Part shown: positions 1 through 64,000 of the stretch, piece after piece | Numbering within the stretch: position 1 is the stretch's first letter | Layout: the number at the start of each line of letters is the position of its first letter | Source of the DNA: a virus | Taxonomy: Duplodnaviria > Heunggongvirae > Uroviricota > Caudoviricetes | DNA length: 64,000 nt | IMG/VR virus record: IMGVR_UViG_2908567220_000002 | Coordinates: 33,901 to 97,900 of that record | Direction: 5' to 3' (one strand) | Notes under the pieces: model-generated | What the model was told of the DNA's origin: nothing | The model's input: the letters and a program-made list of their open reading frames with translations, nothing else | Databases searched by the model: none | Position numbers and translations under genes: made by a program

Positions 1-498
1 CATGGTTTCAGCCATCGCCAACCAAACATCAATGCGATTTCTACAAGTTTTCAGGCTCCAGTCAGGGTGATTCTTTTTTAACTGTTCTGCCATTTTCAGC
101 TTGCTCATTCCCAGCCCTTCATATCTTTGTCGGAGGATACAAATCAATCCCGGATGCTCTGCCAACACTTCACTAATTACCCGATCGATACATAACGCCT
201 CGGCATCAGTACAATAAGCCAGCCCGCTCTTTTGCTTGCTGTTGATCATCTCACGCAAAAACGCTTCCAGCTCAGTTTTATCAATCCCTGATTTTTTTAT
301 TCTGCGCAGAGCTTCATTGATCGCAGTTTTTGTAAGTGTTTTGGATGCCAGCAACTGATTGAACATATTTCCTGGTTTGCCACCACCTATGTACGACCAA
401 CGCCCCCACATCCGTAATTTCCCCTGGATCCAGACGGCTTCCAGCGTTTTTAGACGTAAATGCTCGCCGCTTTTGCCTGTAATTTCCGGGTATATCAT
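1..498 (-). CDS. Putative late-gene antiterminator Q-family protein (N-terminal 166 aa visible; C-terminus beyond window start)
   Basis: ATG at 498 reading MIYPEITGKSGEHLRL... with no stop before position 1; sits immediately downstream of rusA in the Q position; not similar to B's lambda-type Q. Confidence 0.5.
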   Translation of the reverse strand, partial: MIYPEITGKSGEHLRLKTLEAVWIQGKLRMWGRWSYIGGGKPGNMFNQLLASKTLTKTAINEALRRIKKSGIDKTELEAFLREMINSKQKSGLAYCTDAEALCIDRVISEVLAEHPGLICILRQRYEGLGMSKLKMAEQLKKNHPDWSLKTCRNRIDVWLAMAETM

Positions 499-516
499 AT
501 TTACGATCACTCACTC

Positions 517-867
517 TCAATTTTGTAAATCTTCACGCCCAGCCGCCCCCCCAGGAACGCGCTGACCGCGCACAATATTGATTTCATCAAACTGCTCGTC
601 GTCTATGAGAAGTCCGGCATGCGTCAGCGCATCCAGTGGTGCTTTCAGAATATTGTCCAGGTCACAACGGCGCTTATCCGGTGGCTCTGCAATAATCTTT
701 ATCGCCAGCCTTCCGGACAGGTTTAATTTCAGTCGCTGCTGGCGAACAATTAGCGCCACATCACGGCGATAACGCTCACCGGCTTTTGAAACAAAATATG
801 TGCTGCCACGACGTCGCCAGTAGGTATTCACCGTCGGCGGGTAAGGCAAAACAAACTCTATACGCAT
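517..867 (-). CDS. rusA: Holliday junction resolvase RusA
   Basis: 116 aa; MRIEFVLPYPPTVNTYWRRRG... with RRxDLDN-type motif typical of RusA; nin-region position. Confidence 0.9.
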   Translation of the reverse strand: MRIEFVLPYPPTVNTYWRRRGSTYFVSKAGERYRRDVALIVRQQRLKLNLSGRLAIKIIAEPPDKRRCDLDNILKAPLDALTHAGLLIDDEQFDEINIVRGQRVPGGAAGREDLQN

Positions 868-879
868 CAGTAACCTCTT

Positions 880-1929
880 TTACCCGAGCACGCCGGTTGC
901 AAAGGCGTGATCAAGAAAACGAAAAATTAAATCAACCTGAGAACCATGCTTTTCTTCGAACGCCAGCGGATCCGCATGAAGTTCGTTGTGATGCTCCCGG
1001 CACAGCGGTAGCGTGAAAATATCGTGAGCTTTTGTCCCCATTCCGCCCTGAGCATGACCAATCAGGTGATGGGGATCATCAGCTGGCTTACCACAGCACG
1101 AACACGGCTGTGTCTTTACCCAGCGTGTGTATTTCTCATTGACCCAACGGCGACGTTTAGGTCGTTTCATGAAAGATTCTGGAGACTCCGGATCAACAGT
1201 GATGCTGACCACCGTCTTTTTGTGAGGCGGGTTTTGTTGCTGGTAGGCGTGGCGCAGCGGCACAATATTTTTTGTGCGCTGCTTCAGTATGCTGGTGGCG
1301 CTCTGCTCTCCCGGTACGATGTCACTTTCGCGATACACCGAGTGGATTTTTTCCGCACGTAACCCCAGAGAACGACGTAATACTGCTTCCGGTAGCGCGT
1401 CCGCCACCTGATTGCAGACCGCCCACCAGGATAATTCAGCCAAAGATAATTCACGCTCCTGCGTACCGCTTATTGCGTGACCGATGACGTCAATCATCCA
1501 TGCTGACAGGTTTTGATGAGCAAGTTGCTCGAGTGATTCGGATGTCTGGTCACGCAGCTGGTTGTCGCAGTGCCAGCACAACACCATTGCGCCGGTACCA
1601 TAACGGTGAATGACGGTTTCGCTGTGATGATAATCGCCGTGTGGCCACTGGCAGGATTTAATATGGCGCAACAGCCAGTCAGACAATGCACCAGCACCAC
1701 CAGCAGCACGAATCACCCGTGCGTTACTGAAAAACGGCAGCAATGTTTTGTCTTCCACCAGCGGCTGGCGAGCGGCGGGAACAACCCCGGACGGCAGATT
1801 ACGCATGCTTTTCGGTTCCGGCTCCACCAGTACCCGGGTATTGTGGAATACCGGCATGGATTCACGGCCCGGCTTAACGATCACCAGCCCGAGTTCCGGT
1901 ACCAGAACAGGTCGAAGTAATACCCGCAC
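880..1929 (-). CDS. DUF968-family protein (YdfU-like) with C-terminal HNH-like Cys/His motif
   Basis: 349 aa; CSCCGKPADDPHHLIGH...CREHHNELH near C-terminus; conserved nin-region gene of Qin-like prophages. Confidence 0.8.
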   Translation of the reverse strand: MRVLLRPVLVPELGLVIVKPGRESMPVFHNTRVLVEPEPKSMRNLPSGVVPAARQPLVEDKTLLPFFSNARVIRAAGGAGALSDWLLRHIKSCQWPHGDYHHSETVIHRYGTGAMVLCWHCDNQLRDQTSESLEQLAHQNLSAWMIDVIGHAISGTQERELSLAELSWWAVCNQVADALPEAVLRRSLGLRAEKIHSVYRESDIVPGEQSATSILKQRTKNIVPLRHAYQQQNPPHKKTVVSITVDPESPESFMKRPKRRRWVNEKYTRWVKTQPCSCCGKPADDPHHLIGHAQGGMGTKAHDIFTLPLCREHHNELHADPLAFEEKHGSQVDLIFRFLDHAFATGVLG

Positions 1930-1930
1930 G

Positions 1931-2203
1931 TTACCTCCAGATGCGTTGCTGGAATGTGCGGGACGGACGCGGTGGGCGTTCGGAGTAAGGAAGCCTGACG
2001 GAGATTATCCAGTGACGATAATCGAGGCTGAGGGCTTTCTTAATCTCGTATCCGTGTCTGCGGTAGCACTGAATTAGCCACTCGACCTGTTCTTCAGTAC
2101 ATGGTGGGTGTTGGTACCAGTCGGTTTTAAATGCGTGTGAACGCCGCCCATGCCGGATGGCAAGGTCGGTATCAGAATTGTGAAATTTGGTTTTGTGCGC
2201 CAT
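1931..2203 (-). CDS. Hypothetical protein (position of rem in Qin-type prophages)
   Basis: 90-aa ORF between DUF968 gene and hok; near-identical paralog at 49521..49799. Confidence 0.55.
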   Translation of the reverse strand: MAHKTKFHNSDTDLAIRHGRRSHAFKTDWYQHPPCTEEQVEWLIQCYRRHGYEIKKALSLDYRHWIISVRLPYSERPPRPSRTFQQRIWR

Positions 2204-2274
2204 CTGTTTTCTCTGCTGGCGCAGCAGGTGTCAGGTGTTCAGGCTGACGTGCGAATTGTAAACCAGAATGCCAG

Positions 2275-2302
2275 GAAAAAACAAAACCCGCCGAAGCGGG
2301 TT
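2275..2302 (-). terminator. Intrinsic terminator downstream of hok
   Basis: Stem AACCCGC / GCGGGTT with CGAA loop, followed on the minus strand by a T-run. Confidence 0.55.
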
Positions 2303-2370
2303 AAGTGCGGGTGCGTTGAGGATGCCTGACTCATCAGAGGTGGCGAGGGATTTCTCCCTCGCCTGGTCTC

Positions 2371-2526
2371 TTACTCCTCAGGTTCGTAAGCTGTGAAGAC
2401 AGCGACCTCCGTCTGGCCGGTTCGGATTCGTACCTCGCAGAGGTCTTTCCTCGTTACCAGTGCCGTCATTATGACGGTTAAACAGATGACGATCAGGGCG
2501 ATTAACATCGCCTTTTGCTGCTTCAT
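2371..2526 (-). CDS. hok: Hok/Gef family type I toxin
   Basis: 51 aa MKQQKAMLIALIVICLTVIMTALVTRKDLCEVRIRTGQTEVAVFTAYEPEE; tracked ORF is extended in-frame upstream. Confidence 0.9.
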   Translation of the reverse strand: MKQQKAMLIALIVICLTVIMTALVTRKDLCEVRIRTGQTEVAVFTAYEPEE

Positions 2527-2936
2527 AGCCTGCTTCTCCTTGCCTTTCGGCACGTAAGAGGCTAACCTAGATTTGCCGTTCATAGATTGAGCCTCAGATT
2601 AATGTATAAGCGTCTTGCAGGACGCATAATGTTAACTGGGGCTTTTCTCTATCTGCCTTTGGTGTTCATGCTTGAGGCAGATAGCCTCAAGCACCCGCAG
2701 CAATTTTACTTAACTCCCCTTTTCCCACAAATCGTTTTTATCCCTACTGGTAATGTTCTCCCGATGTGGGATTCCCACATTGGAACGAATTCAATCAGTT
2801 AAAGACTCATCAGAATCTCACCTTTCTAAGTGCCCACAGGTGAGGCATTGCAATAAAAATAGCAAACGTGTATAAAAGGAGGTAATGCATGTTTTTCCAG
2901 TCTTATCAATCCATTACTGAGAGTTAAGGGGGCGCC

Positions 2937-3731
2937 GTGGATCGGTGCGGTAATTATTTACTTAAAGATGGTCGCAGTTTAGGACAAGGGAGTTTTGGCG
3001 AAGTATTTAAGGTTGATGTCTATAACTTAACCCAGACCCACATGACCACATATGCTCGCAAATACTTTTCACCTTGCCCGGACTTTGACAAGACCGCTAT
3101 AAAAGAGTTGACTGATTTAAGACAGCGTTTTTTAGTTGAGATCAAAACACAATGCACTCTCAATAGAATAAACTATGATTCAATAGCGCCAATAGTTTTA
3201 TTTAATACAAATGGTGATAAACCTTATTTTGTTATGGAATTGGCAGAGTGTAACTTATATGAAGCCATCCGCAATGGTATGAATTACGCGGAGAGGAAGT
3301 CTGCTGTTACTCAGATTTTAAAAGGAATTATCACCATACATGAAAACAACTATATACATCGTGATTTAAAACCAGGAAACATACTTTATTATGCCGATGG
3401 AAAGTATAAAATATCTGATTTTGGTCTAGTAAAAGACAGAGATACCTTACGGGCCGAAATCAAAACAAAATTTAAGCCTAATCACATGGGCACAGATGGA
3501 TATCGAGCGCCCGAAATACATGATAGCGGTCTTTTTTCTTTTCAAAGCGACATATTTGCAGCAGGTAAAATTATCACTGATATATATCCCACAGAAAGAA
3601 GTGAAAAATTAAAAAGATTGATTGCAAAATGTTGCGCACATTGGCCTGAAGAACGATATCAAAGCACACGGGAGTTACTGGAAGATTTTTTAAAAGTGAC
3701 GGGGGAGGTAAATCATGAAGAACATAATTGA
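2937..3731 (+). CDS. Hanks-type Ser/Thr protein kinase
   Basis: 264 aa; G-loop GQGSFGEV, catalytic loop HRDLKPGN, DFG, GTDGYRAPE; AT-rich; candidate promoter TTGCAA-17-TATAAA upstream. Confidence 0.9.
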   Translation: MDRCGNYLLKDGRSLGQGSFGEVFKVDVYNLTQTHMTTYARKYFSPCPDFDKTAIKELTDLRQRFLVEIKTQCTLNRINYDSIAPIVLFNTNGDKPYFVMELAECNLYEAIRNGMNYAERKSAVTQILKGIITIHENNYIHRDLKPGNILYYADGKYKISDFGLVKDRDTLRAEIKTKFKPNHMGTDGYRAPEIHDSGLFSFQSDIFAAGKIITDIYPTERSEKLKRLIAKCCAHWPEERYQSTRELLEDFLKVTGEVNHEEHN

Positions 3732-4431
3732 AATGGCATGTTTTAGCCTAAAACAACCCCAAAAAAAAGAAAATGAAGACTTTTATTTACCGCCATCTTT
3801 TGATAGCGATTTTAACATTGTCTTTGCAGTAGCTGATGGGGTTGGTTCCTCTGAACATTCAATGCTTGCATCTCATGCAGCCATTCGTGGCATTAGACAC
3901 ACGCTAGGCACTTCCTTTTTCTCAATTGAAAGTGCATTTCATTCAGCTAAAAAAGAAATTGACAATTTAGATATTAGCACTGCCACAACCTTAACAATTG
4001 TTCAGATCAAAAAAAATGAAGTGTTAATTGGTCATTCCGGTGATTGCCGAGTATACTTCAATAAAAACAACAAACTAAATCAGTTAACCACTGATCAAAC
4101 GAGATATCAAGAACTCCTTGATTCTGGTGAACATAAATTACGTAATTTAAGAAATCATAAAGAACGGCTATCTTCAGTCCTAACGAATGCTTTATCAAAT
4201 ACAACGGATTTGAATTTTGAGTTAATGTCTTTTCCGATTAGCCAGCTAATTTATAATGGCTATCTTCAACTCTATGCAATGACTGATGGTGCCTATAAGC
4301 ATTGGGATGTCAGACCAAGGTTTTCTGAGAAGACAATGCTCTCACCAACAGCTTTTGCGAGTAGTTTAAGAAAAAGGATTGAGAAAAACATAATGGATGA
4401 TTACACTTTTATAGGCGTAAAAGTAACCTAA
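3715..4431 (+). CDS. PP2C (PPM) family Ser/Thr phosphatase
   Basis: 238 aa; NEDFY, VADGVGS, GHSGDCRVY, MTDGAY motifs; overlaps kinase gene by 17 nt. Confidence 0.85.
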   Translation: MKNIIEMACFSLKQPQKKENEDFYLPPSFDSDFNIVFAVADGVGSSEHSMLASHAAIRGIRHTLGTSFFSIESAFHSAKKEIDNLDISTATTLTIVQIKKNEVLIGHSGDCRVYFNKNNKLNQLTTDQTRYQELLDSGEHKLRNLRNHKERLSSVLTNALSNTTDLNFELMSFPISQLIYNGYLQLYAMTDGAYKHWDVRPRFSEKTMLSPTAFASSLRKRIEKNIMDDYTFIGVKVT

Positions 4432-4584
4432 TTTTAGATATCCAAGATATTTACTCTAATTTAACCATAGTATTCCCAACCTCTTTTTATTGGGGGTTGG
4501 GTTCATTAAAGTCACCATTTTCTATTTCTTTCCCGTTAGAGGATATATTATTTCCAGATAAAGAAAGCAACTTCTTATGCAACT

Positions 4585-4689
4585 TCATATCACGCCATGC
4601 TTCCACCGCGGTAACTCTACATAGTCCATTAACAGTTCATGCCATTCTTCAAAACTGGCGTTATATTTAGTTGAAGCAAAATCAGCCAT
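4585..4689 (-). CDS. Small protein (34 aa), hypothetical, translationally coupled to the upstream acidic ORF
   Basis: MADFASTKYNASFEEWHELLMDYVELPRWKHGVI; SD-like GAGGAAGA in the end of the preceding ORF. Confidence 0.25.
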   Translation of the reverse strand: MADFASTKYNASFEEWHELLMDYVELPRWKHGVI

Positions 4690-4690
4690 T

Positions 4691-4864
4691 TTATTCTTCC
4701 TCTTCGTCTTTTATTTCGTGATATGAGTAATTGCAGTAGTTAAAGAAAATATCTTTTGCTTCGTCATGTATTTCATCAGGCGTCGCATCATCATCCACTT
4801 CGAATTCATCCTCGAAATCTCCACCGGCTATTCCCGTTTCAATAATTATTTTGAACTTTCGCAT
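4691..4864 (-). CDS. Small acidic protein (57 aa), hypothetical
   Basis: Hand-translated: MRKFKIIIETGIAGGDFEDEFEVDDDATPDEIHDEAKDIFFNYCNYSYHEIKDEEEE; AT-rich; below ORF-track size cutoff. Confidence 0.3.
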   Translation of the reverse strand: MRKFKIIIETGIAGGDFEDEFEVDDDATPDEIHDEAKDIFFNYCNYSYHEIKDEEEE

Positions 4865-4953
4865 TTAACTACCGCCCTGCCGGACAGCCTCCTGATGTTC
4901 TGAGGGCGCCCCCCTCCGGTTAAGGATTAAATTTTTAACAGTGCTAAATTTAA

Positions 4954-5310
4954 TTATTCAGTTCTTGATTTTGTCGCCCTGCGTATCCGCGCTTTCGCGT
5001 TACGCTCAATCTGAATTAGCTTTTCTATATTTTTCCGCCTTTCCTGTTCCTCCTGGAGCAATAACCTTACATCATCTGCCAGTCTGGTTTCTCTTTTCGC
5101 CACAGAGAGCATCCAGTCAAATGGCTCCACAACTGCACCGCAGATTTTACAGCGGACCTGACGCTCTTTTTCGTCAACCCGGACAGAGGCGTGATGGCAA
5201 TATGGTCTTTCCGATGGCTCATAAAGAAAATTAACCTGATTACGAGGGTCATCCTCTTTTGCCGGAAATAAAACGATATTGCTTAACTCATCTTCTGGTT
5301 TTATTTCCAT
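4954..5310 (-). CDS. Hypothetical protein with Cys/His cluster
   Basis: Likely start MEIKPEDE (tracked ORF 4954..5391); CHH...CKIC motif then basic coiled-coil-like tail. Confidence 0.45.
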   Translation of the reverse strand: MEIKPEDELSNIVLFPAKEDDPRNQVNFLYEPSERPYCHHASVRVDEKERQVRCKICGAVVEPFDWMLSVAKRETRLADDVRLLLQEEQERRKNIEKLIQIERNAKARIRRATKSRTE

Positions 5311-6007
5311 GCTCCTCTCCTTTGATGCGAATGCCAGCGGCGCGTGGCACATTAACTTCCACGATGCGCACAGTTGGTTTGTACATCTCAATCGCTGTCA
5401 GCCAGTCAGCTCCTGTCATGCGTTTTTCCGCATCGCCATTAGTCCACTGAACCGGCACACCAATAGCCTTCATCGCGATTTCTATTTCCCCGGCAATGGC
5501 GCTTTTTCCGCAACCAGTAAAACCAGATACAACGACAAGAACTTCGCCTTTGGCTGGTTTTATTTCCCGTGCTTCCAGTTCTGCTATGCGCTTACTTCCA
5601 TCCGCGATTACTCCCTCGTAATACTCACGCTGCTCGTTGAGTTTTGATTTTGCTGCTTCAAGCTCAACGCGCAGCTTCCCTACCGTTAGCGCAATCTCCT
5701 CGTTCTCCTGGTCGCGGCGTTTTATGTATTGCTGGTTTCTTTCCCGTTCATCCAGCAGTGCCAGTACGGTAGCCGGGTTAGCCTCTGCTATAAATGCTGC
5801 GTTTGCATAAGCCTGAGCATCTGTTTCAACCAGGCAGTTAGCATGACATTCTGCAATCACGCCACCGGGTTCTCCTTTCCATTTTTGACAAACAAAAACT
5901 CCTGTTAAATTGCCGTACTGGTTAACAGATGTATGCCCTACGATGTAGCTTCCTTTAGTTGCTTTTTCTGCCTTGGCACGCAGTACCTGATAGTCAATCT
6001 TGCTCAC
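5288..6007 (-). CDS. Ead/Ea22-like family protein (coiled-coil), tentative
   Basis: 239 aa starting MSKIDYQVLRAKAEKAT...; central coiled-coil region; typical nin-region gene. Confidence 0.45.
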   Translation of the reverse strand: MSKIDYQVLRAKAEKATKGSYIVGHTSVNQYGNLTGVFVCQKWKGEPGGVIAECHANCLVETDAQAYANAAFIAEANPATVLALLDERERNQQYIKRRDQENEEIALTVGKLRVELEAAKSKLNEQREYYEGVIADGSKRIAELEAREIKPAKGEVLVVVSGFTGCGKSAIAGEIEIAMKAIGVPVQWTNGDAEKRMTGADWLTAIEMYKPTVRIVEVNVPRAAGIRIKGEEHGNKTRR

Positions 6008-6488
6008 TGGTTGCCTCCTTCACAAAAATAATCCAATGTGTTTTATCGTTCTTGCCGGTGCGCTGGCTGATGATTGGTTTCGCGTCGGTTAGTGCCAATA
6101 TCTGGCGGACAGGCACTTGCGTTTCATTCCATTTAAAAATCAGAATGCCGTGTGGCCACAACACACGAAAGGCTTCTTTAAATCCCTGCCTCAAATCATC
6201 ACGCCAGGTATCTTTATTCAGCCGCCCATATTTCTTTCCCATCCAGGCGTTATCACCAACACGCTCAAGATGCGGAGGGTCGAATACAACAACCGGAAAC
6301 GATGCGTCTGCAAATGGTAATGCACGAAAATCTGCTATCAGGTCAGGGCTAATTATCAGTCGTCGTCCATCACATAATGTGTGCTCTTCCTTTCTGATAT
6401 CGCTAAATATCGCCCGGTCGTCATTCTTATCGAACCAGAACATGCGGCTGCCACAGCACATATCAAGAATGGTTGCCGGTGCACTCAC
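5994..6488 (-). CDS. Putative small SAM-dependent methyltransferase (DPPH motif)
   Basis: 164 aa; LDMCCGS (motif I-like) and VVFDPPH (motif IV-like). Confidence 0.55.
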   Translation of the reverse strand: MSAPATILDMCCGSRMFWFDKNDDRAIFSDIRKEEHTLCDGRRLIISPDLIADFRALPFADASFPVVVFDPPHLERVGDNAWMGKKYGRLNKDTWRDDLRQGFKEAFRVLWPHGILIFKWNETQVPVRQILALTDAKPIISQRTGKNDKTHWIIFVKEATSEQD

Positions 6489-6907
6489 TGCGCTACCTCC
6501 TGAAAATTACCCTGATAAAACGACAATATGCGCTGCATAACTTCGCTCTTCCGGCACTCACAGCAAATTATATTTTGGTGCCTGTCATAACGACGTATTT
6601 CTCCGTCTGGTAATGACCAGATAAGATCCGGATCAGCCACAGATGCTTTCTTCACTTTCGCCCTCGAGAGTTTTTTGCGGGCGTTTTGCCAGTCCTTACG
6701 CGCCTGCTCAGACGGGAATAACCCGTAACCAGAGTTGTATACATCGCCGCTGGCAACCAGCTCTCTTGCGAGAACGCTCATCAGATATCTTGTCGCACCT
6801 GTCTTGACTTCCAGTTGCCGTAACGTCTCACGCCCACTCTGGCGTACGAGTTCAACAACCTGTCCTTTAATTTTTTCCCGCTCTTCTTGTGTAAAAACTT
6901 TTGCCAC
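6485..6907 (-). CDS. Hypothetical protein conserved downstream of replication genes in both prophages
   Basis: 140 aa MAKVFTQEEREKIKGQVVELVRQSGRETL...; paralog at 53896..54318. Confidence 0.6.
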   Translation of the reverse strand: MAKVFTQEEREKIKGQVVELVRQSGRETLRQLEVKTGATRYLMSVLARELVASGDVYNSGYGLFPSEQARKDWQNARKKLSRAKVKKASVADPDLIWSLPDGEIRRYDRHQNIICCECRKSEVMQRILSFYQGNFQEVAQ

Positions 6908-6947
6908 AAGCCCTCCTGAAAATTACCTCATGACCAGAAATTAACAC

Positions 6948-8024
6948 TTACCCCCTGAAGCCCGGCGGAATTTCGTTATCCGGTTCAGAAATATGATTCA
7001 CACAACGCTGGTTGTTCGTGCCGCTTACCGGGAGCAACCAGGGGTTCTCAAAATTCCGGTCCGGTCCAAAAAACGTCGTCGCTCGCTGAACAAATTCCGT
7101 TCCCGTTTTCCCGGTAGCCGCCAAGTATCTTGCGTAACGCCTCACGCCATCCAGCATGGCCTCTGGTGGCACCCCCTCGCGTAATCTGGCCTTCCAGGCA
7201 CTGAAAGCGGATTTCTTCGGGTTTGCCCCAGCACGCAACGGGTACTCCCGCCAGACCTGTTCGAACACATCCGGATAATCCACTCGTCCCACAGACTGCC
7301 CGGTGTTTTCCGGGACTACCCGATCGGCTTCCCGCTGAATGGCGGAATCGGCTTCGGGCTGCTGCAGTTGGTGTGATTGCTCCGGCCTTGCGGTCATCAC
7401 CTGCTGCACAGCGCCCGAATCGGCTTTCAGCGCATACGCTGAATCGGCTTCCGGTGTCGTGCCTGCTAGCTGACCAAGATTGACGGTCTGAACATCCCCT
7501 GCCTGGTTCGTGGCGTTTTTTACGCCATGGACCATAGTGTTTTGATCTTCTTGATCTGTATCTTTATCTGTATCTTTATCTGTCGTGACTCGTCGTGACA
7601 TGTGCGTGACATTTCGTGACGCGCCGTGACAATCGCCATTTTGTTCCCGCTTTCTTTCCCTCTCTCGCTGCGCCCTCTTGCGCTCTGCCGGAGATTTTGC
7701 GGTTTGCGAAATATTGCCGTTGTCCTCTTTAAGCACCTGGCGTTTTTCCCATCCAGTGATTAAATCACCATCAAGTACCCGCCCCTGCATCGTCTGCAAA
7801 ATTGAATCAATTACCTCTTCTGTCACGTCGAGCGCACTTGCCAAATCTTCTGTCGTGACATCAATGTGACCTCGCGTGACATTTCGTGACGCGCTCACCA
7901 GGAGGTGGATATACACTGCCATCACTGTTGCAATTGGCTGCCCTGACACCCTGGCAATTGTTCGCCACTTAGGGTCATTTGGCATGTCATGCCATAATCT
8001 GAGCCAGGCGTTAGCCATACTCAC
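6948..8024 (-). CDS. Replication initiator (O-like), with internal origin iterons
   Basis: 358 aa; position after cro/YdaT; internal DNA iterons encode TDKDTDKDTD; C-terminal 20 aa shared with B's replication protein. Confidence 0.7.
   Translation of the reverse strand: MSMANAWLRLWHDMPNDPKWRTIARVSGQPIATVMAVYIHLLVSASRNVTRGHIDVTTEDLASALDVTEEVIDSILQTMQGRVLDGDLITGWEKRQVLKEDNGNISQTAKSPAERKRAQRERERKREQNGDCHGASRNVTHMSRRVTTDKDTDKDTDQEDQNTMVHGVKNATNQAGDVQTVNLGQLAGTTPEADSAYALKADSGAVQQVMTARPEQSHQLQQPEADSAIQREADRVVPENTGQSVGRVDYPDVFEQVWREYPLRAGANPKKSAFSAWKARLREGVPPEAMLDGVRRYARYLAATGKTGTEFVQRATTFFGPDRNFENPWLLPVSGTNNQRCVNHISEPDNEIPPGFRG
7545..7630. repeat. Putative replication origin iterons inside the O-like gene
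   Basis: Tandem TATCTTTATCTG repeats, then CGTGAC repeated about every 10 nt; second cluster at 7843-7886. Confidence 0.6.
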
Positions 8025-8089
8025 CTCTTCTGATACCGAATCTTTTTACTCACGAGTTGCCGGAAGCGATTCGATATGGCTATTGTCAG

Positions 8090-8515
8090 TCAATGTACTG
8101 CCACAGCATTTCCTGCCGGGCCACCACGGTTCATCTGATTGAAACCGGCGATTGCCACTGCGACAAAATCATCAGCGTCTCTCACCAGTCGCTCCCGCGT
8201 CTCCACCAGCTCCCGAAAATAAGCTGAACTGTGGCTGCGCATTCGGGCCACCAGCAGAGGTGGCATTGCTTTTTCGATAGCTGGTAACAACGCCTGAATT
8301 TTTTTAACCGCATCAGGGGTGTCTTTCTCCACCCAGCGGAAAATTTTCTGAGTATTGCGAGCCAGGGCTTCCGGATGGCTGTCGTCATACAGTTCCGGGA
8401 ACGTCATTCCCAGCTCGAAATACGCTTTGGTAATTTTCGCAGCCGGTACTTTTTCGCCGTCCGGATGCGCCCAGGCATTCATCGCCATGCGGATGTGTTC
8501 ATGCTTGATTTTCAT
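8090..8515 (-). CDS. YdaT-like protein (CII position)
   Basis: 141 aa MKIKHEHIRMAMNAWAHPDGEK...; paralog at 56864..57289. Confidence 0.65.
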   Translation of the reverse strand: MKIKHEHIRMAMNAWAHPDGEKVPAAKITKAYFELGMTFPELYDDSHPEALARNTQKIFRWVEKDTPDAVKKIQALLPAIEKAMPPLLVARMRSHSSAYFRELVETRERLVRDADDFVAVAIAGFNQMNRGGPAGNAVAVH

Positions 8516-8766
8516 GAATCAACTCCCATCAGCTTTTTCGTAGTAGTTTTATTCCTGCCAATAGTTAAAATTGCATCGGCAGAAAATAATCCGTTTGATG
8601 CAAGAGCGATTTTTTCAGCGTAATTTGTTTCGCCGGTATATTCTGTGCGAGGCAATTTTCCGTTATCCATCCATTTATAGATTGCTCTTTGGCTGACACC
8701 ACAAACGTCGGCCACAACAGCAACGCGAACAGTTTTGATTACATCTTCAAGTGTTTTCTGGTTCAT
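8512..8766 (-). CDS. Cro-like HTH regulator
   Basis: Likely start MNQKTLEDVIKT (tracked ORF 8512..8838); divergent from repressor gene. Confidence 0.6.
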   Translation of the reverse strand: MNQKTLEDVIKTVRVAVVADVCGVSQRAIYKWMDNGKLPRTEYTGETNYAEKIALASNGLFSADAILTIGRNKTTTKKLMGVDS

Positions 8767-8845
8767 ATCACCCTCACAATGTGAACTTTGAGTACATGCT
8801 ATAACAGAACTGACAGTACATTCAAGAGCGAATATCATTGAACTT
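8767..8845. promoter_or_regulatory. Divergent promoter/operator region between cro-like and repressor genes
   Basis: Repeated AGTACAT-type half-sites (GAGTACATG, CAGTACATT); similar GTAC motifs downstream of repressor gene at ~9320-9370. Confidence 0.45.
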
Positions 8846-9265
8846 ATGGTTCATGAAGATAAAGCGCGTAAAGAGTTCGCCAGTAGGCTTGCGCTAGCCT
8901 GTGAAAACGCTGGTTATGAACAACATGGAAGGCAGGCAGAAATTGCCCGTCGAATGAAATTAACACCAAAAGCGGTTAGCAAATGGTTTAATGGCGAAAC
9001 AATTCCTCGCCGGGAGAAATTAAGGGAATTAGCAACACTAATAGGAACAACACCAACCTATCTTTTGGGAGAGGATACAGAAGAAAGTGGACAGGTACGT
9101 TTCTATCAGGAGTTAAATCCAAGACAAAAAATCATCATTGACCTTCTGGACGAGCTCCCTGACAGTGAGACAGATGAACTTTTAAAAACTCTTGAAGAGA
9201 AAAAACAGAAGTACAATGCAATTTACGAAGAGTTAGCACGAAAGAAAAAACAAAAAGCCTCTTAA
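8846..9265 (+). CDS. Prophage repressor (RacR/DicA-like HTH, no S24 peptidase domain)
   Basis: 139 aa; N-terminal HTH region; C-terminal 50 aa nearly identical to B's repressor at 57655..58074. Confidence 0.7.
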   Translation: MVHEDKARKEFASRLALACENAGYEQHGRQAEIARRMKLTPKAVSKWFNGETIPRREKLRELATLIGTTPTYLLGEDTEESGQVRFYQELNPRQKIIIDLLDELPDSETDELLKTLEEKKQKYNAIYEELARKKKQKAS

Positions 9266-9559
9266 ACCAGCATAAATCCGGTAGCGCCTTCCTCCGGGTT
9301 TGTGCTTCACTTTATCCCATCTCATTTTTTTACACACAAAATGTACTAAAAGTACTTTACAACAATGAACGCAAAGTACATTATATGCCTGCCACCCACC
9401 CCGCCCCACAGAATGCAGGGCAATACTTCGAGTTACCAGGCAGTGGTCAGGGGGTAAGTAGCCAGCCCGAGGCGTAAGAACATGACGGCAGGGTTCAACT
9501 TTAACTATGCAGCAGGTTTTTGTTCCGCTACCCCGGCGTTAAGGGGAAATGAGGTCAAC

Positions 9560-9715
9560 ATGGATACTATCGATCTTGGCAACAACGAATCTCTGGTATA
9601 CGGCGTGTTTCCCAACCAGGACGGAACGTTCACCGCGATGACGTATGCCAAAAGCAAAACGTTTAAAACCGAATCTGGCGCGCGTCGTTGGTTGGTAAGA
9701 CATTCAGGTGAATAA
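9560..9715 (+). CDS. ydfA: YdfA-like protein
   Basis: 51 aa MDTIDLGNNESLVYGVFPNQDGTFTAMTYAKSKTFKTESGARRWLVRHSGE. Confidence 0.75.
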   Translation: MDTIDLGNNESLVYGVFPNQDGTFTAMTYAKSKTFKTESGARRWLVRHSGE

Positions 9716-9716
9716 A

Positions 9717-9863
9717 ATGAACGAAACAGAATTAAAACACGTTATCGCTCTGCTTCTGGAGGATGCAAAACGCCTCCAGCAACTGGAACCAAATGCAGGC
9801 ACTGAAGCCCGCATCTGGCTGGCATTGTACGCTATTGAGTCAGGTCGTGATGATGAAGGTTAA
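9717..9863 (+). CDS. YdfB-like small protein (tentative)
   Basis: 48 aa MNETELKHVIALLLEDAKRLQQLEPNAGTEARIWLALYAIESGRDDEG; hand-translated, below track cutoff. Confidence 0.55.
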   Translation: MNETELKHVIALLLEDAKRLQQLEPNAGTEARIWLALYAIESGRDDEG

Positions 9864-10144
9864 GCATCATCTAAGTTTTTTACATAGCGCCCATTAGATT
9901 CGGTAACAAGAACACCGGGATTTTTCTTAACTTTTGAGGCCACTGATTCAGCAAGGTCAGCAACAGATTCTTTGTCTTCATTCTTGCTTGAATATATATA
10001 TTCGGCATTAGGAAGACGGTAGGTGTTCCCTAAAGAGGTTGTAATCGTTCTGGAGAATCCCTTTGCTTCCATTCGTTCATGAAGCTTATCGTAATCAGCG
10101 GAACTGGAATCGCGAAGTTCGATCCTGACTGTAAATTTTGCCAT
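9860..10144 (-). CDS. Hypothetical protein encoded antisense to the early-left operon
   Basis: Start MAKFTVRIELRD with GGAGGA SD 4 nt upstream. Confidence 0.5.
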   Translation of the reverse strand: MAKFTVRIELRDSSSADYDKLHERMEAKGFSRTITTSLGNTYRLPNAEYIYSSKNEDKESVADLAESVASKVKKNPGVLVTESNGRYVKNLDDA

Positions 10145-10159
10145 TTTATCCTCCATTTA

Positions 10160-10455
10160 GGTTCTGGGTTAGAAATGGAGACCAATACGGGGCTACGTGT
10201 GGTCGTGCGCCGGACACGGATAAGAATCCGGCACTGACAGTTTACTGAAAGGATATTTCCCTGAAAAGTCAGGGCATAACACGAAAGCGTACGGCGAAGG
10301 CCTTCACCTATGAGGCTTGTCGTTAATTTCTTCGACCGTGCGCTTCCGGTTGTGGCACTCCGCGAAATGGCGCGGCGGTAAGTATGGCGGGGTTATTCCT
10401 TCCCCCGTTGAGGACACCGGGTTGTCAGGTTGACCATACGCTTAAGTGACAACCC
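10160..10455 (+). other. Conserved non-coding element (also upstream of DicF in prophage B at 59100-59410)
   Basis: ~290 bp highly similar between prophages with small indels, no conserved ORF; inverted repeats GGGTTGTCA / TGACAACCC. Confidence 0.5.
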
Positions 10456-10504
10456 CGCCATAACTCATACTGCTATAGATATATGGGGACTAACCGGAGG
10501 AAAA

Positions 10505-10726
10505 ATGATAGTTCAATGCACAGACGGGAATAATAAGCTGCTCTGGTCATACGATACCGTCAGCCAGAAACACATAATGAATATGACTTTTATAAAGGAC
10601 GGTACTCAACAAAAAATCATTACCGCCCTTGCAAGTGCATTAACTCAGGCGACAAGCCAAATTCTGCTATCTGATAACGTTAATGGAGTATCTGATATTG
10701 GCTCGATGACCGGGAGGGAGTGCTAA
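10505..10726 (+). CDS. Small hypothetical protein (73 aa)
   Basis: GGAGG SD 5 nt before ATG; MIVQCTDGNNKLLWSYDTVSQKH...; lies in the segment that replaces DicF. Confidence 0.4.
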   Translation: MIVQCTDGNNKLLWSYDTVSQKHIMNMTFIKDGTQQKIITALASALTQATSQILLSDNVNGVSDIGSMTGREC

Positions 10727-10930
10727 TACAACATTCCAGTAACCCGAGTGGGGCACGGTAATATTGGCAGGGAATCGTTCATAGAAACCGCCGTAATAGG
10801 TAAAACGCCCGCCCCGCTTGAAAGCCTGGTAATTTGAATCATCCATTAATAAAACATTAATCTGGTGTGAACATTGAACCCTGACAAGGTCACCATCATT
10901 CATGTGTTCACGACTATGTATATGGGACAT
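10667..10930 (-). CDS. Small hypothetical protein (88 aa), convergent with and overlapping the preceding ORF by 60 nt
   Basis: AGGAG SD then ATG; MSHIHSREHMNDGDLVRVQCSHQINVLLMDDSNYQAFKRGGRFTYYGG... Confidence 0.5.
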   Translation of the reverse strand: MSHIHSREHMNDGDLVRVQCSHQINVLLMDDSNYQAFKRGGRFTYYGGFYERFPANITVPHSGYWNVVLALPPGHRANIRYSINVIR

Positions 10931-11456
10931 AAACACTCCTTTTTACTGTGGAAAGCTAAATCATATCACGGTCTATGAAGTAAAAAGTGAATTTCGTGAT
11001 GCGGTGAATGCGGCTCAGCGCACGCAGAACAGTTAAAAACACAAGTGTTATGGGTGAATCATCCGGCGTTAATTGCTAACTGGTTAACGTCACCTGGAGG
11101 CACCAGGCACCGCATCACAAAGTTCACTTAGGTGATGAAAGGTAGAGAAAATGTTGAATGTAGCTATTGAAAACCAGAACGGGTGGAATTATAGTGCACC
11201 TGCACCTCATAAAACGGGTGCCGGGCGTGGAAACCCGATGTTCACTAACGCGCATAACCGCGCTCAGGCGGTTTTTTTATGCGTAATGCACAGCCACATT
11301 CAGATTATGGTGGGACGTGCAGGGCAGCCGCAAGGCTGGCCGGGTTCGTTAGTGACCGGTATTTCCACCCCTGTACGTCTCACCACCCTTATGGTCGTGG
11401 AAAACCTTGGTGGTGAGTTAATCAAATTCACTAACGAGGCTGCTATCATGGCTACT

Positions 11457-12002
11457 ATCCCTACCCTTTCTCAACCTGACGTAACCATCGAAAATGGTCG
11501 CGCTGTCACTACGTCTGTTGCGATCGCCGAGTTCTTTGGCAAACGCCACGACAATGTTATTCAAAAAATAAAATTACTGGATTGCTCCCCTGAATTCACT
11601 GCCCTTAATTTTAAGGTGAGCGAATACACCGACTCAACCGGGCGCAAACTCCCTATGTACCAAATCACCAAAAACGGCTTCGTTTTCCTGGTGATGGGCT
11701 TCACGGGCAAAAAAGCCGCAGCTTTCAAGGAAGCCTACATCGCTGAATTCGATCGCATGGAGGCAGAGTTGTACCAGCTTAATACCACTACCACAGACAA
11801 AATAATTCCTGGTGATGGTCGCACTCTCGTTGTTCACTTCGACGAACGCGGCAATATCAAATTCACCGAAACCGTTCCTGACGGCGCTCTCGTCTGTACT
11901 CTGGATACTTTCCGCTTTTATCTGGAGAAGCAGGGGTGGACTCTTGTAAACAGGAGCGCAATTAAAAATATGACCGTCGAGCAGTTGCTGAGTATTAAAT
12001 AG
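11457..12002 (+). CDS. Rha-family phage regulatory protein (antirepressor-like)
   Basis: Start MATIPTLSQPDVTIENGRAVTTSVAIAEFFGKRHDNVIQKI matches Rha N-terminal domain; tracked ORF 11151..12002 extends upstream. Confidence 0.65.
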   Translation: MPTLSQPDVTIENGRAVTTSVAIAEFFGKRHDNVIQKIKLLDCSPEFTALNFKVSEYTDSTGRKLPMYQITKNGFVFLVMGFTGKKAAAFKEAYIAEFDRMEAELYQLNTTTTDKIIPGDGRTLVVHFDERGNIKFTETVPDGALVCTLDTFRFYLEKQGWTLVNRSAIKNMTVEQLLSIK

Positions 12003-12048
12003 TTTTCTGGAATTTTCTTAATGCGACAAATTTATTAAGGAGATAATT

Positions 12049-12270
12049 ATGATTGCTCATCACTTCGGAACTGATGATATTCCTCGTCAGTGCGTGACTC
12101 CCGGTGATTATGTTATTCATAAAGGAAGAACATATATTGCTTCGGTAAACAATATAAAAAAACACCGGCTCTATATTCGTGATTTTTCCACACAACACTG
12201 TATTAATGAAACCATGATTAAAGTCTTCCTTGATCGTGATGGTTTACCTGTAAAGGCGGAGTCGTGGTGA
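12049..12270 (+). CDS. Hypothetical protein (73 aa)
   Basis: AAGGAG SD; AT-rich; between Rha and exonuclease genes. Confidence 0.4.
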
Positions 12271-12387
12271 GCTGTAATAAAATAACTACCCCAATACGAC
12301 ATTCAGTTTAATAAATACATCAGATTCGATTCTTATATGCCAGCAATGGCAGTGACTTGTTCACCCCTAAATCTGTAATGAGGTTTA

Positions 12388-14826
12388 TTGATGAGCACGA
12401 ATAAAGAAGTGTTTGCGCTATATTGCGAAGCTAAAAATGACAAGGTCAGAAAGCGTCTCGGTATTAAAGGTGGCTTTTTCTGGATCGAAGCCAAAAAACT
12501 TTCCGTTGCAGTTTCCCGCTGTATTGCCGCTATGGACGATGCTGGCTACGACGAAGATGATTTCAAAAAAACAGTTCGCGTCCATTTGCCTGTTCTAAAT
12601 GACCTGCCACCTGAAGGCGTATTTGATACTGATTTCTGTAACCGTTACGAAAAAGGTGGAGAAGATGGCATCACAATGATGCCGGTACCGTCCAGCAACA
12701 GCGATGAAAACAGTAACGCCGCTAATACTAACGTCAACGGCGAAGACATGATTGAGATTGAGGAGAATATTCTTCTGCCGGTTTCAGGTCAGCTTCTGCC
12801 TGTTAGATGGCTGGCACAGCACGGCAGCGAAAAACCTGTCACGCATGTTTCACGGGATGAACTGCGGGCATTACATAACGCACAGGAAGAAAAACTTCCC
12901 GCCGTTACCGCTCTGGCCATCTCAAATAAAGCAGTGCAACTCGAACCGCTGGAGATTCGGGATTTGTACAAACTGGTGCGGGACACTGACAAAGTTTTTC
13001 CCGCCCCCGTAAATTCAGACCTGGGACTGATGACTTCCTTCATCGAAGCATACCTGGACGCTGACTACACCAATCGCGATCTGCTTACAAAAGAGTGGAT
13101 GAAAGGAAATCATGTTTCGCGAATCAGCCGCACACCATCCGGCGCTAACGCTGGCGGCGGTATTCTTACCGATCGCGGCGAAGGTTTTGTACACGATGAT
13201 GCATCACTGGCGCGCGACGTAGCCACTGGCGTGCTGGCCCGTTCAATGGACGTGGACATTTATAACCTTCATCCGGCACACGCTAAACGCGTCGAGGAAA
13301 TTATCGCTGAAAATAAACCGCCCTTTTCTGTTTTCTTCAGCAAATTCATCACCATGCCGGGCCACAAGGATTTCTCCCGTGCCATCGTGGTTGCCTCCGT
13401 GAAAGAATCACCAGTTGGTATAGAGGCTATGCCCCACCGTGTCACCGAATACCTGAATAAAGTGCTGACTGAAACCGATCATGCCAACCCTGATCCGGAA
13501 ATCGTGGATATTGCCTGCGGTCGCTCCTCTGCCCCGATGCCGCAGCGTGTAACTGAAAAAGAAAAACATGATGAAGAAAAACCGCAACCATCTGGCGCAA
13601 TGGCAGATGAACAGGCAACGGCTGAAACAGTGGAACCGGATGCAACTGAACATCATCCGGACACGCAGCCGGTGGATGCTCAGCCACAGGTGAATTCTGT
13701 TGATGCGAAATATCAGAAACTGCGGGCAGAACTCCATGAAGCTAGGAAAAACATTTCGCCTAAAAATCCTGTCGACGCAAACAAATTACTGGCAGCCTCT
13801 CGCGGAGAATTTGTTGAAGGGATTAGTGACCCGAATGATCCGAAATGGGTTAAGGGGCTCCAGACTCGCGAGTCTTCGAACCAGAATCAACCAGAAGTGG
13901 AACAAACCAAGCCAGAATCGGGACAAAATAGCCAGGATGCACACCAAAATGAACCAAAAACGATACATCCGGAGCCAGCAGCGCAACATGCACAGAAAAA
14001 TCCCTGTAATGTTTGTGGGGAAACTGGCGGGGGCACATGCCCTGACTGTGCCTCAGTAATGGGTGACGCAACTTACCATGAGACATTCTGCGAGGAAGAT
14101 TCAGATGAATCTCAGGAAAAAGCTCCGGAGGAGATGGAAAACCCTGAACATCCGCATCCGGAAAATACTGACAGCAATCAGCATAACAATAGCGGTGATA
14201 AAACTGACAGGACGACAAATTCCTTAATTAATATGCACGGTCATCAGAAAAGAACATCCACCAGCAGAATGTGTCACCATCTGATGATCGACCTTGAAAC
14301 AATGGGAAAAAATCCTGATTCCCCGATTATCTCAATAGGTGCAATATTTTTCGATCCGCAAACCGGAGAGATGGGACCAGAATTTAATAAAACCATCGAT
14401 CTGGAAACTGCTGGCGGAGTCATTGATCGGGACGCGATCAAGTGGTGGCTGAAGCAATCACGCGAAGCGCAATCTGCCATTCTGACCGATGAAATCCCGT
14501 TAGATGATGCACTGCTGCAATTGCGGGAATTTATCGCCGAAAACTCCGGTGAATTGTTTGTTCAGGTCTGGGGAAATGGAGCCAACTTCGACAACGTGAT
14601 TTTGCGCCGTTCATATGAACGGCAGGGTATCCCCTGCCCGTGGCGCTACTACAACGATCGCGATGTACGCACAATCATTGAACTGGGAAAATCCATAGAC
14701 TTCGATGCCAGGACGCCTATTCAATTCGAAGGCATACGCCACAATGCGCTGGATGATGCCCGTCACCAGGCGAAATACGTTTCAGCAATCTGGCAAAAAC
14801 TGATCCCGAATCAGTCTGATTTTTAA
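12388..14826 (+). CDS. Large early-left protein with C-terminal DEDDh (DnaQ-like) 3-prime-5-prime exonuclease domain; exodeoxyribonuclease VIII-like position
   Basis: 812 aa; C-terminal [25 protein letters not shown] motifs; [15 protein letters not shown] zinc-ribbon-like motif; C-terminal ~190 aa identical to B's 60109..62580. Confidence 0.7.
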
Positions 14827-14889
14827 TGTTCAACCCCAGTCGTCGCCCCCAGCTATAGTGGCGGCGACCATGATTAGCGAACGATACTC

Positions 14890-15138
14890 ATGGCAAGACT
14901 TATTCTGCTCACTGAGTGGGCAAAAGAGGAATTCAGCGATCCGGTCCCTACTCCGGGCACGTTAAGTAAATACGCTAAAGCCGGAATGATATTTCCTCTC
15001 CCCAAAAAAGTTGGAAGACACTGGCGAGTGGATCCGCGAGCTCGCTTTGTCGGAATGGTAAACAAGCCGGAGGTGATCGCCACAGATCACCCTGCTTTAA
15101 AGAGGATACTGGAAGATGGCACGCCCGCGAAAATATAA
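14890..15138 (+). CDS. xis: Excisionase-like protein
   Basis: 82 aa immediately upstream of and overlapping int; identical copy at 62644..62892. Confidence 0.65.
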   Translation: MARLILLTEWAKEEFSDPVPTPGTLSKYAKAGMIFPLPKKVGRHWRVDPRARFVGMVNKPEVIATDHPALKRILEDGTPAKI

Positions 15139-16246
15139 AACCGCTGTTCCGGGATTATCTCCGTATTTTGACAAAAGAAATAACAAAGTTTACTGGCGTT
15201 ACAGGCATCCCATCACAGGTAAAAATCATGGACTCGGCAGTATTGACCAGAAACTGGCGGAAACCATTGCAGCAGAAGCGAACAGCCGTCTTGCCAGACA
15301 ACAAATGGAGCAAATGCTCAGTCTGCAGGAGAAAATTATTAGTGATACCGGCGGCGCATCAACCGTTTCCATTTTTCTGAATAATTACAGAAAAATTCAA
15401 CAGGAAAGATATGAGAACGGAGAGATCAAACTCAGCACGCTGAAGCAAAAAGCGGCTCCTCTCAGGGTGTTTGATGAACGTTTTGGAGCCAGGCCGCTAG
15501 ATGCCATAACAGTAAAAGATGTGGTATCGGTGCTGGAAGAATACAAGGCAAAGGGACATAACAGAATGGGACAAATTTTCAGGAAGGTATTGATCGATGT
15601 TTTCCGGGAGGCTCAACAAACGGGTGATGTCCCGCCAGGCTTTAACCCGGCTGAATCGGCAAAAAAACCGCAAGTGCGGATATCAAGACAGCGACTGACT
15701 TTTGATGAGTGGATGATGATTTATAACGCAGCGGAAAAGGATGGTTACTTTTTACAGCGCGGCATGCTGCTGGCACTGATGACGGGCCAGCGTCTTTCGG
15801 ATATTTGCAAAATGCAGTTTTCGGATATCCGGGATGGTTACCTTCATGTCGAACAGCAAAAAACAGGAGCCCGGATAGCCATTCCTCTGGCTCTGCGTTG
15901 CGACAAATTAAATCTTACCCTGGGTGACGTGGTGTCATCCTGTCGTGATTACATCCTTAGTCCGTGGTTATTGCACCATCATCACGCTAAGGGGATGGGT
16001 AAGCGCGGCGGGATGGTTAAACCAGCAACGTTAACAGTCGCATTTAAAAAAGCCCGGGATTCTGTGGATTACAACTGGCGTGCTAATGGCACGCCACCCT
16101 CTTTCCATGAGCAAAGATCTTTATCAGAACGATTGTTCAGAGAACAGGGAATTGATACCAAAATTTTGCTGGGCCATTCGAATCAAAAAATGACCGATGT
16201 TTACAACGATGCACGCGGTAAGGAGTGGAAAAAACTGGTCATTTGA
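15116..16246 (+). CDS. int: Tyrosine-type phage integrase
   Basis: 376 aa; terminal gene next to att region; intact version of B's disrupted copy. Confidence 0.9.
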   Translation: MARPRKYKTAVPGLSPYFDKRNNKVYWRYRHPITGKNHGLGSIDQKLAETIAAEANSRLARQQMEQMLSLQEKIISDTGGASTVSIFLNNYRKIQQERYENGEIKLSTLKQKAAPLRVFDERFGARPLDAITVKDVVSVLEEYKAKGHNRMGQIFRKVLIDVFREAQQTGDVPPGFNPAESAKKPQVRISRQRLTFDEWMMIYNAAEKDGYFLQRGMLLALMTGQRLSDICKMQFSDIRDGYLHVEQQKTGARIAIPLALRCDKLNLTLGDVVSSCRDYILSPWLLHHHHAKGMGKRGGMVKPATLTVAFKKARDSVDYNWRANGTPPSFHEQRSLSERLFREQGIDTKILLGHSNQKMTDVYNDARGKEWKKLVI

Positions 16247-16260
16247 TGACCAGTTTTGCA
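16234..16260 (+). terminator. Hairpin overlapping int stop, followed by T-rich tract
   Basis: Perfect palindrome CTGGTCAT-TTG-ATGACCAG then TTTTGCAG; three direct TTTTGCAGA repeats at 16253-16286 may be integrase arm sites. Confidence 0.4.
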
Positions 16261-16302
16261 GAAGAGTTTTGCAGAGATTTTGCAGAGAAAATTAGAAGCG
16301 GT

Positions 16303-16419
16303 ATCCGGCAGAGAACATAAACACCCACGGATCCAGTCGTACCGCGTCTTTCACGGGGGTTCCATTAAATTTATAGCTGGCGGTTGTGTCGATATCCATG
16401 TACCACACTGGTAGGTTTC
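16303..16419 (-). other. ompW: Phage-borne ompW 3-prime end fragment marking the att region / prophage A-B junction
   Basis: Encodes ...WYMDIDTTASYKFNGTPVKDAVRLDPWVFMFSAGYRF*, matching the OmpW C-terminus as recalled; upstream sequence is not ompW. Confidence 0.6.
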
Positions 16420-17005
16420 AAAAAACACAATAACCAATTGTATTTGAAGCAAAAAAACAAGACTTTGAGATGTTTTTTTGTACCTTTTTTTATGCTTTTA
16501 ACTGTCTGATTTTATTGAAATCTTTTTTAGTTTTGCAGAAGGAATTTTTTACTTGATTGTAACTTTTTCGTTTTTTTGGGGCTAATTGACGCGCAATGCT
16601 GGGCGGGGAGCGCACAGCCAAAAAAACCGAAATTGACCGCTAATTACTGCCAATCATCATCGCTCTGATTGAGCGTAAATCATTCAGGTTATTCAGTTCT
16701 TCCTTCTGCTCTCGCTGACGTCAATAAATCCCATCATTGCGATCAACCTCATCCTTAACCATTGATGCGAGCAGTTCTTCCAGTTTCTGCGCTGACAGCT
16801 TTACCTGGTGATCTTCAGCATCTTCCCGGGCTATTGTGGTTCGCGCAGTGGCTGATTTTGCTGACATCACCACAGGGGGCAGACGGACCATTGAACCATG
16901 GCCTCCGGAACAAATAAGGGCAAAAATAACAACCACTATCGAAAGCTCACAAACTAACCGCAGCACGTTCCTGCATACGACGTGTCTGCGGCATAATCCC
17001 AATGA

Positions 17006-17275
17006 TTACTCCCTGACAGGATTTGCAGGCCACTCAATATCAGGTACAGTTGATGTATCAACACGATTCAACAATACCCGATATTTATTCCATGCCTCCA
17101 GCAACGATCTTTCTTCCTCCGTTGCGATTTCCAGATCTACAGCATCCTGCAGTGGCGCAATATACTCACTGAATTCCTGGATGTAGAACTGTGTGGTGAC
17201 GGTCTTCCAGCCATTCGGCTCCTGCTGTATCGAAGCATACCAGGCTATTTCAATATCGCTATGCTGCGGCAGCAT
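17006..17275 (-). CDS. Tail fiber assembly (Tfa)-like protein, truncated variant
   Basis: 89 aa; C-terminal ...[50 protein letters not shown] is a Tfa C-terminus; 3-prime part repeated at 18055-18195. Confidence 0.6.
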
Positions 17276-17331
17276 TTAACCCCTTGTAATTCATCGCCAT
17301 AATTGATTTAATTCACAAATAAAACTATAAC

Positions 17332-18000
17332 ATGGTGAAATCAATGAAAAAAAACACAGATGATGGGGCTAAAATTTACACACCACTTACCCTAAAGCTT
17401 TATGACTGGTGGGTTTTGGGAGTATCAAATCGGCTTGCATGGGGATGTCCTACAAAGGAACACCTTCTTCCACACTTTCTGGAACATGTAGGTAACAACC
17501 ATCTGGATATTGGTGTTGGAACTGGGTTTTACCTTACTCACGTACCTGAGAGTAGTCTGATATCTTTAATGGATTTGAACGAAGCTAGCCTGAACGCGGC
17601 ATCTACAAGGGCTGGGGAATCAAAAATTAAACATAAAATTAGCCATGATGTTTTTGAACCTTATCCCGCGGCGTTACATGGTCAATTTGATTCCATTTCC
17701 ATGTTTTACCTTCTTCACTGCCTGCCTGGAAATATATCTACAAAAAGCTGTGTAATACGCAATGCGGCGCAGGCCTTAACTGACGATGGAACTCTATACG
17801 GAGCCACAATTCTTGGCGATGGAGTTGTGCACAATAGCTTCGGTCAAAAACTGATGCGCATTTACAATCAGAAAGGCATCTTTTCAAACACAAAAGATTC
17901 CGAAGAAGGCTTAACACATATACTCTCAGAGCATTTCGAGAATGTTAAAACCAAGGTTCAAGGTACTGTAGTAATGTTTTCCGCTTCAGGGAAAAAATAG
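17332..18000 (+). CDS. Class I SAM-dependent methyltransferase, substrate unknown
   Basis: 222 aa; Rossmann SAM motif LDIGVGTGFY; AT-rich; flanked by direct repeats of Tfa 3-prime sequence. Confidence 0.8.
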   Translation: MVKSMKKNTDDGAKIYTPLTLKLYDWWVLGVSNRLAWGCPTKEHLLPHFLEHVGNNHLDIGVGTGFYLTHVPESSLISLMDLNEASLNAASTRAGESKIKHKISHDVFEPYPAALHGQFDSISMFYLLHCLPGNISTKSCVIRNAAQALTDDGTLYGATILGDGVVHNSFGQKLMRIYNQKGIFSNTKDSEEGLTHILSEHFENVKTKVQGTVVMFSASGKK

Positions 18001-18054
18001 CATCCAACCGCAGCACGTTCTTGCTTAAGACGTGCTGCGGCATAATCCCAATGA

Positions 18055-18237
18055 TTACTCCCTGACAGGATTTGCAGGCCACTCAATATCAGGTGCAGTT
18101 GATGTATCAACACGGTTCAGCAACACCCGATACTTTTTCCAGGCTTCCAGCAATGAGGTTTCTTCCTCCGTTGCGATTTCCAGCTCAACAACAGTCTGAA
18201 CGTACCGGGAACAGCCTCCTTCAGAGCTTGAAGGATA
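18055..18237 (-). pseudogene. Tfa C-terminal remnant with no start codon, directly after the stf stop
   Basis: Encodes ...[43 protein letters not shown] in frame after stf TGA; no ATG. Confidence 0.55.
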
Positions 18238-21200
18238 TCAATGTTCGCTTCCTGTTAACTGCCGGACAAGTGCAACCAGTTCGCTTACCTGATTTTCCAG
18301 AGTGCTGATCCGGGTGTCTGCTGTTGCCAGATTTTCACGTAGCGTTGTGTTTTCCTCTTCCAGCGCGGTAACGCGATCATCTGTTTCACGGGCGACCTGA
18401 ACAAGTAAACCCGTCACGGCGGCGTAGTCAACATTAAGATAGCGCGTTTCTTCGCGTAGCTCGTTGCCGTCAACGGTCGGGCCTTGCAACTCTTCACCAT
18501 AATGAGTAAACGATCCCACAGCTTCTGGTATCGCCTCCATTACTTCCTGTGCAATAACGCCAGCATAAGGCATCCCGTTTTCCCTGAGCGTGTAGGTGTA
18601 TCCGTTCATTTTACGGATTGCTTTCGTCGCGTCGCTGATAACGAGAATATCGTCTTTAAGGTCGCGGTCTGATGACTGATTCAGCGTTGTGCAATTAATA
18701 GCGCCATTTACATCAAACAACTGGCCTGCTGACGTTTTTTGCGCATAAAACAGATACGCAGCAGACGTTCCAACCTCAAAAACGTTTTGTCGAGTACTGG
18801 AACCCCACACCCTGACAGAAAACGGCAGTTCTGCATTGCCTGAGTTCTGTAAAACAAAACGATTACCAGTCCCTGATTGCTTTGTAAGGGTTAAATCAAC
18901 GGTTGAGTTAACCTCATTCTTGTTGATAGTGAGCGCCTGCGCTGTAGCCCCGTTAACAGCACCTGTTTTGAGTTGAACCGCGCCGTCATTACCATTTAAC
19001 AGTATCTCAGCTCCGCTAAAGAAATTTTTTAGCGACAGCATCTTACTTACGCCGACTGATGAACCCAACGCCCACGCGAGAGAATTACCGGTGCTATCAA
19101 ACCCACGTACAAAGCAATCCATTTTGCTATAGTCTGACGTGCTTCCAAGGACATCAATTCGCCCTCCGCCAGATTTTACCGGACTAGATGTGGTTAACGA
19201 CCTGACAGTTATATCCTGATTCCATCCGGAAACAACAACCTGACTCCACGCTGTCCAGTTTCCATTAACAACAAAGCGAACGTATATACGTTTTGTGTCG
19301 CTGTTAATCAGCGTTTGCATGTTCGCATAATCTGAATCCCTAACCTTACGAGTCGACTCTACACGGAGCAAAAAGTTACCGGTTACACCGTCAGGCTTGT
19401 TGGTGATATTTGCACCACCTCCAGAGGATGGACAACTATAGTATTTAACCGCCCCGGCATCTGACCTGATGGTCAGGTTGTTAAGATCAACCTTCTGGCC
19501 GCCAATGTTTTCAGGCTCGATGGCTCCTGCTATCCCGGCACTGAACGTAGCAGCGGCTGAAAACGCTGTCGTACCTTTGAAAGCCAGTTGACCACCAATC
19601 GTTAATCCCTTGTCGAGTTTCGCTTGCGTGATCAATTTGCTGTTTTGTTTCTGATCAGGACTCTCGCCAAAAGCCAGATCCCCATTAGTATCAATTCCAA
19701 GATACTTTTGGTTCACGTTGTCTAACTTAAACCCAATGGACACATTTTCAGAAGAACCGGAACGCGTTAAAACCAACGGCGTGTGCTGTACTCCATAGAT
19801 GCTGAGCGTAGTTGCCGATGAGTCAGTGTCGGTATTTGCAATCTCAATCGTTCTGCTTTTAATTTTATACGCTACTGTGAGATCACGGACTTCAACCCTC
19901 CCGTCGTGACGAACAACAAGATCCCCTCCTGATGTCCCCCCTGCTGTCTTTGCCCTGATGCGAACTTCGCCAAGCGAATCAGTGTTAGGACCAGCATAGA
20001 TTATGCCGCGCTCTGTGTTATCGCCAGTATAAAACCGCAAAGCGGTGACTCCACTGTCTGCCCGCAGGAAGACTGACGGTGTACCTTTTTTGATTGTCAA
20101 GTCACCGGTCATTGTATCGCCGGTTTTTTTTACCTGCGCATCGTTCGTTACGTTGCCAAGTCCAACATCCGATTTCGACGGCTTGTTTGCCGAGCCGTAT
20201 AGCTCATTGACGCTAAAAGTCCCGTTGTTAAGCCGGGCATCGGTGCCGGCATAGATCTTAATCTTCGCGGTTGAGTAGTCGATATTGATCGCTGACCACG
20301 TATCGCCGCACCGCGAGAATATACCAGAACCGTGGCTATAAATGGTCGCCGTGCTTCCGGTCGGCTTATCACCGCGCCAGAAATGACCACCTTTGTCACG
20401 CAGAGCTTTTAAGATCTCTACATCGCTCATCTTGCCGTTTGTTGATATCCCGCTACCGCCAAGACCGAAAGCGCCTGTAAGCATAGCATTAGAAAGACCC
20501 AAATCTGCTTTAGTCGGCTTGTTTAACTGGTCGTAAATCCTTACAACGGGGCTTTCAACATATCCAGAAGGCGCGGCGGTTTGCTTAACAAATCCGTCTG
20601 GAATGTATAATTCCGTGCGTGCCGTCTGCGCCAGTACCGCAACCTTTGCGCCGTTGATAAATGCGCGCTGGAAGGCCCAAACCTCAATAAAGCCATCACC
20701 TTTAACCAGGCCGTAACGCATCTGGTTGTTATCGGTCAGCCCGGTTGACCCTAAGCGGCGTATACTCAGATGACGAGAAACATTATCCGCACTAAGCAAA
20801 GAAGGCATACCGCGCGCCGAGATCTCGATAAAGTCAATGTTTCCGTAAGGGGAGCCGTAGTTACCAGCGTTAGTAACCATTAGCGTTACATGGCAATTGC
20901 CGCTTCCGGGATCGGAAAGTTTCGCGATCTTTATGTAAAAAGACTCATTACCAGTAACAACGGGCCAATCGTATTGCGTCATCGGGCTGACGAGTCCCCC
21001 GACCTTGTCGAGATATTCTTTCGCCTTGTTCTCTGACGCTTTAGCGTTGGTTTCGCTGACCTTTGCTGCTGCCTCACTATTTTTCGCGTTGGTTTCTGAT
21101 TTTTTGGCTGCTGTCGCGGAGTTTGCCGATGCAGTTTGTGAGTCTGCTGCCGCCTGTGCGCTGTTATCCGCATTCGTCTCAGACGTTTTTGCGGCCTTCG

Positions 21201-22017
21201 CGGAATTTCCTGCCGCCGTTGCCGAGGAAGCTGCACTACTGGCACTTGATGATGCGTTCGTTTCTGATGATTTCGCTGCCTCTTTTGAGGCCGCCGCATC
21301 CCGGGATGAGGTGGCAGCTTCTGACGCTTTCGTGGTCGCGGTGGATGCAGAAGTGGCTGCAGATTTTTGTGACGCTGCAGCATTCGTTTCTGACGTTTTC
21401 GCCGCACCGGCACTGGTGGCTGCCGCGCTTTTTGAAGACTCTGCGGCGGCAGCACTTTTTAATGCTTCAGTGGCCTTTGTTGATGCCGTTCCTGCGCTGG
21501 AAAAAGCCTCCTGAGCCGACGTCGCGGCCTGTCCGGCTGACGTTCTGGCTGCGCGTGCTGAGTCTGCAGCATCAGTCGCATGGGTTGCCGCCTCACGGGC
21601 TGATGTGCCGGCATCGCTGGCTGACTTCTTCGCGGCTGCCGTGTTCTGTGCCACTGCGGACGCGTTACGCGCCACCTCTGCCACCATCAGTTCAAAGCGG
21701 CGCAGTGCCTCCGGACGGGCATCATCCTCCGTCATGGCACCGAGAAAATCATTCAGCGTACCCGGTTGTGAGTCTTCATACACGGTGATGGTCCCGGCAT
21801 GCGATGGCGGGAAGCCTTCCACCAACAGAATAACGCTGTACTGACCGTACTCAACGTCCATGCTGTAACGCCCTGCTTCATCCGGATTTTCAGATGCCAC
21901 CGTGTTCACCACCACCGTGGTGCTGTTACGTTTTGCTTTCAGCTGGATTGTGCAGTTCTGTACCGGTTTACCTGCACCGTCTTTCAGTACACCTGAAATC
22001 TTTACTGCCATATTCAC
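18238..22017 (-). CDS. stf: Side tail fiber protein (Stf-like) with Ala/Ser/Thr-rich repeats and C-terminal chaperone-type domain
   Basis: 1259 aa; low-complexity KSAATSA.../SETNA... repeats; C-terminal segment resembling autoproteolytic tail-fiber chaperone domain. Confidence 0.8.
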   Translation of the reverse strand: MNMAVKISGVLKDGAGKPVQNCTIQLKAKRNSTTVVVNTVASENPDEAGRYSMDVEYGQYSVILLVEGFPPSHAGTITVYEDSQPGTLNDFLGAMTEDDARPEALRRFELMVAEVARNASAVAQNTAAAKKSASDAGTSAREAATHATDAADSARAARTSAGQAATSAQEAFSSAGTASTKATEALKSAAAAESSKSAAATSAGAAKTSETNAAASQKSAATSASTATTKASEAATSSRDAAASKEAAKSSETNASSSASSAASSATAAGNSAKAAKTSETNADNSAQAAADSQTASANSATAAKKSETNAKNSEAAAKVSETNAKASENKAKEYLDKVGGLVSPMTQYDWPVVTGNESFYIKIAKLSDPGSGNCHVTLMVTNAGNYGSPYGNIDFIEISARGMPSLLSADNVSRHLSIRRLGSTGLTDNNQMRYGLVKGDGFIEVWAFQRAFINGAKVAVLAQTARTELYIPDGFVKQTAAPSGYVESPVVRIYDQLNKPTKADLGLSNAMLTGAFGLGGSGISTNGKMSDVEILKALRDKGGHFWRGDKPTGSTATIYSHGSGIFSRCGDTWSAINIDYSTAKIKIYAGTDARLNNGTFSVNELYGSANKPSKSDVGLGNVTNDAQVKKTGDTMTGDLTIKKGTPSVFLRADSGVTALRFYTGDNTERGIIYAGPNTDSLGEVRIRAKTAGGTSGGDLVVRHDGRVEVRDLTVAYKIKSRTIEIANTDTDSSATTLSIYGVQHTPLVLTRSGSSENVSIGFKLDNVNQKYLGIDTNGDLAFGESPDQKQNSKLITQAKLDKGLTIGGQLAFKGTTAFSAAATFSAGIAGAIEPENIGGQKVDLNNLTIRSDAGAVKYYSCPSSGGGANITNKPDGVTGNFLLRVESTRKVRDSDYANMQTLINSDTKRIYVRFVVNGNWTAWSQVVVSGWNQDITVRSLTTSSPVKSGGGRIDVLGSTSDYSKMDCFVRGFDSTGNSLAWALGSSVGVSKMLSLKNFFSGAEILLNGNDGAVQLKTGAVNGATAQALTINKNEVNSTVDLTLTKQSGTGNRFVLQNSGNAELPFSVRVWGSSTRQNVFEVGTSAAYLFYAQKTSAGQLFDVNGAINCTTLNQSSDRDLKDDILVISDATKAIRKMNGYTYTLRENGMPYAGVIAQEVMEAIPEAVGSFTHYGEELQGPTVDGNELREETRYLNVDYAAVTGLLVQVARETDDRVTALEEENTTLRENLATADTRISTLENQVSELVALVRQLTGSEH

Positions 22018-22075
22018 CCCACAAAAAAGCCCGCCTGAACCGGCGGGCTGTCATAACACTGTGTTACCTGGCTAA

Positions 22076-22675
22076 TCAGAACTTATAACCAACACCCACG
22101 ATGAACCCGTCAGTGCGCCAGTCGCCACTGCCGGAGCCTTCATAAGCGACATCAACGGCCACGGATTCGGTCGGGTTAAACTGCACGCCAGCCCCCCACG
22201 CCAGAGACATGTTGCTGTGGCGACCGTCATCACTTCCGGTCAGCACATCGTGCGTTTTCCCCTTGTTGTCAGTTACGCGGAGATAATCCCCGGAGAAAGT
22301 CGACACACGGCTGTAAGCCATACCCGCCATCGCATACGCGCTGAACCATTCATTCACGCGCACAGACGGCCCCGCCATCACGCTGAACCAGCGGTTACGC
22401 ACGGAATCTTCATGCCAGCGGGTATCGCTGTAACGGGTCAGCTGGCGATTCTTGTCTCCTGCATAGCTGAATGACGTCACCAGCCCCAGCGTATCCGTAA
22501 ACTCATAACGGTATTTCACGTTAATCCCGTTCAGATTATCGCTGCCGGGAGCGTTCGTACGGGCATGAAGATACCCTGCGCTCAGTGTGGCCTGCTGCTC
22601 AGACGCCCATGCAGGCGCACCGGATACGGCCAGACAGATGGCTGCGGACAAAATGGCTGCACAAACTTTACGCAT
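22076..22675 (-). CDS. lom: Lom-like outer membrane protein (Ail/Lom family)
   Basis: 199 aa with signal peptide and beta-barrel-like pattern ending ...GFIVGVGYKF; between J and stf as in lambda. Confidence 0.85.
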   Translation of the reverse strand: MRKVCAAILSAAICLAVSGAPAWASEQQATLSAGYLHARTNAPGSDNLNGINVKYRYEFTDTLGLVTSFSYAGDKNRQLTRYSDTRWHEDSVRNRWFSVMAGPSVRVNEWFSAYAMAGMAYSRVSTFSGDYLRVTDNKGKTHDVLTGSDDGRHSNMSLAWGAGVQFNPTESVAVDVAYEGSGSGDWRTDGFIVGVGYKF

Positions 22676-22743
22676 AATTACCTCTCGCTTTTCTGCAATA
22701 AAAAAGGCGCCAGAAATGGCGCCCGCATATGGGTTATGAAAAT

Positions 22744-25700
22744 TCAGCTAATCGTGATACCTGCTGTGGATTTCTTCATCACCACAACCAGCAAATCACT
22801 GATACTGGCTGTGGGATACCAGTCATTTACCAGCCACGCTGATACCGAAAACTCCAGCGTCATGTGACCGCGACCAGCAGGCATATCAATAACACCTGTA
22901 TAAACCAGCGTATTATCCAGCGCGGTACGGTTATAAATTTCAGCACCGTTTTTCTTCACTATCAGGCGGCATGACGAATAAATATCGTTATTCTCCCGCT
23001 CATGTTTAGCGCCACGAAACGCCACCGCGGGAATAACAATCTGCCGGTCAAACGGCTGATCGTCATAAACCCTGACGGTAATGGTCCCTGATGGCCACCG
23101 CTCCGGTGCACGGGAGTCCCGGGGGAAAGCTTTGCCCACTGTTTTAACGAGATCGCCTTCAATCTGGTTCGCAGACAGTTTTCCCAGAACCCGACAGTTT
23201 TCATTTATCGTGACATTGTTGAGCGTCCCGGCGTTCGCATTCACACTGCCACTGATATCCGCATTTTTCGCCGTCAGTCGCCCGTCCGGTGTCAGGGAAA
23301 ATGCCGGTGGATTTCCACCGCTGGTAATGGTGGGGGCCGTCAGGCGTTTCAGGAACACGTCGTTCATGAATATCTGATCGCCCTGACCAACAAACATCGG
23401 TTTTGTGTTGCCATTCGCAGGATTAACCATCGCAATCCTGTCCGCCGCCAGCAGCACCTGACTCTGCATGCCGTCAGGGGTGTTCTCAATACCGGCACCA
23501 ATACCCGCGATATAAAGGCGTCCGTCCTGCATCTGCTGCAGCTTCACAGCCCACATGCTGTTCAGGTTATTATTTGTATCAACCTGAACCTTCTGTATCT
23601 GCTGAATTGCCGCACTCTGGTCTTCCAGTTTCTTATTGACGGTCTGCGTGATTTCATTGCTGACATCCGTAATGGACGTCCTGATTTCAGCCAGGTCAGG
23701 CGCAAGCTGACCGTTATCAATCTGCGTCCACAGCTCCTGAGCCAGATGGGTTTTCCCTATCTCGCCTTTGAAAAAATCCAGATAGCCGGATGCGTCATCA
23801 CTCGGCTGACCAACAGCCTCCACGAATGCCGATTTGCCAACGGTGTTCACACTGCGAACGTAAAAATAATAATTATGGCCCGGTTTGATATTGATACTGG
23901 CGGCTATCCAGTACAACGCCGTACCAAGATAGCGTGCTGTGGTTTCAACCTGCCTGATATCCGCAATCCGCTTTTCCGAGAACCAGAACTCAAACTGTAC
24001 CGTCGGATCATAAACCGCAAGATGCGGCGTGGCGGTTATCTGAAAATAGCCCGGCGTCAGCTCAATCCGCGACGGCGCTGCCGGTGCGGCAATCCGGAAC
24101 GATACCGACGCCGGATCGCCCTGCTGCCCCCACGCATTTACTGCCCGGACTGTCAGCCTGTAGTTCCCCAGAGCCAGTTGTGTGAAGCGGTAAGTGGTTT
24201 CCGTCGTCCGGGCCGTGCTGACCAGCCGCTCACTGCCGTCATCCGCTGCCACGGTCAGGCGAAGCAGGAAGCTCACGCCCTTCACCACCTTCGGCGTGTC
24301 CCAGCGGGCCAGCACCTGGTATTCCCCGCTGTCTGCGGTGACTTCTGCGGTCAGATGCTGCACTGCTGGCGGCGTGACACCATTCACCGTGCCGCTCTGG
24401 TCGCCGTCAAAGTGCGCCCCGTTATCCACGATGGCCTCTTTTTCCGGTACATGCTGCACGGCGGTGATGGCATACGTGCCGTCATCGTTCTCACGGATAC
24501 TCACGCAGCGGAACAGGCGCTGGCGCAGCGTCGGCAGCTTCAGCCCCCATACGCTGTATCCGGCAACGCCGTCAGGAACACGGCTCACTTTTACCTTCAC
24601 GCCGTCGGTGACGGACTGGACCTCCACGCCGACCGGATTGCCACTTCCGTCAACCAGGCTTATCAGCGTGGTACCGGAGGATGGCAGCGTGATTTCACGG
24701 TCGAGCGTCAGCGTCCGGGTCTGGCTGTTCACCGCCAGCACGCGCCCGCCGGTGCTGATACCGGCATAGTCATCATCGCAGATTTCAATGACATCGCCCG
24801 GTACATGGCGAAGCCCTTCAGCACCCACGCTGAAGTCCACGGTCTGCGTTTCCAGCAGCTCCGTTTTAATCAGCCACAGCCCGGCGCGGTGTGCCTGCCC
24901 CCGGCTGGTACAGCCAAAGGCATCCATCTTCGTGACGTTACGACCGTAACGGGCAATGGCCTGCGAGTCCTCCACAAGCTCTGTTGCCGTCTCCCAGCCG
25001 TTATCCGGGTCAATCCAGTTCACTTCAACGGCATTATGGCGGTCTTTCAGGGCGCTGAAGCTGTAGCGGAATGGTGCGCCATCATCCGGCATCACCACAT
25101 TACTGCGGTTATAGGTCCACACCTTATCCGATGGTCGGTCCTGCACGAACGTCAGCGTCTGCCCGTTCCATACCGGCATACAGCGCATCGCCGAGCAGAA
25201 ATCACTGAGCACATCCCACGCCTTACGTTGTGTGGTCAGGTACGCATTACAGGTGATGCGCGGCTCCGTACCGCCAAAGCCGTCCGGCACCGACTGGTCA
25301 CAATGCTGGCCGATGACATACAGCGCCCATTTGTCCACATCCGCCGCACCAAGACGTTTCCCCATGCCGTAGCGCGGATGGGTCAGCATATCCCACAGAC
25401 ACCAGGCCATGTTGTTGCTGTATGCTGGCTTAAACGTTCCGTCCCAGATACCGCTGTATTGCCGCGTCTGCGGGTTATAGTTCGACGGCACCTGCAGAAT
25501 GCGCCCGTGCAGATGATAATTACGGCTCACCTGCTGGCTGCCGAACTGCTCCGAATCCACCTGCACGCCGACCAGTGCCGTGTTCGGGTAGCACTGTTTC
25601 ACATCGATGATTTCGGTGTATGACGACCAGAGCGTTTTGTTCTGCAGCTGGTCTGTGGTGCTGTCCGGCGTCATCCTGCGCATCCGGATATTAAACGGGC

Positions 25701-26223
25701 GCGGCGGCAGGTTACCCACCACCACCGAGGCCAGATACTGCGAGGTGGTTTTGCCCTTAATGGTGATGTCTTTTTCCGTCACCCAGCCACCATTACGCTG
25801 GATCTGAACCAGCAGGCGGACTTCCGACGGATTCCTGTCCCCCTTTGAGGTGGTTTCCACCAGTGCCTGCACGCCGAAGGTAAAACGCAGTCGGTCAATG
25901 TTTGCCGACGTGATGGTCCGGGTGATCGGCGTGTCGTATTTCACTTCCGTACCCAGCACCGTCTCGGAGCCGGAGGATTCAAATCCCTCCGGCGGTGTCT
26001 GCTCCTGCTCACCGGCCCGGAACACCACCGTGACGCCGGAGATGTTGGTATTCCCCTCACTGTCCAGCACCGGCGTACTGTTCAGCAGCACGCTTTTTAA
26101 TCCATCCACCGGACCTTCAATCGGCCCTTCGCTGATGGCATCGATCACACTCAGCAACTGCGTGGACTTCAGGTTGTCCTTCGCTTCGCGCGGAGTATGC
26201 CCCTTACTGCTGCCTTTACCCAT
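22744..26223 (-). CDS. J: Host specificity protein J (central tail fiber)
   Basis: 1159 aa; strong recalled similarity to lambda gpJ. Confidence 0.95.
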
Positions 26224-26282
26224 TCGTCACGCTCCATAAACGACAAAACCGCCCGCAGGCGGTTTCACATAAACGTTTTTCA

Positions 26283-26930
26283 TCAGCGACCAATCACCAC
26301 AACCTGACCACCATCCCCTTCGTCTGCCGTGCTGATCTCCTGAGAGACCACCTGCGACCCCACGCGCATTTCACCGTACAGAACGGGCAGAACATTGCCC
26401 TGGGCAACCATGTTATCCAGTGAGGAGAAATAGGTGTTCTGTTTGCCGTTATCTGTACTTGCTGCCGTGGGCGTCCTGGCTTTCGGTGCCAGCATCTGCG
26501 CCACTCCGCCAAGGATCATACTGGCCCCCGCAGCATACATGCCCGATAAAGCCGCAGCTCCCAGCCAGCCTGCAGGGTTCCACCACGCCACTGCAATCAG
26601 CGCCGCACCCAGCACCGCCTGAAACACACCGCCACTTTTTGCTCCCGCCAGACGCGGCACGATGTGGATCACGGCACCATTTGCCAGCGGCTCATTAAGA
26701 CGGGCAGACAATTCGGTTTCACCTGCATCACGCCCGGCAATCCGTATCTGATACCAGCCCTCATTCAGTTTCTGACGAAACACCGGGAGCTGTGTGGCCA
26801 GTGCGCGGATGGCTTCAGCCCCCGTTTTCACACGAAGGTCGATGCGGCGGCCAAATCGTTGCAAATCCCCGTAAAGGCAGATGCGTGCCATTCCCGGTGA
26901 CGCCAGAGGGAGTGTGTGCGTCGCTGCCAT
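26283..26930 (-). CDS. I: Tail assembly protein I
   Basis: 215 aa MAATHTLPLASPGMARICLYGDLQRFGRRIDL...; lambda gpI-like. Confidence 0.9.
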   Translation of the reverse strand: MAATHTLPLASPGMARICLYGDLQRFGRRIDLRVKTGAEAIRALATQLPVFRQKLNEGWYQIRIAGRDAGETELSARLNEPLANGAVIHIVPRLAGAKSGGVFQAVLGAALIAVAWWNPAGWLGAAALSGMYAAGASMILGGVAQMLAPKARTPTAASTDNGKQNTYFSSLDNMVAQGNVLPVLYGEMRVGSQVVSQEISTADEGDGGQVVVIGR

Positions 26931-27571
26931 TTGTCGGTGTACCTCTCTCGTTTGCTCAGTTGTTCAGGAATATGGTGCAGCAGCTCGCCGTCACCACAGT
27001 AAATGGCGGCATGATTCGGCACCGATGAACCAAAGCAGCACAGCAGCACATCGCCCGGTTGTGCTGATGACAACGGCACCTGATACAGCCCTGTGGCCTC
27101 CAGATTATCCAGATAGAGATTCTGACCGTGACGCCACCAGTCATCCCCGCGATGAAAATCCGGCATCTCAATCCCCGCCAGATGATAAGCATCCCGGAAC
27201 AGCGTGTAACAGTCCGTCACTCCGTGCTCAAAGCGCCGCCCGGTGAGATGCGGCACACAGCGGAACTTATGAATCGTCCCCCGGCAAACCAGCCACCACG
27301 GCAAATCACTCTGCACCTGCAGCCGCCGGTCGGCCTCACTCAGCCAGGGCAGACCACCGGGGTGGCTGTGGACCAGCGCCACAATCTCACCCTGCATTTC
27401 TGCCCGCAGCCAGTCCTCCGGCGACATCCGGAAATACGCCTCCGGCTCACCGGAGATATTCACGCAGGGAAAATATCTTTCCCCTTCCGGCGTTCTCACC
27501 ACGAAGCCGCACGACTCCGCTGGCGCACATCGCCGGGCGTGCGCCAGAATCGCTGATTCTGTCTGTGTCAT
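26828..27571 (-). CDS. K: Tail assembly protein K (NlpC/P60 + JAMM-like)
   Basis: Contains HSHPGG motif; lambda gpK-like; overlaps I as in lambda. Confidence 0.9.
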   Translation of the reverse strand: MTQTESAILAHARRCAPAESCGFVVRTPEGERYFPCVNISGEPEAYFRMSPEDWLRAEMQGEIVALVHSHPGGLPWLSEADRRLQVQSDLPWWLVCRGTIHKFRCVPHLTGRRFEHGVTDCYTLFRDAYHLAGIEMPDFHRGDDWWRHGQNLYLDNLEATGLYQVPLSSAQPGDVLLCCFGSSVPNHAAIYCGDGELLHHIPEQLSKRERYTDKWQRRTHSLWRHREWHASAFTGICNDLAAASTFV

Positions 27572-27576
27572 GGGAT

Positions 27577-28275
27577 TTACTGCGAAAGTTTGTTAATGGA
27601 AAGGAAGCCGCCAAAGTTGCCGACGTTATTGCGAAACTTACAGCCGCTCAGGCATTTGCTGCATTTATCCTTCGTGATATCGGACGTCGGCTGGTCATAT
27701 TCATCCGCGACAGCCGGACCGCTATAACCGCACTCGTCACCGCGATAGGTCCAGGTGCAGGTGTTGGCCAGCATGATACGTCCCGGAAAAACAGCGCCAT
27801 CCGTTTCCGTCGGCGTGGACAGTACAAAGGAGGCACTCACCGCGCTCAGTTCGCTGCACTGCTCAATGCGCCAGCGGCTGATCACCTCCTGCTCCGGATC
27901 GGCGTAACTGTTTCCGTTGACGAAGTTCACCGCATCCAGAAAACGGGCGTAAACCTTACGCCGGACCACCGTTCCGCCGACCAGACTCTGCATATCTTCC
28001 GCCATCCCGGTGACCATACCGTACAGGTTAGAAACCGTCAGCGTGGGGCGCGTACTGGTGCCTTTGCCATTCAGTTCAAAACCGCTCCCCTGAATGGGAT
28101 ACGGCTGATACTGTCGCCCCTGCCAGGTGACCGGCTCACCTTTTTCGTTCTGCTCATTACAGAAAAAATAACGTTCTCCACCGACCTCTGTCAGGTCGAT
28201 TTCCCAGAGCACCACGCTGGCCGACTGCTCCGCACGGGTGCATTCATTCAGTGTTTCCTGCCGGATATCCTGCAT
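27577..28275 (-). CDS. L: Minor tail protein L
   Basis: 232 aa; lambda gpL-like. Confidence 0.9.
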   Translation of the reverse strand: MQDIRQETLNECTRAEQSASVVLWEIDLTEVGGERYFFCNEQNEKGEPVTWQGRQYQPYPIQGSGFELNGKGTSTRPTLTVSNLYGMVTGMAEDMQSLVGGTVVRRKVYARFLDAVNFVNGNSYADPEQEVISRWRIEQCSELSAVSASFVLSTPTETDGAVFPGRIMLANTCTWTYRGDECGYSGPAVADEYDQPTSDITKDKCSKCLSGCKFRNNVGNFGGFLSINKLSQ

Positions 28276-28604
28276 CAGTTCACCACCTGTTTAAACTCTG
28301 CGCTGAACCCAACACGCAACATACTGACCTGCGACGACCATTTTGCGCAGGTCACCTTTATCTGCCTGTAACCATAAGGCGGCGTCCACAGAAAGGCCTT
28401 CCAGCCCCCGTGCTCAGCCAGAAACGACTCCAGCGCCGTGGCCTCCTCACGGGAGACAGACAGCGTCACGCTGTACGTTTTCAGGTCAGCGTTCAGCCCG
28501 GCAGGCGCACGCTGGGAATAGCCATCACCAAAGCGCACCTCCCTGACGGAAGGAGCCGATGTCACATCCATCCCGGGTTTCACTTTCCAGCGGAAGGTTT
28601 TCAT
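28275..28604 (-). CDS. M: Minor tail protein M
   Basis: 109 aa; lambda gpM-like. Confidence 0.9.
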   Translation of the reverse strand: MKTFRWKVKPGMDVTSAPSVREVRFGDGYSQRAPAGLNADLKTYSVTLSVSREEATALESFLAEHGGWKAFLWTPPYGYRQIKVTCAKWSSQVSMLRVGFSAEFKQVVN

Positions 28605-31162
28605 CGTCCACCTCCGGAGAACAGACCACCATCGCGCATCTGTGCCTGGATTTCATCACGGGCACCCTTGCGGGCCATGTCATACACCGCCTTCATCATC
28701 TGTGGACCTGGCAGACCATTCGTACCGTCGTTCTGAATCACCACGTTGTTGTTCTGCTCAAACCTGATACCCTCTGAACGCCGCATTTGCGCCGGACTTC
28801 CGGTGCCACCGACATAACCGCCGGTGGCATAGCCGCGCATCAGCCGGTAGAGATTTCCCACGCCAATCCGGCTGGTTGCCTCCTTCGTGAAGACAAATTC
28901 ACCACGGTGAACAATCCCCGCTGGCTCATATTTGCCGCCGGTTCCCGTAAATCCTCCGGTTGCAAAATGGAGTTTCGCCGCAGCGGCCTGAATGGCTGTA
29001 CCGCCTGACGCGGATGCGCCGCCACCAACAGCCCCGCCAATAGCGCTGCCGATACTCCCGACAATCCCCACCATTGCCTGCTTAAGCAGAATTTCTGTCA
29101 TCATGGACAGCACGGAACGGGTGAAGCTGCGCCAGTTCTGTTCACTGCCGGTCAGCATCGCCGCCATATTCTGCGCAATACCATCAAAGGTCTGCGTGGC
29201 AGCACTTTTAACCTGCGACATACTGTCCGTGGCACTCTCTTCCCACTCACTCCAGCCTGACCTGAGGCCTGCCATCCAGCTCCCGCGAAGCTGGTCTTCA
29301 GCCGCCCAGGTCTTTTTCTGCTCTGACATGACGCTATTCAGCGCCAGCGGATTATCGCCATACTGTTCCTTCAGGCGCTGTTCCGTGGCGTCCCGCGCTG
29401 CCTGCCGGTCAGTCAGCCCCCGGTTTTTCGCCTCAATGGCTGCCCGTTTTGCCCGTTGCTGCTGTGCGAATTTATCCGCCTGCTGCGCCAGCGCGTTCAG
29501 GTGCTCCTGATACGTGACCTTATCGCCAAGTGCAGCCAGCTGGCGTTTGTACTCCAGCGTCTCATCTTTATGCGCCAGCAGGGATTTCTCCTGTGCGGAC
29601 AGCTGGCGACGTTGCGCCGCCTCCTCCAGTACCGCGAACTGACTTTCTGCCTTCCACAAATCCCGGCGCTGCTGGCTGATTTTCTCATTCGCTCCGGCAT
29701 GCTTCTCCAGCGTCCGGAGTTCTGCCTGAAGCGTCAGCAGGGCAGCATGAGCACTGTCTTCCTGACGATCGCCCGCAGACACCTTCACGCCGGACTGTTT
29801 CGGCTTTTTCAGCGTCGCTTCATAATCCTTTTTCGCCGCCGCCATCAGCGTGTTGTAATCCGCCTGCAGGATTTTCCCGTCTTTCAGTGCCTTGTTCAGT
29901 TCTTCCTGACGGGCGGTATATTTCTCCAGCGGCGTCTGCAGCCGTTCGTAAGCCTTCTGCGCCTCTTCGGTATATTTCAGCCGTGACGCTTCGGTATCGC
30001 TCTGCTGCTGCGCATTTTTGTCCTGTTGAGTCTGCTGCTCAGCCTTCTTTCGGGCGGCTTCAAGCGCAAGACGGGCCTTTTCACGATCATCCCAGTAACG
30101 CGCCCGCGCTTCATCGTTAACAAAATAATCATCCTTGCGCAGATTCCAGATGTCGTCTGCTTTCTTAAACGCAGCCTCTGCCTTAATCAGCATCTCCTGC
30201 GCGGTATCAGGACGACCAATATCCAGCACCGCATCCCACATGGATTTGAATGCCCGCGCAGTCCTGTCTGCCCAGGTCTCCAGCGTGCCCATGTTCTCTT
30301 TCAGGCGGCGGGTCTGGTCATCAAACCCTTTCGTTGCGGCCTCGTTCGCCGCCTGCAATGCCCCGGCTTCATCGCCGGAACGCTGCAACTGAGCAACATA
30401 CGCAATCTGCTCCGCCGTCACGTTATGGAACTGGCGTGCCATCGCCGTCAGCCCCGACGTCGGGTCTGTGGTCAGCTTCCCGAAGGCTTCAGCGACCTTG
30501 TCCACCTCCACGCCGGATGCAGAGGAGAAACGCGCCACACTCTGGCTGATGGACGCAATCTGAGCCTCACCGCTTACCCCCGCCTTAACCAGTGCGCTGA
30601 GTGACTCGCTGGTCTGGTTAAACGTCAGCCCTGCCGCCTGCCCGGCTCTGGACAGGACCAGCATACGATCTGCCGTCAGTCCCGCCTGATTGCCGGAAAG
30701 GACCAGCGTTTTATTGAAATTGGACAGGGTTGAGTCACCCTGATACCAGGCATACGCCAGCGCACCGGTCGCCACCGCCAGCGAAGTGATACCAACCATC
30801 GGCAGGGTGATCGCACCGGTAAGCCCCCTGAACATGGGGATCATCCCGCCGAAGGAGTCCTTCACCTGACCACCCTGTTGCAGCAGGATGAGCCACGGAT
30901 TCTGCCCCCCTGCAAGCTGCGTGGCCACGTCGGTGAACTGCGCAGGCAGCATACGCATGGCAGCTTTATACTGCCCGACGGAAATCCCCGCTTTCTGTGC
31001 AGCCAGCGCCTGCCGGTTCATTGACTGTTCAACGACTGCCGCTGTTTTTTTCGCATCACTTTCCGTACCGGAAAAATGACGCCTGACTCTGGCCATCTGC
31101 TCGTCAAATCTGGCCGCATCCAGACTTAAATCAACGACCAGATCGCCTACCGGTTCAGCCAT
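28601..31162 (-). CDS. H: Tail tape measure protein H
   Basis: 853 aa; lambda gpH-like. Confidence 0.95.
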   Translation of the reverse strand: MAEPVGDLVVDLSLDAARFDEQMARVRRHFSGTESDAKKTAAVVEQSMNRQALAAQKAGISVGQYKAAMRMLPAQFTDVATQLAGGQNPWLILLQQGGQVKDSFGGMIPMFRGLTGAITLPMVGITSLAVATGALAYAWYQGDSTLSNFNKTLVLSGNQAGLTADRMLVLSRAGQAAGLTFNQTSESLSALVKAGVSGEAQIASISQSVARFSSASGVEVDKVAEAFGKLTTDPTSGLTAMARQFHNVTAEQIAYVAQLQRSGDEAGALQAANEAATKGFDDQTRRLKENMGTLETWADRTARAFKSMWDAVLDIGRPDTAQEMLIKAEAAFKKADDIWNLRKDDYFVNDEARARYWDDREKARLALEAARKKAEQQTQQDKNAQQQSDTEASRLKYTEEAQKAYERLQTPLEKYTARQEELNKALKDGKILQADYNTLMAAAKKDYEATLKKPKQSGVKVSAGDRQEDSAHAALLTLQAELRTLEKHAGANEKISQQRRDLWKAESQFAVLEEAAQRRQLSAQEKSLLAHKDETLEYKRQLAALGDKVTYQEHLNALAQQADKFAQQQRAKRAAIEAKNRGLTDRQAARDATEQRLKEQYGDNPLALNSVMSEQKKTWAAEDQLRGSWMAGLRSGWSEWEESATDSMSQVKSAATQTFDGIAQNMAAMLTGSEQNWRSFTRSVLSMMTEILLKQAMVGIVGSIGSAIGGAVGGGASASGGTAIQAAAAKLHFATGGFTGTGGKYEPAGIVHRGEFVFTKEATSRIGVGNLYRLMRGYATGGYVGGTGSPAQMRRSEGIRFEQNNNVVIQNDGTNGLPGPQMMKAVYDMARKGARDEIQAQMRDGGLFSGGGR

Positions 31163-31595
31163 ACCGGACTCCTCCTGCGATCCCTTCTGATACTGTCATC
31201 AGTATTACGTCATCCTCCGTCATGCCCGCCACATCCGGGGAAGCGGGGATAACTTCATTCCCGTCCGGGTCAAAGCGGACGCCTCCGGCAAGCCCTGCCG
31301 CTTTCTGCATCAGCACATCATCTTCAGGCTCTTCGTCAGCCTCACACCGGTTCAGCAGACTGAAATCCAGCGGATGCATATCCGGATCGCTGAAAAACAG
31401 GCTGAGTACGGTGTACGTCAGCCCGGAAAAGTGCATATCCAGCAGAACATCATGAAAATAATGGGTACTGTAAAAGCGGTGCCAGTCGGCATACTCCGTG
31501 GATGACATCCCGGCAAGCATGGCGCGCCAGTCGGGTCGCCCCATCTCACGCGCCAGTTTCAGGGCAAAACTCAGCTCACCGTCGAACACTTTCCC
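31155..31595 (-). CDS. T: Tail assembly chaperone T segment, expressed as G-T fusion by -1 frameshift
   Basis: -1 frame ORF beginning at the slippery site; product reads GKVFDGELSFALKLAREM... Confidence 0.8.
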   Translation of the reverse strand, partial: GKVFDGELSFALKLAREMGRPDWRAMLAGMSSTEYADWHRFYSTHYFHDVLLDMHFSGLTYTVLSLFFSDPDMHPLDFSLLNRCEADEEPEDDVLMQKAAGLAGGVRFDPDGNEVIPASPDVAGMTEDDVILMTVSEGIAGGVRYG

Positions 31596-31993
31596 GCAGA
31601 AACAGGCTCTGCTGGCCCGGCGTCATCTGCCTGTTCAGGTGCATCATTCACAACAAACTCAGACATACCGGACAGACGCATTACCACGTTTTCAGCCTGA
31701 GCAATTGCCTCCGTGGGCCAGGTGGTAAGCACTTCCTGCTCAATCTGCGTAATGGCTTCATTCATGGACGGCAGCTTTGTCTTCTGCGGATGGCTATGCC
31801 ACAGGGACATCGCCACCAGAAACGCCCCGCCTCTGATAAGATCCTCTACAGACACCTGCAGGTTGCCGCTGGATTCAGCCTTTTTTTCCTGCTCTTTCAA
31901 CCAGGCAAGATGCTCAATACGCTGCAGGGCTGACAGTTCAGAAAGCGTGACGGTCACGCCGTTATGTTCAAATGATTCGGTTTTCAGGAACAT
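31571..31993 (-). CDS. G: Tail assembly chaperone G
   Basis: 140 aa MFLKTESFEHNGVTVTLSELSALQRIEHL...; lambda gpG-like. Confidence 0.9.
   Translation of the reverse strand: MFLKTESFEHNGVTVTLSELSALQRIEHLAWLKEQEKKAESSGNLQVSVEDLIRGGAFLVAMSLWHSHPQKTKLPSMNEAITQIEQEVLTTWPTEAIAQAENVVMRLSGMSEFVVNDAPEQADDAGPAEPVSAGKCSTVS
31589..31595 (-). other. Programmed -1 ribosomal frameshift slippery heptamer GGGAAAG (G/T)
   Basis: Minus-strand GCG GGA AAG in the G frame, six codons before the G stop, as in lambda. Confidence 0.8.
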
Positions 31994-32008
31994 CGCTGAC
32001 TCTCCGGA

Positions 32009-32749
32009 TTAACTGTCGGTGACGGTGATTCCTGCAACCACAGCAAGTTCACCATTACCGGATACAACCGGAATGTTGACCTTGCCTGCAGCAACACCTT
32101 TCACGGTGATGGTCATACCACTGACCGACACGGTGGCTTTTGTTTTATCCGCAGACACCGCACGGAAGCTCTTGTCGGTTGCGCCTTCCGGCTGGAATGC
32201 CACGGTCAGCGTGATGCTCCGCCCTTTCACCACCGAGGAGCTGGCAGGCGTAACGGTCATGCCGGTTGCCGCCGTCACCGTACTGCGATCTTCTGCCATT
32301 GACGGACGGCCCACATTGGTGACCTTCACCGTACGGGTGATCACTTCCTTCGCCGTCACCGCCTTACCGATACTGCTGACCCAGCCACGGAACACATCGA
32401 CCGTGCCGTTCGGGAAGCGGATTTTATAGGCACGGGTATCACCTTCATTAAACCACGCCAGCAGCGCCTGCTGCCCCTGCTCTCCGGGCATCCACGCCAG
32501 CGTGAAGCTGGTATCTCCGGCGGATTTCTGCCCCTGCCCGGTCGCGGTCCAGTCCGCATCTTCATCATCGAGATAACTGTCGTCATAGGACTCAGCGGTC
32601 AGTTCGCCGGGCGTCAGGTCTTTAACTTTTGCCAGACGCGACCAGTCAACGTCTGAAAGCGGGTTCGCATAAGGGTCACCGCTCCCCTTATAAACCCACA
32701 GGGTGGTCCCGGCACCTTTCACCGGCATTACAGGATTTGGTACAGGCAT
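32009..32749 (-). CDS. V: Major tail protein V
   Basis: Start [20 protein letters not shown] (tracked ORF extends to 32779); lambda gpV-like with C-terminal Ig-like region. Confidence 0.9.
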
Positions 32750-32756
32750 AGCGTCC

Positions 32757-33152
32757 TCACATTTCATAGGTAATGACATAAGTCAGATCGGCTGAACTCC
32801 ACAGGCCCGCATCATCGTCGCGCCGGTAGTCATAGCCACTGGCCACCATACTGGTGATCAAATCTGACAGTGCCGGGATATCGCTCATCACCGGATAAAT
32901 CCGGGACTCCATCCACGAATCCAGCTCTGAATCCGGCACCTGAGCAGGCAGGAAAACTTCAATATGCAGCTCCGCCTGCCAGGTATCGCTGTCCAGCTCT
33001 TCGCCCGTGTATTCAGCGCCGGTGAGATAAACGGCAATTGCCGGAAAATCTTCCTCATCAAAAACAGCGGGGCGACCATCAAAAAGCGTCGCCCCGGCGT
33101 CATGCTTCTCCAGTGCATCCAGTACGGCTGCACGGAGTTCAGTATGTTTCAT
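32757..33152 (-). CDS. U: Tail terminator protein U
   Basis: 131 aa; lambda gpU-like. Confidence 0.9.
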
Positions 33153-33727
33153 CGCTTTATTACCATTCTCAGTTGATGCTGCAGCGCATAGCCCAGCTCT
33201 TTCGGAAGACGCTCACGCCGTATCCGCTCAATATTCTGTTTAAACGCCGTGGTAAGCGGCACCGCCATCGGGATTTTCACCACATCAATGGGGTAACGGT
33301 TTTTCCCGGCCACACGCTGCATGACATGCCACCGGCCATTTTTCAGTTGCTGAATAAACGCGCCGGGAATACGACGGTTACCCACCACAAGCACGCTGCC
33401 GCCACCTTTCAGGGATGAACGCTGCCCCTTTTTACGACGCCTGCGGCGGGACAGGACAACCCGCGCATTACCCAGCCTGATTACGGGCAAATCCCCCCGG
33501 TTAACTTTGATTCTGGCCTGCGGATTTTTGACCGTGGCCCTTTTCAGCCTGGCCCTTTCCTTTACCAGTTTCCGGCGTACCTTTGTCTCACGGGCAACCT
33601 GTGACGCAGACTGCGATATCGCGGATGACGCAACGCGGTTAATGGCTATTGCGGCGGCACCAGGCACCGCCGTTTTGCTGATACGGCTGAGGTTTTCAAC
33701 GGCCTGCTCAAGACCTTTTATGGCCAT
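33149..33727 (-). CDS. Z: Tail completion protein Z
   Basis: 192 aa; lambda gpZ-like. Confidence 0.9.
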   Translation of the reverse strand: MAIKGLEQAVENLSRISKTAVPGAAAIAINRVASSAISQSASQVARETKVRRKLVKERARLKRATVKNPQARIKVNRGDLPVIRLGNARVVLSRRRRRKKGQRSSLKGGGSVLVVGNRRIPGAFIQQLKNGRWHVMQRVAGKNRYPIDVVKIPMAVPLTTAFKQNIERIRRERLPKELGYALQHQLRMVIKR

Positions 33728-33738
33728 ACATCCCCCTT

Positions 33739-34092
33739 TCAGCGGCGACGGTTAACGGCAGGCGGTACGCCCCGTCCAAGCCAGAGATGACAACTTCCGC
33801 CATCATCCGGCGAAACCCGATCTACCCAGAAATTTTCCTCACCGATGGTCAGCGTGTCTCCACGCCGCAGCTGCCGCACCTCATCAGTCCGGACAAACAG
33901 GGACGGGCTGGAGCCTTCAACGCGCACGCCCTGTCCGGCATAGCTGATATTTTCAGGGTCATCAAAAACACCACGTATCACAGCACCGGACTGCTCACCG
34001 GATGTCATGGTGGCTGACGTTCCCATGTACCCGCGTATCGTTTCATCAGCGCGAGCAATGGCAGCATCGAACAGGTTATCGAAATCAGCCAC
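33739..34092 (-). CDS. FII: Head-tail joining protein FII
   Basis: 117 aa; lambda gpFII-like. Confidence 0.9.
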   Translation of the reverse strand: MADFDNLFDAAIARADETIRGYMGTSATMTSGEQSGAVIRGVFDDPENISYAGQGVRVEGSSPSLFVRTDEVRQLRRGDTLTIGEENFWVDRVSPDDGGSCHLWLGRGVPPAVNRRR

Positions 34093-34103
34093 AGCGCCTC
34101 CCG

Positions 34104-34502
34104 TTATTGCATTCTGGCCAGGCCACGTTCTGTCATTTCGGCTGCCACACCGGCAGAGACACGAAACGCCGTTCCCGGCAGCACAAATGCCACAGGTTTA
34201 TCCCGCGTGGCGTGAAGTGCATCAGTATGCAGCGTCACCAGTGCCACGACCGTGACCAGTTCAGCCGTATCCTGAATCACGGTATCCGGCTGCGCTGATA
34301 CCACCTCATTTTCATGCCCGGTCAGCACATTTTCCCGGCTGAGAGGGGTGTCCTGACCGGCAGTTTCATCCGTGTCATCAAGCTCTTCTTCCAGCTCTGC
34401 CACACGAAGCGCCAGTTCTTCTTTCGTTCCCGTCAAACTGACATCGCGGTTCAGTTGCTCACCCAGCTCCTGAAGACGGGCAATCAGTTCATCTTTCGTC
34501 AT
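34104..34502 (-). CDS. FI: DNA packaging protein FI
   Basis: Start MTKDELIARLQELGEQLNRDVSLTGTKEELALRVAEL (tracked ORF extends to 34541); lambda gpFI-like. Confidence 0.9.
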   Translation of the reverse strand: MTKDELIARLQELGEQLNRDVSLTGTKEELALRVAELEEELDDTDETAGQDTPLSRENVLTGHENEVVSAQPDTVIQDTAELVTVVALVTLHTDALHATRDKPVAFVLPGTAFRVSAGVAAEMTERGLARMQ

Positions 34503-34543
34503 GAACTCCTCCACAGAGAGAAAATGGCCCCGAAGGGCCATGA

Positions 34544-35569
34544 TTACGCCAGTTGTACAGACACGAACTCATCAGGATCAGCCAGCAGCATCAGCGGTGC
34601 TGACTGAATCATGGTGAACTCACGCGCCGGATCGCCGGTGGTCACCCAGTTTTTCGGGTAACGGGCAGAGGCGTTAATGCCTTCGCGCTGTGCGTCCGCA
34701 TCCTGAATGCAGCCATAGGTGCGCAGACCGCGTGCCTGAGTGTTCCCCAGCACCATCGTGTTGTCCGGCAGGAAGTTCTTTTTGACGCCGTTTTCCACGT
34801 ACTGTCCGGAATACACGACGATGGCCACATCGCCATACATCCCCTTGTAGGACACCGCTTTGCCCAGGTCTTTCACCGCTGTCTCCAGCTCGGAATGAGA
34901 GCCGCGACGAGTATCCAGCTTCTCCTTGACGGCTTTGAAGGAACGGAACAGCGCCCAGCCTTTCGGATCAAACACGATGATATTCACCACTCCGCTGGCG
35001 TTCAGCGCGTAGGCTTCGATATCGTCGGTCGGGTCATACGTGGACTTGTCACGCTTGCTCCACTCCGTGCTGCCGGACTGCGTGATGTTGTTGGCCGCAC
35101 TGCGGCCCATATCCACCTCAACCGGATCGAAGGCTTCACCGGTCATGGTGTATTTGCCCTTAAGCACGGCAGAAACTGCCTGCATCTCTTCCACCTGGGC
35201 AATGGCCAGCTCTTCGTCACGCATGTTCTGCATGATGATGCGACGGCGACGGTAAGCCGGGTCCGCCAGATTCTGCGGATCTTCATCCGGCAGGCGACGC
35301 AGGGTCATCTGCGGATTCACTTCATGCTTGGGTTTGACATATCCCGGCGTAAATTCAGAGGTGGAGCCGCCACGGGAGCGGATAACCTCACCGGAAACAA
35401 TCGGCGAAACGTACAGCGCCATGTTTACCAGTCCCGGAATTTGTGAGAGATAGACTTTTTCCGTGGTGAAGGGATAGCTCTCACGGAAAAAGAGACGCAG
35501 AAACAGCGGATCAAACTTAAATTTCTGCTCATTTGCCGCCAGCAGCTGGGCGGTTGTGTACATCGACAT
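34544..35569 (-). CDS. E: Major capsid protein E
   Basis: Start MSMYTTAQLLAANEQKFKFD; 341 aa; lambda gpE-like. Confidence 0.95.
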   Translation of the reverse strand: MSMYTTAQLLAANEQKFKFDPLFLRLFFRESYPFTTEKVYLSQIPGLVNMALYVSPIVSGEVIRSRGGSTSEFTPGYVKPKHEVNPQMTLRRLPDEDPQNLADPAYRRRRIIMQNMRDEELAIAQVEEMQAVSAVLKGKYTMTGEAFDPVEVDMGRSAANNITQSGSTEWSKRDKSTYDPTDDIEAYALNASGVVNIIVFDPKGWALFRSFKAVKEKLDTRRGSHSELETAVKDLGKAVSYKGMYGDVAIVVYSGQYVENGVKKNFLPDNTMVLGNTQARGLRTYGCIQDADAQREGINASARYPKNWVTTGDPAREFTMIQSAPLMLLADPDEFVSVQLA

Positions 35570-35624
35570 AAAAAAATCCCGTAAAAAAAGCCGCACAGGC
35601 GGCCTTTAGTGATGAAGGGTCAGG

Positions 35625-35957
35625 TTAAACGATGCTGATTGCCGTTCCGGCAAACGCGGTCCGTTTTTTCGTCTCATCGCTGGCAGCCTTCGGCCAGAGC
35701 ACATCCTCATAACGGAACGTGCCGGACTTGTAGAACGTCAGCGTGGTGCTGGTCTGGTCAGCAGCAACAGCAAGAATGCCGACAGCAGCACCGTCGGTGG
35801 TGCCATCCCACGCAACCAGCTTACGGGTGGAGGTGTCCAGCATCAGCGGGGTCATTGCAGGCGCTTTCGCACTCAATCCGCCTGGCGCGGTTGCGGTATG
35901 AGCCGGGTCACTGTTGCCCAGCGGCTGGTAATGGGTAAAGGTTTCTTTGCTCGTCAT
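35625..35957 (-). CDS. D: Capsid decoration protein D
   Basis: Start [27 protein letters not shown]; 110 aa; lambda gpD-like. Confidence 0.95.
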
Positions 35958-35966
35958 AAACATCCC

Positions 35967-37266
35967 TTACACTGGTGTGTTCAGCAAATCGTTAACGGCA
36001 TCAGATGCCGGGTTACCTGCAGCCAGCGGTGCCGGTGCCCCCTGCATCAGACGATCCAGCGCAGTGTCACTGCGCGCCTGTGCACTCTGTGGTGCTGCGG
36101 CCAGAATGCGGCGGGCCGTTTCCACGGTCATACCGGGGGTTTCTGCCAGCACGCGGGCCTGTTCTTCGCGTCCGTGAGCCTCCTCACAGTTGAGGATCCC
36201 CATAATGCGGCTGTTTTCTGCCGCAACCGCTGCGGTGATCTGCGCGTTCACGTCCGGCTGCGCCGCGCTGGCGTTCTCGCCCTCCGTCGCTGGCACCACG
36301 TCAGTAACGTCAGCCTGCGAAGCAGTGGCTGAAACAGTTGTTGATTGAGTCTCTTTGGTCATTCGCCCTCCTGAGAGACGGGATTTACGTGCATCCAGTG
36401 CATCACGCATGACGGTGATCGCATCGGTACTGTTAACAAGTTCATCAGCCAGTCCGGCATCAATGGCCTCCTGACCGCTGTACACTGCAGCCTCGGTATC
36501 CAGCACAGCCTGCACGGACAGGCCGGTATATGCCGACACCTTCTGTGCAAACATCCGGCGGGTTGCATCCATCCGGGACTGCAGTGTTTCCCGGACATCA
36601 TCCGGTAGATGGCTGTAGGGGTTGCCATCCACCTTATGGCTGCCGCTGTAAATCAGCGTGATTTCCACGCCCTGTTTCTCCAGCGCAGCACCGTAATTAC
36701 TGTGAGCCATCATGACGCCGATGGAGCCTGTCCGGGCGGTCTGCGTGACCAGACGCCGGGAGGCGGCGCTGGCAAGCAGCTGACCTGCACTGCAGTTCAT
36801 GTCGTTGGCCAGCGCCCATACCGGTTTTATGTCTCGCACACGGGCGATGATGTCAGCACAGTCAAATGCTCCCGCCACCATCCCGCCCGGTGTGTCCATA
36901 TCCAGCAGAATGCCGTCCACCATCGGGTCGCTGGCAGCCTGTTGCAGACGGGCGATAATGCCGTTGTAACCGGTCATCCCCGAATACGGCTGCAGCGCCC
37001 GCGTCCGGCTGACCAGCGTGCCGGAAACCGGCAGCACGGCGATGCCGTTCATGACCTGATAACTGCGGGCCTGTCGTGGTCCGTCATCATCACCGGATAA
37101 CGCCAGCGTCGCGGGTGCCTCTCCGGCAGTCAGGCTGTCGCCGGACACCGCATCCGTCAGGCGACTGATCCCAAGCTGGCCTGCAAGCGCACAAAAGAAA
37201 ACCCGCGCATAGGCGGGTTCAAGCATCAGCGGCTCATTAAAAGCCATGCTGGCAATATGCGGGAGA

Positions 37267-37286
<20 letters not shown>
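35967..37286 (-). CDS. C: Head maturation protease C (Nu3 scaffold expected as in-frame internal start)
   Basis: Likely GTG start giving (M)TAELRNLPHIASMAFNEPLML; 439 aa; tracked ORF extends to 37421. Confidence 0.85.
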
Positions 37287-40967
<3,681 letters not shown>

Positions 40968-40993
<26 letters not shown>

Positions 40994-41513
40994 TCAGCAA
41001 CCCCGGTATCAGTTCATCCAGCGCGGCTGCTTTGTTCATGGCTTTGATGATATCCCGTTTCAGGAAATCAACATGTCGGTTTTCCAGTTCCGGAAAACGC
41101 CGCTGTACCGAGAGAGGGATCCCGTCAAGAATACTGGCAATTTCACCTGCGATCCGTGACAGCACGAAAGTACAGAATGCGGTTTCCACCACCTCTGCGG
41201 AGTCTCTGGCATTCTTCAGCTCCTGTGCGTCGGCCTGCGCACGCGTAAGTCGATGGCGTTCGTACTCAATAGTCCCAGGCTGGAGATCTGCCTCACTGGC
41301 AGCCCTGTAATCCACAACCTCTTTACGGAGTTTTTCATTTTCGATATCAGCTTCCCTCTGCGCATACCACTGAATTGCCATGGCGGTATCAAATACAGAT
41401 TCAACGCCCTTACCACCTCCGGAGACGCAAGGGAGTCCCTGAGACTGCCAGCGTTCAATCGTTCGCGGATCCACGTTGAAAATTTCGGCAAGTTTCTTTT
41501 TATTAACCTTCAT
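40968..41513 (-). CDS. Nu1: Terminase small subunit Nu1
   Basis: 181 aa; lambda Nu1-like (…[40 protein letters not shown]…). Confidence 0.9.
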
Positions 41514-41689
41514 GAAACAGTCTCACAATAAATACAGGGGCCGACATGAAAGTGCCCGAAAATGACTTTTTTAGGCGTTTTCATGTCGGACCTTTTACGG
41601 ATTCGATATTAGAAAAAACAAATAGTTATGTTCGAGAAGTACCGACATGATTTTCCCCGGAAAATTTTCATAAATAGCGAAAACCCGCG

Positions 41690-41701
41690 AGGTCGCCGCC
41701 C
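41690..41701 (-). other. cos: cos site: 12-nt cohesive end sequence GGGCGGCGACCT (cosN)
   Basis: Minus-strand GGGGCGGCGACCTCGCGGGTTTTCGCTATTTATGAAAATTTTCC matches the lambda left end. Confidence 0.85.
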
Positions 41702-41924
41702 CGTAACCTGTCGGATCGCCGGAAAGGACCCGCCAACGACTTTCGCGTGCAGGCATTAAAAATTTTGCAGTTCCATGCCTAGTTGAAACCTCGATTTCTA
41801 TAACATCCAATTTTGTAAATTTAGATATAGCTCAACTTTTCCCAATGTTTTCAAGTGTATAAAAACAATTGGCGTTACGCCATAACACTATACTTAGGAT
41901 AAGTAAAGATTTTAAGGAGTTTTA

Positions 41925-42992
41925 ATGAGTCAACATCAATATTACCCACAGCTGAAATGGAAGCCTGCTGAATATGAATCTCTGATGCTTTTAGATCAAA
42001 CTACGCTCTCTGGTTTTACTCCGATCATTACCATTCCAGACATAGACTGGGATTATGAAAACGAATGCTACAAGAAGAGTTTGAGTTCTTACTTATCTGA
42101 CTTCGGTATTAACCTTGCGGCATCCTGGAAAGCCAATCGTCCTGTTTTGCTGGATGTTAAATATTTAGATAAACATGGTTCGAGCCGCCATCATCCTCTA
42201 GATATGTGTATCCAAGATGCTAGAGTAAATGGTAAGGAAATTATCCCTGTTGTCTCTCCCGCATATTCAACAAACTATATACATGCTGTTCAACGCAACT
42301 TAATCAATGGGCTCGCTATATCTATCACCCCCCAGACATGGCACCAATTCACAAGTCTGGTTAACCACTTAAATATTCATCCTAGTTTAATTGATGTAAT
42401 CATTGATTTTGGAGATATTCAAAACGCAACTGATAGTTTAAAACAACAAGCATTAAGCATGGTCAACACATTATCAGGCCAAGCTCCGTGGAGAAACTTG
42501 ATTTTATCTTCAACCGCATACCCTGCATCACAGGCAGGGATACCGCAACATCAAGTTCATCATATTCCGCGCCATGAATACGATCTTTGGATGTATGTAG
42601 TACAGAATTTTAGCAATGGAAGAACGCCAAGTTTTAGTGATTATCCCACCGCTAGCTCTACCATTACGAGCGTAGACCCACGCTTCATGTCTCAGTATGT
42701 CTCAGTGAGATATTCGAACGATACCTCATGGATCTTTGTAAAAGGTACCGCAGTTAAAGGAAATGGATGGGGCCAAACTAAAAACTTATGTACTACCCTT
42801 GTTAGTTCGCCAGAGTATCAAGTCTTTGGCTCCAAATTTAGTTGGGGGGATGATTACATTTACCAAAGATCATTAGGCGCTAACAAATCTGGCGGCTCTA
42901 AAGAATGGCGTAAAGTTGCACATACGCACCATATTACGTTAGTCGTGAGACAGCTTTATTGGTTGGCGCAGACTCAGCCTGCCAAGCCTTAA
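41925..42992 (+). CDS. Hypothetical 355-aa protein, AT-rich cargo gene between lysis cassette and cos
   Basis: AAGGAG SD; no motif I can assign; possibly beta-protein/sce7725-like by size (unverified recollection). Confidence 0.6.
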   Translation: MSQHQYYPQLKWKPAEYESLMLLDQTTLSGFTPIITIPDIDWDYENECYKKSLSSYLSDFGINLAASWKANRPVLLDVKYLDKHGSSRHHPLDMCIQDARVNGKEIIPVVSPAYSTNYIHAVQRNLINGLAISITPQTWHQFTSLVNHLNIHPSLIDVIIDFGDIQNATDSLKQQALSMVNTLSGQAPWRNLILSSTAYPASQAGIPQHQVHHIPRHEYDLWMYVVQNFSNGRTPSFSDYPTASSTITSVDPRFMSQYVSVRYSNDTSWIFVKGTAVKGNGWGQTKNLCTTLVSSPEYQVFGSKFSWGDDYIYQRSLGANKSGGSKEWRKVAHTHHITLVVRQLYWLAQTQPAKP

Positions 42993-43554
42993 CTTTCCAG
43001 CCTACGCGTTTCTTTAAGGCTGTTCTGACTTCAAGCCTGAGATTCGCTATTGGAATATTTTCCGCAATAATATTCCATAACTCAAATCGGGGCTTGCTTT
43101 TGATTCCTTTGGAATAGCCCCATCGTTCAAGTACGTCGATACATTCATCTTTCCAAAGCAATTGAGCGAGCATCAATGAGTTATGGTTTCGATTAAGCTT
43201 TTCTCCACGCATGTGCTTTATAAGAATGGCGCCTTTTGGCCCAACAGAAACCGTTTTAACGCCCCACCAACCTGGGATTAACTTTAATGCTCCCTCAAGA
43301 TGTTTCTCAGCTACGACAAGAGTAACCTTGTCCATTACAGAAGAATAATGCTTGATTTGAAGAGGCAAACGCTCCAAAGAGTCATATTCACTTTTGAGCT
43401 CGTACCCGTGTATAACACCATTTATTACAGCAATGTCTGCTCTACTGGCGCCAAGGGATATGGAAAATTCATCGACCACAAGGCAGTCAGGATCTAAATG
43501 CGATTCTTTCAAAAGCTTATGATGCACCGCGAACCTAACATCTTGATCTTTCAT
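42934..43554 (-). CDS. Hypothetical 206-aa protein with possible PD-(D/E)xK nuclease-like motif; convergent with and overlapping the 355-aa gene by 59 nt
   Basis: AAGGAG SD; ...VVDEF...DIAVINGVIHGYELKS... pattern (D...ExK); AT-rich. Confidence 0.6.
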   Translation of the reverse strand: MKDQDVRFAVHHKLLKESHLDPDCLVVDEFSISLGASRADIAVINGVIHGYELKSEYDSLERLPLQIKHYSSVMDKVTLVVAEKHLEGALKLIPGWWGVKTVSVGPKGAILIKHMRGEKLNRNHNSLMLAQLLWKDECIDVLERWGYSKGIKSKPRFELWNIIAENIPIANLRLEVRTALKKRVGWKVKAWQAESAPTNKAVSRLT

Positions 43555-43902
43555 GACTTCTCCTTACTCCCTCCGTTACTGAATTATAGCGCACTGCATT
43601 TTACTGCATTTGAGAGATTTGACCACTTCAATCACAAAATGCTTATCTGCAGCAACAAGATTCATAGCCATACGACTATGGTGATTACCTTTTGTCTGGA
43701 AAACTGACCATTCCACGAAGATCAGATAGGTCTATAGAATCTTGGTTTGTCATAGCGTTCGCCTTACTTTGAGATGAACCTTTGCTGCATAGGAGATCAG
43801 CCCGTCAAGGCTCACCAGCACTAACTGACTACTCAAAGGCTCATTCCAAAGGGTTTGGTTCGACGTGGTTGAGTGCGCTGCGGTGCGCGGTGAAATACCT
43901 GT

Positions 43903-43934
43903 ACAAAAATGCCCCGCATCTGCGAGGCATTTTC
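43903..43934 (-). terminator. Putative terminator downstream of Rz (end of lysis operon)
   Basis: Imperfect hairpin AAAATGCCTCGC / GCGGGGCATTTT followed by T-rich tract on minus strand. Confidence 0.45.
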
Positions 43935-43970
43935 CTGAAAGTCACTTGTTAAATTTCAGTGAAATTAAAA

Positions 43971-44423
43971 TTATTTTAAGCACTGCGTCCTGATGTACTC
44001 CTGCAAGTAGTTAACCTGCGCGGTTATCTTGTCGATTCCACTTCGGAGACGGTAATAATTGAGTTCAGCATCTGCTGTAAGTCCTGGGCTTTCTCCATTG
44101 CCCATGCCGCTGGCTCCGGTCGTTGACTTTGCACAGGTGGCGGCGACTTGCAGGCGCTTACGCCCAACAGAAACATCAGCACGTAGACTTTCGATAGTCG
44201 CGTTAGCATCAGCAAGCTCCTTTGTGTATCTGGCGTCGAGTTCTGCTACATCACGTTGACGCTTCTGCATGTCAGCGATGATGTACGTGGCTTTATCGCG
44301 CTGTTCTTTATAGGTAATGGCATTATCACGGTAATGATTAACAGCCCATGACAGGCAGACGATGATGCAGATAACCAGAGCATAAATAATCGCGGCGACT
44401 CTGCTCACTGATCTATCCCCCAA
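43971..44423 (-). CDS. Rz: Spanin inner-membrane subunit Rz
   Basis: 150 aa; ...[25 protein letters not shown]... matches lambda Rz. Confidence 0.85.
44024..44215 (-). CDS. Rz1: Spanin outer-membrane lipoprotein Rz1, embedded in Rz in the +1 frame
   Basis: 63 aa with lipobox-like VSAC and proline-rich KSPPPVQ. Confidence 0.7.
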
Positions 44424-44938
44424 CAGGCTAATGCGCTTTCCTGGTCACGACGAATAACCTGTCCATAGCAGTTATTTGAACGTATGCGGCAATCGCGCCC
44501 ACCATCTTTTATCCACCAGCGAATCGCCTCGCATGCACCTTTACGATCACCGGCATTCAGCCGCTTATAAAACGTCGACGGGAAACACTTACCGGGGCCA
44601 ATGTTATAGGGACAGAATGACGCTATACCCGCTTTTTGTGGTTCGGTCAGTGGTACTTTAATATTGCGCTCCACCCATGCCAGCGCCTTATCACGCTCAA
44701 TGGCGTTGACCTGGTCGCATTTTTCCTTCGACAGTTTCATACCGGGAAAAACGGGTTTTCCATCCACCATCGTGGCACCCCGACAGATGGTCCAGATGCC
44801 GGACCCATCGCGGTATGCCGTTGTGTGGTTACCTTCTTTTTCATCCAGAAACTGGTCGAGAATATCAGGCGCGGGCGCACCGACGGCAATCAGTGCCAGA
44901 ACGGCAGCCGACAGGCCGTATCTGATTTTTGCGTTCAT
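44405..44938 (-). CDS. R: SAR endolysin (lysozyme, T4-type glycosidase fold)
   Basis: 177 aa; N-terminal hydrophobic SAR-like [19 protein letters not shown]...RD...WT catalytic pattern. Confidence 0.8.
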
Positions 44939-45001
44939 GGATATTTATCAGGATTTATCGGTTTCTGCCCACGGACAGGTTTATCTGTTCCGGTCAGTGA
45001 C

Positions 45002-45352
45002 TTAAGGTTGTGATTCCGGAGGAGTCTTCAGAGAACCAGTAATTCTTCCCGGTAGCTTTCCTTTGTAGGTTATCCATACATTCTGCGCCTCTAAAATTAC
45101 GGGGCGCTTTTCCGGCGACTGCTCATCCCCTTCACATAACCCGGCAGCAACATCCAGGAAGACCTGTCTGATGCTCATTCTGGCTGCTGCCTCATAAAAC
45201 TCCAGCGCGGCACCTTCAACACGGTCCAGCGAGATGTCCAGGTCAAAAATTTCACCGTCAAAGCGTTTTTTGTCCCGTAACGCTAAAGTTACCGTAACTT
45301 TATTCTCAAAATTGCGGATCCCTTTCACAATCAGTTCATAGTTTTGAGTCAT
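45002..45352 (-). CDS. Hypothetical protein inserted between holin and endolysin genes
   Basis: 116-aa ORF MTQNYELIVKGIRNFENK...; no recognisable motif. Confidence 0.5.
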   Translation of the reverse strand: MTQNYELIVKGIRNFENKVTVTLALRDKKRFDGEIFDLDISLDRVEGAALEFYEAAARMSIRQVFLDVAAGLCEGDEQSPEKRPVILEAQNVWITYKGKLPGRITGSLKTPPESQP

Positions 45353-45356
45353 TGAA

Positions 45357-45572
45357 TTACTCTCCCCGTGCCGCCTTACGCTTGTCTTCTTTAATCTTGA
45401 AATAAAGGTTTGTCAGATACGTCAGCAAGCCAAATACCAGACTACCCAGCACACCTATTGCCGCCCACTGTGAGGGCGTGACTTTATCGAGCAACTGTAA
45501 AAACCAGTACCCGGCACTACCTGCTGAGGTGCCATAGGCGACACCCGTTGTTAACTTATCCATGGATTTCAT
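45357..45572 (-). CDS. S: Pinholin (phage 21 S-type) with dual start motif
   Basis: [31 protein letters not shown]...; tracked ORF extends to 45635. Confidence 0.85.
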
Positions 45573-45639
45573 AACCCCACCTCGCAGATGCGGGTGCTGT
45601 GTAATGGAAATAAAAAGGCCACCTGACGTGGCCACCAGA

Positions 45640-46692
45640 TTATTTCCCCACCAGCTCGTTTATCTCTTTCACTGTCTGGTTAAACCGCTCTGACTCAAGC
45701 TCAACACCTAAGGCCCGACGCCCCAACGCCATTGCTGCTTTTATTGTGGAACCGGATCCCATAAAAAAATCAGCAACCAGATCACCTGGTCGACTACTGG
45801 CATTGATTATTTGCCTGAGCATATCCGCCGGTTTCTCACACGGATGTTTCCCCGGGTAGAACTGAACGGGTTTATGCATCCAGACATCGGTATAAGGCAC
45901 GGAGACTGATACGGAGAAATAGCGCCGGAGAGATTTAAACTCATCCAGCAATTCAGAATATTTACGATTCAGTGAATCATAAGATGCCACCAGCTGGTGG
46001 TGTGGTTGTTCCAGTTGTTGTTCCTGAAACTTCTCTGCCGCTATACGGGAAAACAGTGCCTGTAACTTCCGATAGTCAGCCTCATTCGGCAACTGCCACT
46101 GACTGGCACCAAACCAGTGGGAAACCATATTTTTCTTACCTGTGGCTTCGGCAATTTGTTTTGCCGTTATACCCAGTTCGGCACGAGCATCCCTGAAATA
46201 CGATATCAGCGGTGCCATTATGTGCTGTTTGAGTTCCCTTTCTTTTGCTGCATAGCCGTCACTTTTGCCGCGATATGGCCCCTGGTAATGTTCAGCAAAC
46301 AGAACGCGCTCTGTGGCAGGAAAATATGCGCGCAGACTTTCTTTATTACACCCATTCCAACGTCCGGACGGCTTCGCCCAGATGATATGGTTAAGCACGT
46401 TGAAACGTTCACGCATCATGATCTCAATATCAGATGCCAGGCGATGCCCACAGAACAGGTAAAGGCTTCCGGCAGGTTTTAACACCCGCCAGAACTGGGC
46501 CAGACAGTGGTCCAGCCACTTAAGGTAATCATCGTCGCCCTTCCACTGGTTATCCCAGCCCTCAGGCTTCACTTTAAAGTACGGCGGGTCCGTGACTATC
46601 AGGTCAACAGAATTTTCGGGTAACGACCGGATAAATTCCAGGCAGTCGGCGTTGATTAACTCACAACTGGATATTTTTACAGTATTAAGCAT
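45640..46692 (-). CDS. DNA methyltransferase (N6-adenine/N4-cytosine type, beta-class motif order)
   Basis: 350 aa; DPPY ([11 protein letters not shown]) near N-terminus and FxGxG-like FFMGSGST near C-terminus; between Q and holin. Confidence 0.85.
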
Positions 46693-46831
46693 GGATCATT
46701 AAGCCTGTCTCTGATAGGCTCATTCTGCTTTTGCGCAAAGCAGTGGGCCTGAGGTTTGCTTGTGAACCCAACGCATGAGCAGATGGCTGGTGAGTGCCCC
46801 TAACACCCACCAGCCGCCCATTTACCACAAA

Positions 46832-46857
46832 TAAAAAAAGCCTTCACTGCGGAAGGC
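46832..46857 (-). terminator. Intrinsic terminator overlapping stop of the small ORF
   Basis: Stem GCCTTC / GAAGGC then T7 run on minus strand. Confidence 0.6.
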
Positions 46858-47041
46858 GTCTGTAACAACCGAACTGATAGTCTGCCAGACCCGCCATAAC
46901 CAGCTGGGTCAGTATTAACTGGCAGCGTTCGCGTGAAAGGTAAGTATTCTGCGCAATCTCCCCGACTGTCGCCGGGTCGGTAACGCTTAATTCATTAAAC
47001 ACCACTCTGGCGGTTTCTGTCATATCCTGCTGTTTTAGCAT
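46844..47041 (-). CDS. Small hypothetical protein (65 aa), possibly winged-helix
   Basis: Start MLKQQDMTETARVVFNELSV with AAGGGA SD; tracked ORF 46844..47128. Confidence 0.4.
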   Translation of the reverse strand: MLKQQDMTETARVVFNELSVTDPATVGEIAQNTYLSRERCQLILTQLVMAGLADYQFGCYRRLPQ

Positions 47042-47161
47042 GTCTTTTTCCCTTTTCCGGTTAACGTGACACACCAATAACTCTTGTCGAAAAAGCCAGC
47101 AAGCTGAAAGACAGGTATTCACCGCCACCAGCGCGTTTACTGTACTGACGCGATTTCAGTC

Positions 47162-47186
47162 ATAAAAAACCCGCCAGGCGGCGGGG
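47162..47186 (-). terminator. tR-prime-like intrinsic terminator downstream of the late promoter
   Basis: Perfect stem CCCGCC / GGCGGG, loop GCCT, then TTTTTTATG on minus strand. Confidence 0.65.
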
Positions 47187-47227
47187 TGTAAAAAATCCTC
47201 TAACGTCAGGCATAAAACGCCCATCGT

Positions 47228-47264
47228 TAGAGCAAATTTACCACAGATTCGGGAAAAATCAACA
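47228..47264 (-). promoter_or_regulatory. pR-prime-like late promoter with candidate pause/qut region
   Basis: Minus strand TTGATT-(16/17)-TAAATT followed by ...AACGATGGGC..., resembling lambda pR-prime. Confidence 0.55.
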
Positions 47265-47267
47265 ACA

Positions 47268-48089
47268 CTATCGCGTTACCCTCTTTAACTGCCGCTCCGC
47301 CCATGCCTCTTCAATGTCAAACCGAACCACCAACGTATCGTAAAAGCGTTTCACTGATTTTTTCCACGTATCAAGCGTGATAGCACTCGTCACTTTGCGT
47401 ATGGCATTAAATGCCTCCGTTGATGGTAGTCTTTCACAGCCACGACCATCACAACGCTGGCAGTCTCTGATAACAGGCATACCACGTTTTACCGACTCTT
47501 CACGATGAATGGCGACACCACGCCCACGGCAATCCTTACAGGCGGTGGAAACCTCACCCTTTCCGCCACACTCCGGACAGGCAACTTTTACCACCTCCCT
47601 GACTTTTTTCCATTCTTCCCAGTAAGACGGATACACACCTTTCGTACACTTTGCCCATACCGGCGGCTTACCATCCGGATACTGGACCTTGTTTGTAAAA
47701 ACTATGCTTTCAATAAATTTTTCCCCATAGCAACAAGGGCACTGCTTTTTACTCGCTGCGCTGCGGGCATAATCCTCAAAAGCGTACGAAGCCATAATGC
47801 GCATCACTACCGGTTTTATTTCTGCCGGAAGTTTTCTCAACGCCGCCACACGATCGCACCGACTGAGTGCATAATCTGCCAGTAATTCTGTTGCCCGCGC
47901 CCTGTCATTCATACTGATGCCCATTTTCCCAAGGAACGCAGAAAACCCCATCTCAGCCCGATTCTGTGTCATGCCCTGCGCGGCCATCACATCAGTGATA
48001 CTCAGCGCATCTTTCGACGTTGAGGCCGATGCATCAGTCAGGCCGGGGGATTTTGGGGAGTAGTATTTCGGTAAATCTTCCAGTTTCAT
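47268..48089 (-). CDS. Q: Antiterminator Q (lambda Q family)
   Basis: 273 aa; ...SPKSPGLTD...TDVMAAQGM...; Cys-rich zinc-binding region; overlaps rusA by 4 nt. Confidence 0.85.
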   Translation of the reverse strand: MKLEDLPKYYSPKSPGLTDASASTSKDALSITDVMAAQGMTQNRAEMGFSAFLGKMGISMNDRARATELLADYALSRCDRVAALRKLPAEIKPVVMRIMASYAFEDYARSAASKKQCPCCYGEKFIESIVFTNKVQYPDGKPPVWAKCTKGVYPSYWEEWKKVREVVKVACPECGGKGEVSTACKDCRGRGVAIHREESVKRGMPVIRDCQRCDGRGCERLPSTEAFNAIRKVTSAITLDTWKKSVKRFYDTLVVRFDIEEAWAERQLKRVTR

Positions 48090-48460
48090 TTTTTGACCTG
48101 CTCTTCATGCATTATGGGGTAAATCTTCACCCCCAGACGTCCACCAGATACTGGCTGACCACGAACGATATTGATTTCATCAAACTGCTCATCGTCCATT
48201 AACACTCCCGCATGCGTCAGCGCATCCAGCGGTGCTTTCAGGATATTGTCCAGGTCGCGACGACGCTTATCCGGTGGCTCTGCAATCACCTTTATCGCCA
48301 GCCTTCCGGACAGGCTTAATTTCAGCCGCTGCTGGCGAACAATAAGCGCCACTGCCCGGCGATAACGCTCCCCGGCTTTTGATACAAAATATGTGCTGCC
48401 ACGGCGTCGCCAGTAAGTGTTCACCGTCGGCGGGTAAGGTAAAACCAAATCTATGAGCAT
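48086..48460 (-). CDS. rusA: Holliday junction resolvase RusA
   Basis: 124 aa; paralog of 517..867. Confidence 0.9.
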   Translation of the reverse strand: MLIDLVLPYPPTVNTYWRRRGSTYFVSKAGERYRRAVALIVRQQRLKLSLSGRLAIKVIAEPPDKRRRDLDNILKAPLDALTHAGVLMDDEQFDEINIVRGQPVSGGRLGVKIYPIMHEEQVKK

Positions 48461-48472
48461 CAGTCACCTCTT

Positions 48473-49519
48473 TTACCCAAGCACGCCAGTTGCAAAGGCG
48501 TGATCAAGAAAACGAAAAATTAAATCAACCTGAGAACCATGCTTTTCTTCGAACGCCAGAGGATCCGCATGAAGCTCGTTGTGATGCTCCCGACACAGCG
48601 GTAGCGTGAAAATATCGTGAGATTTTGTCCCCATTCCGCCCTGACCATGACCAATCAGGTGATGGGGATCGTCGGCTGGCTTACCACAACACGCACACGG
48701 CTGTGTCTTCACCCAGCGTGTGTATTTCTCGTTAACCCAGCGGCGACGTTTAGGTCGTTTCATGAAAGATTCCGGAGACTCAGGATCAACGGCAATGCTG
48801 ACCACCGTCTCTTCCTGTGGCGGGTTTTGCTGGTGGGCGTGAGGCAGCGGCGCAAGATTTTTTGTGCGCTGCTTCAGTATGCTGGTGGCGGTCTGCTCTC
48901 CCGGTACGATGTCGCTTTCACGGTACATTGAGCGGATTTTTTCCGCACGCAACCCCAGCGAACGACGTAATACCGCTTCCGGTAGCGCGTCCGCCACCTG
49001 ATTGCGGACCGCCCACCAGGATAATTCAGCCAGAGATAATTCACGCTCCTGCGTACCGCTTATTGCGTGACCGATGACGTCAATCATCCATGCTGACAGG
49101 TTTTGATGAGCAAGTTGCTCGAGTGATTCGGATGTCTGGTCACGCAGCTGGTTGTCGCAGTGCCAGCACAACACCATTGCGCCGGTACCATAACGGTGAA
49201 TAACGGTTTCGCTGTGATGATAATCGCCGTGTGGCCACTGGCAGGATTTAATATTGCGCAACAGCCAGTCAGACAATGCACCAGCACCACCAGCAGCACG
49301 AATTACCCGTGCGTTACTGAAAAACGGCAGCAATGTTTTGTCTTCCACCAGCGGCTGGCGAACGGCAGGAACGACCCCGGACGGCAGATTACGCATGCTT
49401 TTCGGTTCCGGCTCCACCAGTACCCGGGTATTGTGGAATACCGGCATGGATTCACGGCCCGGCTTAACGATCACCAGCCCGAGTTCCGGTACCAGAACAG
49501 GTCGAAGTAATACCCGCAC
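48473..49519 (-). CDS. DUF968-family protein (YdfU-like) with HNH-like motif
   Basis: 348 aa; paralog of 880..1929. Confidence 0.8.
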   Translation of the reverse strand: MRVLLRPVLVPELGLVIVKPGRESMPVFHNTRVLVEPEPKSMRNLPSGVVPAVRQPLVEDKTLLPFFSNARVIRAAGGAGALSDWLLRNIKSCQWPHGDYHHSETVIHRYGTGAMVLCWHCDNQLRDQTSESLEQLAHQNLSAWMIDVIGHAISGTQERELSLAELSWWAVRNQVADALPEAVLRRSLGLRAEKIRSMYRESDIVPGEQTATSILKQRTKNLAPLPHAHQQNPPQEETVVSIAVDPESPESFMKRPKRRRWVNEKYTRWVKTQPCACCGKPADDPHHLIGHGQGGMGTKSHDIFTLPLCREHHNELHADPLAFEEKHGSQVDLIFRFLDHAFATGVLG

Positions 49520-49520
49520 G

Positions 49521-49799
49521 TTACCTCCAGATGCGTTGCTGGAATGTGCGGGACGGACGCGGTGGGCGTTCGGAGTAAGGAAGCCTGACGGAGATTATCC
49601 AGTGACGATAATCGAGGCTGAGGGCTTTCTTAATCTCGTATCCGTGTCTGCGGTAGCACTGAATTAGCCACTCGGCCTGTTCTTCAGTGCATGGGGGATG
49701 CTGGAACCAGTCAGATTTGAAAGTGCGGGAACGCCGCCCGTGCCTGCTGGCAAAGACGGCAGAATCATCAGAATTGTGTAATTTGGTATCGTGCGCCAT
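49521..49799 (-). CDS. Hypothetical protein (rem position)
   Basis: 92 aa; paralog of 1931..2203. Confidence 0.55.
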   Translation of the reverse strand: MAHDTKLHNSDDSAVFASRHGRRSRTFKSDWFQHPPCTEEQAEWLIQCYRRHGYEIKKALSLDYRHWIISVRLPYSERPPRPSRTFQQRIWR

Positions 49800-49858
49800 C
49801 GGTTGTCTCTGCTGGCGCAGCAGGTGCCAGTTGTTCAGGCTGGCTCACGTATTATAAC

Positions 49859-50032
49859 TTATTCCCGAACTACCTTGAAACCGAGTCTTTCCAAGTATTC
49901 AATGAATGCCTCAACAGATAACACTACATGATCATCAGGAATTAACGCTGTGTAGGTAATACCCCCATTCTCAACGCGCACAGCATAGAGGCCATCTTCA
50001 CTAAAAATTTCACGTAATTCTTCGATTTTCAT
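49859..50032 (-). CDS. Small hypothetical protein (57 aa), part of inserted cassette
   Basis: Start MKIEELREIF with GGAAGGA SD; tracked ORF 49859..50080. Confidence 0.4.
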   Translation of the reverse strand: MKIEELREIFSEDGLYAVRVENGGITYTALIPDDHVVLSVEAFIEYLERLGFKVVRE

Positions 50033-50156
50033 CAACAGAATCCTTCCAGATAAATAGCACTCCCCCTGTTCGGGGTCCATCCCTCTTCTCCCTGCGCGCT
50101 ACTTAAGTATTTTTGATTCTATTCTGGCACCGTCCAAAACTTCAAACACGTTGAAA

Positions 50157-50184
50157 ATAAAAACAAAAAACCCGCCGAAGCGGG
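50157..50184 (-). terminator. Intrinsic terminator after the XRE-M78 gene (duplicate of the hok terminator sequence)
   Basis: CCCGC-CGAA-GCGGG hairpin then T-run on minus strand; same hairpin as at 52001-52021. Confidence 0.6.
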
Positions 50185-50189
50185 TATAC

Positions 50190-51296
50190 TCAAACAATCT
50201 GGAAAATATTTCTTGGATTTGTAATAGGTCTGTTGATGGAGAACAACTCACGAATTAAATCTTGGCTCAAGCCAGTTTTCATAAGAATTCTTAGCCAGGT
50301 TGCATCATCCAGCATTTCAATCGCCTCGGCCAGCATGCCGGGTTCTTCAGGGCGCAAAAGTTCATCACCAGGTTCAACTCTCGTATACCCTCTGGAATTA
50401 AGATGCATATAGCCAGTTCTTGCCTGTTCCTGGGTCAATAAGCCTAATGCGCTGGCTCGATAAATACACATTTTAAGGCTGATTTTCCATCTAAGTTTAA
50501 ATTCAACCAGAGCATTCCAGTCGAATTGCTTACCTCGTATTCGTGGAAATTCTTTAATGAAAGATAACCTGGGAACTAATAAGGCGCTCGAAAAGTGATC
50601 GGCTTGTGATTCCGTAAGTTTATCACCTGTCGTTATGCCCTCATGCATTACTAAATGCCCTAATTCATGACCTAAATCAGAGCGAAATCTACATATGCTT
50701 TTTTTAACATTGTTCCTGATGATAACAGGCCTGTTATTGTGAACAGTAAAAGCATCAACACGATCATCGACTCCCGTAACATGCGCAACGATTACCCCTA
50801 AACTCTCCGCCAATTTAACCATTGATGATATAGGGCCAAGACCTAAATTCCAGGCACGGCGACAATCTTCTGCCACTCGCTCAATATCATTCGGAGTAAG
50901 TAATTCAGCCCCTGGGTGCTCCGGTATGTTAACGTCAGGAAATTCGATTTCACCTTCAACAGCAGAAATTATAATATTAAGAATCTCAGCCCTGGCCAAT
51001 ACACTATTAGTCAGCGTTTGAGTCCTGGACTTCTTACTCCGAAAATGGCAGACATCACTTTCCAGAGCGTATTTTCGTTCAGTAAAAAGAAAACTGGACT
51101 TAATCATAAGCGCTGAAGATATTAACTCAAGACATTGCTCCGATGGCCTGCACCCCTTCTCCAGTTTGCTAACGAATTGCTTTGTCTTGCCAATTTTTTC
51201 GGCTAACTCTTCACAAGAAAGCCCAACAGCCATTCTCGCTAGTTTGAGCTTATCACCCCGATACTCAGTGAAGTTATTCACCTGATGTTCCATCAC
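50190..51296 (-). CDS. XRE-family HTH fused to ImmA/IrrE-type (M78) zinc metallopeptidase domain
   Basis: 368 aa; N-terminal HTH (KLKLARMAVGLSCEELAEKIGKTKQFVSKLE); HEXXH motif HELGHLVMHE. Confidence 0.8.
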   Translation of the reverse strand: MMEHQVNNFTEYRGDKLKLARMAVGLSCEELAEKIGKTKQFVSKLEKGCRPSEQCLELISSALMIKSSFLFTERKYALESDVCHFRSKKSRTQTLTNSVLARAEILNIIISAVEGEIEFPDVNIPEHPGAELLTPNDIERVAEDCRRAWNLGLGPISSMVKLAESLGVIVAHVTGVDDRVDAFTVHNNRPVIIRNNVKKSICRFRSDLGHELGHLVMHEGITTGDKLTESQADHFSSALLVPRLSFIKEFPRIRGKQFDWNALVEFKLRWKISLKMCIYRASALGLLTQEQARTGYMHLNSRGYTRVEPGDELLRPEEPGMLAEAIEMLDDATWLRILMKTGLSQDLIRELFSINRPITNPRNIFQIV

Positions 51297-51924
51297 TGCT
51301 CACATCCAAATCTTTATCCTTCGTACGCCGACGAAGAGGCACCTTATTAATCTCCGCTTCGTCAGGGAGTGTGTTATAATCAAGAGGCATAAGCGGCATC
51401 GATGCTGTAGATTGATGAGAAACTATACTAATCTGAGCACCATAAGTATTAAATCCAACAAGAGCTACCTCCCAACGAGGCAGTGTGGACTCTAATTCAC
51501 CATCGCCCTCTTCGGATAAAAAAGGCTCAGCTATGACTCGCCATGTAATATCTTGCTCAGCCTCAACATCACCAAACAATGAGAGCTGCTCATACTCTAC
51601 TTTATTTCGACGCAGACGATGTTTCTTTTTGGGGTTATTAATGCAATCTTTGGTAAATTGTAGCGGAACTTTATTTAAAGCAACTACATAGTCCAACCCC
51701 TTGGAAATCATCTCAAGGCCAGGAATTGCATCTTCATTTTGAATAAGATGATTTCTGACCCAATCATAAGCCCTTACACCTTCAGACCAGTTGCTGTCTA
51801 ATGCGTGCTTATGATAGTACAGCTGCTCAAGTACGTTAGCGATCTCCGCCAACAAGTGGCGAACATAGTTTTCAGCAAGATAAGGTTGAAATTCCCAACA
51901 AGGAGCTAACTGATTTTCATTCAT
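51274..51924 (-). CDS. Hypothetical 216-aa protein, upstream partner of the XRE-M78 gene (23-nt overlap)
   Basis: MNENQLAPCWEFQPYLAENYVRHLL...; no recognisable motif; candidate TTGACA promoter upstream at ~51983-51988. Confidence 0.55.
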   Translation of the reverse strand: MNENQLAPCWEFQPYLAENYVRHLLAEIANVLEQLYYHKHALDSNWSEGVRAYDWVRNHLIQNEDAIPGLEMISKGLDYVVALNKVPLQFTKDCINNPKKKHRLRRNKVEYEQLSLFGDVEAEQDITWRVIAEPFLSEEGDGELESTLPRWEVALVGFNTYGAQISIVSHQSTASMPLMPLDYNTLPDEAEINKVPLRRRTKDKDLDVSSDGTSGE

Positions 51925-52000
51925 TTCAAGTTTCGCTTTTTTTAGAATTCGTAAACCACATATTTTCGCATTTTTCTATTTTTGTCAACCAGACTAATGC

Positions 52001-52021
52001 AAAAACCCGCCGAAGCGGGTT
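52001..52021 (-). terminator. Intrinsic terminator downstream of hok (prophage B copy)
   Basis: CCCGC-CGAA-GCGGG hairpin with T-run on minus strand. Confidence 0.55.
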
Positions 52022-52089
52022 AAGTGCGGGTGCGTTGAGGATGCCTGGCACATCAGAGGTGGCGGGAGATTACTCCCCCGCCGGGTCTC

Positions 52090-52245
52090 TTACTCCTCAG
52101 GTTCGTAAGCTGTGAAGACAGCGACCTCCGTCTGCCCGGTTCGGATTCGTACCTCGCAGAGGTCTTTCCTCGTTACCAGTGCCGTCACTATGACGGTTAA
52201 ACAGATGACGATCAGGGCGATTAGCATCGCCTTTTGCTGCTTCAT
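52090..52245 (-). CDS. hok: Hok/Gef family type I toxin
   Basis: 51 aa MKQQKAMLIALIVICLTVIVTALVTRKDLCEVRIRTGQTEVAVFTAYEPEE. Confidence 0.9.
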   Translation of the reverse strand: MKQQKAMLIALIVICLTVIVTALVTRKDLCEVRIRTGQTEVAVFTAYEPEE

Positions 52246-52456
52246 AGCCTGCTTCTCCTTGCCTTTCGGCACGTAAGAGGCTAACCTACGTGTGTAGAGC
52301 ATAGATATGGCCTCAGATTAATGTTAAGCGTCTTGCCGGACGCGTAATGTTAACTGGGGCTTTTCTCTATCTGCCTTTTGGTGTTCATGCCTGAGACAGA
52401 TAGCCTCAAGCACCCGCTGCAATTCTACTTAACTCTCCTTTTCCCGCAAACCGTTT

Positions 52457-52540
52457 TTATCCCCAGCGGCAAATCGAATACACCACCAGCGCCACCGCCA
52501 TCGCAATTCCTACCGTTGTTAATGCTTCAGGCCAGGTCAT
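52457..52540 (-). CDS. 27-aa hydrophobic peptide, translationally coupled (ATGA overlap) to the upstream gene; speculative
   Basis: Hand-translated [27 protein letters not shown]; absent from prophage A, whose cargo island begins exactly here. Confidence 0.25.
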
Positions 52541-52881
52541 CGTAAAATATCCTCCACGCTTATCAGTCCGTTCCGCTCCAGATAACTCATCGCCTTATCC
52601 GGTAATTTGCAGTCTGGCTTCGCTTTCCTCAGTTGCCAGGTTAACTGCTTTACCAGCATGGTTAACTCATCGACCAGACGCTGATATCCCACTGGTTTGT
52701 ATTCATGCAATTTACCGGCTGGCTCTGCTGCCAGCGATACCAGTGCGATTTCCAGAACAGCAATATCCATCTTATATGTGCGGATGATGTCATGGTCGAT
52801 TGTGCCCGGTATGCACAGTCTCTGTGCTTCAATAGTCTCCTCTGCGTGAGCTATTAACTGCTCTCTGGTAAAAGTCGTCAT
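52537..52881 (-). CDS. Hypothetical nin-region protein (114 aa)
   Basis: [22 protein letters not shown]...; paralogous N-terminus to the 55-aa ORF just upstream. Confidence 0.5.
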
Positions 52882-53045
52882 GCCGTAGCCCCTTCTTGAT
52901 ATTTTTCAAACCAGAACACAACCGGCTCTGCTTCCAGTGATGCCAGCGCAATCCGTGCCAGTTCCATTTGTTCACCACGGGTAAGCCCGTTTTCAAGCGG
53001 GTTTTTAATGAACAATTCAATACGTTCTTTGGTAATAGTGGTCAT
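52878..53045 (-). CDS. Small hypothetical protein (55 aa), paralog of the N-terminal part of the downstream gene
   Basis: Hand-translated [59 protein letters not shown] overlap with next gene. Confidence 0.4.
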
Positions 53046-53055
53046 GTGTTACTCC

Positions 53056-53319
53056 TTAACCCGCAGTGCTTTCAACTGATGAGGGGAACAAAATCTTTTC
53101 ATCAAACCCTGCATTCATATCATGAACAGCAACACACCAATCCATCGACGAACGATTATCAAGAGCCTCCATGATTTCATCCATGCGGCGTAGGTCATAC
53201 AGGTAAATGCTTTTATCGCCAATGGTGTAAAAGCCAATTTTTTTCGGTGATGGACAGCGATCAAGAACTTCCTGTAATTCGTTCAACCATGCCCGTTCTT
53301 TTTTTGTCAAAGTTGCCAT
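53056..53319 (-). CDS. Hypothetical nin-region protein
   Basis: Likely start MATLTKKERAWLNELQEVLDRC; tracked ORF 53056..53409. Confidence 0.45.
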   Translation of the reverse strand: MATLTKKERAWLNELQEVLDRCPSPKKIGFYTIGDKSIYLYDLRRMDEIMEALDNRSSMDWCVAVHDMNAGFDEKILFPSSVESTAG

Positions 53320-53320
53320 A

Positions 53321-53539
53321 TCAGTTTTCCTTATACGGATTAATTTTATTGTGCAGTGTGTTGAACGACGCCCATACAACGTCGGTATACAATTCAGTAA
53401 CTGGCTCAATTATTTTCCCGATTGCCCAGACAAAAATTAGAGGGGATATCGGTATCATCAATACGATAAACAGAATGAGAAACAAAAATTCTGTCGCTCT
53501 ACTTTTTTGCGGATATTCTTTTCTGAATAATGTAGTCAT
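53321..53539 (-). CDS. Small membrane protein (one predicted TM segment)
   Basis: 72 aa with hydrophobic FLFLILFIVLMIPISPLIFVWAIG. Confidence 0.45.
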   Translation of the reverse strand: MTTLFRKEYPQKSRATEFLFLILFIVLMIPISPLIFVWAIGKIIEPVTELYTDVVWASFNTLHNKINPYKEN

Positions 53540-53571
53540 TTCTTACCGCCCTTTCGGGCGGCCTCCCGACA

Positions 53572-53784
53572 TTAATCGTTGTGGTAACTCATGGCTTCAT
53601 TTGCAGCATCAACCGGATCAACTTCCCACCAGCAATAATTTGGTGCGTTTCCTTCAGGTGTCCACGGTTCTAATTCATTTTTTGCCACATTCTCGTCGCC
53701 AGTAATTTTAAAAATCTGTTCAGAGAATTTTTTCACCCACTCGTTATATTTTTCAGTGTTAATAATTTTCTGTGTATTTGACAT
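53572..53784 (-). CDS. Hypothetical protein (70 aa)
   Basis: ORF track only; MSNTQKIINTEKYNEWVKKF... Confidence 0.4.
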   Translation of the reverse strand: MSNTQKIINTEKYNEWVKKFSEQIFKITGDENVAKNELEPWTPEGNAPNYCWWEVDPVDAANEAMSYHND

Positions 53785-53895
53785 AGATATACCTCCAGTT
53801 AAGGATTAAATTTTATTTACAGTGCTGAACTTAATTATTCAGATTTGGATTATGCTTTCTCTTTCTCTTCACGAAGTTCCGATTGTTAATTTGGC

Positions 53896-54318
53896 TCACA
53901 ACAGCACCTTCTGAAAATTCCCCTGATAGAAAGCCAGTACACGCTGCATAGCTTCACTCTTCCGGCACTCGAGACAGATTATGTTCAGACGCCTGTCGTA
54001 GCGGCGTATTTCGCCATCTGGTAATGACCAGATAAGGTCCGGATCAACCGCAGATGGTTTCTTCAGCTTTGCCCTTGAGAGTATTTTGCGTGCATTTTGC
54101 CAGTCTTTACGAGCCTGTTCAGACGGGAATAACCCGTAACCAGAGTTGTATACATCACCACTGGCAACCAGCTCTCTGGCCAGAAGGCTCATCAGATATC
54201 TTGTTGCCCCAGTTTTAGTTTCCAGTTGTCGTAACGTCTCGCGCCCACTCTGGCGTACGAGTTCAACAACCTGCCCTTTAATTTTTTCCCGCTCTTCTTG
54301 TGTAAATACTTTTGCCAT
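53896..54318 (-). CDS. Hypothetical protein conserved downstream of replication genes
   Basis: Start MAKVFTQEEREKIKGQ; paralog of 6485..6907. Confidence 0.6.
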   Translation of the reverse strand: MAKVFTQEEREKIKGQVVELVRQSGRETLRQLETKTGATRYLMSLLARELVASGDVYNSGYGLFPSEQARKDWQNARKILSRAKLKKPSAVDPDLIWSLPDGEIRRYDRRLNIICLECRKSEAMQRVLAFYQGNFQKVLL

Positions 54319-54333
54319 AAGCGCCTCCGGCAA

Positions 54334-55104
54334 TCACTTTTCCGATACAACACGGCGGGAAGAATCAGTAATCTGTCGAACAATATCCCGGTGCTTGTTC
54401 AGCTCCCGCAGCGCGGCGCAGACTCGCTCCCACTTCTGAACATCACTTTTCGCCCTGCGCAGCGCCAGGTTTGCCCTGCGAAGGGACGGAAAAATCAGCT
54501 CATCTGCTTGCGTTTCGGTAAACGATGGCAACGGCTGCACAATGTCCGCCACAGTTTCTGTTTTAATTTCTTCCTGTGTTGCGGCTTCCCGGACTGGTAA
54601 CGCAGCACCTGCTGGCTGAGGAAAGGCCTTACCATCACTTTCCGTTACCAGCGCGGCTTTCGGCTCTGCTGGTAAATTATCGCCCGGCATGCAGTAACGA
54701 AATTTACCGTTCTGATTAACGCGTGCCAGCCGCCCCGTTGCGGTTACCACCGCCAGCGTGGAAGCAACCTTGCGAGTACTGACACCGAACTTACCCGCCA
54801 GTTCCTCACACGTTTTAGCCCCATCCTGACCGATAAACTCAATCATCATGTCTGCGGTAACTTTTTGTTCGACCTCCCCGGTCAGCATATCCTGTGCTTC
54901 AGATTTTACTGGCCGCTCTTCGGTTACCCGGGATTCACCTTCGCCAGCCAGAAACCAGGTGTGACCAGTTTTATCAACGACGCCTTTTCTTTTGAGTTCC
55001 CACAGCTCGTTGACAGCCTCTTCACGACTGATTCCAAGGCGAGCTGCCACCACATGTGAAGAGGCTTTTTTCAGTGCTTTCAGTGCGTCAGATACGGTTT
55101 CCAT
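54334..55104 (-). CDS. Hypothetical protein with N-terminal HTH-like region (replication-associated position)
   Basis: 256 aa METVSDALKALKKASSHVVAARLGISREEA...; no counterpart in prophage A. Confidence 0.5.
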   Translation of the reverse strand: METVSDALKALKKASSHVVAARLGISREEAVNELWELKRKGVVDKTGHTWFLAGEGESRVTEERPVKSEAQDMLTGEVEQKVTADMMIEFIGQDGAKTCEELAGKFGVSTRKVASTLAVVTATGRLARVNQNGKFRYCMPGDNLPAEPKAALVTESDGKAFPQPAGAALPVREAATQEEIKTETVADIVQPLPSFTETQADELIFPSLRRANLALRRAKSDVQKWERVCAALRELNKHRDIVRQITDSSRRVVSEK

Positions 55105-55125
55105 TAAAATTTCCTCCGGACAAAA

Positions 55126-55872
55126 TTACTTCACAACCCTCATATTGCTGACATTTGGACGCCAGCTATCCCAGTTAAACGTCACCCATCGACCACCGTT
55201 CATGGTCATGCGGTCCATAATCCTCTCACCAAGAAGCGTACTCATTGCGGCATGATTCAGGTTTGTTAACATCCCGACACTGCACAGTGATGCTGTCCGG
55301 CGATCAATTATCTGGTGCAATACCACCTGCTCGTTTTTCGTCTCCCGCTGAACGCCTATTTCATCCAGGACCAGCAAATCAACCCCGCAAAGCTCCTGTA
55401 AAAATTTTTCCCCGGATTTGCCGTTGTCGTAGCTGTCATGCAACACGCTCATGACGTCAGACACGGTGACGATAATCACGCTGCGCCCCTTCACCATCAG
55501 CCGGTTGCCCATCGCCGCTGCAAGGTGATTTTTCCCGGTGCCGGTTTTACCGCTGAACACAAAATTCGTGCACCCGGTCATCAGTTCGTCAGCTATGGAT
55601 TTGGCCTGGCTCAGCGCGTATTTTTGCCCGTCGTTCTGCACCTGATAATTTGCAAACGAGCATTTGCTGTGCAGAGGCTGGATGCCCGAACGATTCAGGA
55701 TTTTTTCCACCCGCAACTGGCGATTCTGGCGGTTAATCTCCTCGCTGCGTTTTCGTCCTTCAGCAAGTTGCCATTCCCGCCACTCCTCCACCGTCCGGTA
55801 CGGTGGAACCGACCCCTGTGGTGCAAGTCTGCGAATACGTTCAAGAACCCCAACTGCCGCAATGTTTTTCAT
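55126..55872 (-). CDS. DnaC-like helicase loader (IstB-like AAA+ ATPase)
   Basis: 248 aa; Walker A GKTGTGKNHLAAA, Walker B DLLVLDEIG; directly after replication initiator. Confidence 0.85.
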   Translation of the reverse strand: MKNIAAVGVLERIRRLAPQGSVPPYRTVEEWREWQLAEGRKRSEEINRQNRQLRVEKILNRSGIQPLHSKCSFANYQVQNDGQKYALSQAKSIADELMTGCTNFVFSGKTGTGKNHLAAAMGNRLMVKGRSVIIVTVSDVMSVLHDSYDNGKSGEKFLQELCGVDLLVLDEIGVQRETKNEQVVLHQIIDRRTASLCSVGMLTNLNHAAMSTLLGERIMDRMTMNGGRWVTFNWDSWRPNVSNMRVVK

Positions 55873-55878
55873 GACACG

Positions 55879-56856
55879 TCACCCCCTGAATCCCGGCGGT
55901 ATTTCAGTGTCCGGTTCAGAAATGTGATTCACGCAACGCTGCGCAGGCGAACGCCCCAGGCGGATAACCAGTTCATCCCATTTTTCCCGGAGTTTTGCCG
56001 GACTCATGATGTTTTTTACCCAGAACGAATCCCGCTGGAGACGCCCAAACATTTCACAAATTTGTCTGTGAGTTCTGCCATCCAGCATCCGCATTGTGCG
56101 AACGTCATTGGCCCATGCTGTCCAGTTGGGTTCTTTCGGTCTAGTGATCTCGCCATCATAGCTGGCCGCCTGCTCGTAAAGACTCACGATTCGTCCCCAG
56201 ATCCACTGTGCGCACACCAAATCTTCCTGACTTCCCCACTGGCGTTTTTTCGCACTGAACACAACCGCGTCAGGGTGTCGGGTTAAAAAATCCTGTTCAG
56301 CCGTCTGCGGGTCCGGTTGCGAAGCGTCCGGACAAGAAGATCTTTTATCTGACGGATCAGGTTTTAATACTGACGGATCGGGGTCAATCATCGCCCCCCT
56401 AATCGGCAGTTTTTTATCAACAGTTGATCCATCAAAATTTGACGGGTCAACCGTTGAGGGGTCAATATTTGACGGGTCAACTGTTAACGGGTCATTTTTT
56501 GCCGGGCTAATTTTTCTTTTCGGTTTATATGACTCACGCGCCGCCGCCGCAGCTGCTTCGAGTTTTTCCACATTAAGCCGATAGATATTGCTTACATTAC
56601 GCCCACCGACCTTACGCTCTTCCTTCGTCAGCCAGCCCTCTTTCGCCAGTTCTGCAATAGCCGATTTCACTGTGGATTCACTTCTTGCACCGATCTGACG
56701 CCGGATAGTTTCAATGGCAGGCCATGACACGCCCTCGTCATTGCTGTAGTCTGCAAGACGGGCCATAACCGCCACCCTGGATAAGATCATGCCGGTGAAG
56801 GCGCACCCTTCCCAGACAAGACCATGAAGCTTGCTGCTCATAAAACCCCCGAACAC
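55879..56856 (-). CDS. Replication initiator (O-like, HTH) with internal origin iterons
   Basis: 325 aa; iterons encode DPSNIDPSTVDPSNFDGSTVD; C-terminal 20 aa shared with A's replication protein. Confidence 0.7.
   Translation of the reverse strand: MFGGFMSSKLHGLVWEGCAFTGMILSRVAVMARLADYSNDEGVSWPAIETIRRQIGARSESTVKSAIAELAKEGWLTKEERKVGGRNVSNIYRLNVEKLEAAAAAARESYKPKRKISPAKNDPLTVDPSNIDPSTVDPSNFDGSTVDKKLPIRGAMIDPDPSVLKPDPSDKRSSCPDASQPDPQTAEQDFLTRHPDAVVFSAKKRQWGSQEDLVCAQWIWGRIVSLYEQAASYDGEITRPKEPNWTAWANDVRTMRMLDGRTHRQICEMFGRLQRDSFWVKNIMSPAKLREKWDELVIRLGRSPAQRCVNHISEPDTEIPPGFRG
56350..56500. repeat. Putative replication origin iterons inside the O-like gene
   Basis: Repeated GACGGGTCAA / GGGGTCAA / GACGGATC units. 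Confidence 0.6.
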
Positions 56857-56863
56857 CGTGCTT

Positions 56864-57289
56864 TTAGTGCATCACCACAGCATTCCCTGCCGGGCCGCCG
56901 CGATTCATCTGGTCATACAAAACAACCGCTGACGCAACAAAATCATCGACATCCTTCACCAGCCGATCCCTCCGTTCGACGATCTCACGGTAATATTCAG
57001 AACTGTGGCTGCGCATACGGGCCACCAGCAAAGGCGGCATCGCCTTTTCGATCGCCGGTAACAGAGCCTGCATTTTTTCAACAGCATCAGGGGTGTCTTT
57101 CTCTACCCAGCGGAAAATTTTCTGGGTATTGCGAGCCAGGGCTTCCGGATGGCTGTCGTCATACAGTTCTGGGAACGTCATACCCAACTCAAAATAAGCC
57201 TGGGTTATTCCAGCTGCTGGAACTTTTTCGCCATCAGGACGCGCCCAGGCATTCATCGCCATGCGGATGTGTTCATGCTTGATTTTCAT
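56864..57289 (-). CDS. YdaT-like protein (CII position)
   Basis: 141 aa MKIKHEHIRMAMNAWARPDGEK...; paralog of 8090..8515. Confidence 0.65.
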   Translation of the reverse strand: MKIKHEHIRMAMNAWARPDGEKVPAAGITQAYFELGMTFPELYDDSHPEALARNTQKIFRWVEKDTPDAVEKMQALLPAIEKAMPPLLVARMRSHSSEYYREIVERRDRLVKDVDDFVASAVVLYDQMNRGGPAGNAVVMH

Positions 57290-57554
57290 GAATCAAGCTC
57301 CTAGAAAGTGGTTGTGTTAACGTTTTGGTATCTTCCAGCTCGGGCCAAATATTCATCCAATCAAAAGGCCTTAGTTGCTGACGTGTAACTTCACCATTAC
57401 TGGCTCGCTCAATAAGGACACATAACGATGCCCCTAACACTTGACCTTTACTCAATGCCTTTCTTAGATAACCGATGCTGGTACCACACTCGCATGCAAA
57501 CATACGCTGTTCATCTGACGAAAGAGAATTGAGAAATATTCTTAATTCTTCCAT
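57273..57554 (-). CDS. YdaS/Cro-like HTH regulator
   Basis: 93 aa; ...GEVTRQQLRPFDW... resembles YdaS-type Cro; divergent from repressor gene. Confidence 0.6.
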   Translation of the reverse strand: MEELRIFLNSLSSDEQRMFACECGTSIGYLRKALSKGQVLGASLCVLIERASNGEVTRQQLRPFDWMNIWPELEDTKTLTQPLSRSLIHENQA

Positions 57555-57654
57555 AGCTACTCCTTAGTAAACACAGCAAAGAATACCCACAGGTAAACAA
57601 AAGTCAATACCCACAGGTTGTTTACCTTGCGGTAATCGCATCTATTATTTACCT
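57555..57654. promoter_or_regulatory. Divergent promoter/operator region (OR-like)
   Basis: Two direct AATACCCACAGGT repeats; related palindrome TACCCATGGGTA occurs twice at ~58110-58160. Confidence 0.5.
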
Positions 57655-58074
57655 ATGGACAAATATGAATTTAGACGACAGCAACTCATCAAAATTCGTG
57701 ATGAGAAATGCGATGGTAAAGCGGTTAACGTGGCCAGAAAGATCGGGCGCGAGCCTTCTTATGTATCAAGAATGTTGTACCCAGAGGGGAAAAAGGGAAA
57801 AAAACGGATCGCTGATGATATGGTGGAGATTATCGAAGAGTCCTTTGGGTTACCCCGGGGATGGATGGATGGTATCGTTTCATCATCAACGAACACAGCC
57901 TCCAGTTATGAAACAAGGGTTCTAACGCCACGACAACGTATTTTTTTAGATCTCTTAGACGAACTGCCAGAAAGTGAAGCGGATAAATTATTAAAAACTC
58001 TTGAAGAGAAAAAACAGTATTACAATATGATCTACGAAGAAATCCGTAAAAAGAAAGCACAAAACGCATCATAG
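57655..58074 (+). CDS. Prophage repressor (RacR/DicA-like HTH, no S24 peptidase domain)
   Basis: 139 aa; N-terminal region differs from A's repressor, C-terminal ~50 aa nearly identical. Confidence 0.7.
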   Translation: MDKYEFRRQQLIKIRDEKCDGKAVNVARKIGREPSYVSRMLYPEGKKGKKRIADDMVEIIEESFGLPRGWMDGIVSSSTNTASSYETRVLTPRQRIFLDLLDELPESEADKLLKTLEEKKQYYNMIYEEIRKKKAQNAS

Positions 58075-58339
58075 CTCACCAAACAACTAGTCACCAGTTA
58101 AGACACCGCAAAAATTTACCCATGGGTATTTACTTTTTAAATACCTATGGGTATCCTTCTTTTCATACCAACCCACCCCGCCCCACAGAATGCAGGGCAA
58201 TACTTCGAGTTACCAGGCAGTGGTCAGGGGTTAAGTAGCCAGCCCGAGGCGTAAGAACATGACGGCAGGGTTCAACTTTAATAACTATGCAGCAGGTTTT
58301 TGTTCCGCTACCCCGGCGTTAAGGGGAAATGAGGTCAGC

Positions 58340-58492
58340 ATGGATACTATCGATCTTGGCAACAGCGAATCTCTGGTATGTGGCGTGTTCCCCAACCAGG
58401 ACGGTACGTTCACCGCGATGACGTATACCAGAAGCAAAACGTTTAAAACTGAAGCTGGCGCGCGTCGCTGGTTAACCAGAAACACTGACTGA
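58340..58492 (+). CDS. ydfA: YdfA-like protein
   Basis: 50 aa MDTIDLGNSESLVCGVFPNQDGTFTAMTYTRSKTFKTEAGARRWLTRNTD. Confidence 0.75.
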   Translation: MDTIDLGNSESLVCGVFPNQDGTFTAMTYTRSKTFKTEAGARRWLTRNTD

Positions 58493-58503
58493 TGAGGTTG
58501 ACG

Positions 58504-58824
58504 ATGGAATTTAAAGATTTACCAGTACCATTCCAGGAAATGGCATCGAATGTGGTTCGCTCTCAACTGGCGACTCTTGACCTGAGTACCGTAGAAAAAG
58601 AAACCATCGACAATATATCCGGTAACGTACGCCGAGCCTTTATCGGGCTGTACGAAGAGAAGCAGCTCTCTGATAACCAGGATTTACATGAAAAATACTT
58701 CCTGGATCTAATGGACATCATTGATAAGGGGTTTGGCTTGTTAATGAAAAAGAAAGGGATTCGAATAGAACCCCTTGAAAATTACTTTGCAACAAAAAGC
58801 ATTAATTCTTTTGATTCAAAATAA
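58504..58824 (+). CDS. Hypothetical protein (106 aa)
   Basis: Start MEFKDLPVPFQEMASNVV with GAGG SD; replaces the YdfB-like gene of prophage A. Confidence 0.45.
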   Translation: MEFKDLPVPFQEMASNVVRSQLATLDLSTVEKETIDNISGNVRRAFIGLYEEKQLSDNQDLHEKYFLDLMDIIDKGFGLLMKKKGIRIEPLENYFATKSINSFDSK

Positions 58825-59077
58825 GAGAATTAATTACAGACTTAACATGCTCTTTCTCATGATTGAAGCTCTCATGATTGAAAGTGCCGGGTTGAAGCGA
58901 GTCGATATAATCAACAAGACTCTGTCGTACGACTTCATTTTTATCCATAACAGATGCAAGAAATGAAATTGCTAAAAGAGTTATATCACTACGCGCCGCA
59001 GCATGTTGCAATGCTTTATCAAAATTATTAATCTGGCGTATCAGGGAGTTAATGATTTCATCATTTTCAGTCGACAT
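58802..59077 (-). CDS. Hypothetical protein (91 aa) antisense to the early-left operon, convergent with the preceding gene
   Basis: Start MSTENDEIINSLIRQINNFD with AGGAGGG SD; tracked ORF 58802..59290. Confidence 0.45.
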   Translation of the reverse strand: MSTENDEIINSLIRQINNFDKALQHAAARSDITLLAISFLASVMDKNEVVRQSLVDYIDSLQPGTFNHESFNHEKEHVKSVINSLILNQKN

Positions 59078-59411
59078 TTCACCCTCCTGAGGGTTGGTGA
59101 TTAAGGAGTTCTCCACGGGTGAGGTGGAGTGCGTGCGCCGGACACGGGTGAGCATCCGGCACTGACAGTTTACTGAAAGGATATTTCCCTGAAAAGTCAG
59201 ACCATAACGCGAAAGCGCACGGCGAGGTAGCTGGTTCATAGATAGCCTGTCGTTAAATTTTCGTCGACCGTGCGCTTCCGGTTGTGGCAATCCGCGAAAT
59301 GGCGCGGCGGTAAGTATGGCGGGGTTATTCCTTCCCCCGTTGAGGACACCGGGTTGTCAGGTTGACCATACGCTTAAGTGACAACCCCGCTGCAACGCCC
59401 TCTGTTATCAA

Positions 59412-59468
59412 TTTTCTGGTGACGTTTGGCGGTATCAGTTTTACTCCGTGACTGCTCTGCCGCCCTTT
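59412..59468 (+). ncRNA. dicF: DicF small RNA
   Basis: TTTCTGGTGACGTTTGGCGGTATCAGTTTTACTCCGTGACTGCTCTGCCGCCCTTTTT matches DicF as recalled, including terminator hairpin and U-tail. Confidence 0.8.
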
Positions 59469-59639
59469 TTAAAGTGAATTTTGTAATGTGGTGAATGCGG
59501 CTGAGCGCACGCGGAACAGTTAAAACCAAAAACAGTGTTATGGGTGGATTCTCTGTATCCGGCGTTAATTGTTAACTGGTTAACGTCACCTGGAGGCACC
59601 AGGCACCGCATCACAAAATTCATTGTTGAGGACGCGATA

Positions 59640-59828
59640 ATGGAAACGTTATTACCAAACGTTAATACGTCTGAAGGTTGTTTTGAAATTGGTGTCAATA
59701 TCAGTAACCCTGTATTTACTGAAGATGCCATTAACAAGAGAAAACACGAACGGGAGCTATTAAATAAAATATGCATTCTTTCAATGCTGGCCCGTTTACG
59801 TCCGATACAAAAAGGATGCTGGCAATGA
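59640..59828 (+). CDS. dicB: Cell division inhibitor DicB
   Basis: 62 aa METLLPNVNTSEGCFEIGVNISNPVFTEDAINKRKHERELLNKICILSMLARLRPIQKGCWQ. Confidence 0.85.
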   Translation: METLLPNVNTSEGCFEIGVNISNPVFTEDAINKRKHERELLNKICILSMLARLRPIQKGCWQ

Positions 59829-60016
59829 ATACAGCATTTGCACTTGTTCTGACAGTTTTTCTTGTTTCCGGAGAGCCAGTTGATATTGCAGTCAGTGTTC
59901 ACAGGACAATGCAGGAGTGTGTGACTGCAGCAACCGAACAGAAAATTCCCGGTAACTGTTACCCGGTCGATAAAGTTATTCACCAGGATAATAACGAAAT
60001 CCCGGCAGGTCTTTAA
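59825..60016 (+). CDS. ydfD: YdfD-like protein
   Basis: 63 aa MNTAFALVLTVFLVSGEPVDIAVSVHRTMQECVTAATEQKIPGNCYPVDKVIHQDNNEIPAGL; overlaps dicB stop. Confidence 0.8.
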   Translation: MNTAFALVLTVFLVSGEPVDIAVSVHRTMQECVTAATEQKIPGNCYPVDKVIHQDNNEIPAGL

Positions 60017-60108
60017 AACAGTTCCGTAATAAATATCCGGTTTCATTCTTATATGCCAGCAATGGCAGGGATTTGTTCACCCTTAAATCTGTAATGAGGT
60101 AAAACAAA

Positions 60109-64000: not shown

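Follow-up and report, generated by a model that had tools for sequence, protein, structure and literature searches.

What is the 3′ end of ompW, a bacterial gene, doing directly behind a phage integrase, with more phage genes on its other side? The question arises in a stretch of 64,000 nucleotides of a virus record (the window, whose coordinates are used throughout). A model that saw only the letters of the window and a list of its open reading frames (the sequence-only reading) had proposed that two prophages, here called A and B, are joined head to tail at this point. It took the joint for an attP-like site between phages, and the ompW fragment for the phage's own replacement of the ompW terminus. 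We consider it very probable that 16231-16550 is an attP-like site between two different lambda-like ompW-integrating ("PPompW") prophages, arranged head to tail.

Layout of the two prophages

The head-to-tail arrangement was borne out. Prophages A and B have the same orientation, both are lambda-like, and they are collinear yet distinct. Window 1-16246 (A) is collinear with 48.1-64.0 kb (B) at a patchy identity of 83-95%, and the direct repeats between A and B are offset by ~47.4-49.7 kb. A 25-kb query from the window against complete E. coli genomes resulted in a best coverage of 57%, with an identity of 92-93%. The features that define the two prophages are as follows.

12388-14826, plus strand: exonuclease of A, RecE-like in the N-terminal part and 3′-5′ exoribonuclease-like in the C-terminal part (Pfam PF06630, PF16473)
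14890-15138, plus strand: excisionase (xis) of A (PF07825 Exc, E 4.3e-07; annotated "excisionase" in relatives)
15116-16246, plus strand: integrase A, an intact lambda-type tyrosine integrase (PF09003 at aa 2-71, PF00589 at aa 193-367)
16551-18237, no strand assigned: accessory end region of prophage B (annotations of collinear relatives; direct repeat D8)
17332-18000, plus strand: class I SAM methyltransferase of B (Pfam methyltransferase families)
18238-22017, minus strand: tail fibre gene of B (ORF lists; annotations in relatives)
62870-64000, plus strand: integrase B, equal to integrase A except for a C>T at 63056

The window begins inside prophage A and ends at the stop codon of integrase B. 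The chromosomal genes yciE and yciC and the body of ompW were not found anywhere in the 64-kb window, and both outer att sites lie outside it. Because the window ends exactly at the integrase B stop, it does not reach the att site on the right of B. Since the window holds no chromosomal DNA, we infer the ompW location of the pair from relatives such as GPEC403-625, where the order is yciE, ompW remnant, prophage, int, ompW fragment, prophage, int, intact ompW and yciC.

Integrase A is an intact integrase of the lambda type: the N-terminal domain that binds the arms and the catalytic domain are both recognised in its sequence. It matches lambda Int structures with an E-value of 2.7e-55 over aa 14-375, and the alignment keeps the TGQR, FHExRS and LLGH motifs and the terminal Y. 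The identity to intE of PPompW_14040 is 96.3% in amino acids and 92.8% in nucleotides over all 1131 nt; to six other ompW-locus integrases it is 92.5-96.1%. Both search thresholds for PPompW integrases in PMC8112680 (>90% identity, >90% length) are exceeded. The xis gene of A adjoins int and overlaps its start.

The sequence-only reading gave both prophages the same int-xis. This holds for the stretch as a whole: 14250-16246, which covers the 3′ part of the exonuclease gene, xis and int, equals 62004-64000 at every base except the C>T at 63056, and the identity profile puts the start of identity between the two exonuclease copies at ~14250. It does not hold for the products. The C>T turns codon 63 of integrase B from Q into TAA (Q63stop), so that integrase B is a pseudogene and A is the only one of the two with an intact integrase. 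What remains open in B is a 313-aa reading frame at 63059-64000, which starts with an ATG immediately past the nonsense codon. The shared xis-int implies the same att specificity for A and B, which, like their common orientation, is a feature of tandem dilysogens.

Beyond the junction, the sequence is not ompW, as had been said, but the end region of the second prophage, beginning past 16410. The accessory region at 16551-18237 contains a DUF4376 pseudogene, two 3′ fragments of tail-fibre-assembly genes and the methyltransferase. The structural genes of B continue rightwards from ~18.2 kb on the minus strand.

Structure of the junction

We aligned the junction with the empty site (attB) of K-12, with both ends of the single ompW prophages of FORC_069, NU14 and SLK172, with the internal junctions of GPEC403-625, EC4115, PEC422 and FRIK2069, and with the deposited genome of Escherichia phage 204576. 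The following features were delimited.

16231-16257, no strand assigned: perfect palindrome with 12+12 nt arms over the integrase A stop codon
16254-16286, plus strand: three direct copies of TTTTGCAGA in the integrase-side arm (P′), exact at 16254, 16267 and 16278
16290-16410, minus strand: 121 bp of ompW 3′-end homology (alignment to K-12 ompW)
16389-16410, no strand assigned: core block TCGATATCCATGTACCACACTG, 22 bp, common to attB, the window junction and nearly all aligned att copies
16411-16550, no strand assigned: opposite arm (P) of attP, belonging to prophage B (100% identical to the FORC_069 prophage end)
16531-16539, plus strand: fourth, exact copy of TTTTGCAGA, a candidate arm-type site at the outer edge of attP

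Only integrase-side prophage ends (FORC_069, SLK172, GPEC403, PPompW_14040) match the window to the left of 16290, and to the right of 16410 only the opposite, yciE-side ends do. The stretch 16411-16720 is 100% identical to the FORC_069 prophage end that adjoins a chromosomal ompW remnant and yciE; the yciE-side prophage end of NU14, also next to a chromosomal ompW remnant, matches the window right of 16410 at 99%. Against the unoccupied ompW locus of K-12, homology covers exactly 16290-16410, and both flanks are phage. The junction is thus composed of an integrase-side arm (P′ of A), an ompW-homologous core region and the opposite arm (P of B), and it is on these alignments, with attB, both prophage ends and other attP-like sequences, that the attP-like assignment is based. 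The genome record of Escherichia phage 204576 is collinear with window 13774-18183, across the junction, which fits an intact phage attP.

The integrase A gene ends, with its TGA at 16244-16246, inside the hairpin that the sequence-only reading had pointed out. The palindrome is 27 nt long, AAAACTGGTCAT-TTG-ATGACCAGTTTT, and its arms (16231-16242 and 16246-16257) are 100% complementary. The predicted RNA fold has -14.9 kcal/mol on the plus strand (z -3.3) and -14.4 kcal/mol on the minus strand (z -6.0), and was equalled by 0/200 shuffles. On the minus strand, which is ompW-sense, six T follow directly. The palindrome is unchanged in all aligned integrase-side sequences. It may function as a bidirectional terminator that ends ompW transcription in the lysogen; a consensus terminator scan did not list the palindrome, nor anything else at the junction. 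No known RNAs or tRNA were found at the junction.

The three direct repeats noted earlier behind the palindrome are exact, and the copy at 16531, which had gone unmentioned, is a fourth. The window has 5 copies of TTTTGCAGA against 1.08 expected, and 4/5 fall within 286 bp. The triplet is present in every relative examined, with SNPs confined to the spacers. A 13-mer, AGTTTTGCAGAAG, is the same in the first and fourth copies, and the fourth is found at the same distance in PEC422, EC4115, GPEC403 and phage 204576. In the divergent P arms of SLK172, PEC422 and FRIK2069, homology runs from the core to ~16550 and collapses just past the fourth copy. Because the repeats are invariant among variable spacers, the first and fourth have the 13-mer in common and homology ends just past the fourth, the four copies are candidate arm-type sites for the N-terminal domain of Int, by analogy with lambda. 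They lie 103-156 bp (the three) and 121-150 bp (the fourth) from the 22-bp core interval. These positions suggest an attP of ~290 bp, predicted to run from 16254 to ~16545 and bounded by the repeats.

The P arm is A+T-rich (75% over 16440-16560). A perfect IHF consensus was not found in the attP region, and one-mismatch matches occur at 16455, 16458 and 16499. The G+C-rich stretch 16560-16640 was considered as a sib-like or terminator structure and rejected, as it folds no better than shuffles (z -0.7, -0.3).

The ompW homology (blastn E 8e-17) comprises the last 39 codons, the stop and 2 nt of K-12 ompW, and is the sole homology to the yciC-ompW-yciE locus in the window. The OmpW-like C-terminal fragment described from the letters alone is the minus-strand ORF 16292-16408, which encodes ...YMDIDTTASYKFNGTPVKDAVRLDPWVFMFSAGYRF*. 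The only mismatch-free stretch between attB and the window junction is 16389-16410. In FORC_069 and SLK172, the integrase-side copies are of phage type and the yciE-side copies of K-12 type, up to 16381 (FORC_069) and 16388 (SLK172). Since the phage-type bases are found at one prophage end and the K-12-type bases at the other as far as 16388, with agreement from there on, the alignments indicate that strand exchange must fall within 16389-16410, on the assumption that the original attB of these lysogens was K-12-like and has seen no later conversion. The core has one exception among the aligned copies, a G at 16406 in the yciE-side copies of FORC_069 and NU14. The best core-type inverted repeat in 16370-16425 is weak, with 5/7 matching positions (GTGTCGA N9 ACCACAC).

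The remaining 16290-16388 is best read as a phage-borne replacement for the ompW terminus, as had been proposed. In the single lysogens FORC_069 and SLK172, the integrase is followed by 45 bp and then by a full-length annotated ompW with a phage-type 3′ end. The 121-bp allele of the window is of the SLK172 type (99.4% identical; 72 complete E. coli genomes have it at 95% identity or more). It is because this same allele completes the full-length ompW beside the integrase in SLK172 that the replacement reading is supported. The window allele encodes ...TTASYKFNGTPVKDAVRLDPWVFMFSAGYRF*, equal to the C-terminal stretch of SLK172 OmpW except for one T/S residue just upstream. An exact 50-mer of the window allele had 0 matches in the genome contig database. 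The G at 16295 of the window is not conserved among E. coli alleles.

Origin of the tandem and the ompW cassette

The arrangement could have formed as follows. A phage would have been resident in the 3′ end of ompW, and the attP of a second phage with the same Int specificity would have recombined with a hybrid att site of the resident. Integration of a phage dimer would be an equivalent route. Either would yield attL - A - attP-like - B - attR. The ~100 ompW-like bases beside the integrase would act as a cassette that restores the last ~33 OmpW codons upon integration, with the palindrome supplying the terminator. At the internal junction the cassette would have no gene body to complete and would be inert as coding sequence. 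The junction itself should still serve Int and Xis, and excision of A, of B or of A+B would be possible.

A tandem can also be made by homologous recombination, if a circular incoming phage crossed with the resident prophage within shared sequence of the exo-xis-int kind. In that case the attP of the incoming phage would have stayed unrecombined and would itself form the junction, which would not be a hybrid of two phages. We regard this route as rather unlikely. The ~2 kb that are identical bar one base, against 83-95% elsewhere, point to a recent exchange between the copies; a crossover alone, however, would leave the copies non-identical, and later gene conversion would equalise them under either route. 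No feature of the junction separates the Int route from the recombination route, and Int-mediated tandem formation is the usual reading for phages that share an att site. Prophage clusters offer a different placement, away from ompW. The 121 bp are also found inside other clusters as "attB-in-PP_3" (PMC8112680), and here too they might be an ompW-derived attB within such a cluster, as at ydfJ/mlrA in O157:H7. EC4115 (O157:H7) has the int, the 121 bp and the arm, but the prophage that comes next has another integrase at its end, and clusters of this kind have been described and placed at ydfJ (PMC8112680). We nevertheless find this placement improbable for the window pair. The ompW-type xis-int of A recurs at the end of prophage B, an arrangement seen also in GPEC403-625, where intact ompW comes next. 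From 16411 onwards the window has the arm with which single ompW prophages truly end, not an internal region, and the 21-bp attB-in-PP_1 that accompanies such clusters is absent from the window with up to 3 mismatches allowed.

The join might also have been made by the assembler, from two prophages that share the 2-kb identical block, and one copy of the near-perfect repeat does stop exactly at the junction, the other at the end of the window. However, the join agrees to the base with the attP structure of 109 independent complete genomes and of the phage record. A mis-join in the repeat would not put the P arm directly behind the 121 bp, and A and B are otherwise distinct. An artefact is very unlikely on these grounds. 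The probability of an ordinary prophage-chromosome junction with a chromosomal ompW remnant is negligible, even though PGAP labels such pieces partial OmpW pseudogenes. This reading is out because the window has none of yciE, yciC and the ompW body, and the phage DNA on both flanks together with an allele of phage type, not K-12 type, rules out a remnant. The attP-like site between two ompW prophages is the reading that we retain.

The ompW 3′ cassette exists in at least three alleles, which differ mainly between the last two beta-strands of OmpW. The stretches are ANYKLGGAQQHDS in K-12, AKYKSGVTTVKDS in FORC_069 and ASYKFNGTPVKDA in the window and SLK172. This part of the protein is predicted to be its last surface loop. 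The cassette may then be something other than a neutral patch, and lysogeny could change a surface loop of OmpW, a receptor protein of the outer membrane. We find this idea doubtful. If true, the internal attP of a tandem array would harbour a reserve cassette, and excision of the distal prophage alone could transfer it to ompW. Loop variation among cassettes is the only thread here with some potential for novelty.

In practical terms, a partial "OmpW family" pseudogene between prophages should be annotated as an internal attP and not as a decayed gene, and the boundary between A and B should be set at 16389-16410. To the published 121-bp att we add the 22-bp exchange interval, the ~100-bp gene-completing cassette and a predicted, repeat-bounded attP of ~290 bp; the nonsense mutation in integrase B is a further small addition. 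With an internal attP site, excision can yield more than one product, and neighbouring prophages can exchange modules. This is of relevance to prophage-rich pathogenic E. coli, a point already made in published work, and beyond correct annotation the significance is little.

Comparison with known systems

The closest system is that of the PPompWs, lambda-like prophages at ompW with a 121-bp attL/R (Nakamura et al., 2021, PLoS Pathog, PMC8112680). They are present in 44% of 767 complete E. coli genomes, and their attP was determined by PCR on excised circles (PMC8112680). A second PPompW in tandem has been found in four O157:H7 strains, e.g., FRIK2069 (PMC8112680). Tandem ompW prophages with an internal att are thus already described in E. 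coli, and the window pair is ordinary in this respect. The 121-bp repeat_region in LC567818, annotated "duplication due to insertion of PPompW," covers exactly the same bases as window 16290-16410. As in the definition of a PPompW, these 121 bp lie directly downstream of int. The window also shares with PPompWs the homology of the att to the 3′ end of ompW and the int-45 bp-ompW stop spacing, and the int-fragment junction of the tandem PPompWs in FRIK2069 is as in the window. The int-ompW fragment-P arm junction occurs in 109/5,426 complete E. coli genomes, counting those where the match extends from the end of the integrase gene through the 121 bp and 130 bp or more into the P arm. Unlike the PPompWs of O145/O157, the window has a 121-bp allele of the SLK172 type. 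A further difference from the published PPompWs is that neither a T3SS-effector locus nor the 21-bp attB-in-PP_1 lies beside the window junction. Compared with the PPompW tandems, the window pair combines two different phages that have an identical int module in common, with a pseudogene for integrase B.

Tandem lambda dilysogens carry an attP (POP′) between the two prophages, in the order attL-prophage-attP-prophage-attR. The window junction has the same layout, an arm-binding Int, three repeats beside int like P′1-P′3, and a repeat on the other arm. Unlike in lambda, the target is in a protein-coding gene, and the core is separated from the three repeats by ~100 bp of gene-completing sequence. 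The four repeats at the junction, which are predicted sites, all have one orientation, also unlike lambda.

Phage 21 and e14 in icd, as well as phages of tRNA genes, carry a replacement for the 3′ end of their target. As in phage 21/e14, the att region of the window duplicates the 3′ end of the target, so that the gene stays intact and the displaced end is left as a remnant. The target gene and the integrase specificity differ from those of phage 21/e14, and in comparison with them the window cassette alters the amino acids between the last two strands of OmpW.

Alleles of the phage-borne ompW 3' end

The ompW 3' cassette carried by these prophages exists in at least three alleles, distinguished by the segment that lies between the final two beta-strands. 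The sequences compared are window 16290-16388 and the comparison loci L009 (43063-43701), L011 (3046-3684) and L003 (1521-2159).

Cassette alleles, segment between the final two beta-strands
K-12: ANYKLGGAQQHDS
FORC_069: AKYKSGVTTVKDS
The window and SLK172: ASYKFNGTPVKDA

Because the alleles differ at this position, lysogeny alters the sequence of OmpW. The barrel topology predicts that this variable segment forms the final surface loop of the protein.

ompW-type sites at other internal junctions

In E. coli EC4115 (O157:H7; loci L002 and L006; NC_011353.1, approximately 2,933,954-2,985,110), the same ompW-type int, the 121 bp of ompW homology and approximately 600 bp of P arm adjoin a prophage that has a different, xisR-type integrase at its end. 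The arrangement thus places an ompW-type attP, apparently complete, within a prophage cluster. This cluster is located at ydfJ (Nakamura et al., 2021; PMC8112680). The persistence of an intact ompW-type attP there is unaccounted for by the published 96-bp integration model.

The internal junction of PEC422 (locus L012, 3044-3169) has the window-type cassette up to approximately 16375 and E. coli-type bases at 16376-16388. A P-arm variant unlike that of the window comes next, with an ash/Rha module. Either the junction is a recombinant allele, or it is evidence that exchange can reach to the left of the 22-bp interval (16389-16410).

Putative accessory gene and RNA matches

The end region of prophage B contains what looks like an inserted accessory gene, also found in many ompW prophages, e.g., FORC_069, NU14 and GPEC403-625. 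The flanking direct repeats are 90% identical to each other.

16986-17149 and 18035-18198, direct repeats, 3' fragments of tail-fibre-assembly genes
17332-18000, between the repeats, class I SAM methyltransferase gene

Rfam matches scoring above the gathering threshold were found for sok antitoxin RNA in each of the two prophages (2521-2696 and 52240-52415). Prophage A also has matches to isrK and C4 antisense RNA (11202-11278 and 11303-11390), and prophage B has one to DicF (59414-59465). The whole 64-kb window contains no tRNA genes.

The shared integrase module

One 2-kb block is the same in prophages A and B except for one base.

14250-16246 (A) and 62004-64000 (B), 3' part of the exonuclease, xis and int

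Outside the block, the two prophages show patchy identity of 83-95%. The near-identity of the block against this background points to recent gene conversion or a recombined module common to both prophages.

Integrase B (62870-64000) differs from integrase A solely by a C>T change at 63056, which converts Q63 to TAA within the arm-binding domain. The final base of its own stop codon is the last base of the window (64000), and the hairpin, repeats and ompW sequence are expected immediately beyond. The codon right after the Q63 stop is an ATG (63059) that starts a 313-aa ORF. Reinitiation there, if it occurs, would yield an Int lacking the arm-binding domain, analogous to the C65 fragment of lambda Int.

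Follow-up and report, generated by a model that had tools for sequence, protein, structure and literature searches.

How did a gene for a SAM-dependent methyltransferase come to lie between two copies of the 3' end of a tail-fibre-assembly gene (tfa), and what could its product do? The locus is part of a 64,000-nucleotide stretch of DNA (hereafter, the window) from a virus of the Caudoviricetes, in which the methyltransferase gene follows the side tail fibre gene (stf) on the opposite strand. Our answer, which we consider very probable, is that a lambdoid prophage integrated in ompW carries a ybcY moron cassette at its right end, that the core of this cassette lies between the 3' ends of two tfa alleles and was shuffled by way of tfa homology, and that it encodes a small-molecule or lipid enzyme.

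The initial annotation had described the gene as AT-rich, 222 amino acids in product length, and encoding a class I SAM methyltransferase. Class and composition hold (GC is 0.41, against 0.51 in stf), and the open reading frame at 17332-18000 (+ strand) is intact, with Methyltransf_12, 23, 25 and 11 matches that exceed the Pfam cut-offs. The length needs a small correction. The true start is probably ATG 17344, which gives a gene at 17344..18000 and a protein of 218 amino acids instead of the 222 counted from ATG 17332, because residue M5 is invariant across 35 aligned homologues, the majority of which start there, and because the match to phrog_2132 (E=4.2e-157) pairs residues 5-222 with positions 1-218 of 218, the full family profile. 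The SAM motif LDIGVGTG occupies residues 58-65. Residues D59, G61, G63, G65 and D81, which make up the motif I GxGxG and the acidic residue at the end of beta-2, are invariant in the 35 homologues, as are D106 and D120, and the alignment holds 57 invariant columns across genera. Invariant residues specific to YbcY are Y24-D25-W26-W27, C39, H129-C130, N168 and Y178-N179-K181-G182, and the N-terminal helix is conserved and rich in aromatic residues (YDWWVL..SN..AW). The AF2 model (pLDDT 90) has the seven-stranded beta-sheet of the class I fold. Fold and motifs thus confirm a class I (Rossmann-fold) SAM-dependent enzyme, for which SAM binding and methyl transfer are predicted.

Judged by its sequence and surroundings, the gene is ybcY, an already known stand-alone prophage cargo methyltransferase; the gene order is tfa, ybcY on the opposite strand, then a tfaX-type chimeric reading frame, and the annotation of phage PhiR26_1 names the gene YbcY. 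Of 5426 complete E. coli genomes, 3832 (71%) carry it, with up to 4 copies, as do 14 records of lambdoid phages. The unit as a whole, from one tfa copy through the gene to the other, is covered to at least 80% in 2932 genomes, and the window aligns with the K-12 ybcY locus at 96.7%. A core chromosomal gene flanked by coincidental repeats is not what these data describe: in E. coli it is carried by prophages, and the repeats are no coincidence. The layout is therefore real but ordinary, since it is the same in K-12 and in most E. coli genomes, and its discovery value is small because annotations have included the gene and its arrangement ever since the K-12 genome.

The direct tfa 3' repeats of about 190 bp and their hairpins are as first described. 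A repeat search paired 16956-17149 with 18006-18198 at 90% identity and a spacing of 1049-1050 bp (repeats D1 and D2), far beyond chance, and a gapped alignment of the two copies covers 189 bases with one indel; 10 of the 16 coding differences fall at third codon positions. Copy A (16956..17182, - strand) consists of about 55 codons of an A-type tfa 3' end and a hairpin with its stem at 16958-16991 (-18.8 kcal/mol, z=-4.1, + strand). Over 227 bp it matches the 3' end of the full-length PhiR26_1 tfa at 89% identity, and the copy A region 16290-17182 is collinear (93%) with the 3' end of the intact tfa in the ECE228 prophage. In mEp460 and many genomes, one copy only of the A-type hairpin and its flank is present. 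Copy B (18006..18237, - strand) consists of a hairpin with its stem at 18008-18040 (-23.9 kcal/mol, z=-5.9, + strand) and a B-type tfa 3' remnant that abuts the stf stop codon. This remnant (18055-18237) was said to be start-less, and it indeed holds no ATG, GTG or TTG on the minus strand and matches only positions 86-130 of the 131 in Caudo_TAP (E=1.5e-20). Neither copy has what a complete Tfa would have, namely the N-terminal domain of Caudo_TAP (PF02413) and a start codon. Each copy looks like the 3' end of a tfa allele of its own, and the pair would therefore be scars of recombination and not a newly duplicated target. Across genomes, breakpoints recur within the tfa copies at query positions 73/74, 96, 1085/1091 and 1216-1238. 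Both copies also match the Rfam IS009 'sRNA' just under threshold; we rejected a separate RNA gene and ascribe the match to tfa homology, because in K-12 the family matches best within the tfaD coding sequence.

Copy A supplies the 3' part of an 89-amino-acid reading frame (17006..17275, - strand) whose N-terminus had been called novel. It is instead the 5' end of a small gene family, phrog_3893, whose profile matches residues 3-37, while the TfaX-like profile phrog_2341 matches the whole length. The first 30 or so residues (17183-17275) are unrelated to Tfa, and the rest matches only positions 75-130 of Caudo_TAP (E=1.7e-24). PhiR26_1, 2G7b and K-12 have this chimera with a replaced, truncated or frameshifted C-terminus, and for that reason we rejected the idea of a functional mini-Tfa; it is probably a relic. 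Within the mobile core (17183-18005, GC 0.41), a divergent promoter region separates the truncated phrog_3893 gene from the methyltransferase gene. A Citrobacter freundii locus (L019) matches 17189-18012 of the window at 92%, and tblastn found no Tfa-like sequence on either side of that core. There, a full 80-amino-acid phrog_3893 reading frame, with an N-terminus in common with the 89-amino-acid frame, lies divergent from the methyltransferase gene, and the 38-residue N-terminal piece accompanies the methyltransferase in 14 of 14 phage records. The phrog_3893 gene is the native divergent neighbour of the methyltransferase gene in Citrobacter and part of the mobile unit.

On the other side of copy A lies the end of the prophage. 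A DUF4376-domain pseudogene (16640..16909, - strand) is a relic beside the tfa copies; in a 99.8%-identical locus (L001), RefSeq annotates the DUF4376 gene (3041-3310 there) as a pseudogene with an internal stop. Beyond it, a 3' fragment of ompW (16292..16417, - strand) marks the hybrid att junction of two tandem lambdoid prophages and the right end of the one that bears the cassette. The assignment follows NZ_AP022105, with which the window is collinear from 16290 and in which RefSeq annotates an 'OmpW family outer membrane protein, partial' beside yciE. In the left prophage, the integrase ends at position 16246. Two loci without the methyltransferase are informative. In ECE228 (L028), whose sister prophage also occupies the ompW site, the same ompW and DUF4376' flank is followed by an intact tfa and a classical stf. 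NZ_OZ547155 carries exactly the single-copy junction predicted from copies A and B, that is, DUF4376', one tfa remnant and an S74-type stf, in one 702-bp piece at 97.4%.

The insertion of the gene within tfa, as first proposed, is thus correct in one sense, as the cassette interrupts tfa relative to ECE228, but it is not a private insertion, given the K-12 DLP12 layout and the presence of the gene in 71% of genomes. We asked whether the methyltransferase gene could have entered a functional tfa recently, duplicating about 190 bp of target and inactivating tfa and hence the side tail fibre. The direct tfa 3' repeats do bracket the gene, and in the comparison with ECE228 the cassette sits where the intact tfa would run on. 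However, the repeats have diverged by 10% and each type is single-copy elsewhere, and the same cassette is found in thousands of genomes and in K-12. The fibre gene also speaks against it. The stf product (18238..22017, - strand; 1259 amino acids) joins a lambda Stf N-terminus (Pfam phage_tail_N, E=6.6e-72) to a C-terminal Peptidase_S74 intramolecular chaperone with an SDRDLK motif (PF13884, residues 1116-1167, E=8.1e-12), so that the fibre has a chaperone of its own; RefSeq calls its homologues 'pyocin knob domain-containing S74 family peptidase'. In established fibres of this type, such as those of K1F and T5, a self-chaperoning S74 domain makes a separate Tfa dispensable. Phages mEp460 and Ayreon carry the same junction of stf and tfa remnant at 95-96%, with no intact tfa at the stf locus and no intact methyltransferase gene, and Ayreon retains only the last 36 bp or so of that gene together with the promoter and phrog_3893 side, by an internal deletion of 17306-17964. 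In phages with a classical stf, such as those of the PhiR26_1 type, ybcY stands beside a full 194-amino-acid tfa. The recent insertion is therefore largely refuted, and we give it hardly any credence.

What remains of the earlier claim that tfa is inactivated is that both copies are truncated. The methyltransferase gene is not the cause, because mEp460 and Ayreon share the junction while lacking an intact copy of it and because the classical-stf phages keep tfa beside ybcY. Copy B would rather have lost its 5' side when an S74 module replaced the C-terminus of stf. By comparison with mEp460 and Ayreon, we infer that the S74-type fibre of the present prophage may work independently of Tfa.

We therefore return to a cassette shuffled through tfa homology, for which the following order of events may be proposed. 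In a donor phage, a tfa would have stood ahead of the cargo, with copy B as its end; copy B would later have been cut on its 5' side as a self-chaperoning S74 fibre tip replaced the distal stf and tfa module. Copy A would be the end of another tfa, with which the phrog_3893 gene was illegitimately joined. Conserved as they are, the 3' sequences of tfa could then act as homology handles, by which the cassette would be shuffled among lambdoid phages, with host-range modules or independently of them, and could be lost again.

The first reading of the gene as prophage cargo in the zone behind the tail-fibre genes is borne out, and several further features fit a moron. The gene is oriented opposite to the late operon, and its GC content is low. 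Reading and scanning of the divergent intergenic region (17276..17343) gave two candidate sigma-70 promoters, TTGATT (17303-17308)-17-TATAAC (17326-17331) and TTAACC (17276)-16-CATAAT (17303). In the K-12 spacer between ybcY and tfaX, genomic SELEX identified a constitutive RpoD promoter, TTGATT-17-TATAAC, and placed H-NS there as well (PMC3946193). The hairpin after the methyltransferase stop codon is stable and has no U-tract on the + strand. From these sequence features ybcY appears to be a low-GC moron with a candidate promoter of its own, and we infer that it may be expressed in the lysogen.

What the enzyme might methylate was approached through its relatives. Structure and profile searches indicate that it most likely groups with small-molecule and lipid methyltransferases and not with DNA or RNA enzymes, without pointing to a specific substrate. 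The nearest solved folds and sequences are JHAMT, PE/PEA N-methyltransferases, UbiG/Coq5, DhpI and MM_2633. Sequence and profile searches of the PDB, together with three fold searches, gave a flat list of small-molecule methyltransferases in which no substrate was singled out, and YbcY reached no family-specific NCBIfam cut-off; CpaM, RquA and PmtA scored 16-18 bits against cut-offs of 175-390. The neighbourhood was similarly silent. Homologues of 56-90% identity are lone genes in unrelated chromosomal islets, at prophage ends and on some 600 plasmids of Klebsiella. Their neighbourhoods in Enterobacter, Salmonella, Yersinia, Aeromonas, two species of Citrobacter and the Klebsiella plasmids showed no partner gene or operon that is conserved. 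In the literature on ybcY and tfaX we found only incidental mentions (a SELEX promoter table, the context of ompT and an Hha-toxicity assay, in which a ybcY mutant had no distinct effect) and no reported phenotype. The substrate of YbcY is most likely a small molecule or lipid, methylated within the cytoplasm of the lysogen or at the inner membrane, in a self-contained role, such as modification or detoxification of a metabolite, that does not involve DNA, RNA or the virion.

An anti-defence function had also been suggested for the gene, in which the enzyme would modify phage or host DNA, or RNA, to evade restriction or other immunity. This found no support. Pfam, NCBIfam and PADLOC gave no DNA or RNA methyltransferase signal, PADLOC assigned YbcY to no defence system (its sole match was mad2 at E=0.009), and 218 residues leave the protein without a target-recognition domain. 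YbcY therefore does not fit the profile of an N6/N4 or C5 DNA methyltransferase, which combines a catalytic (D/N)PP(Y/F) or PCQ motif with such a domain and a family HMM match. The closest relatives by sequence and profile are small-molecule O- and N-methyltransferases, the homologues are ordinary single chromosomal or plasmid genes distant from phage or defence contexts, and the prophage already has an N6_N4 DNA methylase at 45640-46692. We regard a DNA- or RNA-modifying role as highly improbable.

A more specific role in lysogenic conversion of the envelope can be imagined, in which YbcY methylates a lipid head group (a PmtA-like N-methylation of PE) or an envelope precursor and so alters the cell surface beside cargo such as ompT and lom. 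The top Foldseek match in the PDB is a phosphatidylethanolamine N-methyltransferase (8ys9; E=6.6e-12, TM ~0.61-0.67), phosphoethanolamine N-methyltransferases recur in both fold-search lists, and there is a weak NCBIfam match to PmtA. The N-terminal aromatic helix could form a membrane or lipid lid, and ybcY is linked to ompT in DLP12-type remnants. However, the PmtA equivalog (NF045882) scores 15.7 bits against a cut-off of 390, and a TM score of about 0.6 is typical of any class I methyltransferase, with JHAMT, UbiG, DhpI and others scoring equally. We know of no report of methylated PE or PC from natural ybcY+ E. coli, and this role seems to us very doubtful.

The gene could also be a neutral passenger that has no current function and hitch-hikes in a recombination-prone region of prophages, as the frameshift in the K-12 copy, the truncated variants in the family (for example, 161-aa and 130-aa clusters) and the lack of a reported phenotype might indicate. 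Against this, the reading frame is intact at 95% identity or more in about 3800 genomes, and a single 100%-identical cluster has 6589 member sequences. The invariant columns speak of strong constraint across genera, and in TUM13066 the methyltransferase gene is intact although nearly the whole prophage has been deleted (ompT-methyltransferase-tfa'-int'). A neutral passenger is thus unlikely.

At the other extreme, YbcY may be a true lysogenic-conversion enzyme in most E. coli, acting either in PmtA-like methylation of an envelope lipid or precursor or in detoxification of a small molecule from the host or a competitor. We hold this to be speculative and rather unlikely as a whole. If true, selection for its activity would lie behind the repeated capture of ybcY by chromosomal islets, prophages and IncF plasmids of Klebsiella, and the activity would have been overlooked because the K-12 copy is a pseudogene.

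Beyond the single locus, ybcY is among the most widespread cargo genes of E. coli prophages and is strongly conserved across chromosomes and plasmids of Enterobacterales. The laboratory strain K-12 is a natural ybcY mutant, and a wild isolate would suit biochemical or metabolomic study of the substrate. The locus is also a clean worked example of the conserved tfa 3' end as a recombination handle, one that lets host-range modules (classical stf with tfa, or S74 tips) and cargo be swapped and leaves stacked tfa fossils behind.

Compared with known systems, YbcY itself shares just 12-21% identity with the small-molecule class I methyltransferases JHAMT (7ec0), PmtA (8ys9), UbiG (4kdc), Coq5 (4obw), DhpI (3ou2) and MM_2633 (3dtn). 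The adjoining fibre resembles the K1F endosialidase and the L-shaped fibre pb1 of T5 in its C-terminal S74 intramolecular chaperone, but differs in that the domain is attached to a lambda Stf N-terminus and has a fossil tfa 3' end behind it. As cargo, ybcY may be set beside lom and bor, the classical lambda-type morons of the Hendrix-Juhala concept. Like them, it is a single gene with a putative promoter of its own and a hairpin, has a GC content below that of the surrounding late genes, lies in the cargo zone in an opposite or independent orientation and is associated with H-NS (in the homologous K-12 spacer); unlike them, it encodes a predicted cytoplasmic enzyme and not an outer-membrane virulence factor.

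The closest loci are found in PhiR26_1, 2G7b, ev243, Kati and Turner and in K-12 DLP12. The five phages (stf - tfa - ybcY - tfa' - hydrolase - ompT) have the same core at 98-99% identity (17051-18200), and there too it follows the tail-fibre genes at the genome's right end, but they carry a classical Stf and a full-length Tfa, and their copy-A 3' ends are replaced or frameshifted. DLP12 (tfaD - ybcY b0562 pseudogene - tfaX) carries the same gene, in the 99% nucleotide identity class, and shares its orientation to tfa, the TfaX-type chimeric reading frame, the two tfa 3' copies and the promoter hexamers. The two loci differ in that ybcY is intact in the window and frameshifted in K-12, in that copy B is a 60-codon start-less stump joined to an S74-type stf in the window and a 187-amino-acid TfaD in K-12, and in the downstream flank, which is DUF4376' and the ompW att site in the window and appY-ompT in K-12.

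The region at 16945-18237 contains what the initial annotation described, namely the repeats, an intact methyltransferase gene, a start-less Tfa remnant, a chimeric ORF and hairpins. The feature, taken there as new, is recognizable from its sequence as the already known and annotated ybcY cassette of lambdoid prophages. The annotation of the cryptic prophage DLP12 in E. coli K-12 MG1655 gives the same arrangement, tfaD - ybcY (b0562, a pseudogene on the opposite strand) - tfaX, and positions 17029-18200 are 96.7% identical to the K-12 ybcY locus. The gene is also named 'YbcY' in a PhiR26_1 annotation. At 95% identity or more, the gene alone was found in 3832 of 5426 complete E. coli genomes, in 1-4 copies each; the whole unit (copy A, the gene and copy B) was found over at least 80% of its length in 2932 genomes, and the unit with the particular left flank of the window in 869, O104:H4 among them. 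Fourteen lambdoid phage records carry the cassette. In B2-type strains, ompT-ybcY-tfa'-int' is the sole remnant beside a tRNA-Arg gene, with the methyltransferase intact, and the ompT-ybcY context is already in the literature (10.1101/594564). Nothing in the ybcY locus would surprise a specialist.

The intact methyltransferase ORF (17332-18000, + strand, 222 aa) lies between the two repeats and is AT-rich, with a GC content of 0.41 compared with 0.51 for stf, the side tail fibre gene, and 0.50 for the window. Four class I methyltransferase families of Pfam (Methyltransf_12, _23, _25 and _11) scored above their thresholds against it. Because M5 is invariant in an alignment of 35 homologues, the majority of which begin there, and the phrog_2132 alignment covers residues 5-222, the true start is probably the ATG at 17344, giving a protein of 218 aa. 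The same alignment has 57 invariant columns, indicating strong constraint, with the invariant motifs YDWWVL...N..AW.C in the lid, H129-C130 and YN.KGIF.N. In a confident AlphaFold2 model (pLDDT 90.2, pTM 0.86), a Rossmann fold of seven strands is accompanied by a helical lid at the N-terminus. Among PDB entries, the sequence and profile searches matched juvenile-hormone acid methyltransferase (E=4e-6), UbiG, MM_2633 and XrdM; the top Foldseek hit was a phosphatidylethanolamine N-methyltransferase, ahead of JHAMT, phosphoethanolamine methyltransferases, SgvM, CysG and NodS. As for the substrate class, which the initial annotation had not named, small-molecule and lipid methyltransferases are the nearest relatives. 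The Pfam, NCBIfam and PADLOC searches gave no match to a DNA methyltransferase family, to an NCBIfam equivalog or to a PADLOC model. The best-supported reading is that YbcY would be a self-contained small-molecule or lipid methyltransferase. Almost all wild E. coli have the gene, and K-12 has it as a pseudogene.

Two tandem lambdoid prophages (1-16290 and 16290-64000) lie head to tail in the same orientation at the ompW site. At the end of the left one come an ExoVIII-like gene, xis and the gene for a lambda-type integrase (12388-16246), and the ompW 3' fragment beyond them (16292-16417) is the hybrid att between both prophages. The right one runs from the cargo end through stf (18238-22017, -), lom, J, tail and head genes, terminase, a DNA methylase and early genes to a second integrase (63059). 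E. coli WP5-S17-ESBL-10 is collinear with the window from 16290, and there the same prophage end abuts yciE-ompW'. From this gene order and collinearity, the methyltransferase lies at the very right-hand end of its lambdoid prophage, the usual cargo zone. Both prophages have, at their ends, the gene for an 812/823-aa protein whose C-terminus carries an Rv2179c-like exonuclease domain, and that for a tyrosine integrase (15116-16246; 63059-); of the 812/823-aa proteins, only the left copy also matches Exonuc_VIII. At 2937-4431 (+) the left prophage also encodes a eukaryotic-type Ser/Thr protein kinase (Pkinase, E=1e-31) next to a PP2C-type phosphatase, an arrangement that recalls Stk, the exclusion kinase of phage 933W. 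The right prophage has its own N6_N4 DNA methylase (45640-46692, -) and an HTH/Peptidase_M78 (ImmA/IrrE-type) protein (50190-51296, -), and between its terminase and lysis regions a 'Beta_protein' gene on the opposite strand (41925-42992, +; PF14350, E=8e-56), a possible further gene for cargo or defence.

Divergent from the methyltransferase is an 89-aa ORF (17006-17275, -) that matches Caudo_TAP positions 75-130 (E=1.7e-24) and has an N-terminus unrelated to Tfa. This N-terminus had been called novel, but it is that of the phage protein family phrog_3893: its first ~30 residues correspond to the start of a full gene in Citrobacter freundii, where the ORF divergent from the methyltransferase encodes 80 aa, a full-length member (E=7.6e-38). 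The 89-aa ORF is a phrog_3893::Tfa chimera (phrog_2341). We regard it as a probable relic, because its C-terminus differs between phages and strains: PhiR26_1 has a replacement there, K-12 a truncation and 2G7b a frameshift. The phrog_3893 N-terminal piece is present with the methyltransferase in 14/14 phage records and is degenerate in Ayreon. The Citrobacter locus is 92% identical to 17189-18012, and neither of its flanks resembles Tfa or Stf. Together, these observations place the limits of the mobile core at ~17183-18005; it holds ybcY and the truncated phrog_3893 gene, with the divergent promoter region between them. The intergenic stretch 17276-17343 contains a candidate promoter read from the sequence, TTGATT-17-TATAAC (17303-17331), and a promoter scan gave a second candidate, TTAACC-16-CATAAT (17276-17303). 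A genomic-SELEX catalogue of constitutive RpoD promoters assigns the TTGATT-17-TATAAC hexamers to ybcY and lists H-NS in the ybcY<>tfaX spacer (PMC3946193). The candidate promoters, the low GC content and the orientation opposite to the late operon fit ybcY being a moron.

Homologues at 56-90% identity occur as solitary genes in settings unrelated to one another: on chromosomes of Enterobacter and Salmonella, in islets of Yersinia and Aeromonas, at the ends of decayed prophages in Citrobacter, and on ~600 Klebsiella IncFIB/IncFII plasmids, where the gene is inside a metal-homeostasis cluster. No neighbour gene was conserved across these sampled settings. On the Klebsiella pneumoniae plasmids the homologue (6995-7648 of the plasmid locus) is 66% identical to YbcY, and its neighbours are a Fur/Zur-like repressor, two COG0523-type GTPases (ZigA), an iron ABC transporter, an alpha-hydroxy-acid oxidase and DoxX. 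Plasmids of Prescottella/Rhodococcus and Erwinia carry more distant matches. At 4307-5996 of the C. freundii locus, the cassette core has a UmuD/LexA-like peptidase fragment on one side and dinI on the other, so that SOS-related cargo clusters with the methyltransferase there; in mEp460, dinI also comes after the tfa remnant.

The initial annotation considered tfa inactivated by the insertion. Both copies at this locus are partial and no intact tfa is present, but the methyltransferase is not the likely cause. At its C-terminus Stf has an intramolecular chaperone of its own, a Peptidase_S74 domain (residues 1116-1167, E=8e-12), and in endosialidase and T5 pb1 this domain takes the place of a separate assembly chaperone. 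The stf::tfa-stump junction also occurs in the deposited phages mEp460 and Ayreon, both of which lack an intact methyltransferase, and in phages with a classical stf a full tfa is retained immediately upstream of ybcY. On these grounds, the truncation of copy B is attributable to a host-range module swap, and it is unlikely to have disabled the fibre. Between its lambda-type N-terminal domain and the distal fibre, Stf has a long repetitive Ala/Ser/Thr-rich segment (residues ~100-330; AAKKSASDAGTSAREAAT...), and the long ORFs overlapping stf on the other strand or in other frames are artefacts of this composition.

The direct repeats (16956-16984 + 16986-17149 and 18006-18034 + 18035-18198) are 90% identical and lie 1049-1050 bp apart, and a gapped alignment has 189 aligned bases and one indel. 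The initial view of a prophage cargo methyltransferase bounded by tfa repeats is correct in kind. After the stf stop, copy B retains 60 codons without a start codon (18055-18237, -), matching Caudo_TAP (Tfa) only at positions 86-130 of 131 (E=1.5e-20). A stable hairpin ends each copy (B, -23.9 kcal/mol, z=-5.9; A, -18.8 kcal/mol, z=-4.1). Both tfa 3' copies give near-matches to Rfam RF02111 'IS009', at 17049-17252 (-) and 18098-18298 (-), with 112.5 and 95.1 bits against a gathering score of 117; because the best K-12 match (228 bits) is within the tfaD coding sequence, this 'sRNA' family seems to model tfa coding sequence.

Homology of copy A to full-length tfa reaches 17182 (227 bp, 89%). 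A related prophage lacking the insert, in strain ECE228, occupies the same ompW site with the same DUF4376' pseudogene relic (16640-16909) and is collinear with 16290-17182 at 93%; there, the counterpart of copy A forms the 3' end of a tfa that is intact (194 aa) and has a classical stf after it, and the methyltransferase is absent. Copy B departs from full-length tfa at ~18200; the stretch between that point and the stf stop, and the 3' end of stf with it, are common to Ayreon and mEp460 at 95-96%. In mEp460 the order is an S74-type stf, a single tfa remnant, an A-type hairpin with 22 bp of A-type flank, and dinI. In Ayreon the tfa remnant and hairpin B are followed by ~36 bp from the very end of ybcY, an internal deletion (equivalent to 17306-17964), the promoter and a phrog_3893-type gene that continues as in Citrobacter; at this place (2888-3040 of the Ayreon locus) the tfa repeats played no part in the deletion. 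The synthetic A/B crossover junction built from 16700-17100 and 18150-18450 has an unbroken 702-bp counterpart, 97.4% identical, in one genome, NZ_OZ547155; its mEp460-like part, at ~94-95%, is in at least 24 further genomes among the matches listed.

Of the 16 differences between the coding parts of A and B, 10 are at third codon positions, and each type is also found elsewhere as a single copy. A and B are most simply read as the 3' ends of two functional tfa alleles joined by recombination, rather than as a fresh target-site duplication. Across genomes, it is within the tfa copies that homology to the window recurrently breaks off, which fits a role for the conserved tfa 3' end as a recombination handle; that tail-fibre genes are mosaic among lambda, P2, Mu and P1 is well established.

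What the first reader, a model, noticed from the sequence alone, without database searches (positions are those of the whole stretch)
31571..31600. Conserved lambda-type G/T programmed -1 frameshift
Seen: GCG GGA AAG in the G frame six codons before the G stop; the -1 frame continues as ...GKVFDGELSFALKLAREM into the T ORF. This matches the lambda slippery heptamer GGGAAAG. Expected rather than novel, but confirms correct gene structure.
Basis: partly seen in the sequence, partly recalled or inferred. Interest (0 to 1): 0.2.

Follow-up and report, generated by a model that had tools for sequence, protein, structure and literature searches.

The report
Lambda-type G/GT tail chaperone frameshift site
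This is the well-known phage lambda signal that makes about one ribosome in thirty slip back one base near the end of tail gene G to make a G-T fusion protein; here it sits in a lambda-like prophage of E. coli and is real but ordinary.

Summary
Confirmed and already known. G is 31993..31571 and ends ...GCG GGA AAG TGT TCG ACG GTG AGC TGA. The heptamer G GGA AAG occupies 31595..31589 in X XXY YYZ register. The -1 frame then reads GKVFDGELSFALKLAREM and stays open for 146 codons to 31155, overlapping the tape-measure gene start.

GGGAAAG alone occurs at the chance rate (9 found, 9.35 expected), but only this copy joins a long 0-frame ORF to a long -1 ORF. G and the -1 part match lambda gpG and gpT models well above cutoff, between the tail tube and tape-measure genes. 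The last 48 nt of G match lambda exactly.

In 242 of 255 related loci the architecture persists, with A_AAG invariant (GGGAAAG, AAAAAAG, GGAAAAG). Across 84 distinct sequences, codon-position variability switches from the 0 frame to the -1 frame exactly at the site. The -1 peptide is conserved from the first codon after it, even where no start codon occurs for 25 codons. T has no credible ribosome-binding site.

Public annotation often lists T as a separate GTG-initiated CDS; the real product is a 279-aa GT fusion. A possible downstream RNA structure is a weak, unproven lead. Fusion protein synthesis was not measured here.

The parts
31589..31595 (-). Slippery heptamer G GGA AAG (X XXY YYZ in the G frame). 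The Gly and Lys tRNAs re-pair to GGG AAA in the -1 frame.
   Evidence: Searches give the sequence and register. It is identical in lambda, phage 21 and PhiR46_1. The A AAG core is invariant in 84 distinct related segments. PMC3296357 Table 1 lists GGGAAAG for lambda G/GT.
31571..31993 (-). Gene G, the tail assembly chaperone gpG: 140 aa, the 0-frame product and the major product. Its stop codon TGA is at 31573..31571.
   Evidence: translation. Pfam PF06894 Phage_TAC_2, E = 1.6e-52. NCBIfam TIGR01674 phage_lambda_G, 189 bits against a cutoff of 74. SD match upstream of the ATG is -6.6 kcal/mol.
31155..31595 (-). The -1 frame T segment: 146 codons from the slip site to the stop at 31157..31155. 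It is expressed only as the C-terminal part of the gpGT fusion. The annotated 'T' ORF, GTG 31589..31155, is the same frame.
   Evidence: translation. Pfam PF06223 Phage_tail_T, E = 4.4e-14. TIGR01715 phage_lam_T, 184.5 bits against a cutoff of 77. PHROG 32165 is a 290-position fused-GT family: G matches positions 1-142 and the T part matches 137-285.
31155..31993 (-). Predicted gpGT fusion CDS, complement(join(31155..31589,31589..31993)): 279 aa, 89% identical to lambda gpGT built the same way.
   Evidence: conceptual fusion products; 89% identity to lambda; phage 21 annotated with the equivalent join.
31571..31622 (-). The G/T overlap, 52 nt: the only interval in which a -1 shift gives a full-length fusion. 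The -1 frame opens at 31622 and the G stop ends at 31571.
   Evidence: the -1 frame is open from position 479 of the extracted segment, which is window 31622. In mEp460-type relatives the overlap shrinks to about 25 nt and still contains the A_AAG.
31511..31581 (-). Candidate downstream RNA structure, not established: a closing helix starting 7 nt after the heptamer, enclosing a GGCGCG/CGCGCC helix. Listed as a lead only.
   Evidence: MFE is -39.2 kcal/mol, z = -2.85 against dinucleotide shuffles. There is some covariation. It is more stable than synonymous recodings in most but not all clades. Several pairs break in the Fels-1, mEp460 and L117 clades. PMC5009743 says no stimulatory signals seem to be involved.
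32009..32749 (-). Gene V, the major tail tube protein, immediately upstream of G. This is defining synteny.
   Evidence: Pfam PF16461 Phage_TTP_12, E = 2.7e-70, plus Big_2. The start at 32749 is favoured over the mechanical 32779 by SD strength.
28601..31162 (-). Gene H, the tape measure protein (853 aa), immediately downstream. Its ATG overlaps the end of T by 8 nt. This is defining synteny.
   Evidence: Pfam PF06791 TMP_2, E = 7e-70, and PF09718 Tape_meas_lam_C. Strong SD match of -10.3 kcal/mol.

Best explanation
This is the lambda-type programmed -1 ribosomal frameshift that produces the tail assembly chaperones gpG and gpGT, carried by a lambdoid prophage in an E. coli chromosome.

Most ribosomes translating G (31993->31571, minus strand) terminate at TGA and make the 140-aa gpG. 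A small fraction slips, about 3-4% in lambda. When GGA is in the P site and AAG is in the A site, both tRNAs slip back one base to GGG AAA. E. coli's single tRNA-Lys (anticodon mnm5s2UUU) pairs weakly with AAG and re-pairs on AAA. Translation then continues in the -1 frame with GUG UUC GAC..., bypasses the G stop, and ends at 31155, giving a 279-aa gpGT.

By homology with lambda, the shared G domain binds the tape measure protein H and the T domain recruits the tail tube protein V. The fixed slippage rate sets the roughly 30:1 G:GT ratio needed for tail assembly, and neither protein is in the mature virion.

Shown here: the sequence, register, ORF geometry, family membership, synteny, identity to lambda, and the evolutionary signature of -1 frame translation starting at the heptamer. 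Inferred from lambda experiments: actual slippage, its rate, and the chaperone functions.
For: 1. Sequence and register: GCG GGA AAG, then five sense codons, then TGA in the G frame. The -1 frame is open for 146 codons.
2. Uniqueness: of the nine GGGAAAG copies in the window, only this one links a long 0-frame ORF to a long -1 ORF.
3. Family: G matches PF06894 and TIGR01674. The T part matches PF06223 and TIGR01715. Both abut within one fused-GT PHROG profile.
4. Synteny: V-G-T-H, as in lambda.
5. Identity: the 48 nt at the end of G are identical to lambda NC_001416, phage 21, PhiR46_1 and others. GT is 89% identical to lambda GT.
6. Conservation: 242 of 255 related loci keep a 0-frame A_AAG within the overlap, followed by a long -1 ORF. 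The heptamers are GGGAAAG (81 loci), GGAAAAG (158), AAAAAAG (2) and AGAAAAG (1). A AAG is invariant in 84 distinct segments.
7. Frame switch: upstream of the site, entropy peaks at 0-frame codon position 3 (0.93/0.51/1.32 for positions 1/2/3). From the site onward, still inside G, it peaks at -1 frame position 3 (0.57/0.33/1.08).
8. Peptide: the -1 peptide GK[VA][FL]..EL.F..LARE[MF]GRPDWR is conserved from the first post-site codon, while the 0-frame tail drifts (KCSTVS, KSSTAS, KHSKAS, KPLPAS, KP, KS). In Flotzy and mEp213 the first -1 frame start codon is 25 codons downstream.
9. No independent start: the SD match for GTG 31589 is -4.3 kcal/mol at about 1 nt spacing, which is background level (39% of positions score at least -4). 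H scores -10.3 and G -6.6.
10. Literature: lambda GGGAAAG G/GT, with the 0 frame kept about 96% of the time and the rate dependent on tRNA-Lys U34 thiolation (PMC3296357). The 30:1 ratio, the chaperone roles, and the statement that G_GGA_AAG, A_AAA_AAG and A_AAG are shift-prone in E. coli come from PMC5009743.
Against: Nothing in the sequence argues against it. The limits are these:

- No protein or ribosome-profiling data exist for this prophage, so slippage and its rate are inferred from lambda.
- It is not shown that the prophage is inducible or makes tails, although all tail and head ORFs I inspected are intact.
- The bare heptamer is not statistically enriched in the window.
- The primary papers (Levin et al. 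1993; Xu et al. 2004) could not be read here. Their content is cited through PMC5009743 and PMC3296357 or from my own knowledge.
Confidence: 0.96

Rival explanations
1. T is an independent gene, translated from its own start (GTG at 31589 or a downstream ATG). This is how the lambda RefSeq record and PGAP annotate it, and on this view the heptamer is incidental.
For: The mechanical ORF list gives a 144-aa ORF from GTG 31589. NC_001416 and NZ_AP022105 annotate T as a separate CDS at the equivalent position.
Against: The GTG is not conserved: it is GTC, GCA or GCC in relatives that keep the same -1 peptide. The SD match is at background level and sits about 1 nt from the start. The -1 peptide is conserved upstream of any possible start codon in Flotzy and mEp213. 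Codon periodicity switches to the -1 frame at the heptamer itself. One PHROG profile spans G and T as a fused protein. Lambda experiments show that T sequences are made as the GT fusion (PMC5009743, PMC3296357).
Confidence: 0.02
2. The fusion arises by transcriptional slippage, with RNA polymerase adding or omitting a base in the G/A run, and not by ribosomal slippage.
For: The site contains short homopolymer runs (GGG, AAA). Two relatives have A6 (AAAAAAG). PMC5009743 notes that transcriptional and translational shifting can coexist at some sites.
Against: From my own knowledge of slippage sites, runs of three are far shorter than the runs of roughly seven or more that support productive polymerase slippage. 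The conserved element is the tRNA-re-pairing pattern A_AAG in a fixed codon register and not run length. In lambda the rate responds to tRNA-Lys U34 modification, which points to a ribosomal mechanism (PMC3296357).
Confidence: 0.01
3. It is the lambda-type ribosomal frameshift, but with an unrecognised downstream RNA structure (31581..31511, 7-nt spacer) that tunes the slippage rate in the lambda/N15/Flotzy-type clades.
For: The downstream 89 nt fold to -39.2 kcal/mol, z = -2.85, with 2 of 200 shuffles as stable. On 15 sequences, 6 pairs have double changes against 3.5 in shuffles (17 of 500 shuffles reach six), and the covariation score is 0.157 against 0.04-0.07 for slid controls. Pair 36-104 is GC/AU/CG and pair 38-102 is UG/CG/GU across clades. 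Native RNA is more stable than synonymous recodings in 8 of 12 clade representatives, z from -1.4 to -2.5. The spacer length is canonical for -1 PRF stimulators, from my own knowledge.
Against: The region encodes the most conserved peptide of T (LAREMGRPDWRAML). The core helix GGCGCG/CGCGCC follows from the Ala-Arg and Arg-Ala codons. Many pairs break in the Fels-1, mEp460 and L117 clades, and there the recoding test is not significant. The clades are not independent. The RNAalifold consensus is weak, at -10.5 kcal/mol. A fold of the 111-nt segment 31640..31530, which ends inside the proposed structure, gives z = +0.76. No Rfam family matches. [quoted passage not shown]
Confidence: 0.12

Closest known systems
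Bacteriophage lambda G/GT -1 programmed ribosomal frameshift (NC_001416: G 9711..10133, T 10115..10549; Levin, Hendrix & Casjens 1993, as cited in PMC5009743)
   Same: Identical heptamer GGGAAAG, identical register, and identical distance to the G stop. The 48 nt at the end of G and the first 38 residues of the -1 peptide are identical. G is 140 aa, GT is 279 aa, and the synteny is V-G-T-H.
   Different: The proteins have diverged only modestly: G is 81% identical and GT is 89% identical. The differences cluster in the middle of G and in the C-terminal third of T. This copy is in a chromosomal prophage.
Phage 21 (OL657228) 'tape measure protein chaperone' pair, annotated with a ribosomal-slippage join
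   Same: 93.4% nucleotide identity over the region and the same site. The record annotates both G and the joined GT product.
   Different: None of substance. It shows the correct annotation style, which the lambda RefSeq record and the PGAP records lack.
Conserved tail assembly chaperone frameshift of long-tailed dsDNA phages (Xu, Hendrix & Duda 2004, as cited in PMC5009743), including the N15/HK225, Flotzy, Fels-1 and mEp460 homologues examined here
   Same: Two overlapping ORFs between the tail tube and tape measure genes, a -1 shift near the end of the first ORF, and the same gpG and gpT families.
   Different: Those relatives use G GAA AAG, where only the A-site A_AAG can re-pair perfectly, or A AAA AAG. 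In the Fels-1 and mEp460 types the G stop follows after one codon instead of five.
E. coli dnaX -1 frameshift at A AAA AAG (as described in PMC5009743)
   Same: The same host ribosome and the same tRNA-Lys (UUU) slippage from AAG to AAA in the A site.
   Different: From my own knowledge, dnaX shifts at about 50% and depends on an upstream SD-like element and a downstream stem-loop. The lambda-type site shifts at a few percent and is reported to need no stimulator (PMC5009743). The gene products are also unrelated.

Membership tests
Lambda-type gpG/gpGT tail assembly chaperone frameshift | Two overlapping ORFs located between the major tail (tube) protein gene and the tape measure protein gene, all on one strand | tested here: met
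   V is 32749..32009, G is 31993..31571, T runs to 31155, and H is 31162..28601, all on the minus strand.
Lambda-type gpG/gpGT tail assembly chaperone frameshift | The upstream ORF belongs to the gpG chaperone family | tested here: met
   PF06894, E = 1.6e-52. TIGR01674 equivalog, 189.2 bits against a cutoff of 74.45. It is 81% identical to lambda gpG.
Lambda-type gpG/gpGT tail assembly chaperone frameshift | The downstream ORF is in the -1 frame relative to G and belongs to the gpT family | tested here: met
   The -1 frame is open for 146 codons. PF06223, E = 4.4e-14. TIGR01715 equivalog, 184.5 bits against a cutoff of 77.35.
Lambda-type gpG/gpGT tail assembly chaperone frameshift | A slippery heptamer X XXY YYZ in the 0 frame lies inside the G/T overlap (lambda: G GGA AAG, with the G stop six codons after AAG) | tested here: met
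   G GGA AAG at 31595..31589, with five sense codons and then TGA following. It is the only in-register slippery heptamer in the 52-nt overlap.
Lambda-type gpG/gpGT tail assembly chaperone frameshift | T has no translation initiation signals of its own | tested here: met
   SD energies for GTG 31589 and for the ATGs at -1 frame codons 17, 25 and 29 range from -4.3 to -1.9 kcal/mol, which is background, against -6.6 for G and -10.3 for H. The GTG is not conserved in relatives. This is computational only.
Lambda-type gpG/gpGT tail assembly chaperone frameshift | Evolutionary conservation of the site and of -1 frame coding starting at the site | tested here: met
   242 of 255 loci keep the architecture. 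A AAG is invariant in 84 distinct segments, and codon-position entropy switches frame at the heptamer. The -1 peptide is conserved from the first post-site codon.
Lambda-type gpG/gpGT tail assembly chaperone frameshift | A GT fusion protein is actually made at a low fixed ratio to G (about 1:30) and is required for tail assembly | not testable with these tools
   Known for lambda (PMC5009743, PMC3296357). No expression data exist for this prophage.
Stimulator-dependent -1 PRF (dnaX / IS3 / coronavirus type) | A conserved downstream stem-loop or pseudoknot 5-9 nt after the heptamer that is needed for efficient shifting | tested here: inconclusive
   A structure with a 7-nt spacer is predicted, z = -2.85, with partial covariation and modest excess stability over synonymous recodings. 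It is confounded by strong peptide conservation, broken in distant clades, and has no Rfam match.

The most novel reading that the evidence does not exclude
The G-T shift of lambda and its close relatives is generally described as stimulator-independent. The most novel reading not excluded is that it is tuned by a conserved downstream mRNA structure: window 31581..31511 on the minus strand, with a closing helix starting 7 nt after GGGAAAG and enclosing the GGCGCG/CGCGCC helix. On this reading, part of the extreme nucleotide conservation of the first ~30 codons of T would reflect RNA-level as well as protein-level selection.
Probability: 0.12. Interest if true: 0.35.

Novelty: already known. 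Interest (0 to 1): 0.08.

Why it matters
It matters mainly for annotation. In this window, as in the lambda RefSeq record and in PGAP-annotated E. coli genomes, T would be called as a separate 144-aa protein starting at a GTG. That start is not conserved and has no usable ribosome-binding site. The biologically real product is a 279-aa G-T fusion made by a -1 slip at 31595..31589 on the minus strand.

A related G-T region is present in 3,709 of 5,426 complete E. coli genomes, with a median of two copies per genome. The mis-annotation is therefore very widespread. Biologically the finding adds nothing new: it is an orthologue of the textbook lambda case. The intact site, together with the intact head and tail ORFs, is consistent with a tail module that is still functional.

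Tried and rejected
1. Motif enrichment: GGGAAAG occurs 9 times against 9.35 expected, so the motif alone carries no signal. I used register and ORF context instead.
2. Independent T start: tested by SD energies and by conservation of start codons. Rejected.
3. Downstream stimulatory structure: examined by single-sequence folds, RNAalifold, pair counts on 15 sequences, clade-wise pair states on 84 distinct sequences and a synonymous-recoding null. The result is suggestive but confounded and not conserved in distant clades, so I kept it only as a low-probability lead.
4. Rfam: no family at the site; the best match has E = 0.29 and is far below its gathering score.
5. PDB by sequence: no solved relative of G or GT.
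6. Primary papers: Levin 1993 and Xu 2004 are not held, so I relied on PMC5009743 and PMC3296357.
7. The genome-contig scan gave little diversity. Most hits are lambda DNA itself on low-coverage contigs of unrelated genera, which I take to be contamination. L019 (Shigella) is a decayed G.
8. The first viral-contig scan returned almost only near-identical relatives. I re-ranked the scan around divergent members to obtain diversity.
9. My first attempt to translate T parts by hand-picked coordinates failed on frame. I redid it by script.
10. Structure prediction, fold search and the large protein-database searches were not used, because family membership was already unambiguous.

Full report
**Observation**

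The coordinates 31571-31600 are given on the plus strand, but the genes are on the minus strand. The reverse complement reads ...CCT GTT TCT GCG GGA AAG TGT TCG ACG GTG AGC TGA.

The ORF 31993..31571(-) translates to a 140-aa protein ending ...PAEPVSAGKCSTVS*. The heptamer GGGAAAG lies at 31595..31589(-) and is in X XXY YYZ register with that frame (G GGA AAG). Five sense codons and then TGA (31573..31571) follow. Translating from 31595 in the -1 frame gives GKVFDGELSFALKLAREMGRPDWR..., open for 146 codons to the stop at 31157..31155. The only omission is the strand.

**Is it more than chance?**

The bare heptamer is not enriched: there are 9 copies in the window against 9.35 +/- 3.25 expected from shuffles. 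Among the nine, only this copy has a long 0-frame ORF upstream in the correct register (138 codons) and a long open -1 frame downstream (146 codons). The signal is in the context and not in the motif.

**Identity of the genes**

- The 0-frame protein matches Pfam PF06894 (lambda tail assembly chaperone G, E = 1.6e-52) and the NCBIfam equivalog TIGR01674 phage_lambda_G (189 bits, cutoff 74).
- The -1 frame segment matches PF06223 Phage_tail_T and the equivalog TIGR01715 phage_lam_T (184.5 bits, cutoff 77).
- In PHROGs, both pieces hit one 290-position family of fused proteins. G covers positions 1-142 and the -1 part covers 137-285.
- Upstream lies the lambda-type tail tube protein V (PF16461). 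Downstream lies the 853-aa tape measure protein H (PF06791 and PF09718), whose ATG overlaps the end of T.

This is the lambda order V-G-T-H.

**Comparison with lambda and close relatives**

The region is 93-97.5% identical at the nucleotide level to many lambdoid phages. The last 48 nt of G, including the heptamer, are identical in the window, lambda NC_001416, phage 21, PhiR46_1 and an Escherichia sp. prophage. The conceptual GT fusion is 279 aa, the same length as lambda's, and 89% identical to it.

Phage 21's record annotates the GT product with a two-piece join. The lambda RefSeq record and the PGAP annotation of the closest E. coli chromosome (NZ_AP022105, 99.9% identical here) list T as a separate CDS starting at the GTG that immediately follows AAA.

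**Comparative test of function**

I collected relatives in two ways. A protein-level search of phage records gave matches from 72% down to 35% identity. Three scans of viral contigs were ranked around different family members.

Of 255 loci, 242 keep the architecture: an intact G, a 0-frame A_AAG inside the G/T overlap, and a long -1 ORF.

The heptamer varies in a way that preserves slipperiness:
- G GGA AAG in 81 loci
- G GAA AAG in 158 loci
- A AAA AAG in 2 loci
- A GAA AAG in 1 locus
- One further locus, L223, has G GGA AAA.

The A AAG core is invariant in all 84 distinct 122-nt segments. PMC5009743 states that G_GGA_AAG, A_AAA_AAG and the minimal A_AAG are all shift-prone in E. coli.

Two results bear directly on translation:

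1. The -1 frame peptide GK[VA][FL]..EL.F..LARE[MF]GRPDWR is conserved from the very first codon after the site. The 0-frame tail drifts freely (KCSTVS, KSSTAS, KHSKAS, KPLPAS, KP, KS). In Flotzy and mEp213 the first possible -1 frame start codon is 25 codons downstream of the site. The conserved N-terminal part of T in those phages can therefore only be translated by ribosomes arriving from G.
2. Codon-position entropy switches frame at the heptamer. Upstream it is 0.93/0.51/1.32 for 0-frame positions 1/2/3. From the site onward, still within the G ORF, it is 0.57/0.33/1.08 for -1 frame positions 1/2/3.

**Independent initiation of T**

The annotated GTG (31589) has an anti-SD pairing of only -4.3 kcal/mol, ending about 1 nt from the start. 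Of all positions in the region, 39% score at least -4. G scores -6.6 and H scores -10.3. The GTG is replaced by GTC, GCA or GCC in relatives. I reject this rival.

**Mechanism**

The mechanism is taken from lambda. PMC3296357 gives GGGAAAG as the G/GT slippery sequence. It reports that the 0 frame is kept about 96% of the time, and that the rate depends on thiolation of U34 of tRNA-Lys(UUU), which reads both AAG and AAA. That dependence argues for a ribosomal and not a transcriptional mechanism.

PMC5009743 summarises the 30:1 gpG:gpGT ratio. It also describes the binding of the G part to the tape measure protein and of the T part to the tail tube protein, and the absence of both proteins from virions. 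For this prophage, those steps are inferred by orthology.

**A lead I could not settle**

The 89 nt after the heptamer fold to -39.2 kcal/mol (z = -2.85), with a closing helix beginning 7 nt after the site.

- On 15 sequences the structure shows more double-sided changes than shuffles do (6 against 3.5) and a covariation score of 0.157, against 0.04-0.07 for slid controls.
- On 84 distinct sequences in 15 clades, pair 36-104 is GC/AU/CG and a few other pairs covary. However, several pairs of the central helix break in the Fels-1, mEp460 and L117 clades.
- Native RNAs are more stable than synonymous recodings of the same peptide in 8 of 12 clade representatives (z from -1.4 to -2.5), but not in the Fels-1-type clades.
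- The region encodes the most conserved peptide of T, and the clades are not independent.
- The RNAalifold consensus is weak, and no Rfam family matches.

I give this reading about 12%.

**Context**

The window is E. coli chromosome carrying lambdoid prophage DNA. A related G-T region occurs in 3,709 of 5,426 complete E. coli genomes, with a median of two places per genome. Tail and head ORFs around the site are intact.

**Verdict**

The feature is an orthologue of the textbook lambda G/GT -1 programmed frameshift. It is already known and of low interest. Its practical consequence is that T should be annotated as complement(join(31155..31589,31589..31993)) and not as an independent GTG-initiated gene.

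Noticed in passing
window 1-16246 versus 48119-64000: The left 16 kb is collinear with the right 16 kb at 84-95% identity in patches. Each block ends in a lambda-type integrase gene (15116..16246 +; 63059..64000 + runs off the window). This looks like two related but distinct lambdoid prophages in tandem. The G/T site belongs to the one spanning about 17.3-64 kb.
   Followed up: partly
window 41925-43554: A two-gene insert lies between the lysis genes and the small terminase gene. 41925..42992(+) matches Pfam Beta_protein PF14350 and PADLOC PD-Lambda-2_C (E = 4e-32). 42934..43554(-) matches PADLOC 'cll' (E = 3e-31) and is annotated 'sce7726 family protein' in the closest genome. This is a candidate prophage-borne anti-phage defence cassette.
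   Followed up: partly
window 2521-2696(-), 52240-52415(-), 59414-59465(+), 11202-11390(+): Rfam gathering-level hits: two sok antitoxin RNAs (hok/sok loci, one in each prophage block), DicF, and an isrK plus C4 antisense RNA pair just inside or upstream of a Rha/Ash-domain ORF.
   Followed up: no
window 32749-32779(-): The mechanical V ORF starts at ATG 32779 with a poor SD match (-2.2 kcal/mol). The ATG at 32749 has a better one (-5.9). From memory, this corresponds to the lambda V N-terminus MPVPNP..., so the true start is probably 32749.
   Followed up: partly
NC_001416 9711-10549 (L001); NZ_AP022105 (L274 20058-20896): The lambda RefSeq record and the PGAP annotation list T as a stand-alone CDS from the non-conserved GTG, with no ribosomal-slippage join. 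Phage 21 (OL657228) annotates the join. This is a systematic annotation gap that affects thousands of E. coli genomes.
   Followed up: yes
L004-L016, L018, L020-L023 (genome contigs): G-T DNA whose G end matches lambda exactly turns up on short or low-coverage contigs in assemblies labelled Neobacillus, Oceanobacillus, Kitasatospora, Shewanella, Pseudoxanthomonas, Psychrobacter, Bradyrhizobium and others. This is almost certainly lambda DNA contamination of those assemblies.
   Followed up: partly
L223 (IMGVR_UViG_3300011581_000012), end of G: A Flotzy-type relative has GCG GGA AAA CCC... (G GGA AAA) instead of G GAA AAG. It is the only locus with an intact architecture but without a 0-frame AAG.
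   Followed up: no
L231-L255 group, Fels-1 and mEp460 groups: In these clades the G stop (TAG or TGA) comes one codon after the A_AAG instead of five. This shrinks the G/T overlap to about 25 nt and pins the shift site very tightly.
   Followed up: partly
window 2937-3731(+): An ORF in the left prophage block has a eukaryotic-type Ser/Thr protein kinase domain (PF00069, E = 1.4e-31).
   Followed up: no
window 18238-22017(-): An intact 1259-aa side tail fibre ORF has a prophage tail fibre N-terminal domain and a C-terminal Peptidase_S74 (intramolecular chaperone) domain. The closest reference genome has only fragments of this gene.
   Followed up: no

Follow-up and report, generated by a model that had tools for sequence, protein, structure and literature searches.

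Two validated E. coli defence systems, gop-beta-cII of satellite P4 (Rst_gop_beta_cll in DefenseFinder and PADLOC) and PD-Lambda-2, have a beta-family protein in common. The three-gene gop-beta-cII system protects against lambda and P1, its gop and beta genes show toxin-antitoxin-like behaviour, and Gop is reported to be toxic (Rousset et al., 2022, PMC9122126). The system is triggered by phage orf184, and this leads to cell killing (bioRxiv 10.1101/2023.04.06.535777). PD-Lambda-2 gives phage protection, a relative of beta forms its component C, and its toxic component is B (Vassallo et al., 2022, PMC9519451). In P4, gop and beta are on the plus strand, with gop immediately upstream of beta and co-transcribed with it, and cII is on the minus strand, facing beta. 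PD-Lambda-2 consists of beta-family component C together with A (HigB-like) and B (Xre HTH and M78 peptidase), and as defined it has no nuclease gene. In one survey, Rst_gop_beta_cll was found in Proteobacteria only.

Here we analyse a stretch of 64,000 nucleotides (positions 33,901 to 97,900 of IMG/VR record IMGVR_UViG_2908567220_000002, hereafter the window), in which a lambda-like (lambdoid) E. coli prophage carries two genes related to these systems. The pair shares beta (PF14350; 355 aa in both) and cII (sce7726 / PF26915) with P4, and as in P4 the two genes are convergent and are carried by an E. coli temperate element as cargo next to cos. The proteins share little identity with their P4 counterparts, 22% for beta (BLASTP E = 3e-7) and 26% for cII (BLASTP E = 4e-19), and the cII-like protein has 206 aa compared with 264 aa in P4. 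The carrier is a lambdoid prophage instead of a P4-like satellite, and in place of P4's 27-nt gap and annotated terminator there is a 59-nt overlap of the 3' ends. In contrast to P4, gop is missing from the prophage insert. With P4 Gop as jackhmmer query, the full ORF sets of window positions 36001-49000 and of 92 loci gave no match outside P4 itself, and the region upstream of beta (41740-41924) holds no ORF and no gop homologue (ORF listing; jackhmmer). Because its members belong to the beta and sce7726/P4-cII families, the pair is, on sequence evidence, the core of P4 gop-beta-cII without gop, made up of distant relatives of the P4 genes. The original prediction had presented the pair as a candidate defence or toxin-regulator module. 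Its homologues belong to a known system, P4 gop-beta-cII, and the novelty is lower than claimed. The defence part of the proposal is backed indirectly, through homology, by relatives in gop-beta-cII and PD-Lambda-2, but gop and the A and B genes of PD-Lambda-2 are missing.

We consider it slightly better than an even bet that this cargo cassette is a gop-less gop-beta-cII core that gives anti-phage protection, with the nuclease as effector and the two genes coupled through their convergent overlap. Going by homology, the most likely function would be to shield the lysogen from other phages, through abortive infection or in a toxin-like manner. The toxic parts of the known systems, P4 Gop and PD-Lambda-2 B, are both absent from the insert, which speaks against this explanation. 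The low identity to the P4 proteins, the generic fold matches of beta, and the unstructured overlap with its unconserved tails, all described below or above, count against it too.

A cargo cassette beside cos

The pair lies within an insert of approximately 2.0 kb between cos and an rha remnant. The features of the region, in window coordinates, are:

39068-40993, minus strand: A terminase gene
40968-41513, minus strand: Nu1 terminase gene
41690-41701: cosN (AGGTCGCCGCCC)
41740..43749 (boundaries approximate), no strand: low-GC cargo insert (moron) with the whole cassette inside, delimited by homology breaks, GC and interval comparison
41800..41924, plus strand: upstream region of the beta gene with the conserved block TTAGAT..TAGCTCAA..TATAAA (41858-41863), a putative promoter of its own
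41925..42992, plus strand: gene of the beta family (355 aa), product predicted to fold into a (beta/alpha)8 TIM barrel and long C-terminal helix
42934..42992, no strand: antisense overlap of both 3' ends, 59 nt, encoding beta residues 337-355 and the nuclease tail, residues 188-206
42934..43554, minus strand: cII-like / sce7726-family gene, 206 aa, predicted PD-(D/E)xK domain (residues 1-120) and helical C-terminal domain
43555..43650, minus strand: upstream region of the cII-like gene, from the promoter scan and a block conserved in six Enterobacterales loci
43905-43934, minus strand: lysis-operon terminator hairpin (dG -22.6 kcal/mol, z = -5.3)
43971-44423, minus strand: Rz
44405-44938, minus strand: endolysin

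Homology to three other E. coli prophages stops at 41736-41739 and is back at 43750, and the GC content is 0.37-0.44 over the gene pair versus 0.50-0.55 in the flanks. The ORF listing and the sequence confirm the arrangement described at the outset, with one ORF on each strand, the two facing each other and their 3' ends overlapping by 59 nt. Equally in line with the first description, the pair is AT-rich and sits between the lysis-operon terminator and cosN, as given by the coordinates and the hairpin, and each gene has an AAGGAG Shine-Dalgarno sequence 5 nt before its ATG (at 41914-41919 for beta, and as the complement of 43560-43565 for the cII-like gene). The Rz-cos interval had been named as a moron site, and it is indeed a variable cargo site that in other E. 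coli prophages holds iss/bor, rha, ylcI, DUF1398 or a TonB-like gene. The insert is horizontally acquired cargo in this cos-proximal site.

The block upstream of beta is kept in six Enterobacterales loci with differing genomic contexts. Upstream of the cII-like gene we find TATAAT (43588-43583), a promoter-like pair TGGTCA/TAAAAT (43625-43620 / 43603-43598) and two copies of the direct repeat ATGCAGT (43610-43604 and 43599-43593). A promoter and terminator scan returned fewer promoter-like sites than in shuffled sequence and few terminator-like sites, near the shuffled expectation; this simple scan missed the real lysis-operon terminator, which was confirmed separately. Across 41000-44500, Rfam at a permissive E-value gave just two chance microRNA-like matches, both in the cosB palindrome, and a repeat search returned nothing beyond repeats of the cosB type and short pairs attributable to chance.

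Relative to the late genes, the cassette is oriented alike in Klebsiella and Yersinia lambdoid prophages, with the nuclease gene co-oriented with the late operon there and in E. coli. This orientation would fit a part in the life cycle of the phage itself, for instance as a factor for lysogeny or regulation or in late-expressed DNA processing or counter-defence, as would the name 'regulatory protein', which some databases give the nuclease-gene product, and the P4 gene name 'cII', which comes from a clear-plaque phenotype. We regard such a part as very improbable, given that the cassette is present in 126 of 5426 complete genomes compared with flank matches in 5190, and most related prophages with the same flanks are without it. 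The pair also occurs away from phages, in phyla that include CPR bacteria, and a pure DNA-binding regulator would have no need of the invariant catalytic motif described below.

A predicted TIM barrel and a predicted nuclease

The 355-aa protein matches Pfam Beta_protein (PF14350) over its full length with E = 8e-56 and 190 bits (cut-off 27), and its match to PADLOC PD-Lambda-2_C (4.4e-32) is limited to residues 141-344. It is confidently predicted to be a (beta/alpha)8 TIM barrel. Near-invariant polar residues, including E16, D77, R133, D161, R216 and D239, are placed at or just past the C-terminal ends of the predicted strands, and the near-invariant H335/H336 are on the C-terminal helix. 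No activity can be assigned to beta, because fold comparison matches generic TIM barrels only, and no protein of solved structure emerged as its relative from a profile search of PDB sequences.

For the 206-aa protein, the NCBIfam model NF033832 (sce7726) scores 183.7 bits (cut-off 70), and PADLOC cll matches at 3e-31. PGAP names an identical protein 'sce7726 family protein', and close homologues carry PF26915 (Phage_P4_cII). A D...ExK-like pattern had been noticed in this protein from the letters, and it holds up: E29, D40, E52 and K54 (E...D...E-x-K) are invariant in 56 homologues, P4 cII among them, and the protein is predicted to be a PD-(D/E)xK nuclease with an alpha-beta-beta-beta-alpha-beta core and an intact catalytic motif. 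The same predicted core fold and the same E...D...ExK constellation are found in MmcB-like / PD-(D/E)xK nucleases (PDB 3dnx SPO1766, NucS and the Can2 nuclease domain). Unlike these, the 206-aa protein has an additional helical C-terminal domain, is obligately partnered with a TIM-barrel gene and has no sequence-level match to any solved structure; the profile search of PDB sequences found no solved relative.

The tentative comparison with 'beta protein / sce7725-sce7726' pairs proved right for Beta_protein and for sce7726 and wrong for sce7725, whose NCBIfam model the 355-aa protein does not match. Identification of the 355-aa protein as sce7725 was rejected, as its sole NCBIfam match at E <= 1 is a spurious one to ndhI, and eight other beta proteins are likewise without an NCBIfam match.

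Structure comparison places the predicted nuclease fold close to the restriction and repair endonucleases SdaI, PaqCI, NucS and MmcB-like proteins. This resemblance would suit a restriction-modification (R-M)-like pair in which the TIM-barrel protein would be the modifying enzyme, acting on DNA, RNA or a nucleotide of the cell, and the nuclease would attack nucleic acid left unmodified. A promoter block for each gene and the presence of some loci amid R-M genes would suit it too, and R-M systems often have their genes in convergent order. Independent promoters on convergent genes let protection build up ahead of the nuclease, as is seen in many type II R-M systems. However, the transglycosylase and DpdA matches of beta do not stand out in score from dozens of unrelated TIM barrels, and the reported phenotypes of relatives are toxin-antitoxin-like or abortive-infection-like and not restriction. 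We therefore find an R-M-like pair improbable.

A conserved pair in many phyla

We surveyed 77 independent species-level genome loci from many phyla, with P4 as a reference outside the sample. The beta and nuclease genes are convergent in all 77 loci, and among viral contigs sampled via beta a convergent cII-like gene is present in 55/55 loci with enough downstream sequence. Co-directional or divergent arrangements were absent from more than 130 loci in many phyla. The beta proteins of the surveyed loci have diverged down to approximately 30% identity, and the pairwise divergences of beta and nuclease are correlated (r = 0.86, a value reached by 0 of 2000 permutations). The pair extends well outside Proteobacteria. 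In 49 of the 77 loci, the first 60 nt upstream of beta contain no gene running in its direction, and these stand-alone pairs far outnumber the loci with PD-Lambda-2 A/B-type genes (17/77). Gop was seen in the P4 reference only and in none of the sampled loci. This suggests that the conserved unit is the pair of beta and PD-(D/E)xK nuclease and not a three-gene system, and the pair thus offers a minimal construct for mechanism work. Defence-finder rules probably demand gop, and such rules would miss most beta/cII loci.

The flanks of the surveyed loci contain mobile-element genes and scattered defence genes, and some loci lie among R-M genes. Among 109 flanking proteins, no family is represented more than 3 times. 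The pair is always on or beside mobile elements (integrases, recombinases, and prophage and satellite cargo sites), and its two genes are tightly co-inherited. Both observations, together with the toxin-antitoxin behaviour of gop/beta (PMC9122126), would be expected of a module for addiction or stabilisation, which would hold the prophage or another mobile element in the cell and would not act against phages. We give this a low probability, as related systems confer measurable phage protection, post-segregational killing is of little use to a chromosomal lambdoid prophage, and both proteins are large, conserved and enzyme-like, unlike a typical labile antitoxin. The pair also falls outside the classical type II toxin-antitoxin class, which has two small genes in one transcript and an antitoxin that acts as a DNA-binding autorepressor, in that its genes are convergent, its proteins have 355 and 206 aa and neither has an antitoxin-type domain.

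The preferred reading, anti-phage protection, would have the following mechanism. The cassette is self-contained, with a separate promoter-like block upstream of each gene. The nuclease would be the effector, and beta would be its partner, either restraining it or sensing infection. The convergent layout with zero spacer, in which the 3' ends overlap for want of a spacer, probably couples expression of the two genes through antisense pairing or transcriptional interference. In the prophage, the nuclease gene is sense and beta antisense relative to Q-antiterminated late transcription. As to restraint by beta, P4 without beta reportedly kills solely when gop is present (a finding ascribed to Ghisotti et al., 1990), which argues against P4 cII being a strong toxin held in check by beta.

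The 3' overlap

The genes overlap at their 3' ends in 75/77 loci, with a median of 47 nt and a range of 4 to 110 nt, and 73/77 loci have one common antisense phase. A few relatives have a spacer instead (27 nt in P4, 4 nt in a Vibrio, and 14 and 39 nt in others) and are still convergent. The length of 59 nt is that of the E. coli allele. In the closest relatives the overlap is 11 nt, and its greater length in E. coli is due to loss of a stop codon (TAG to TGG). We considered the overlap as an E. coli quirk, given closest relatives with just 4-11 nt, and rejected this, as the overlap is general in the wider survey and only the 59-nt length is local. The 19-residue nuclease tail that was added (188-206) is predicted to be disordered (pLDDT below 50) and is non-conserved, and the sequence of the overlapping tails is not conserved across relatives. 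From a rough estimate, overlaps of these lengths would be consistent with a nuclease frame that is read on until a first stop codon occurs by chance. When the overlap and the sequence around it were folded as RNA, z-scores against shuffled controls were -0.6 to +0.8 on both strands, and neither the overlap nor its surroundings therefore contain a terminator or structured element.

Convergent transcripts that overlap at their 3' ends are known from type I toxin-antitoxin loci such as txpA/RatA and bsrG/SR4 of Bacillus. As in these loci and in convergent type II R-M systems, two convergent units have 3' ends that must overlap, and antisense control could follow. The layout of the DNA forces the transcripts to overlap, barring a transcription stop inside the partner gene. 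In contrast to type I loci, both partners of the E. coli pair are sizeable conserved proteins and neither is a small RNA, and in contrast to both classes the overlap has no structured element.

Whether the overlap regulates anything bears on the coupling that we propose. It is fairly plausible, at somewhat less than an even chance, that the overlap has no regulatory role and is a by-product of spacerless packing (in E. coli, of the stop loss), with convergence a frozen accident that is retained because rearranging overlapping genes would break them. The stop loss accounts for 59 nt versus 11 nt, the added tail is disordered and non-conserved, the length varies from one locus to another, neither strand has a folding z-score far from 0, and some relatives have small gaps. 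The fixed phase would also be automatic once an overlap has arisen, since only in-frame indels are tolerated. A frozen accident is harder to reconcile with the complete absence of other arrangements in more than 130 loci despite beta proteins at approximately 30% identity, with the convergence of loci that have a spacer, and with the separate conserved upstream block kept by each gene. Such a tail-to-tail overlap of protein-coding genes is rare and deeply conserved, and antisense control through it is directly testable.

Relation to PD-Lambda-2

Component C of PD-Lambda-2 is a beta-family protein, as is the 355-aa protein, but neither component A nor component B is in the E. coli insert. The ORF listing shows no HigB-like ORF and no Xre-M78 ORF there, and the PADLOC matches are C, beta and cll only. 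Elsewhere the two gene sets meet. With an HMM for component B built for the survey, PD-Lambda-2_B was found directly upstream of beta in 17/77 loci, a tally that covers other loci and not the E. coli window, although the ORFs of the window were in the searched set, and PD-Lambda-2_A lies farther upstream in 7 of the 10 of these that were checked. A/B pairs without beta also exist. These loci lead to the prediction that an unrecognised nuclease partner stands beside PD-Lambda-2-type operons. The published PD-Lambda-2 clone ends 396 nt past the stop of gene C, so any cII-like gene at that position would probably be cut short and beta apparently can take part in defence without it, a further point against the nuclease as effector.

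A wider reading of these relations, which we consider unlikely as a whole, is that the two genes beta and cII form an autonomous module of ancient origin for immunity (or conflict), found across phyla, with the obligatory antisense 3' overlap as its switch. Collision or base pairing of the convergent transcripts would then determine the balance between TIM barrel and nuclease, and infection or late phage transcription could tip it. Under the same doubtful reading, gop-beta-cII, PD-Lambda-2 and the myxobacterial caspase-domain versions would be elaborations that add toxins to the core, and the nuclease would be a fourth gene that PD-Lambda-2 normally has and that has been overlooked.

In myxobacterial loci a caspase-domain gene lies upstream of cII. 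The large genes at this position were considered as sce7725 and rejected, as they encode caspase-domain proteins.

Results and discussion

A convergent pair of ORFs of 355 and 206 aa, overlapping by 59 nt and each preceded by AAGGAG, had been proposed between the lysis-operon terminator and cosN. Both the ORF listing and direct reading of the sequence agree with this, with AAGGAG lying 5 nt 5' of the ATG in both genes, and the terminator is present on the minus strand. GC content is 0.37–0.44 over the pair and 0.50–0.55 in both flanks, and the surrounding lambda-like prophage has its genes on the minus strand.

The pair and its surroundings (window coordinates)
39068–40993, minus: terminase A
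40968–41513, minus: Nu1
41690–41701: cosN, AGGTCGCCGCCC
41925–42992, plus: beta-family ORF, 355 aa
42934–42992, both: 59-nt shared 3' segment of the convergent ORFs
42934–43554, minus: cII-like/sce7726 ORF, 206 aa
43905–43934, minus: lysis-operon terminator, strong hairpin then U5 (dG -22.6 kcal/mol, z = -5.3)
43971–44423, minus: Rz
44405–44938, minus: endolysin

The 355-aa protein is a full-length match to Pfam Beta_protein (E = 8e-56) and also hits PADLOC PD-Lambda-2_C (4e-32) and 'beta' (3.5e-10), and phrog_9159. Hits of the 206-aa protein are NCBIfam sce7726_fam (183.7 bits, cut-off 70), PADLOC 'cll' (3e-31) and phrog_984, and PF26915 (Phage_P4_cII, a newer Pfam family) is present in its homologues. 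Two names tentatively put forward in the original prediction, 'beta protein' and 'sce7726', were right by Pfam and NCBIfam; the third, 'sce7725', was wrong and was rejected as the identity of the 355-aa protein, as no beta protein matches the NCBIfam model so named.

In the predicted structure of the 206-aa protein (pLDDT 89.4, pTM 0.84) disorder is confined to residues 188–206, and E29, D40, E52 and K54 are invariant across 56 homologues including P4 cII, as are R38, N45, G46, S55, D58, R62 and Q66. The nuclease-like pattern noticed earlier is thereby matched by a predicted fold and an invariant motif, the level at which the nuclease assignment is well supported. The 355-aa protein is modelled (pLDDT 97.3, pTM 0.94) as a (beta/alpha)8 barrel with a long C-terminal helix that bears H335/H336. 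TIM-barrel active sites are located at the C-terminal ends of strands, and the near-invariant polar residues E16, D77, R133, D161, R216 and D239 lie at or just past these ends in the model, a placement that would fit an enzyme or a ligand-binding protein. Sequence search detected no solved relative for either family. The two conserved proteins are probably enzymatic.

One genome per species was searched with the nuclease and the best 80 loci were taken, which come from Proteobacteria, Firmicutes, Bacteroidota, Myxococcota, Chloroflexi, Elusimicrobiota, Omnitrophota, Spirochaetes, Gemmatimonadetes, Melainabacteria-type and CPR lineages. Of these, 77 have room for a partner, and in every one a beta-family gene faces the nuclease gene convergently; the 3' ends overlap in 75 (median 47 nt, range 4–110), and in 73 the length of the overlap is 2 mod 3, one fixed antisense phase. 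The four phase exceptions are two 4-nt overlaps and two gapped loci, as expected if the phase could drift only after the overlap was lost or nearly so. Searching viral contigs with beta gave 55 loci, with a convergent nuclease gene in every one that had enough downstream sequence. Pairwise divergences of beta and nuclease are correlated (r = 0.86, reached by 0 of 2,000 permutations), and the pair has been passed on as a unit.

The closest relatives, from Klebsiella, Providencia, Edwardsiella and Pectobacterium, have 3' ends that share 11 nt. Their TAG stop reads TGG in E. coli, so the nuclease frame runs 16 codons further, to the TAA at 42934–42936; the residues gained in this way are those modelled as disordered. 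Neither protein's overlapping tail shows sequence conservation over the family, and RNA folding of the overlap region is no better than that of shuffled sequence. The conserved trait is zero-spacer, tail-to-tail packing, not the overlapping sequence. Incidental overlap is a rival explanation. An autonomous ancient module that uses the antisense overlap as a switch is unlikely.

By sequence homology the pair has relatives among the components of two defence systems that have been validated, gop-beta-cII of satellite phage P4 and PD-Lambda-2. The P4 layout is gop (plus, 133 aa), beta (plus, 355 aa) and cII (minus, 264 aa), in which beta and cII are convergent like the window pair but separated by a 27-nt gap with an annotated terminator. 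The window cassette differs in lacking gop, in its lambdoid prophage carrier and in its 22–26% identity, low but significant for both beta (22%, E = 3e-7) and cII (26%, E = 4e-19). In the P4 cargo hotspot gop-beta-cII protects against lambda and P1, and gop/beta is regarded as a toxin-antitoxin pair (Rousset et al., citing Ghisotti et al. 1990; PMC9122126); according to a preprint, phage orf184 sets off cell death via gop-beta-cII (bioRxiv 10.1101/2023.04.06.535777). In PD-Lambda-2 the HigB-like A neutralises the toxic B, an Xre-peptidase fusion, and C, 'related to a P4 phage antitoxin', is required for defence (Vassallo et al., PMC9519451).

Stand-alone pairs, in which beta has no upstream neighbour of the same direction within 60 nt, account for 49 of the 77 loci, and the window pair is of this kind. 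A PD-Lambda-2_B-type Xre-M78 peptidase gene lies in that upstream position in 17, with a PD-Lambda-2_A HigB-like gene further upstream in 7 of 10 B-type loci checked; other small genes (8/77) or a contig end (3/77) make up the rest. Searched for in the loci, gop was found in P4 only. HigB/Xre-M78 pairs were also found without beta, and the one such sample with beta had the nuclease gene as well. The simplest reading is a core of beta and nuclease that has been extended in some loci by gop, by A/B or by caspase-like genes.

Complete PD-Lambda-2-type A-B-C operons occur in the surveyed loci L053, L064, L068, L075, L076, L087 and L089 (e.g. L075 1185–4299, locus numbering), each followed by an sce7726/cII-like nuclease gene that is convergent and overlaps at the 3' end; this fourth gene is not among the three of the published definition. 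The published clone (ECOR42, QOYB01000002 228989–232396) ends 396 nt past the gene C stop and probably truncates the nuclease gene, if ECOR42 has one. Another accessory kind is seen in myxobacterial L044 2784–4331, L045 3096–4955 and L070 3054–4931, where a gene for a caspase-domain protein (516–626 aa) lies 42–66 nt upstream of the cII-like gene and co-directional with it. None of the families represented by the other 109 flanking proteins occurs more than three times; the genes concerned are those of mobile elements and scattered defence genes.

The pairing is obligate, with co-inheritance; the pair is placed on mobile elements, and the nuclease motif is intact. Together with the homology to defence components, this leads us to lean towards a defence cassette, which would shield the lysogen from other phages. 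The nuclease would be the effector, beta would hold it back or sense infection, and convergent overlapping transcription would set the balance between them. This joint assignment of effector and controller is tentative: the toxic partner neutralised by beta in P4 is Gop, not cII, and PD-Lambda-2 seems functional without the nuclease, so beta could serve generally in sensing or regulation and the nuclease do something else. An addiction module, an unlikely rival to the defence cassette, would suit the toxin-antitoxin view of gop/beta. The kind of system is not new, since both families are named and have relatives in defence databases. The literature searched contained no paper on the two-gene form or on sce7726 function; new relative to it are that the conserved unit is a pair, not a triple, that the pair spans many phyla (one survey found Rst_gop_beta_cll, the database form of the P4 system, in Proteobacteria only), and that a convergent nuclease gene often accompanies PD-Lambda-2-type operons.

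Lambdoid prophages of Klebsiella and Yersinia likewise carry the cassette after the lysis genes, in an unchanged orientation. A Yersinia intermedia prophage (L007/L008 4357–7318) has it within the lysis cassette, flanked by the endolysin gene and an Rz-like (DUF2570/LysC) gene, not after it. Vibrio and Providencia cassettes adjoin integrases, in Providencia also restriction-modification genes; restriction-modification-like logic, a further and unlikely rival, would match that neighbourhood. The Providencia locus (L003 3704–8559) is a small, defence-island-like island with an integrase, a PDDEXK_4 protein and an MvaI/BcnI-type restriction-modification pair.

The blocks upstream of beta and of the nuclease gene are each conserved in six Enterobacterales loci of differing context.

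Expression signals (window coordinates)
41858–41863, plus: TATAAA of the beta upstream block TTAGAT..TAGCTCAA..TATAAA
43588–43583, minus: perfect TATAAT of the nuclease gene, with a TGGTCA/TAAAAT pair, promoter-like
43593–43610, minus: direct heptamer repeat ATGCAGT x2, 11 nt apart, overlapping the nuclease-gene promoter-like hexamers

The ATGCAGT repeat, partly kept in five other Enterobacterales loci, could be an operator. The cassette lies within the prophage late transcription unit, between the lysis genes and cos, so Q-antiterminated transcription would, on the lambda paradigm, read the nuclease in sense and beta in antisense. A phage life-cycle function is an unlikely rival that would accord with this late position, and the non-phage neighbourhoods of other copies sit less easily with it. 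In the beta leader, the E. coli version has a perfect palindrome, TGGCGTTACGCCA, at 41870–41882 that the Klebsiella and Edwardsiella versions lack; a terminator-like T-rich run follows it on the minus strand, so it might end antisense or late read-through immediately beyond beta.

Of 5,426 complete E. coli genomes, 126 carry an identical or almost identical copy of the 2.27-kb segment, and PGAP names its products there 'beta family protein' and 'sce7726 family protein'. Prophages sharing the Nu1 and Rz flanks carry different cargo in the same interval: ylcI and full-length rha, iss (a bor homologue) and a TonB-like gene, or ylcI and DUF1398. Homology to them ends at 41736–41739 and starts again at 43750, which delimits an insert of about 41740–43749; such swapped cargo and homology breaks bear out the proposed moron hotspot between Rz and cos. 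The first ~24 codons of rha (Rha family regulator) remain at 43750–43822 (minus), and this remnant with its upstream region (43750–43970) shares 87.6% identity with P22 rha DNA and 93% with an E. coli prophage that has the full gene. By this comparison the cassette took the place of most of an rha gene. In the best-matching genome (NZ_AP022105.1, L001 279–3169), an exact match to the window region, the annotation gives both the portal gene and the S49 protease gene as frameshifted pseudogenes, so this copy of the prophage may be defective.

Further prophage cargo is a 350-aa DNA methyltransferase gene at 45640–46692 (minus), which in the late region separates the Q region from the holin gene. 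In the Nu1–cosN interval, CCGACATGA-type repeated elements and a 30-nt imperfect palindrome at 41533–41663 are probably cosB terminase-binding (R) sites; these repeats also give two chance microRNA-like matches in Rfam.

Follow-up and report, generated by a model that had tools for sequence, protein, structure and literature searches.

The locus lies on the minus strand of prophage B, one of two prophages compared within the window, the term used here for the whole 64,000-nucleotide stretch of viral DNA that was analysed. In transcription order it consists of hokD, a terminator hairpin, an open reading frame (ORF) of 216 amino acids, an ORF of 368 amino acids, a second hairpin, and two small ORFs, one of 57 aa (or 73 aa in a longer reading) and one of 92 aa (Table 1). 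A BLASTN alignment of prophage A with prophage B ends at A2246/B49842 and picks up again at A2283/B52002, so that 2159 bp of prophage B (49843-52001) stand in place of 36 bp at the equivalent place in prophage A, in agreement with the insertion of about 2.15 kb described in the first-pass annotation of this DNA. The two larger ORFs, named rmrT and rmrA for the models they match, overlap on the same strand with rmrT upstream, by the 23 nt originally given when the GTG start of rmrA is used and by 20 nt from the ATG start chosen by RefSeq.

Table 1 Features of the hok-adjacent locus, in window coordinates
Feature	Position	Strand	Details
92-aa hypothetical ORF (context)	49521..49799	-	phrog_1212; RefSeq hypothetical, distinct from Rem
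57-aa rem-family ORF, short allele (backbone, not cassette)	49859..50032	-	phrog_340; Rem similarity
Distal repeat copy AAAAACCCGCCGAAGCGGGT, terminator after rmrA	50166..50185	-	repeat and terminator scans
rmrA, predicted XRE-HTH + M78 (ImmA/IrrE-type) zinc-peptidase antitoxin	50190..51296	-	368 aa; RefSeq start is ATG 51293
HELGH zinc-binding motif, RmrA residues 210-214	50655..50669	-	read from translation
rmrT, predicted toxin, Vmi480 family	51274..51924	-	216 aa; PADLOC RmrT; phrog_5786
Imperfect palindrome TTTACGAATTCTAAAA	51940..51955		between -10 and start codon; mostly kept in L004/L005
Candidate sigma-70 promoter of cassette	51960..51988	-	-35 TTGACA 51988-51983; weak -10 AAATAT 51965-51960; read from sequence
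Hok-proximal terminator hairpin	52004..52021	-	within repeat copy 52001-52020; same context in prophage A and L002/L003
hokD, type I toxin gene (context, upstream of cassette)	52090..52245	-	Pfam HOK_GEF 2.9e-23; RefSeq hokD

Both proteins match the profile models of the respective Rosmer components, a comparison that had been proposed as a check at first pass, and the gene pair is intact. The 368-aa protein carries the Pfam domains HTH_3 (residues 17-63, 5e-7) and Peptidase_M78 (residues 177-282, 6e-11) together with a HELGH motif, as expected from its initial description as an XRE-HTH protein with a HEXXH site. Its match to the PADLOC RmrA model PDLC03943 extends over residues 12-351 (6.2e-105), 13 more RmrA models match it as well, and in PHROGs it falls to phrog_2439. 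Further matches were found to the PADLOC models capP (1.6e-14) and capH (1.5e-4) and to the NCBIfam model spr1629 at 1.5e-45, which is below the curated cut-off for that family, and comparison with the sequences of solved structures returned generic HTH regulators only.

The 216-aa protein matches the PADLOC RmrT model PDLC03929 at 4.6e-25 over model positions 5-195 of 198, and phrog_5786 at 8e-85. It had been characterized as lacking any recognisable domain, which is correct for Pfam, where neither this protein nor any of the 60 aligned family members has a match, and no NCBIfam family was found for it either, but the RmrT and PHROGs matches do place it in a known group. When 1.8 billion representatives were scanned in full with HMMER, the family came to a modest 69 clusters of mostly ~200-aa proteins, and every aligned member (60/60) matches PDLC03929. 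An AF2 model of RmrT has a pLDDT of 87; a Foldseek search of the PDB gave no significant match, and no match was found between the RmrT profile and the sequences of solved structures. The sole hint toward the target of RmrT is a putative degenerate restriction-endonuclease-like fold.

The association of the two genes is conserved among distant relatives. In all five classifiable relatives of RmrT, which come from Xenorhabdus, Vibrio and metagenome contigs and range from 53% down to ~21% identity, a gene for an HTH and M78 peptidase protein follows directly, the genes overlapping or nearly so; a sixth relative, P0060, was left out as its contigs stop inside the overlapping downstream gene. Pairs of the RmrT/RmrA type were also found outside prophages. 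The closest functional precedent is the pair Vmi480/Vmi470 of the Vibrio mimicus element MGIVmi1, in which the 198-aa toxin Vmi480 is lethal in E. coli when alone, co-expression of the 362-aa HTH and Zn-peptidase antitoxin Vmi470 gives rescue, and deletion of the antitoxin by itself is not possible (Luo et al. 2015, PMC4671572). A V. thalassae locus, located with the published primer sequences, stood in for the V. mimicus record itself; its gene lengths and 5-bp spacer are as published for Vmi480/470, and the primers match both ends of both genes. RmrA and the Vmi470-type antitoxin of this locus are 47% identical in a full-length alignment of 358 aa (E 3e-124). RmrT and the Vmi480-type toxin share 26% identity across 176 aa (E 7e-15), and hhalign pairs them at a probability of 97.7% over 178 columns. 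Both toxins match PDLC03929, and in both systems a toxin gene of ~200 codons comes first, followed by the gene of an HTH and Zn-peptidase antitoxin of ~365 aa. The Vibrio genes differ in being separated by a 5-bp gap instead of overlapping, and in residing on a mobilisable genomic island rather than in a lambdoid prophage.

A second precedent is borne by an E. coli prophage, as is the cassette. The toxin-antitoxin (TA) system of strain E101, whose proteins are 33% and 42% identical to Vmi480 and Vmi470, renders clpP essential (Rousset et al. 2021), and since it is related to Vmi480/470 it belongs by transitivity to the same family as the cassette, although its proteins (WP_001179380/WP_000481765) are not those encoded here (WP_001004956/WP_000401168). 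By homology with these systems, RmrT would be lethal alone and RmrA would neutralise it, and the finding that the E101 system is silent only in the presence of ClpP may carry over to the cassette. The Rosmer-class system RipAB of S. pneumoniae (Spr1630/Spr1629), which depends on ClpX, has an antitoxin of the same broad family; it differs in having a toxin, RipA, whose target is the DnaN sliding clamp, and in being chromosomal and competence-linked.

For phage defence itself, the reference is RosmerTA (RmrT/RmrA) of E. coli OLC-716, which was validated as a defence system by Millman et al. 2022. It shares the architecture of the cassette, toxin gene first, and the two RmrA proteins have 29% identity (E 2e-35). 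Detectable sequence homology between the two RmrT proteins was considered and ruled out, as hhalign of the cassette RmrT family against the OLC-716 toxin finds none (probability 0.3), in keeping with the diversity already known among RmrT proteins. The toxins of the Rosmer systems tested for defence, those of OLC-716 and phage Kita, are unrelated to the RmrT described here.

Two natural variants bear on the TA assignment. In one, IS5 has inserted in rmrT and rmrA is intact, which is the direction of decay expected for a TA pair. In the other, from strain CFSAN004176, rmrA has a frameshift just before the HEXXH motif and rmrT is intact. This second variant is at odds with a TA pair, except where the frameshift stems from an error in sequencing a homopolymer, the toxin allele is inactive, or neutralisation can do without the peptidase half.

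Taken together, these matches uphold the original proposal of a Rosmer-type toxin paired with an HTH/M78-peptidase antitoxin, and our main reading, to which we assign a probability of roughly 85%, is that the element constitutes a self-contained TA moron of two genes, belonging to the Rosmer class and the Vmi480/Vmi470 family and located just 3' of the hok terminator in a lambdoid nin region. It is nevertheless conceivable, though unlikely, that the pair acts purely in addiction or stabilisation, keeping the prophage or the cargo of its hotspot in place without any anti-phage role. The literature found for this toxin family deals with toxicity, neutralisation and ClpP dependence only, the cassette adjoins the addiction-type toxin gene hokD, and its site is filled by a Doc-family TA system in another strain, all of which would suit such a role. 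RmrA-type systems with other toxins, on the other hand, do protect against phages, superinfection defence is a common task of prophage morons that have a promoter and a terminator to themselves, and the two roles are compatible with each other.

The moron interpretation also draws on the distribution and borders of the cassette. Of 5426 complete E. coli genomes, 237 (about 4%) carry the identical cassette, in 224 records at an identity of at least 99%. One of them is ABU 83972, where the cassette belongs to a lambdoid prophage and is found in its nin region, with the replication genes on one side and Q on the other. No copy was recovered when deposited phage genomes were searched at the DNA and the protein level, and a literature search for the two cassette accessions returned nothing. 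A 94%-identical cassette (L005) resides in a rem-less backbone, again flanked by two copies of the hairpin, and an 80%-identical cassette in strain KL53 (L004) occupies a different nin location, retains the TTGACA and has a separate hairpin of similar stem. Because copies occur at this other nin location and in the rem-less backbone, the cassette behaves as a moron composed of promoter, genes and terminator, and it moves as a block between prophage sites.

Its extent can be delimited from two RefSeq-annotated E. coli prophage loci (L002 and L003) with the order hokD, rem, 92-aa hypothetical, DUF968. These are colinear with window positions 49400-50185, hairpin included, and their alignment restarts at window position 52000. 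As the rem-bearing prophages are colinear on both sides, the hairpins enclose a two-gene unit only, and relative to the rem-bearing E. coli prophage backbone the mobile unit is ~50186-52000, comprising the TTGACA promoter, rmrT, rmrA and one extra copy of the hok-terminator hairpin. The duplicated terminator hairpin reported at first pass was recovered: the 14-mer CCCGCCGAAGCGGG has three matches in the window (2287 in prophage A; 50171 and 52006 in prophage B) against 0.02 expected, both prophage B copies score as intrinsic-terminator-like on the minus strand, and both fall within a direct repeat of 20 nt, AAAAACCCGCCGAAGCGGGT, whose copies at 50166-50185 and 52001-52020 are identical. The native context of the hok terminator is divided between the two, with its upstream side at the hok-proximal copy and its U-tract and downstream side at the distal copy, and the U-tract of the hok-proximal hairpin is shortened by the insertion.

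Lambdoid nin regions are highly mosaic, and the 2.16-kb difference could in principle be ordinary mosaicism with a coincidental likeness between hairpins, particularly as the KL53 hairpin has a different loop and no upstream copy. We regard this as improbable, given an exact 20-nt repeat where 0.02 matches would be expected, the recurrence of the same hairpin pair around the cassette in both rem-bearing and rem-less backbones, and the division of the native terminator context across the two copies. A hairpin pair, one member of which is degenerate, moreover encloses different cargo at the same site, namely a Doc-family toxin gene with a small ORF. Elsewhere the site holds a lipoprotein gene beside a remnant of the rmrA 3' end, rem alone, or no cargo; the hok-adjacent site is a swap hotspot whose cargo differs by strain.

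The candidate promoter assigned at first pass to the cassette was recovered. Its TTGACA hexamer is in place and is kept in both the KL53 copy and the rem-less copy, whereas the -10 element is weak, the choices being AAATAT at a spacing of 17 nt or TGcGAAAAT at 15 nt, and a consensus promoter scan of the region did not report the candidate. An operator search gave one weak palindrome (Table 1) and nothing further, and this palindrome may be a candidate operator for the HTH domain of RmrA. An HTH domain and an M78-type HEXXH peptidase are also the hallmarks of ImmR/ImmA of ICEBs1 and CapH/CapP of CBASS, and an alternative reading would make the locus such a switch, with the HTH-peptidase sensing damage and regulating prophage genes, and the 216-aa protein acting as a regulated effector or anti-repressor rather than toxin. 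HTH repressors are cleaved by ImmA-type peptidases, and RmrA does match the capP and capH models noted above. In ImmR/ImmA and CapH/CapP, the two activities are found on separate proteins that control transcription of the element or of the defence operon, whereas in RmrA they are fused in one protein partnered with a toxin. The locus is also situated in the nin region and not in the immunity region, its own promoter and terminator insulate it, the homologous partner Vmi480 is lethal alone, and the pair exists outside prophages as well. An ImmR/ImmA-type prophage switch was therefore considered and rejected as very unlikely.

Contrary to the earlier grouping of three genes as a single cassette between the hairpins, the 57-aa ORF belongs to the backbone of rem-bearing prophages. 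It is a rem-family allele in which 20 of the first 25 residues match Rem, and the 73-aa reading (49859-50080) matches phrog_340 over residues 11-72, nearly the entire 57-aa form. The ORF is preceded by a Shine-Dalgarno sequence, GGAAGGA, and by a promoter-like site (50145-50116), and RefSeq labels a fragment at this position as a pseudogene. The name rem-like had been given instead to the 92-aa ORF, which is a separate hypothetical protein (Table 1). A precedent for a three-gene arrangement is PD-lambda-2, in which a HigB-like first gene and a toxic peptidase protein are accompanied by a required third gene (Vassallo et al. 2022); it resembles the cassette in having an Xre-HTH and peptidase fusion beside a toxin-like gene on an E. 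coli mobile element, and differs in that the cassette lacks both HigB and a third component, a PADLOC scan giving no match to a PD-lambda-2 or HigB model in the cassette. A three-component system with the 57-aa gene as required partner, for which this precedent and the initial grouping speak, was rejected as exceedingly improbable, given the terminator between rmrA and the 57-aa ORF, the occurrence of the rem-family allele without Rosmer in many prophages and of Rosmer without the ORF in the rem-less and KL53 copies, Xenorhabdus and Vibrio, and the lack of any PADLOC model match to the ORF.

Under the Rosmer-class TA reading, the HTH domain of RmrA would repress the operon, possibly at the palindrome at 51940-51955, and cytoplasmic RmrT would be held inactive by RmrA, either through binding or through turnover assisted by the peptidase and ClpXP. 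Infection by a competing phage would upset this control and free RmrT, the infection would be aborted, and the lysogen population would thereby be protected. A more specific conjecture, which we consider doubtful, is that RmrT of the Vmi480 type is a toxin with a degenerate restriction-endonuclease fold that is checked by RmrA via peptidase/ClpXP-dependent turnover and, as a separate matter, that the hok terminator hairpin is a recurrent recombination "docking site" at which insulated cargo for TA or defence functions (Rosmer, Doc-type TA, lipoprotein gene) is exchanged among lambdoid prophages, with a duplicated hairpin left behind per swap.

As a system the cassette is ordinary, Rosmer being already catalogued and called by standard defence models and a homologous TA pair having been validated in 2015. 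What the assignment provides is an identity for two proteins that RefSeq names "hypothetical" and "helix-turn-helix domain-containing" in 237 E. coli genomes, and which can now be read as a Rosmer-class TA system of the Vmi480/Vmi470 family. It likewise unites Vmi480, known as a Vibrio counter-selection toxin, with the ClpP-dependent TA system of an E. coli prophage and the Rosmer defence systems in a single family, and the variable hok-adjacent site is a handy natural case in which cargo is exchanged at a terminator.

In E. coli lambdoid prophages, the stretch that separates the hok terminator from a 92-aa ORF is a hotspot for cargo genes. In its cargo-free state this interval spans 36 bp, and in other states it holds rem alone, or the Rosmer cassette (the predicted toxin gene rmrT and the HTH/M78 peptidase antitoxin gene rmrA) with or without rem. 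Further cargo at this site included a Doc-family toxin accompanied by a small ORF, as well as a 130-aa lipoprotein gene adjoining a remnant of the rmrA 3' end. Copies of the same hairpin, that of the hok terminator, flank several of these cargos.

Coordinates of the features discussed (window positions unless an accession is given)
Feature	Coordinates	Remarks
Early/nin regions	1-15000; 48000-62000	two lambdoid prophages
Direct repeat, family D8	16986-17149; 18035-18198	164 nt, 90% identity, copies 1049 nt apart
92-aa ORF	49521-49799	phrog_1212; unnamed
Cargo interval	49843-52001	also in prophage loci L002, L003, L005, L016, L017, L018
57-aa ORF	49859-50032	rem family
rmrA frameshift locus, CFSAN004176 (L005)	NZ_CP014583.1, 4005-5107	rmrT intact
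rmrT::IS5 locus, FDAARGOS_1249 (L022)	NZ_CP069459.1, 1589-3148	rmrA intact

The 92-aa ORF, which is conserved beside DUF968 in these lambdoid prophages, is readily confused with rem, and the first-pass annotation had labelled it rem-like. At the position of the 57-aa ORF, the RefSeq annotation consists only of a 75-nt pseudogene fragment; the ORF is intact, has a Shine-Dalgarno sequence and matches phrog_340 over nearly its full length, with a Rem-like N-terminus and a shorter C-terminus that differs from that of Rem.

The two early/nin regions share nine common blocks (families D1-D7 and D9) with 75-94% identity and offsets of ~47.4-49.7 kb. The stretch between them (~15-39 kb) aligns with tail and head genes of phages in other E. 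coli genomes at up to 96.6%, and no complete genome in the collection searched matched it at 99% over most of its length. The direct repeat of family D8 also lies in this stretch. ARAGORN found no tRNA genes in the whole window, whereas the ABU 83972 prophage, which has an identical cassette, carries three downstream of Q, and the late regions of the two therefore differ.

Natural variants of both cassette genes were also observed. Strain CFSAN004176 carries an rmrA frameshift close to residue 200, in an A run just before the HEXXH motif. A frameshifted antitoxin gene beside an intact toxin gene is unexpected, and may reflect a sequencing error or an HTH half that is sufficient for neutralisation. 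In strain FDAARGOS_1249, rmrT is interrupted by an IS5 element, a natural inactivation of the toxin.
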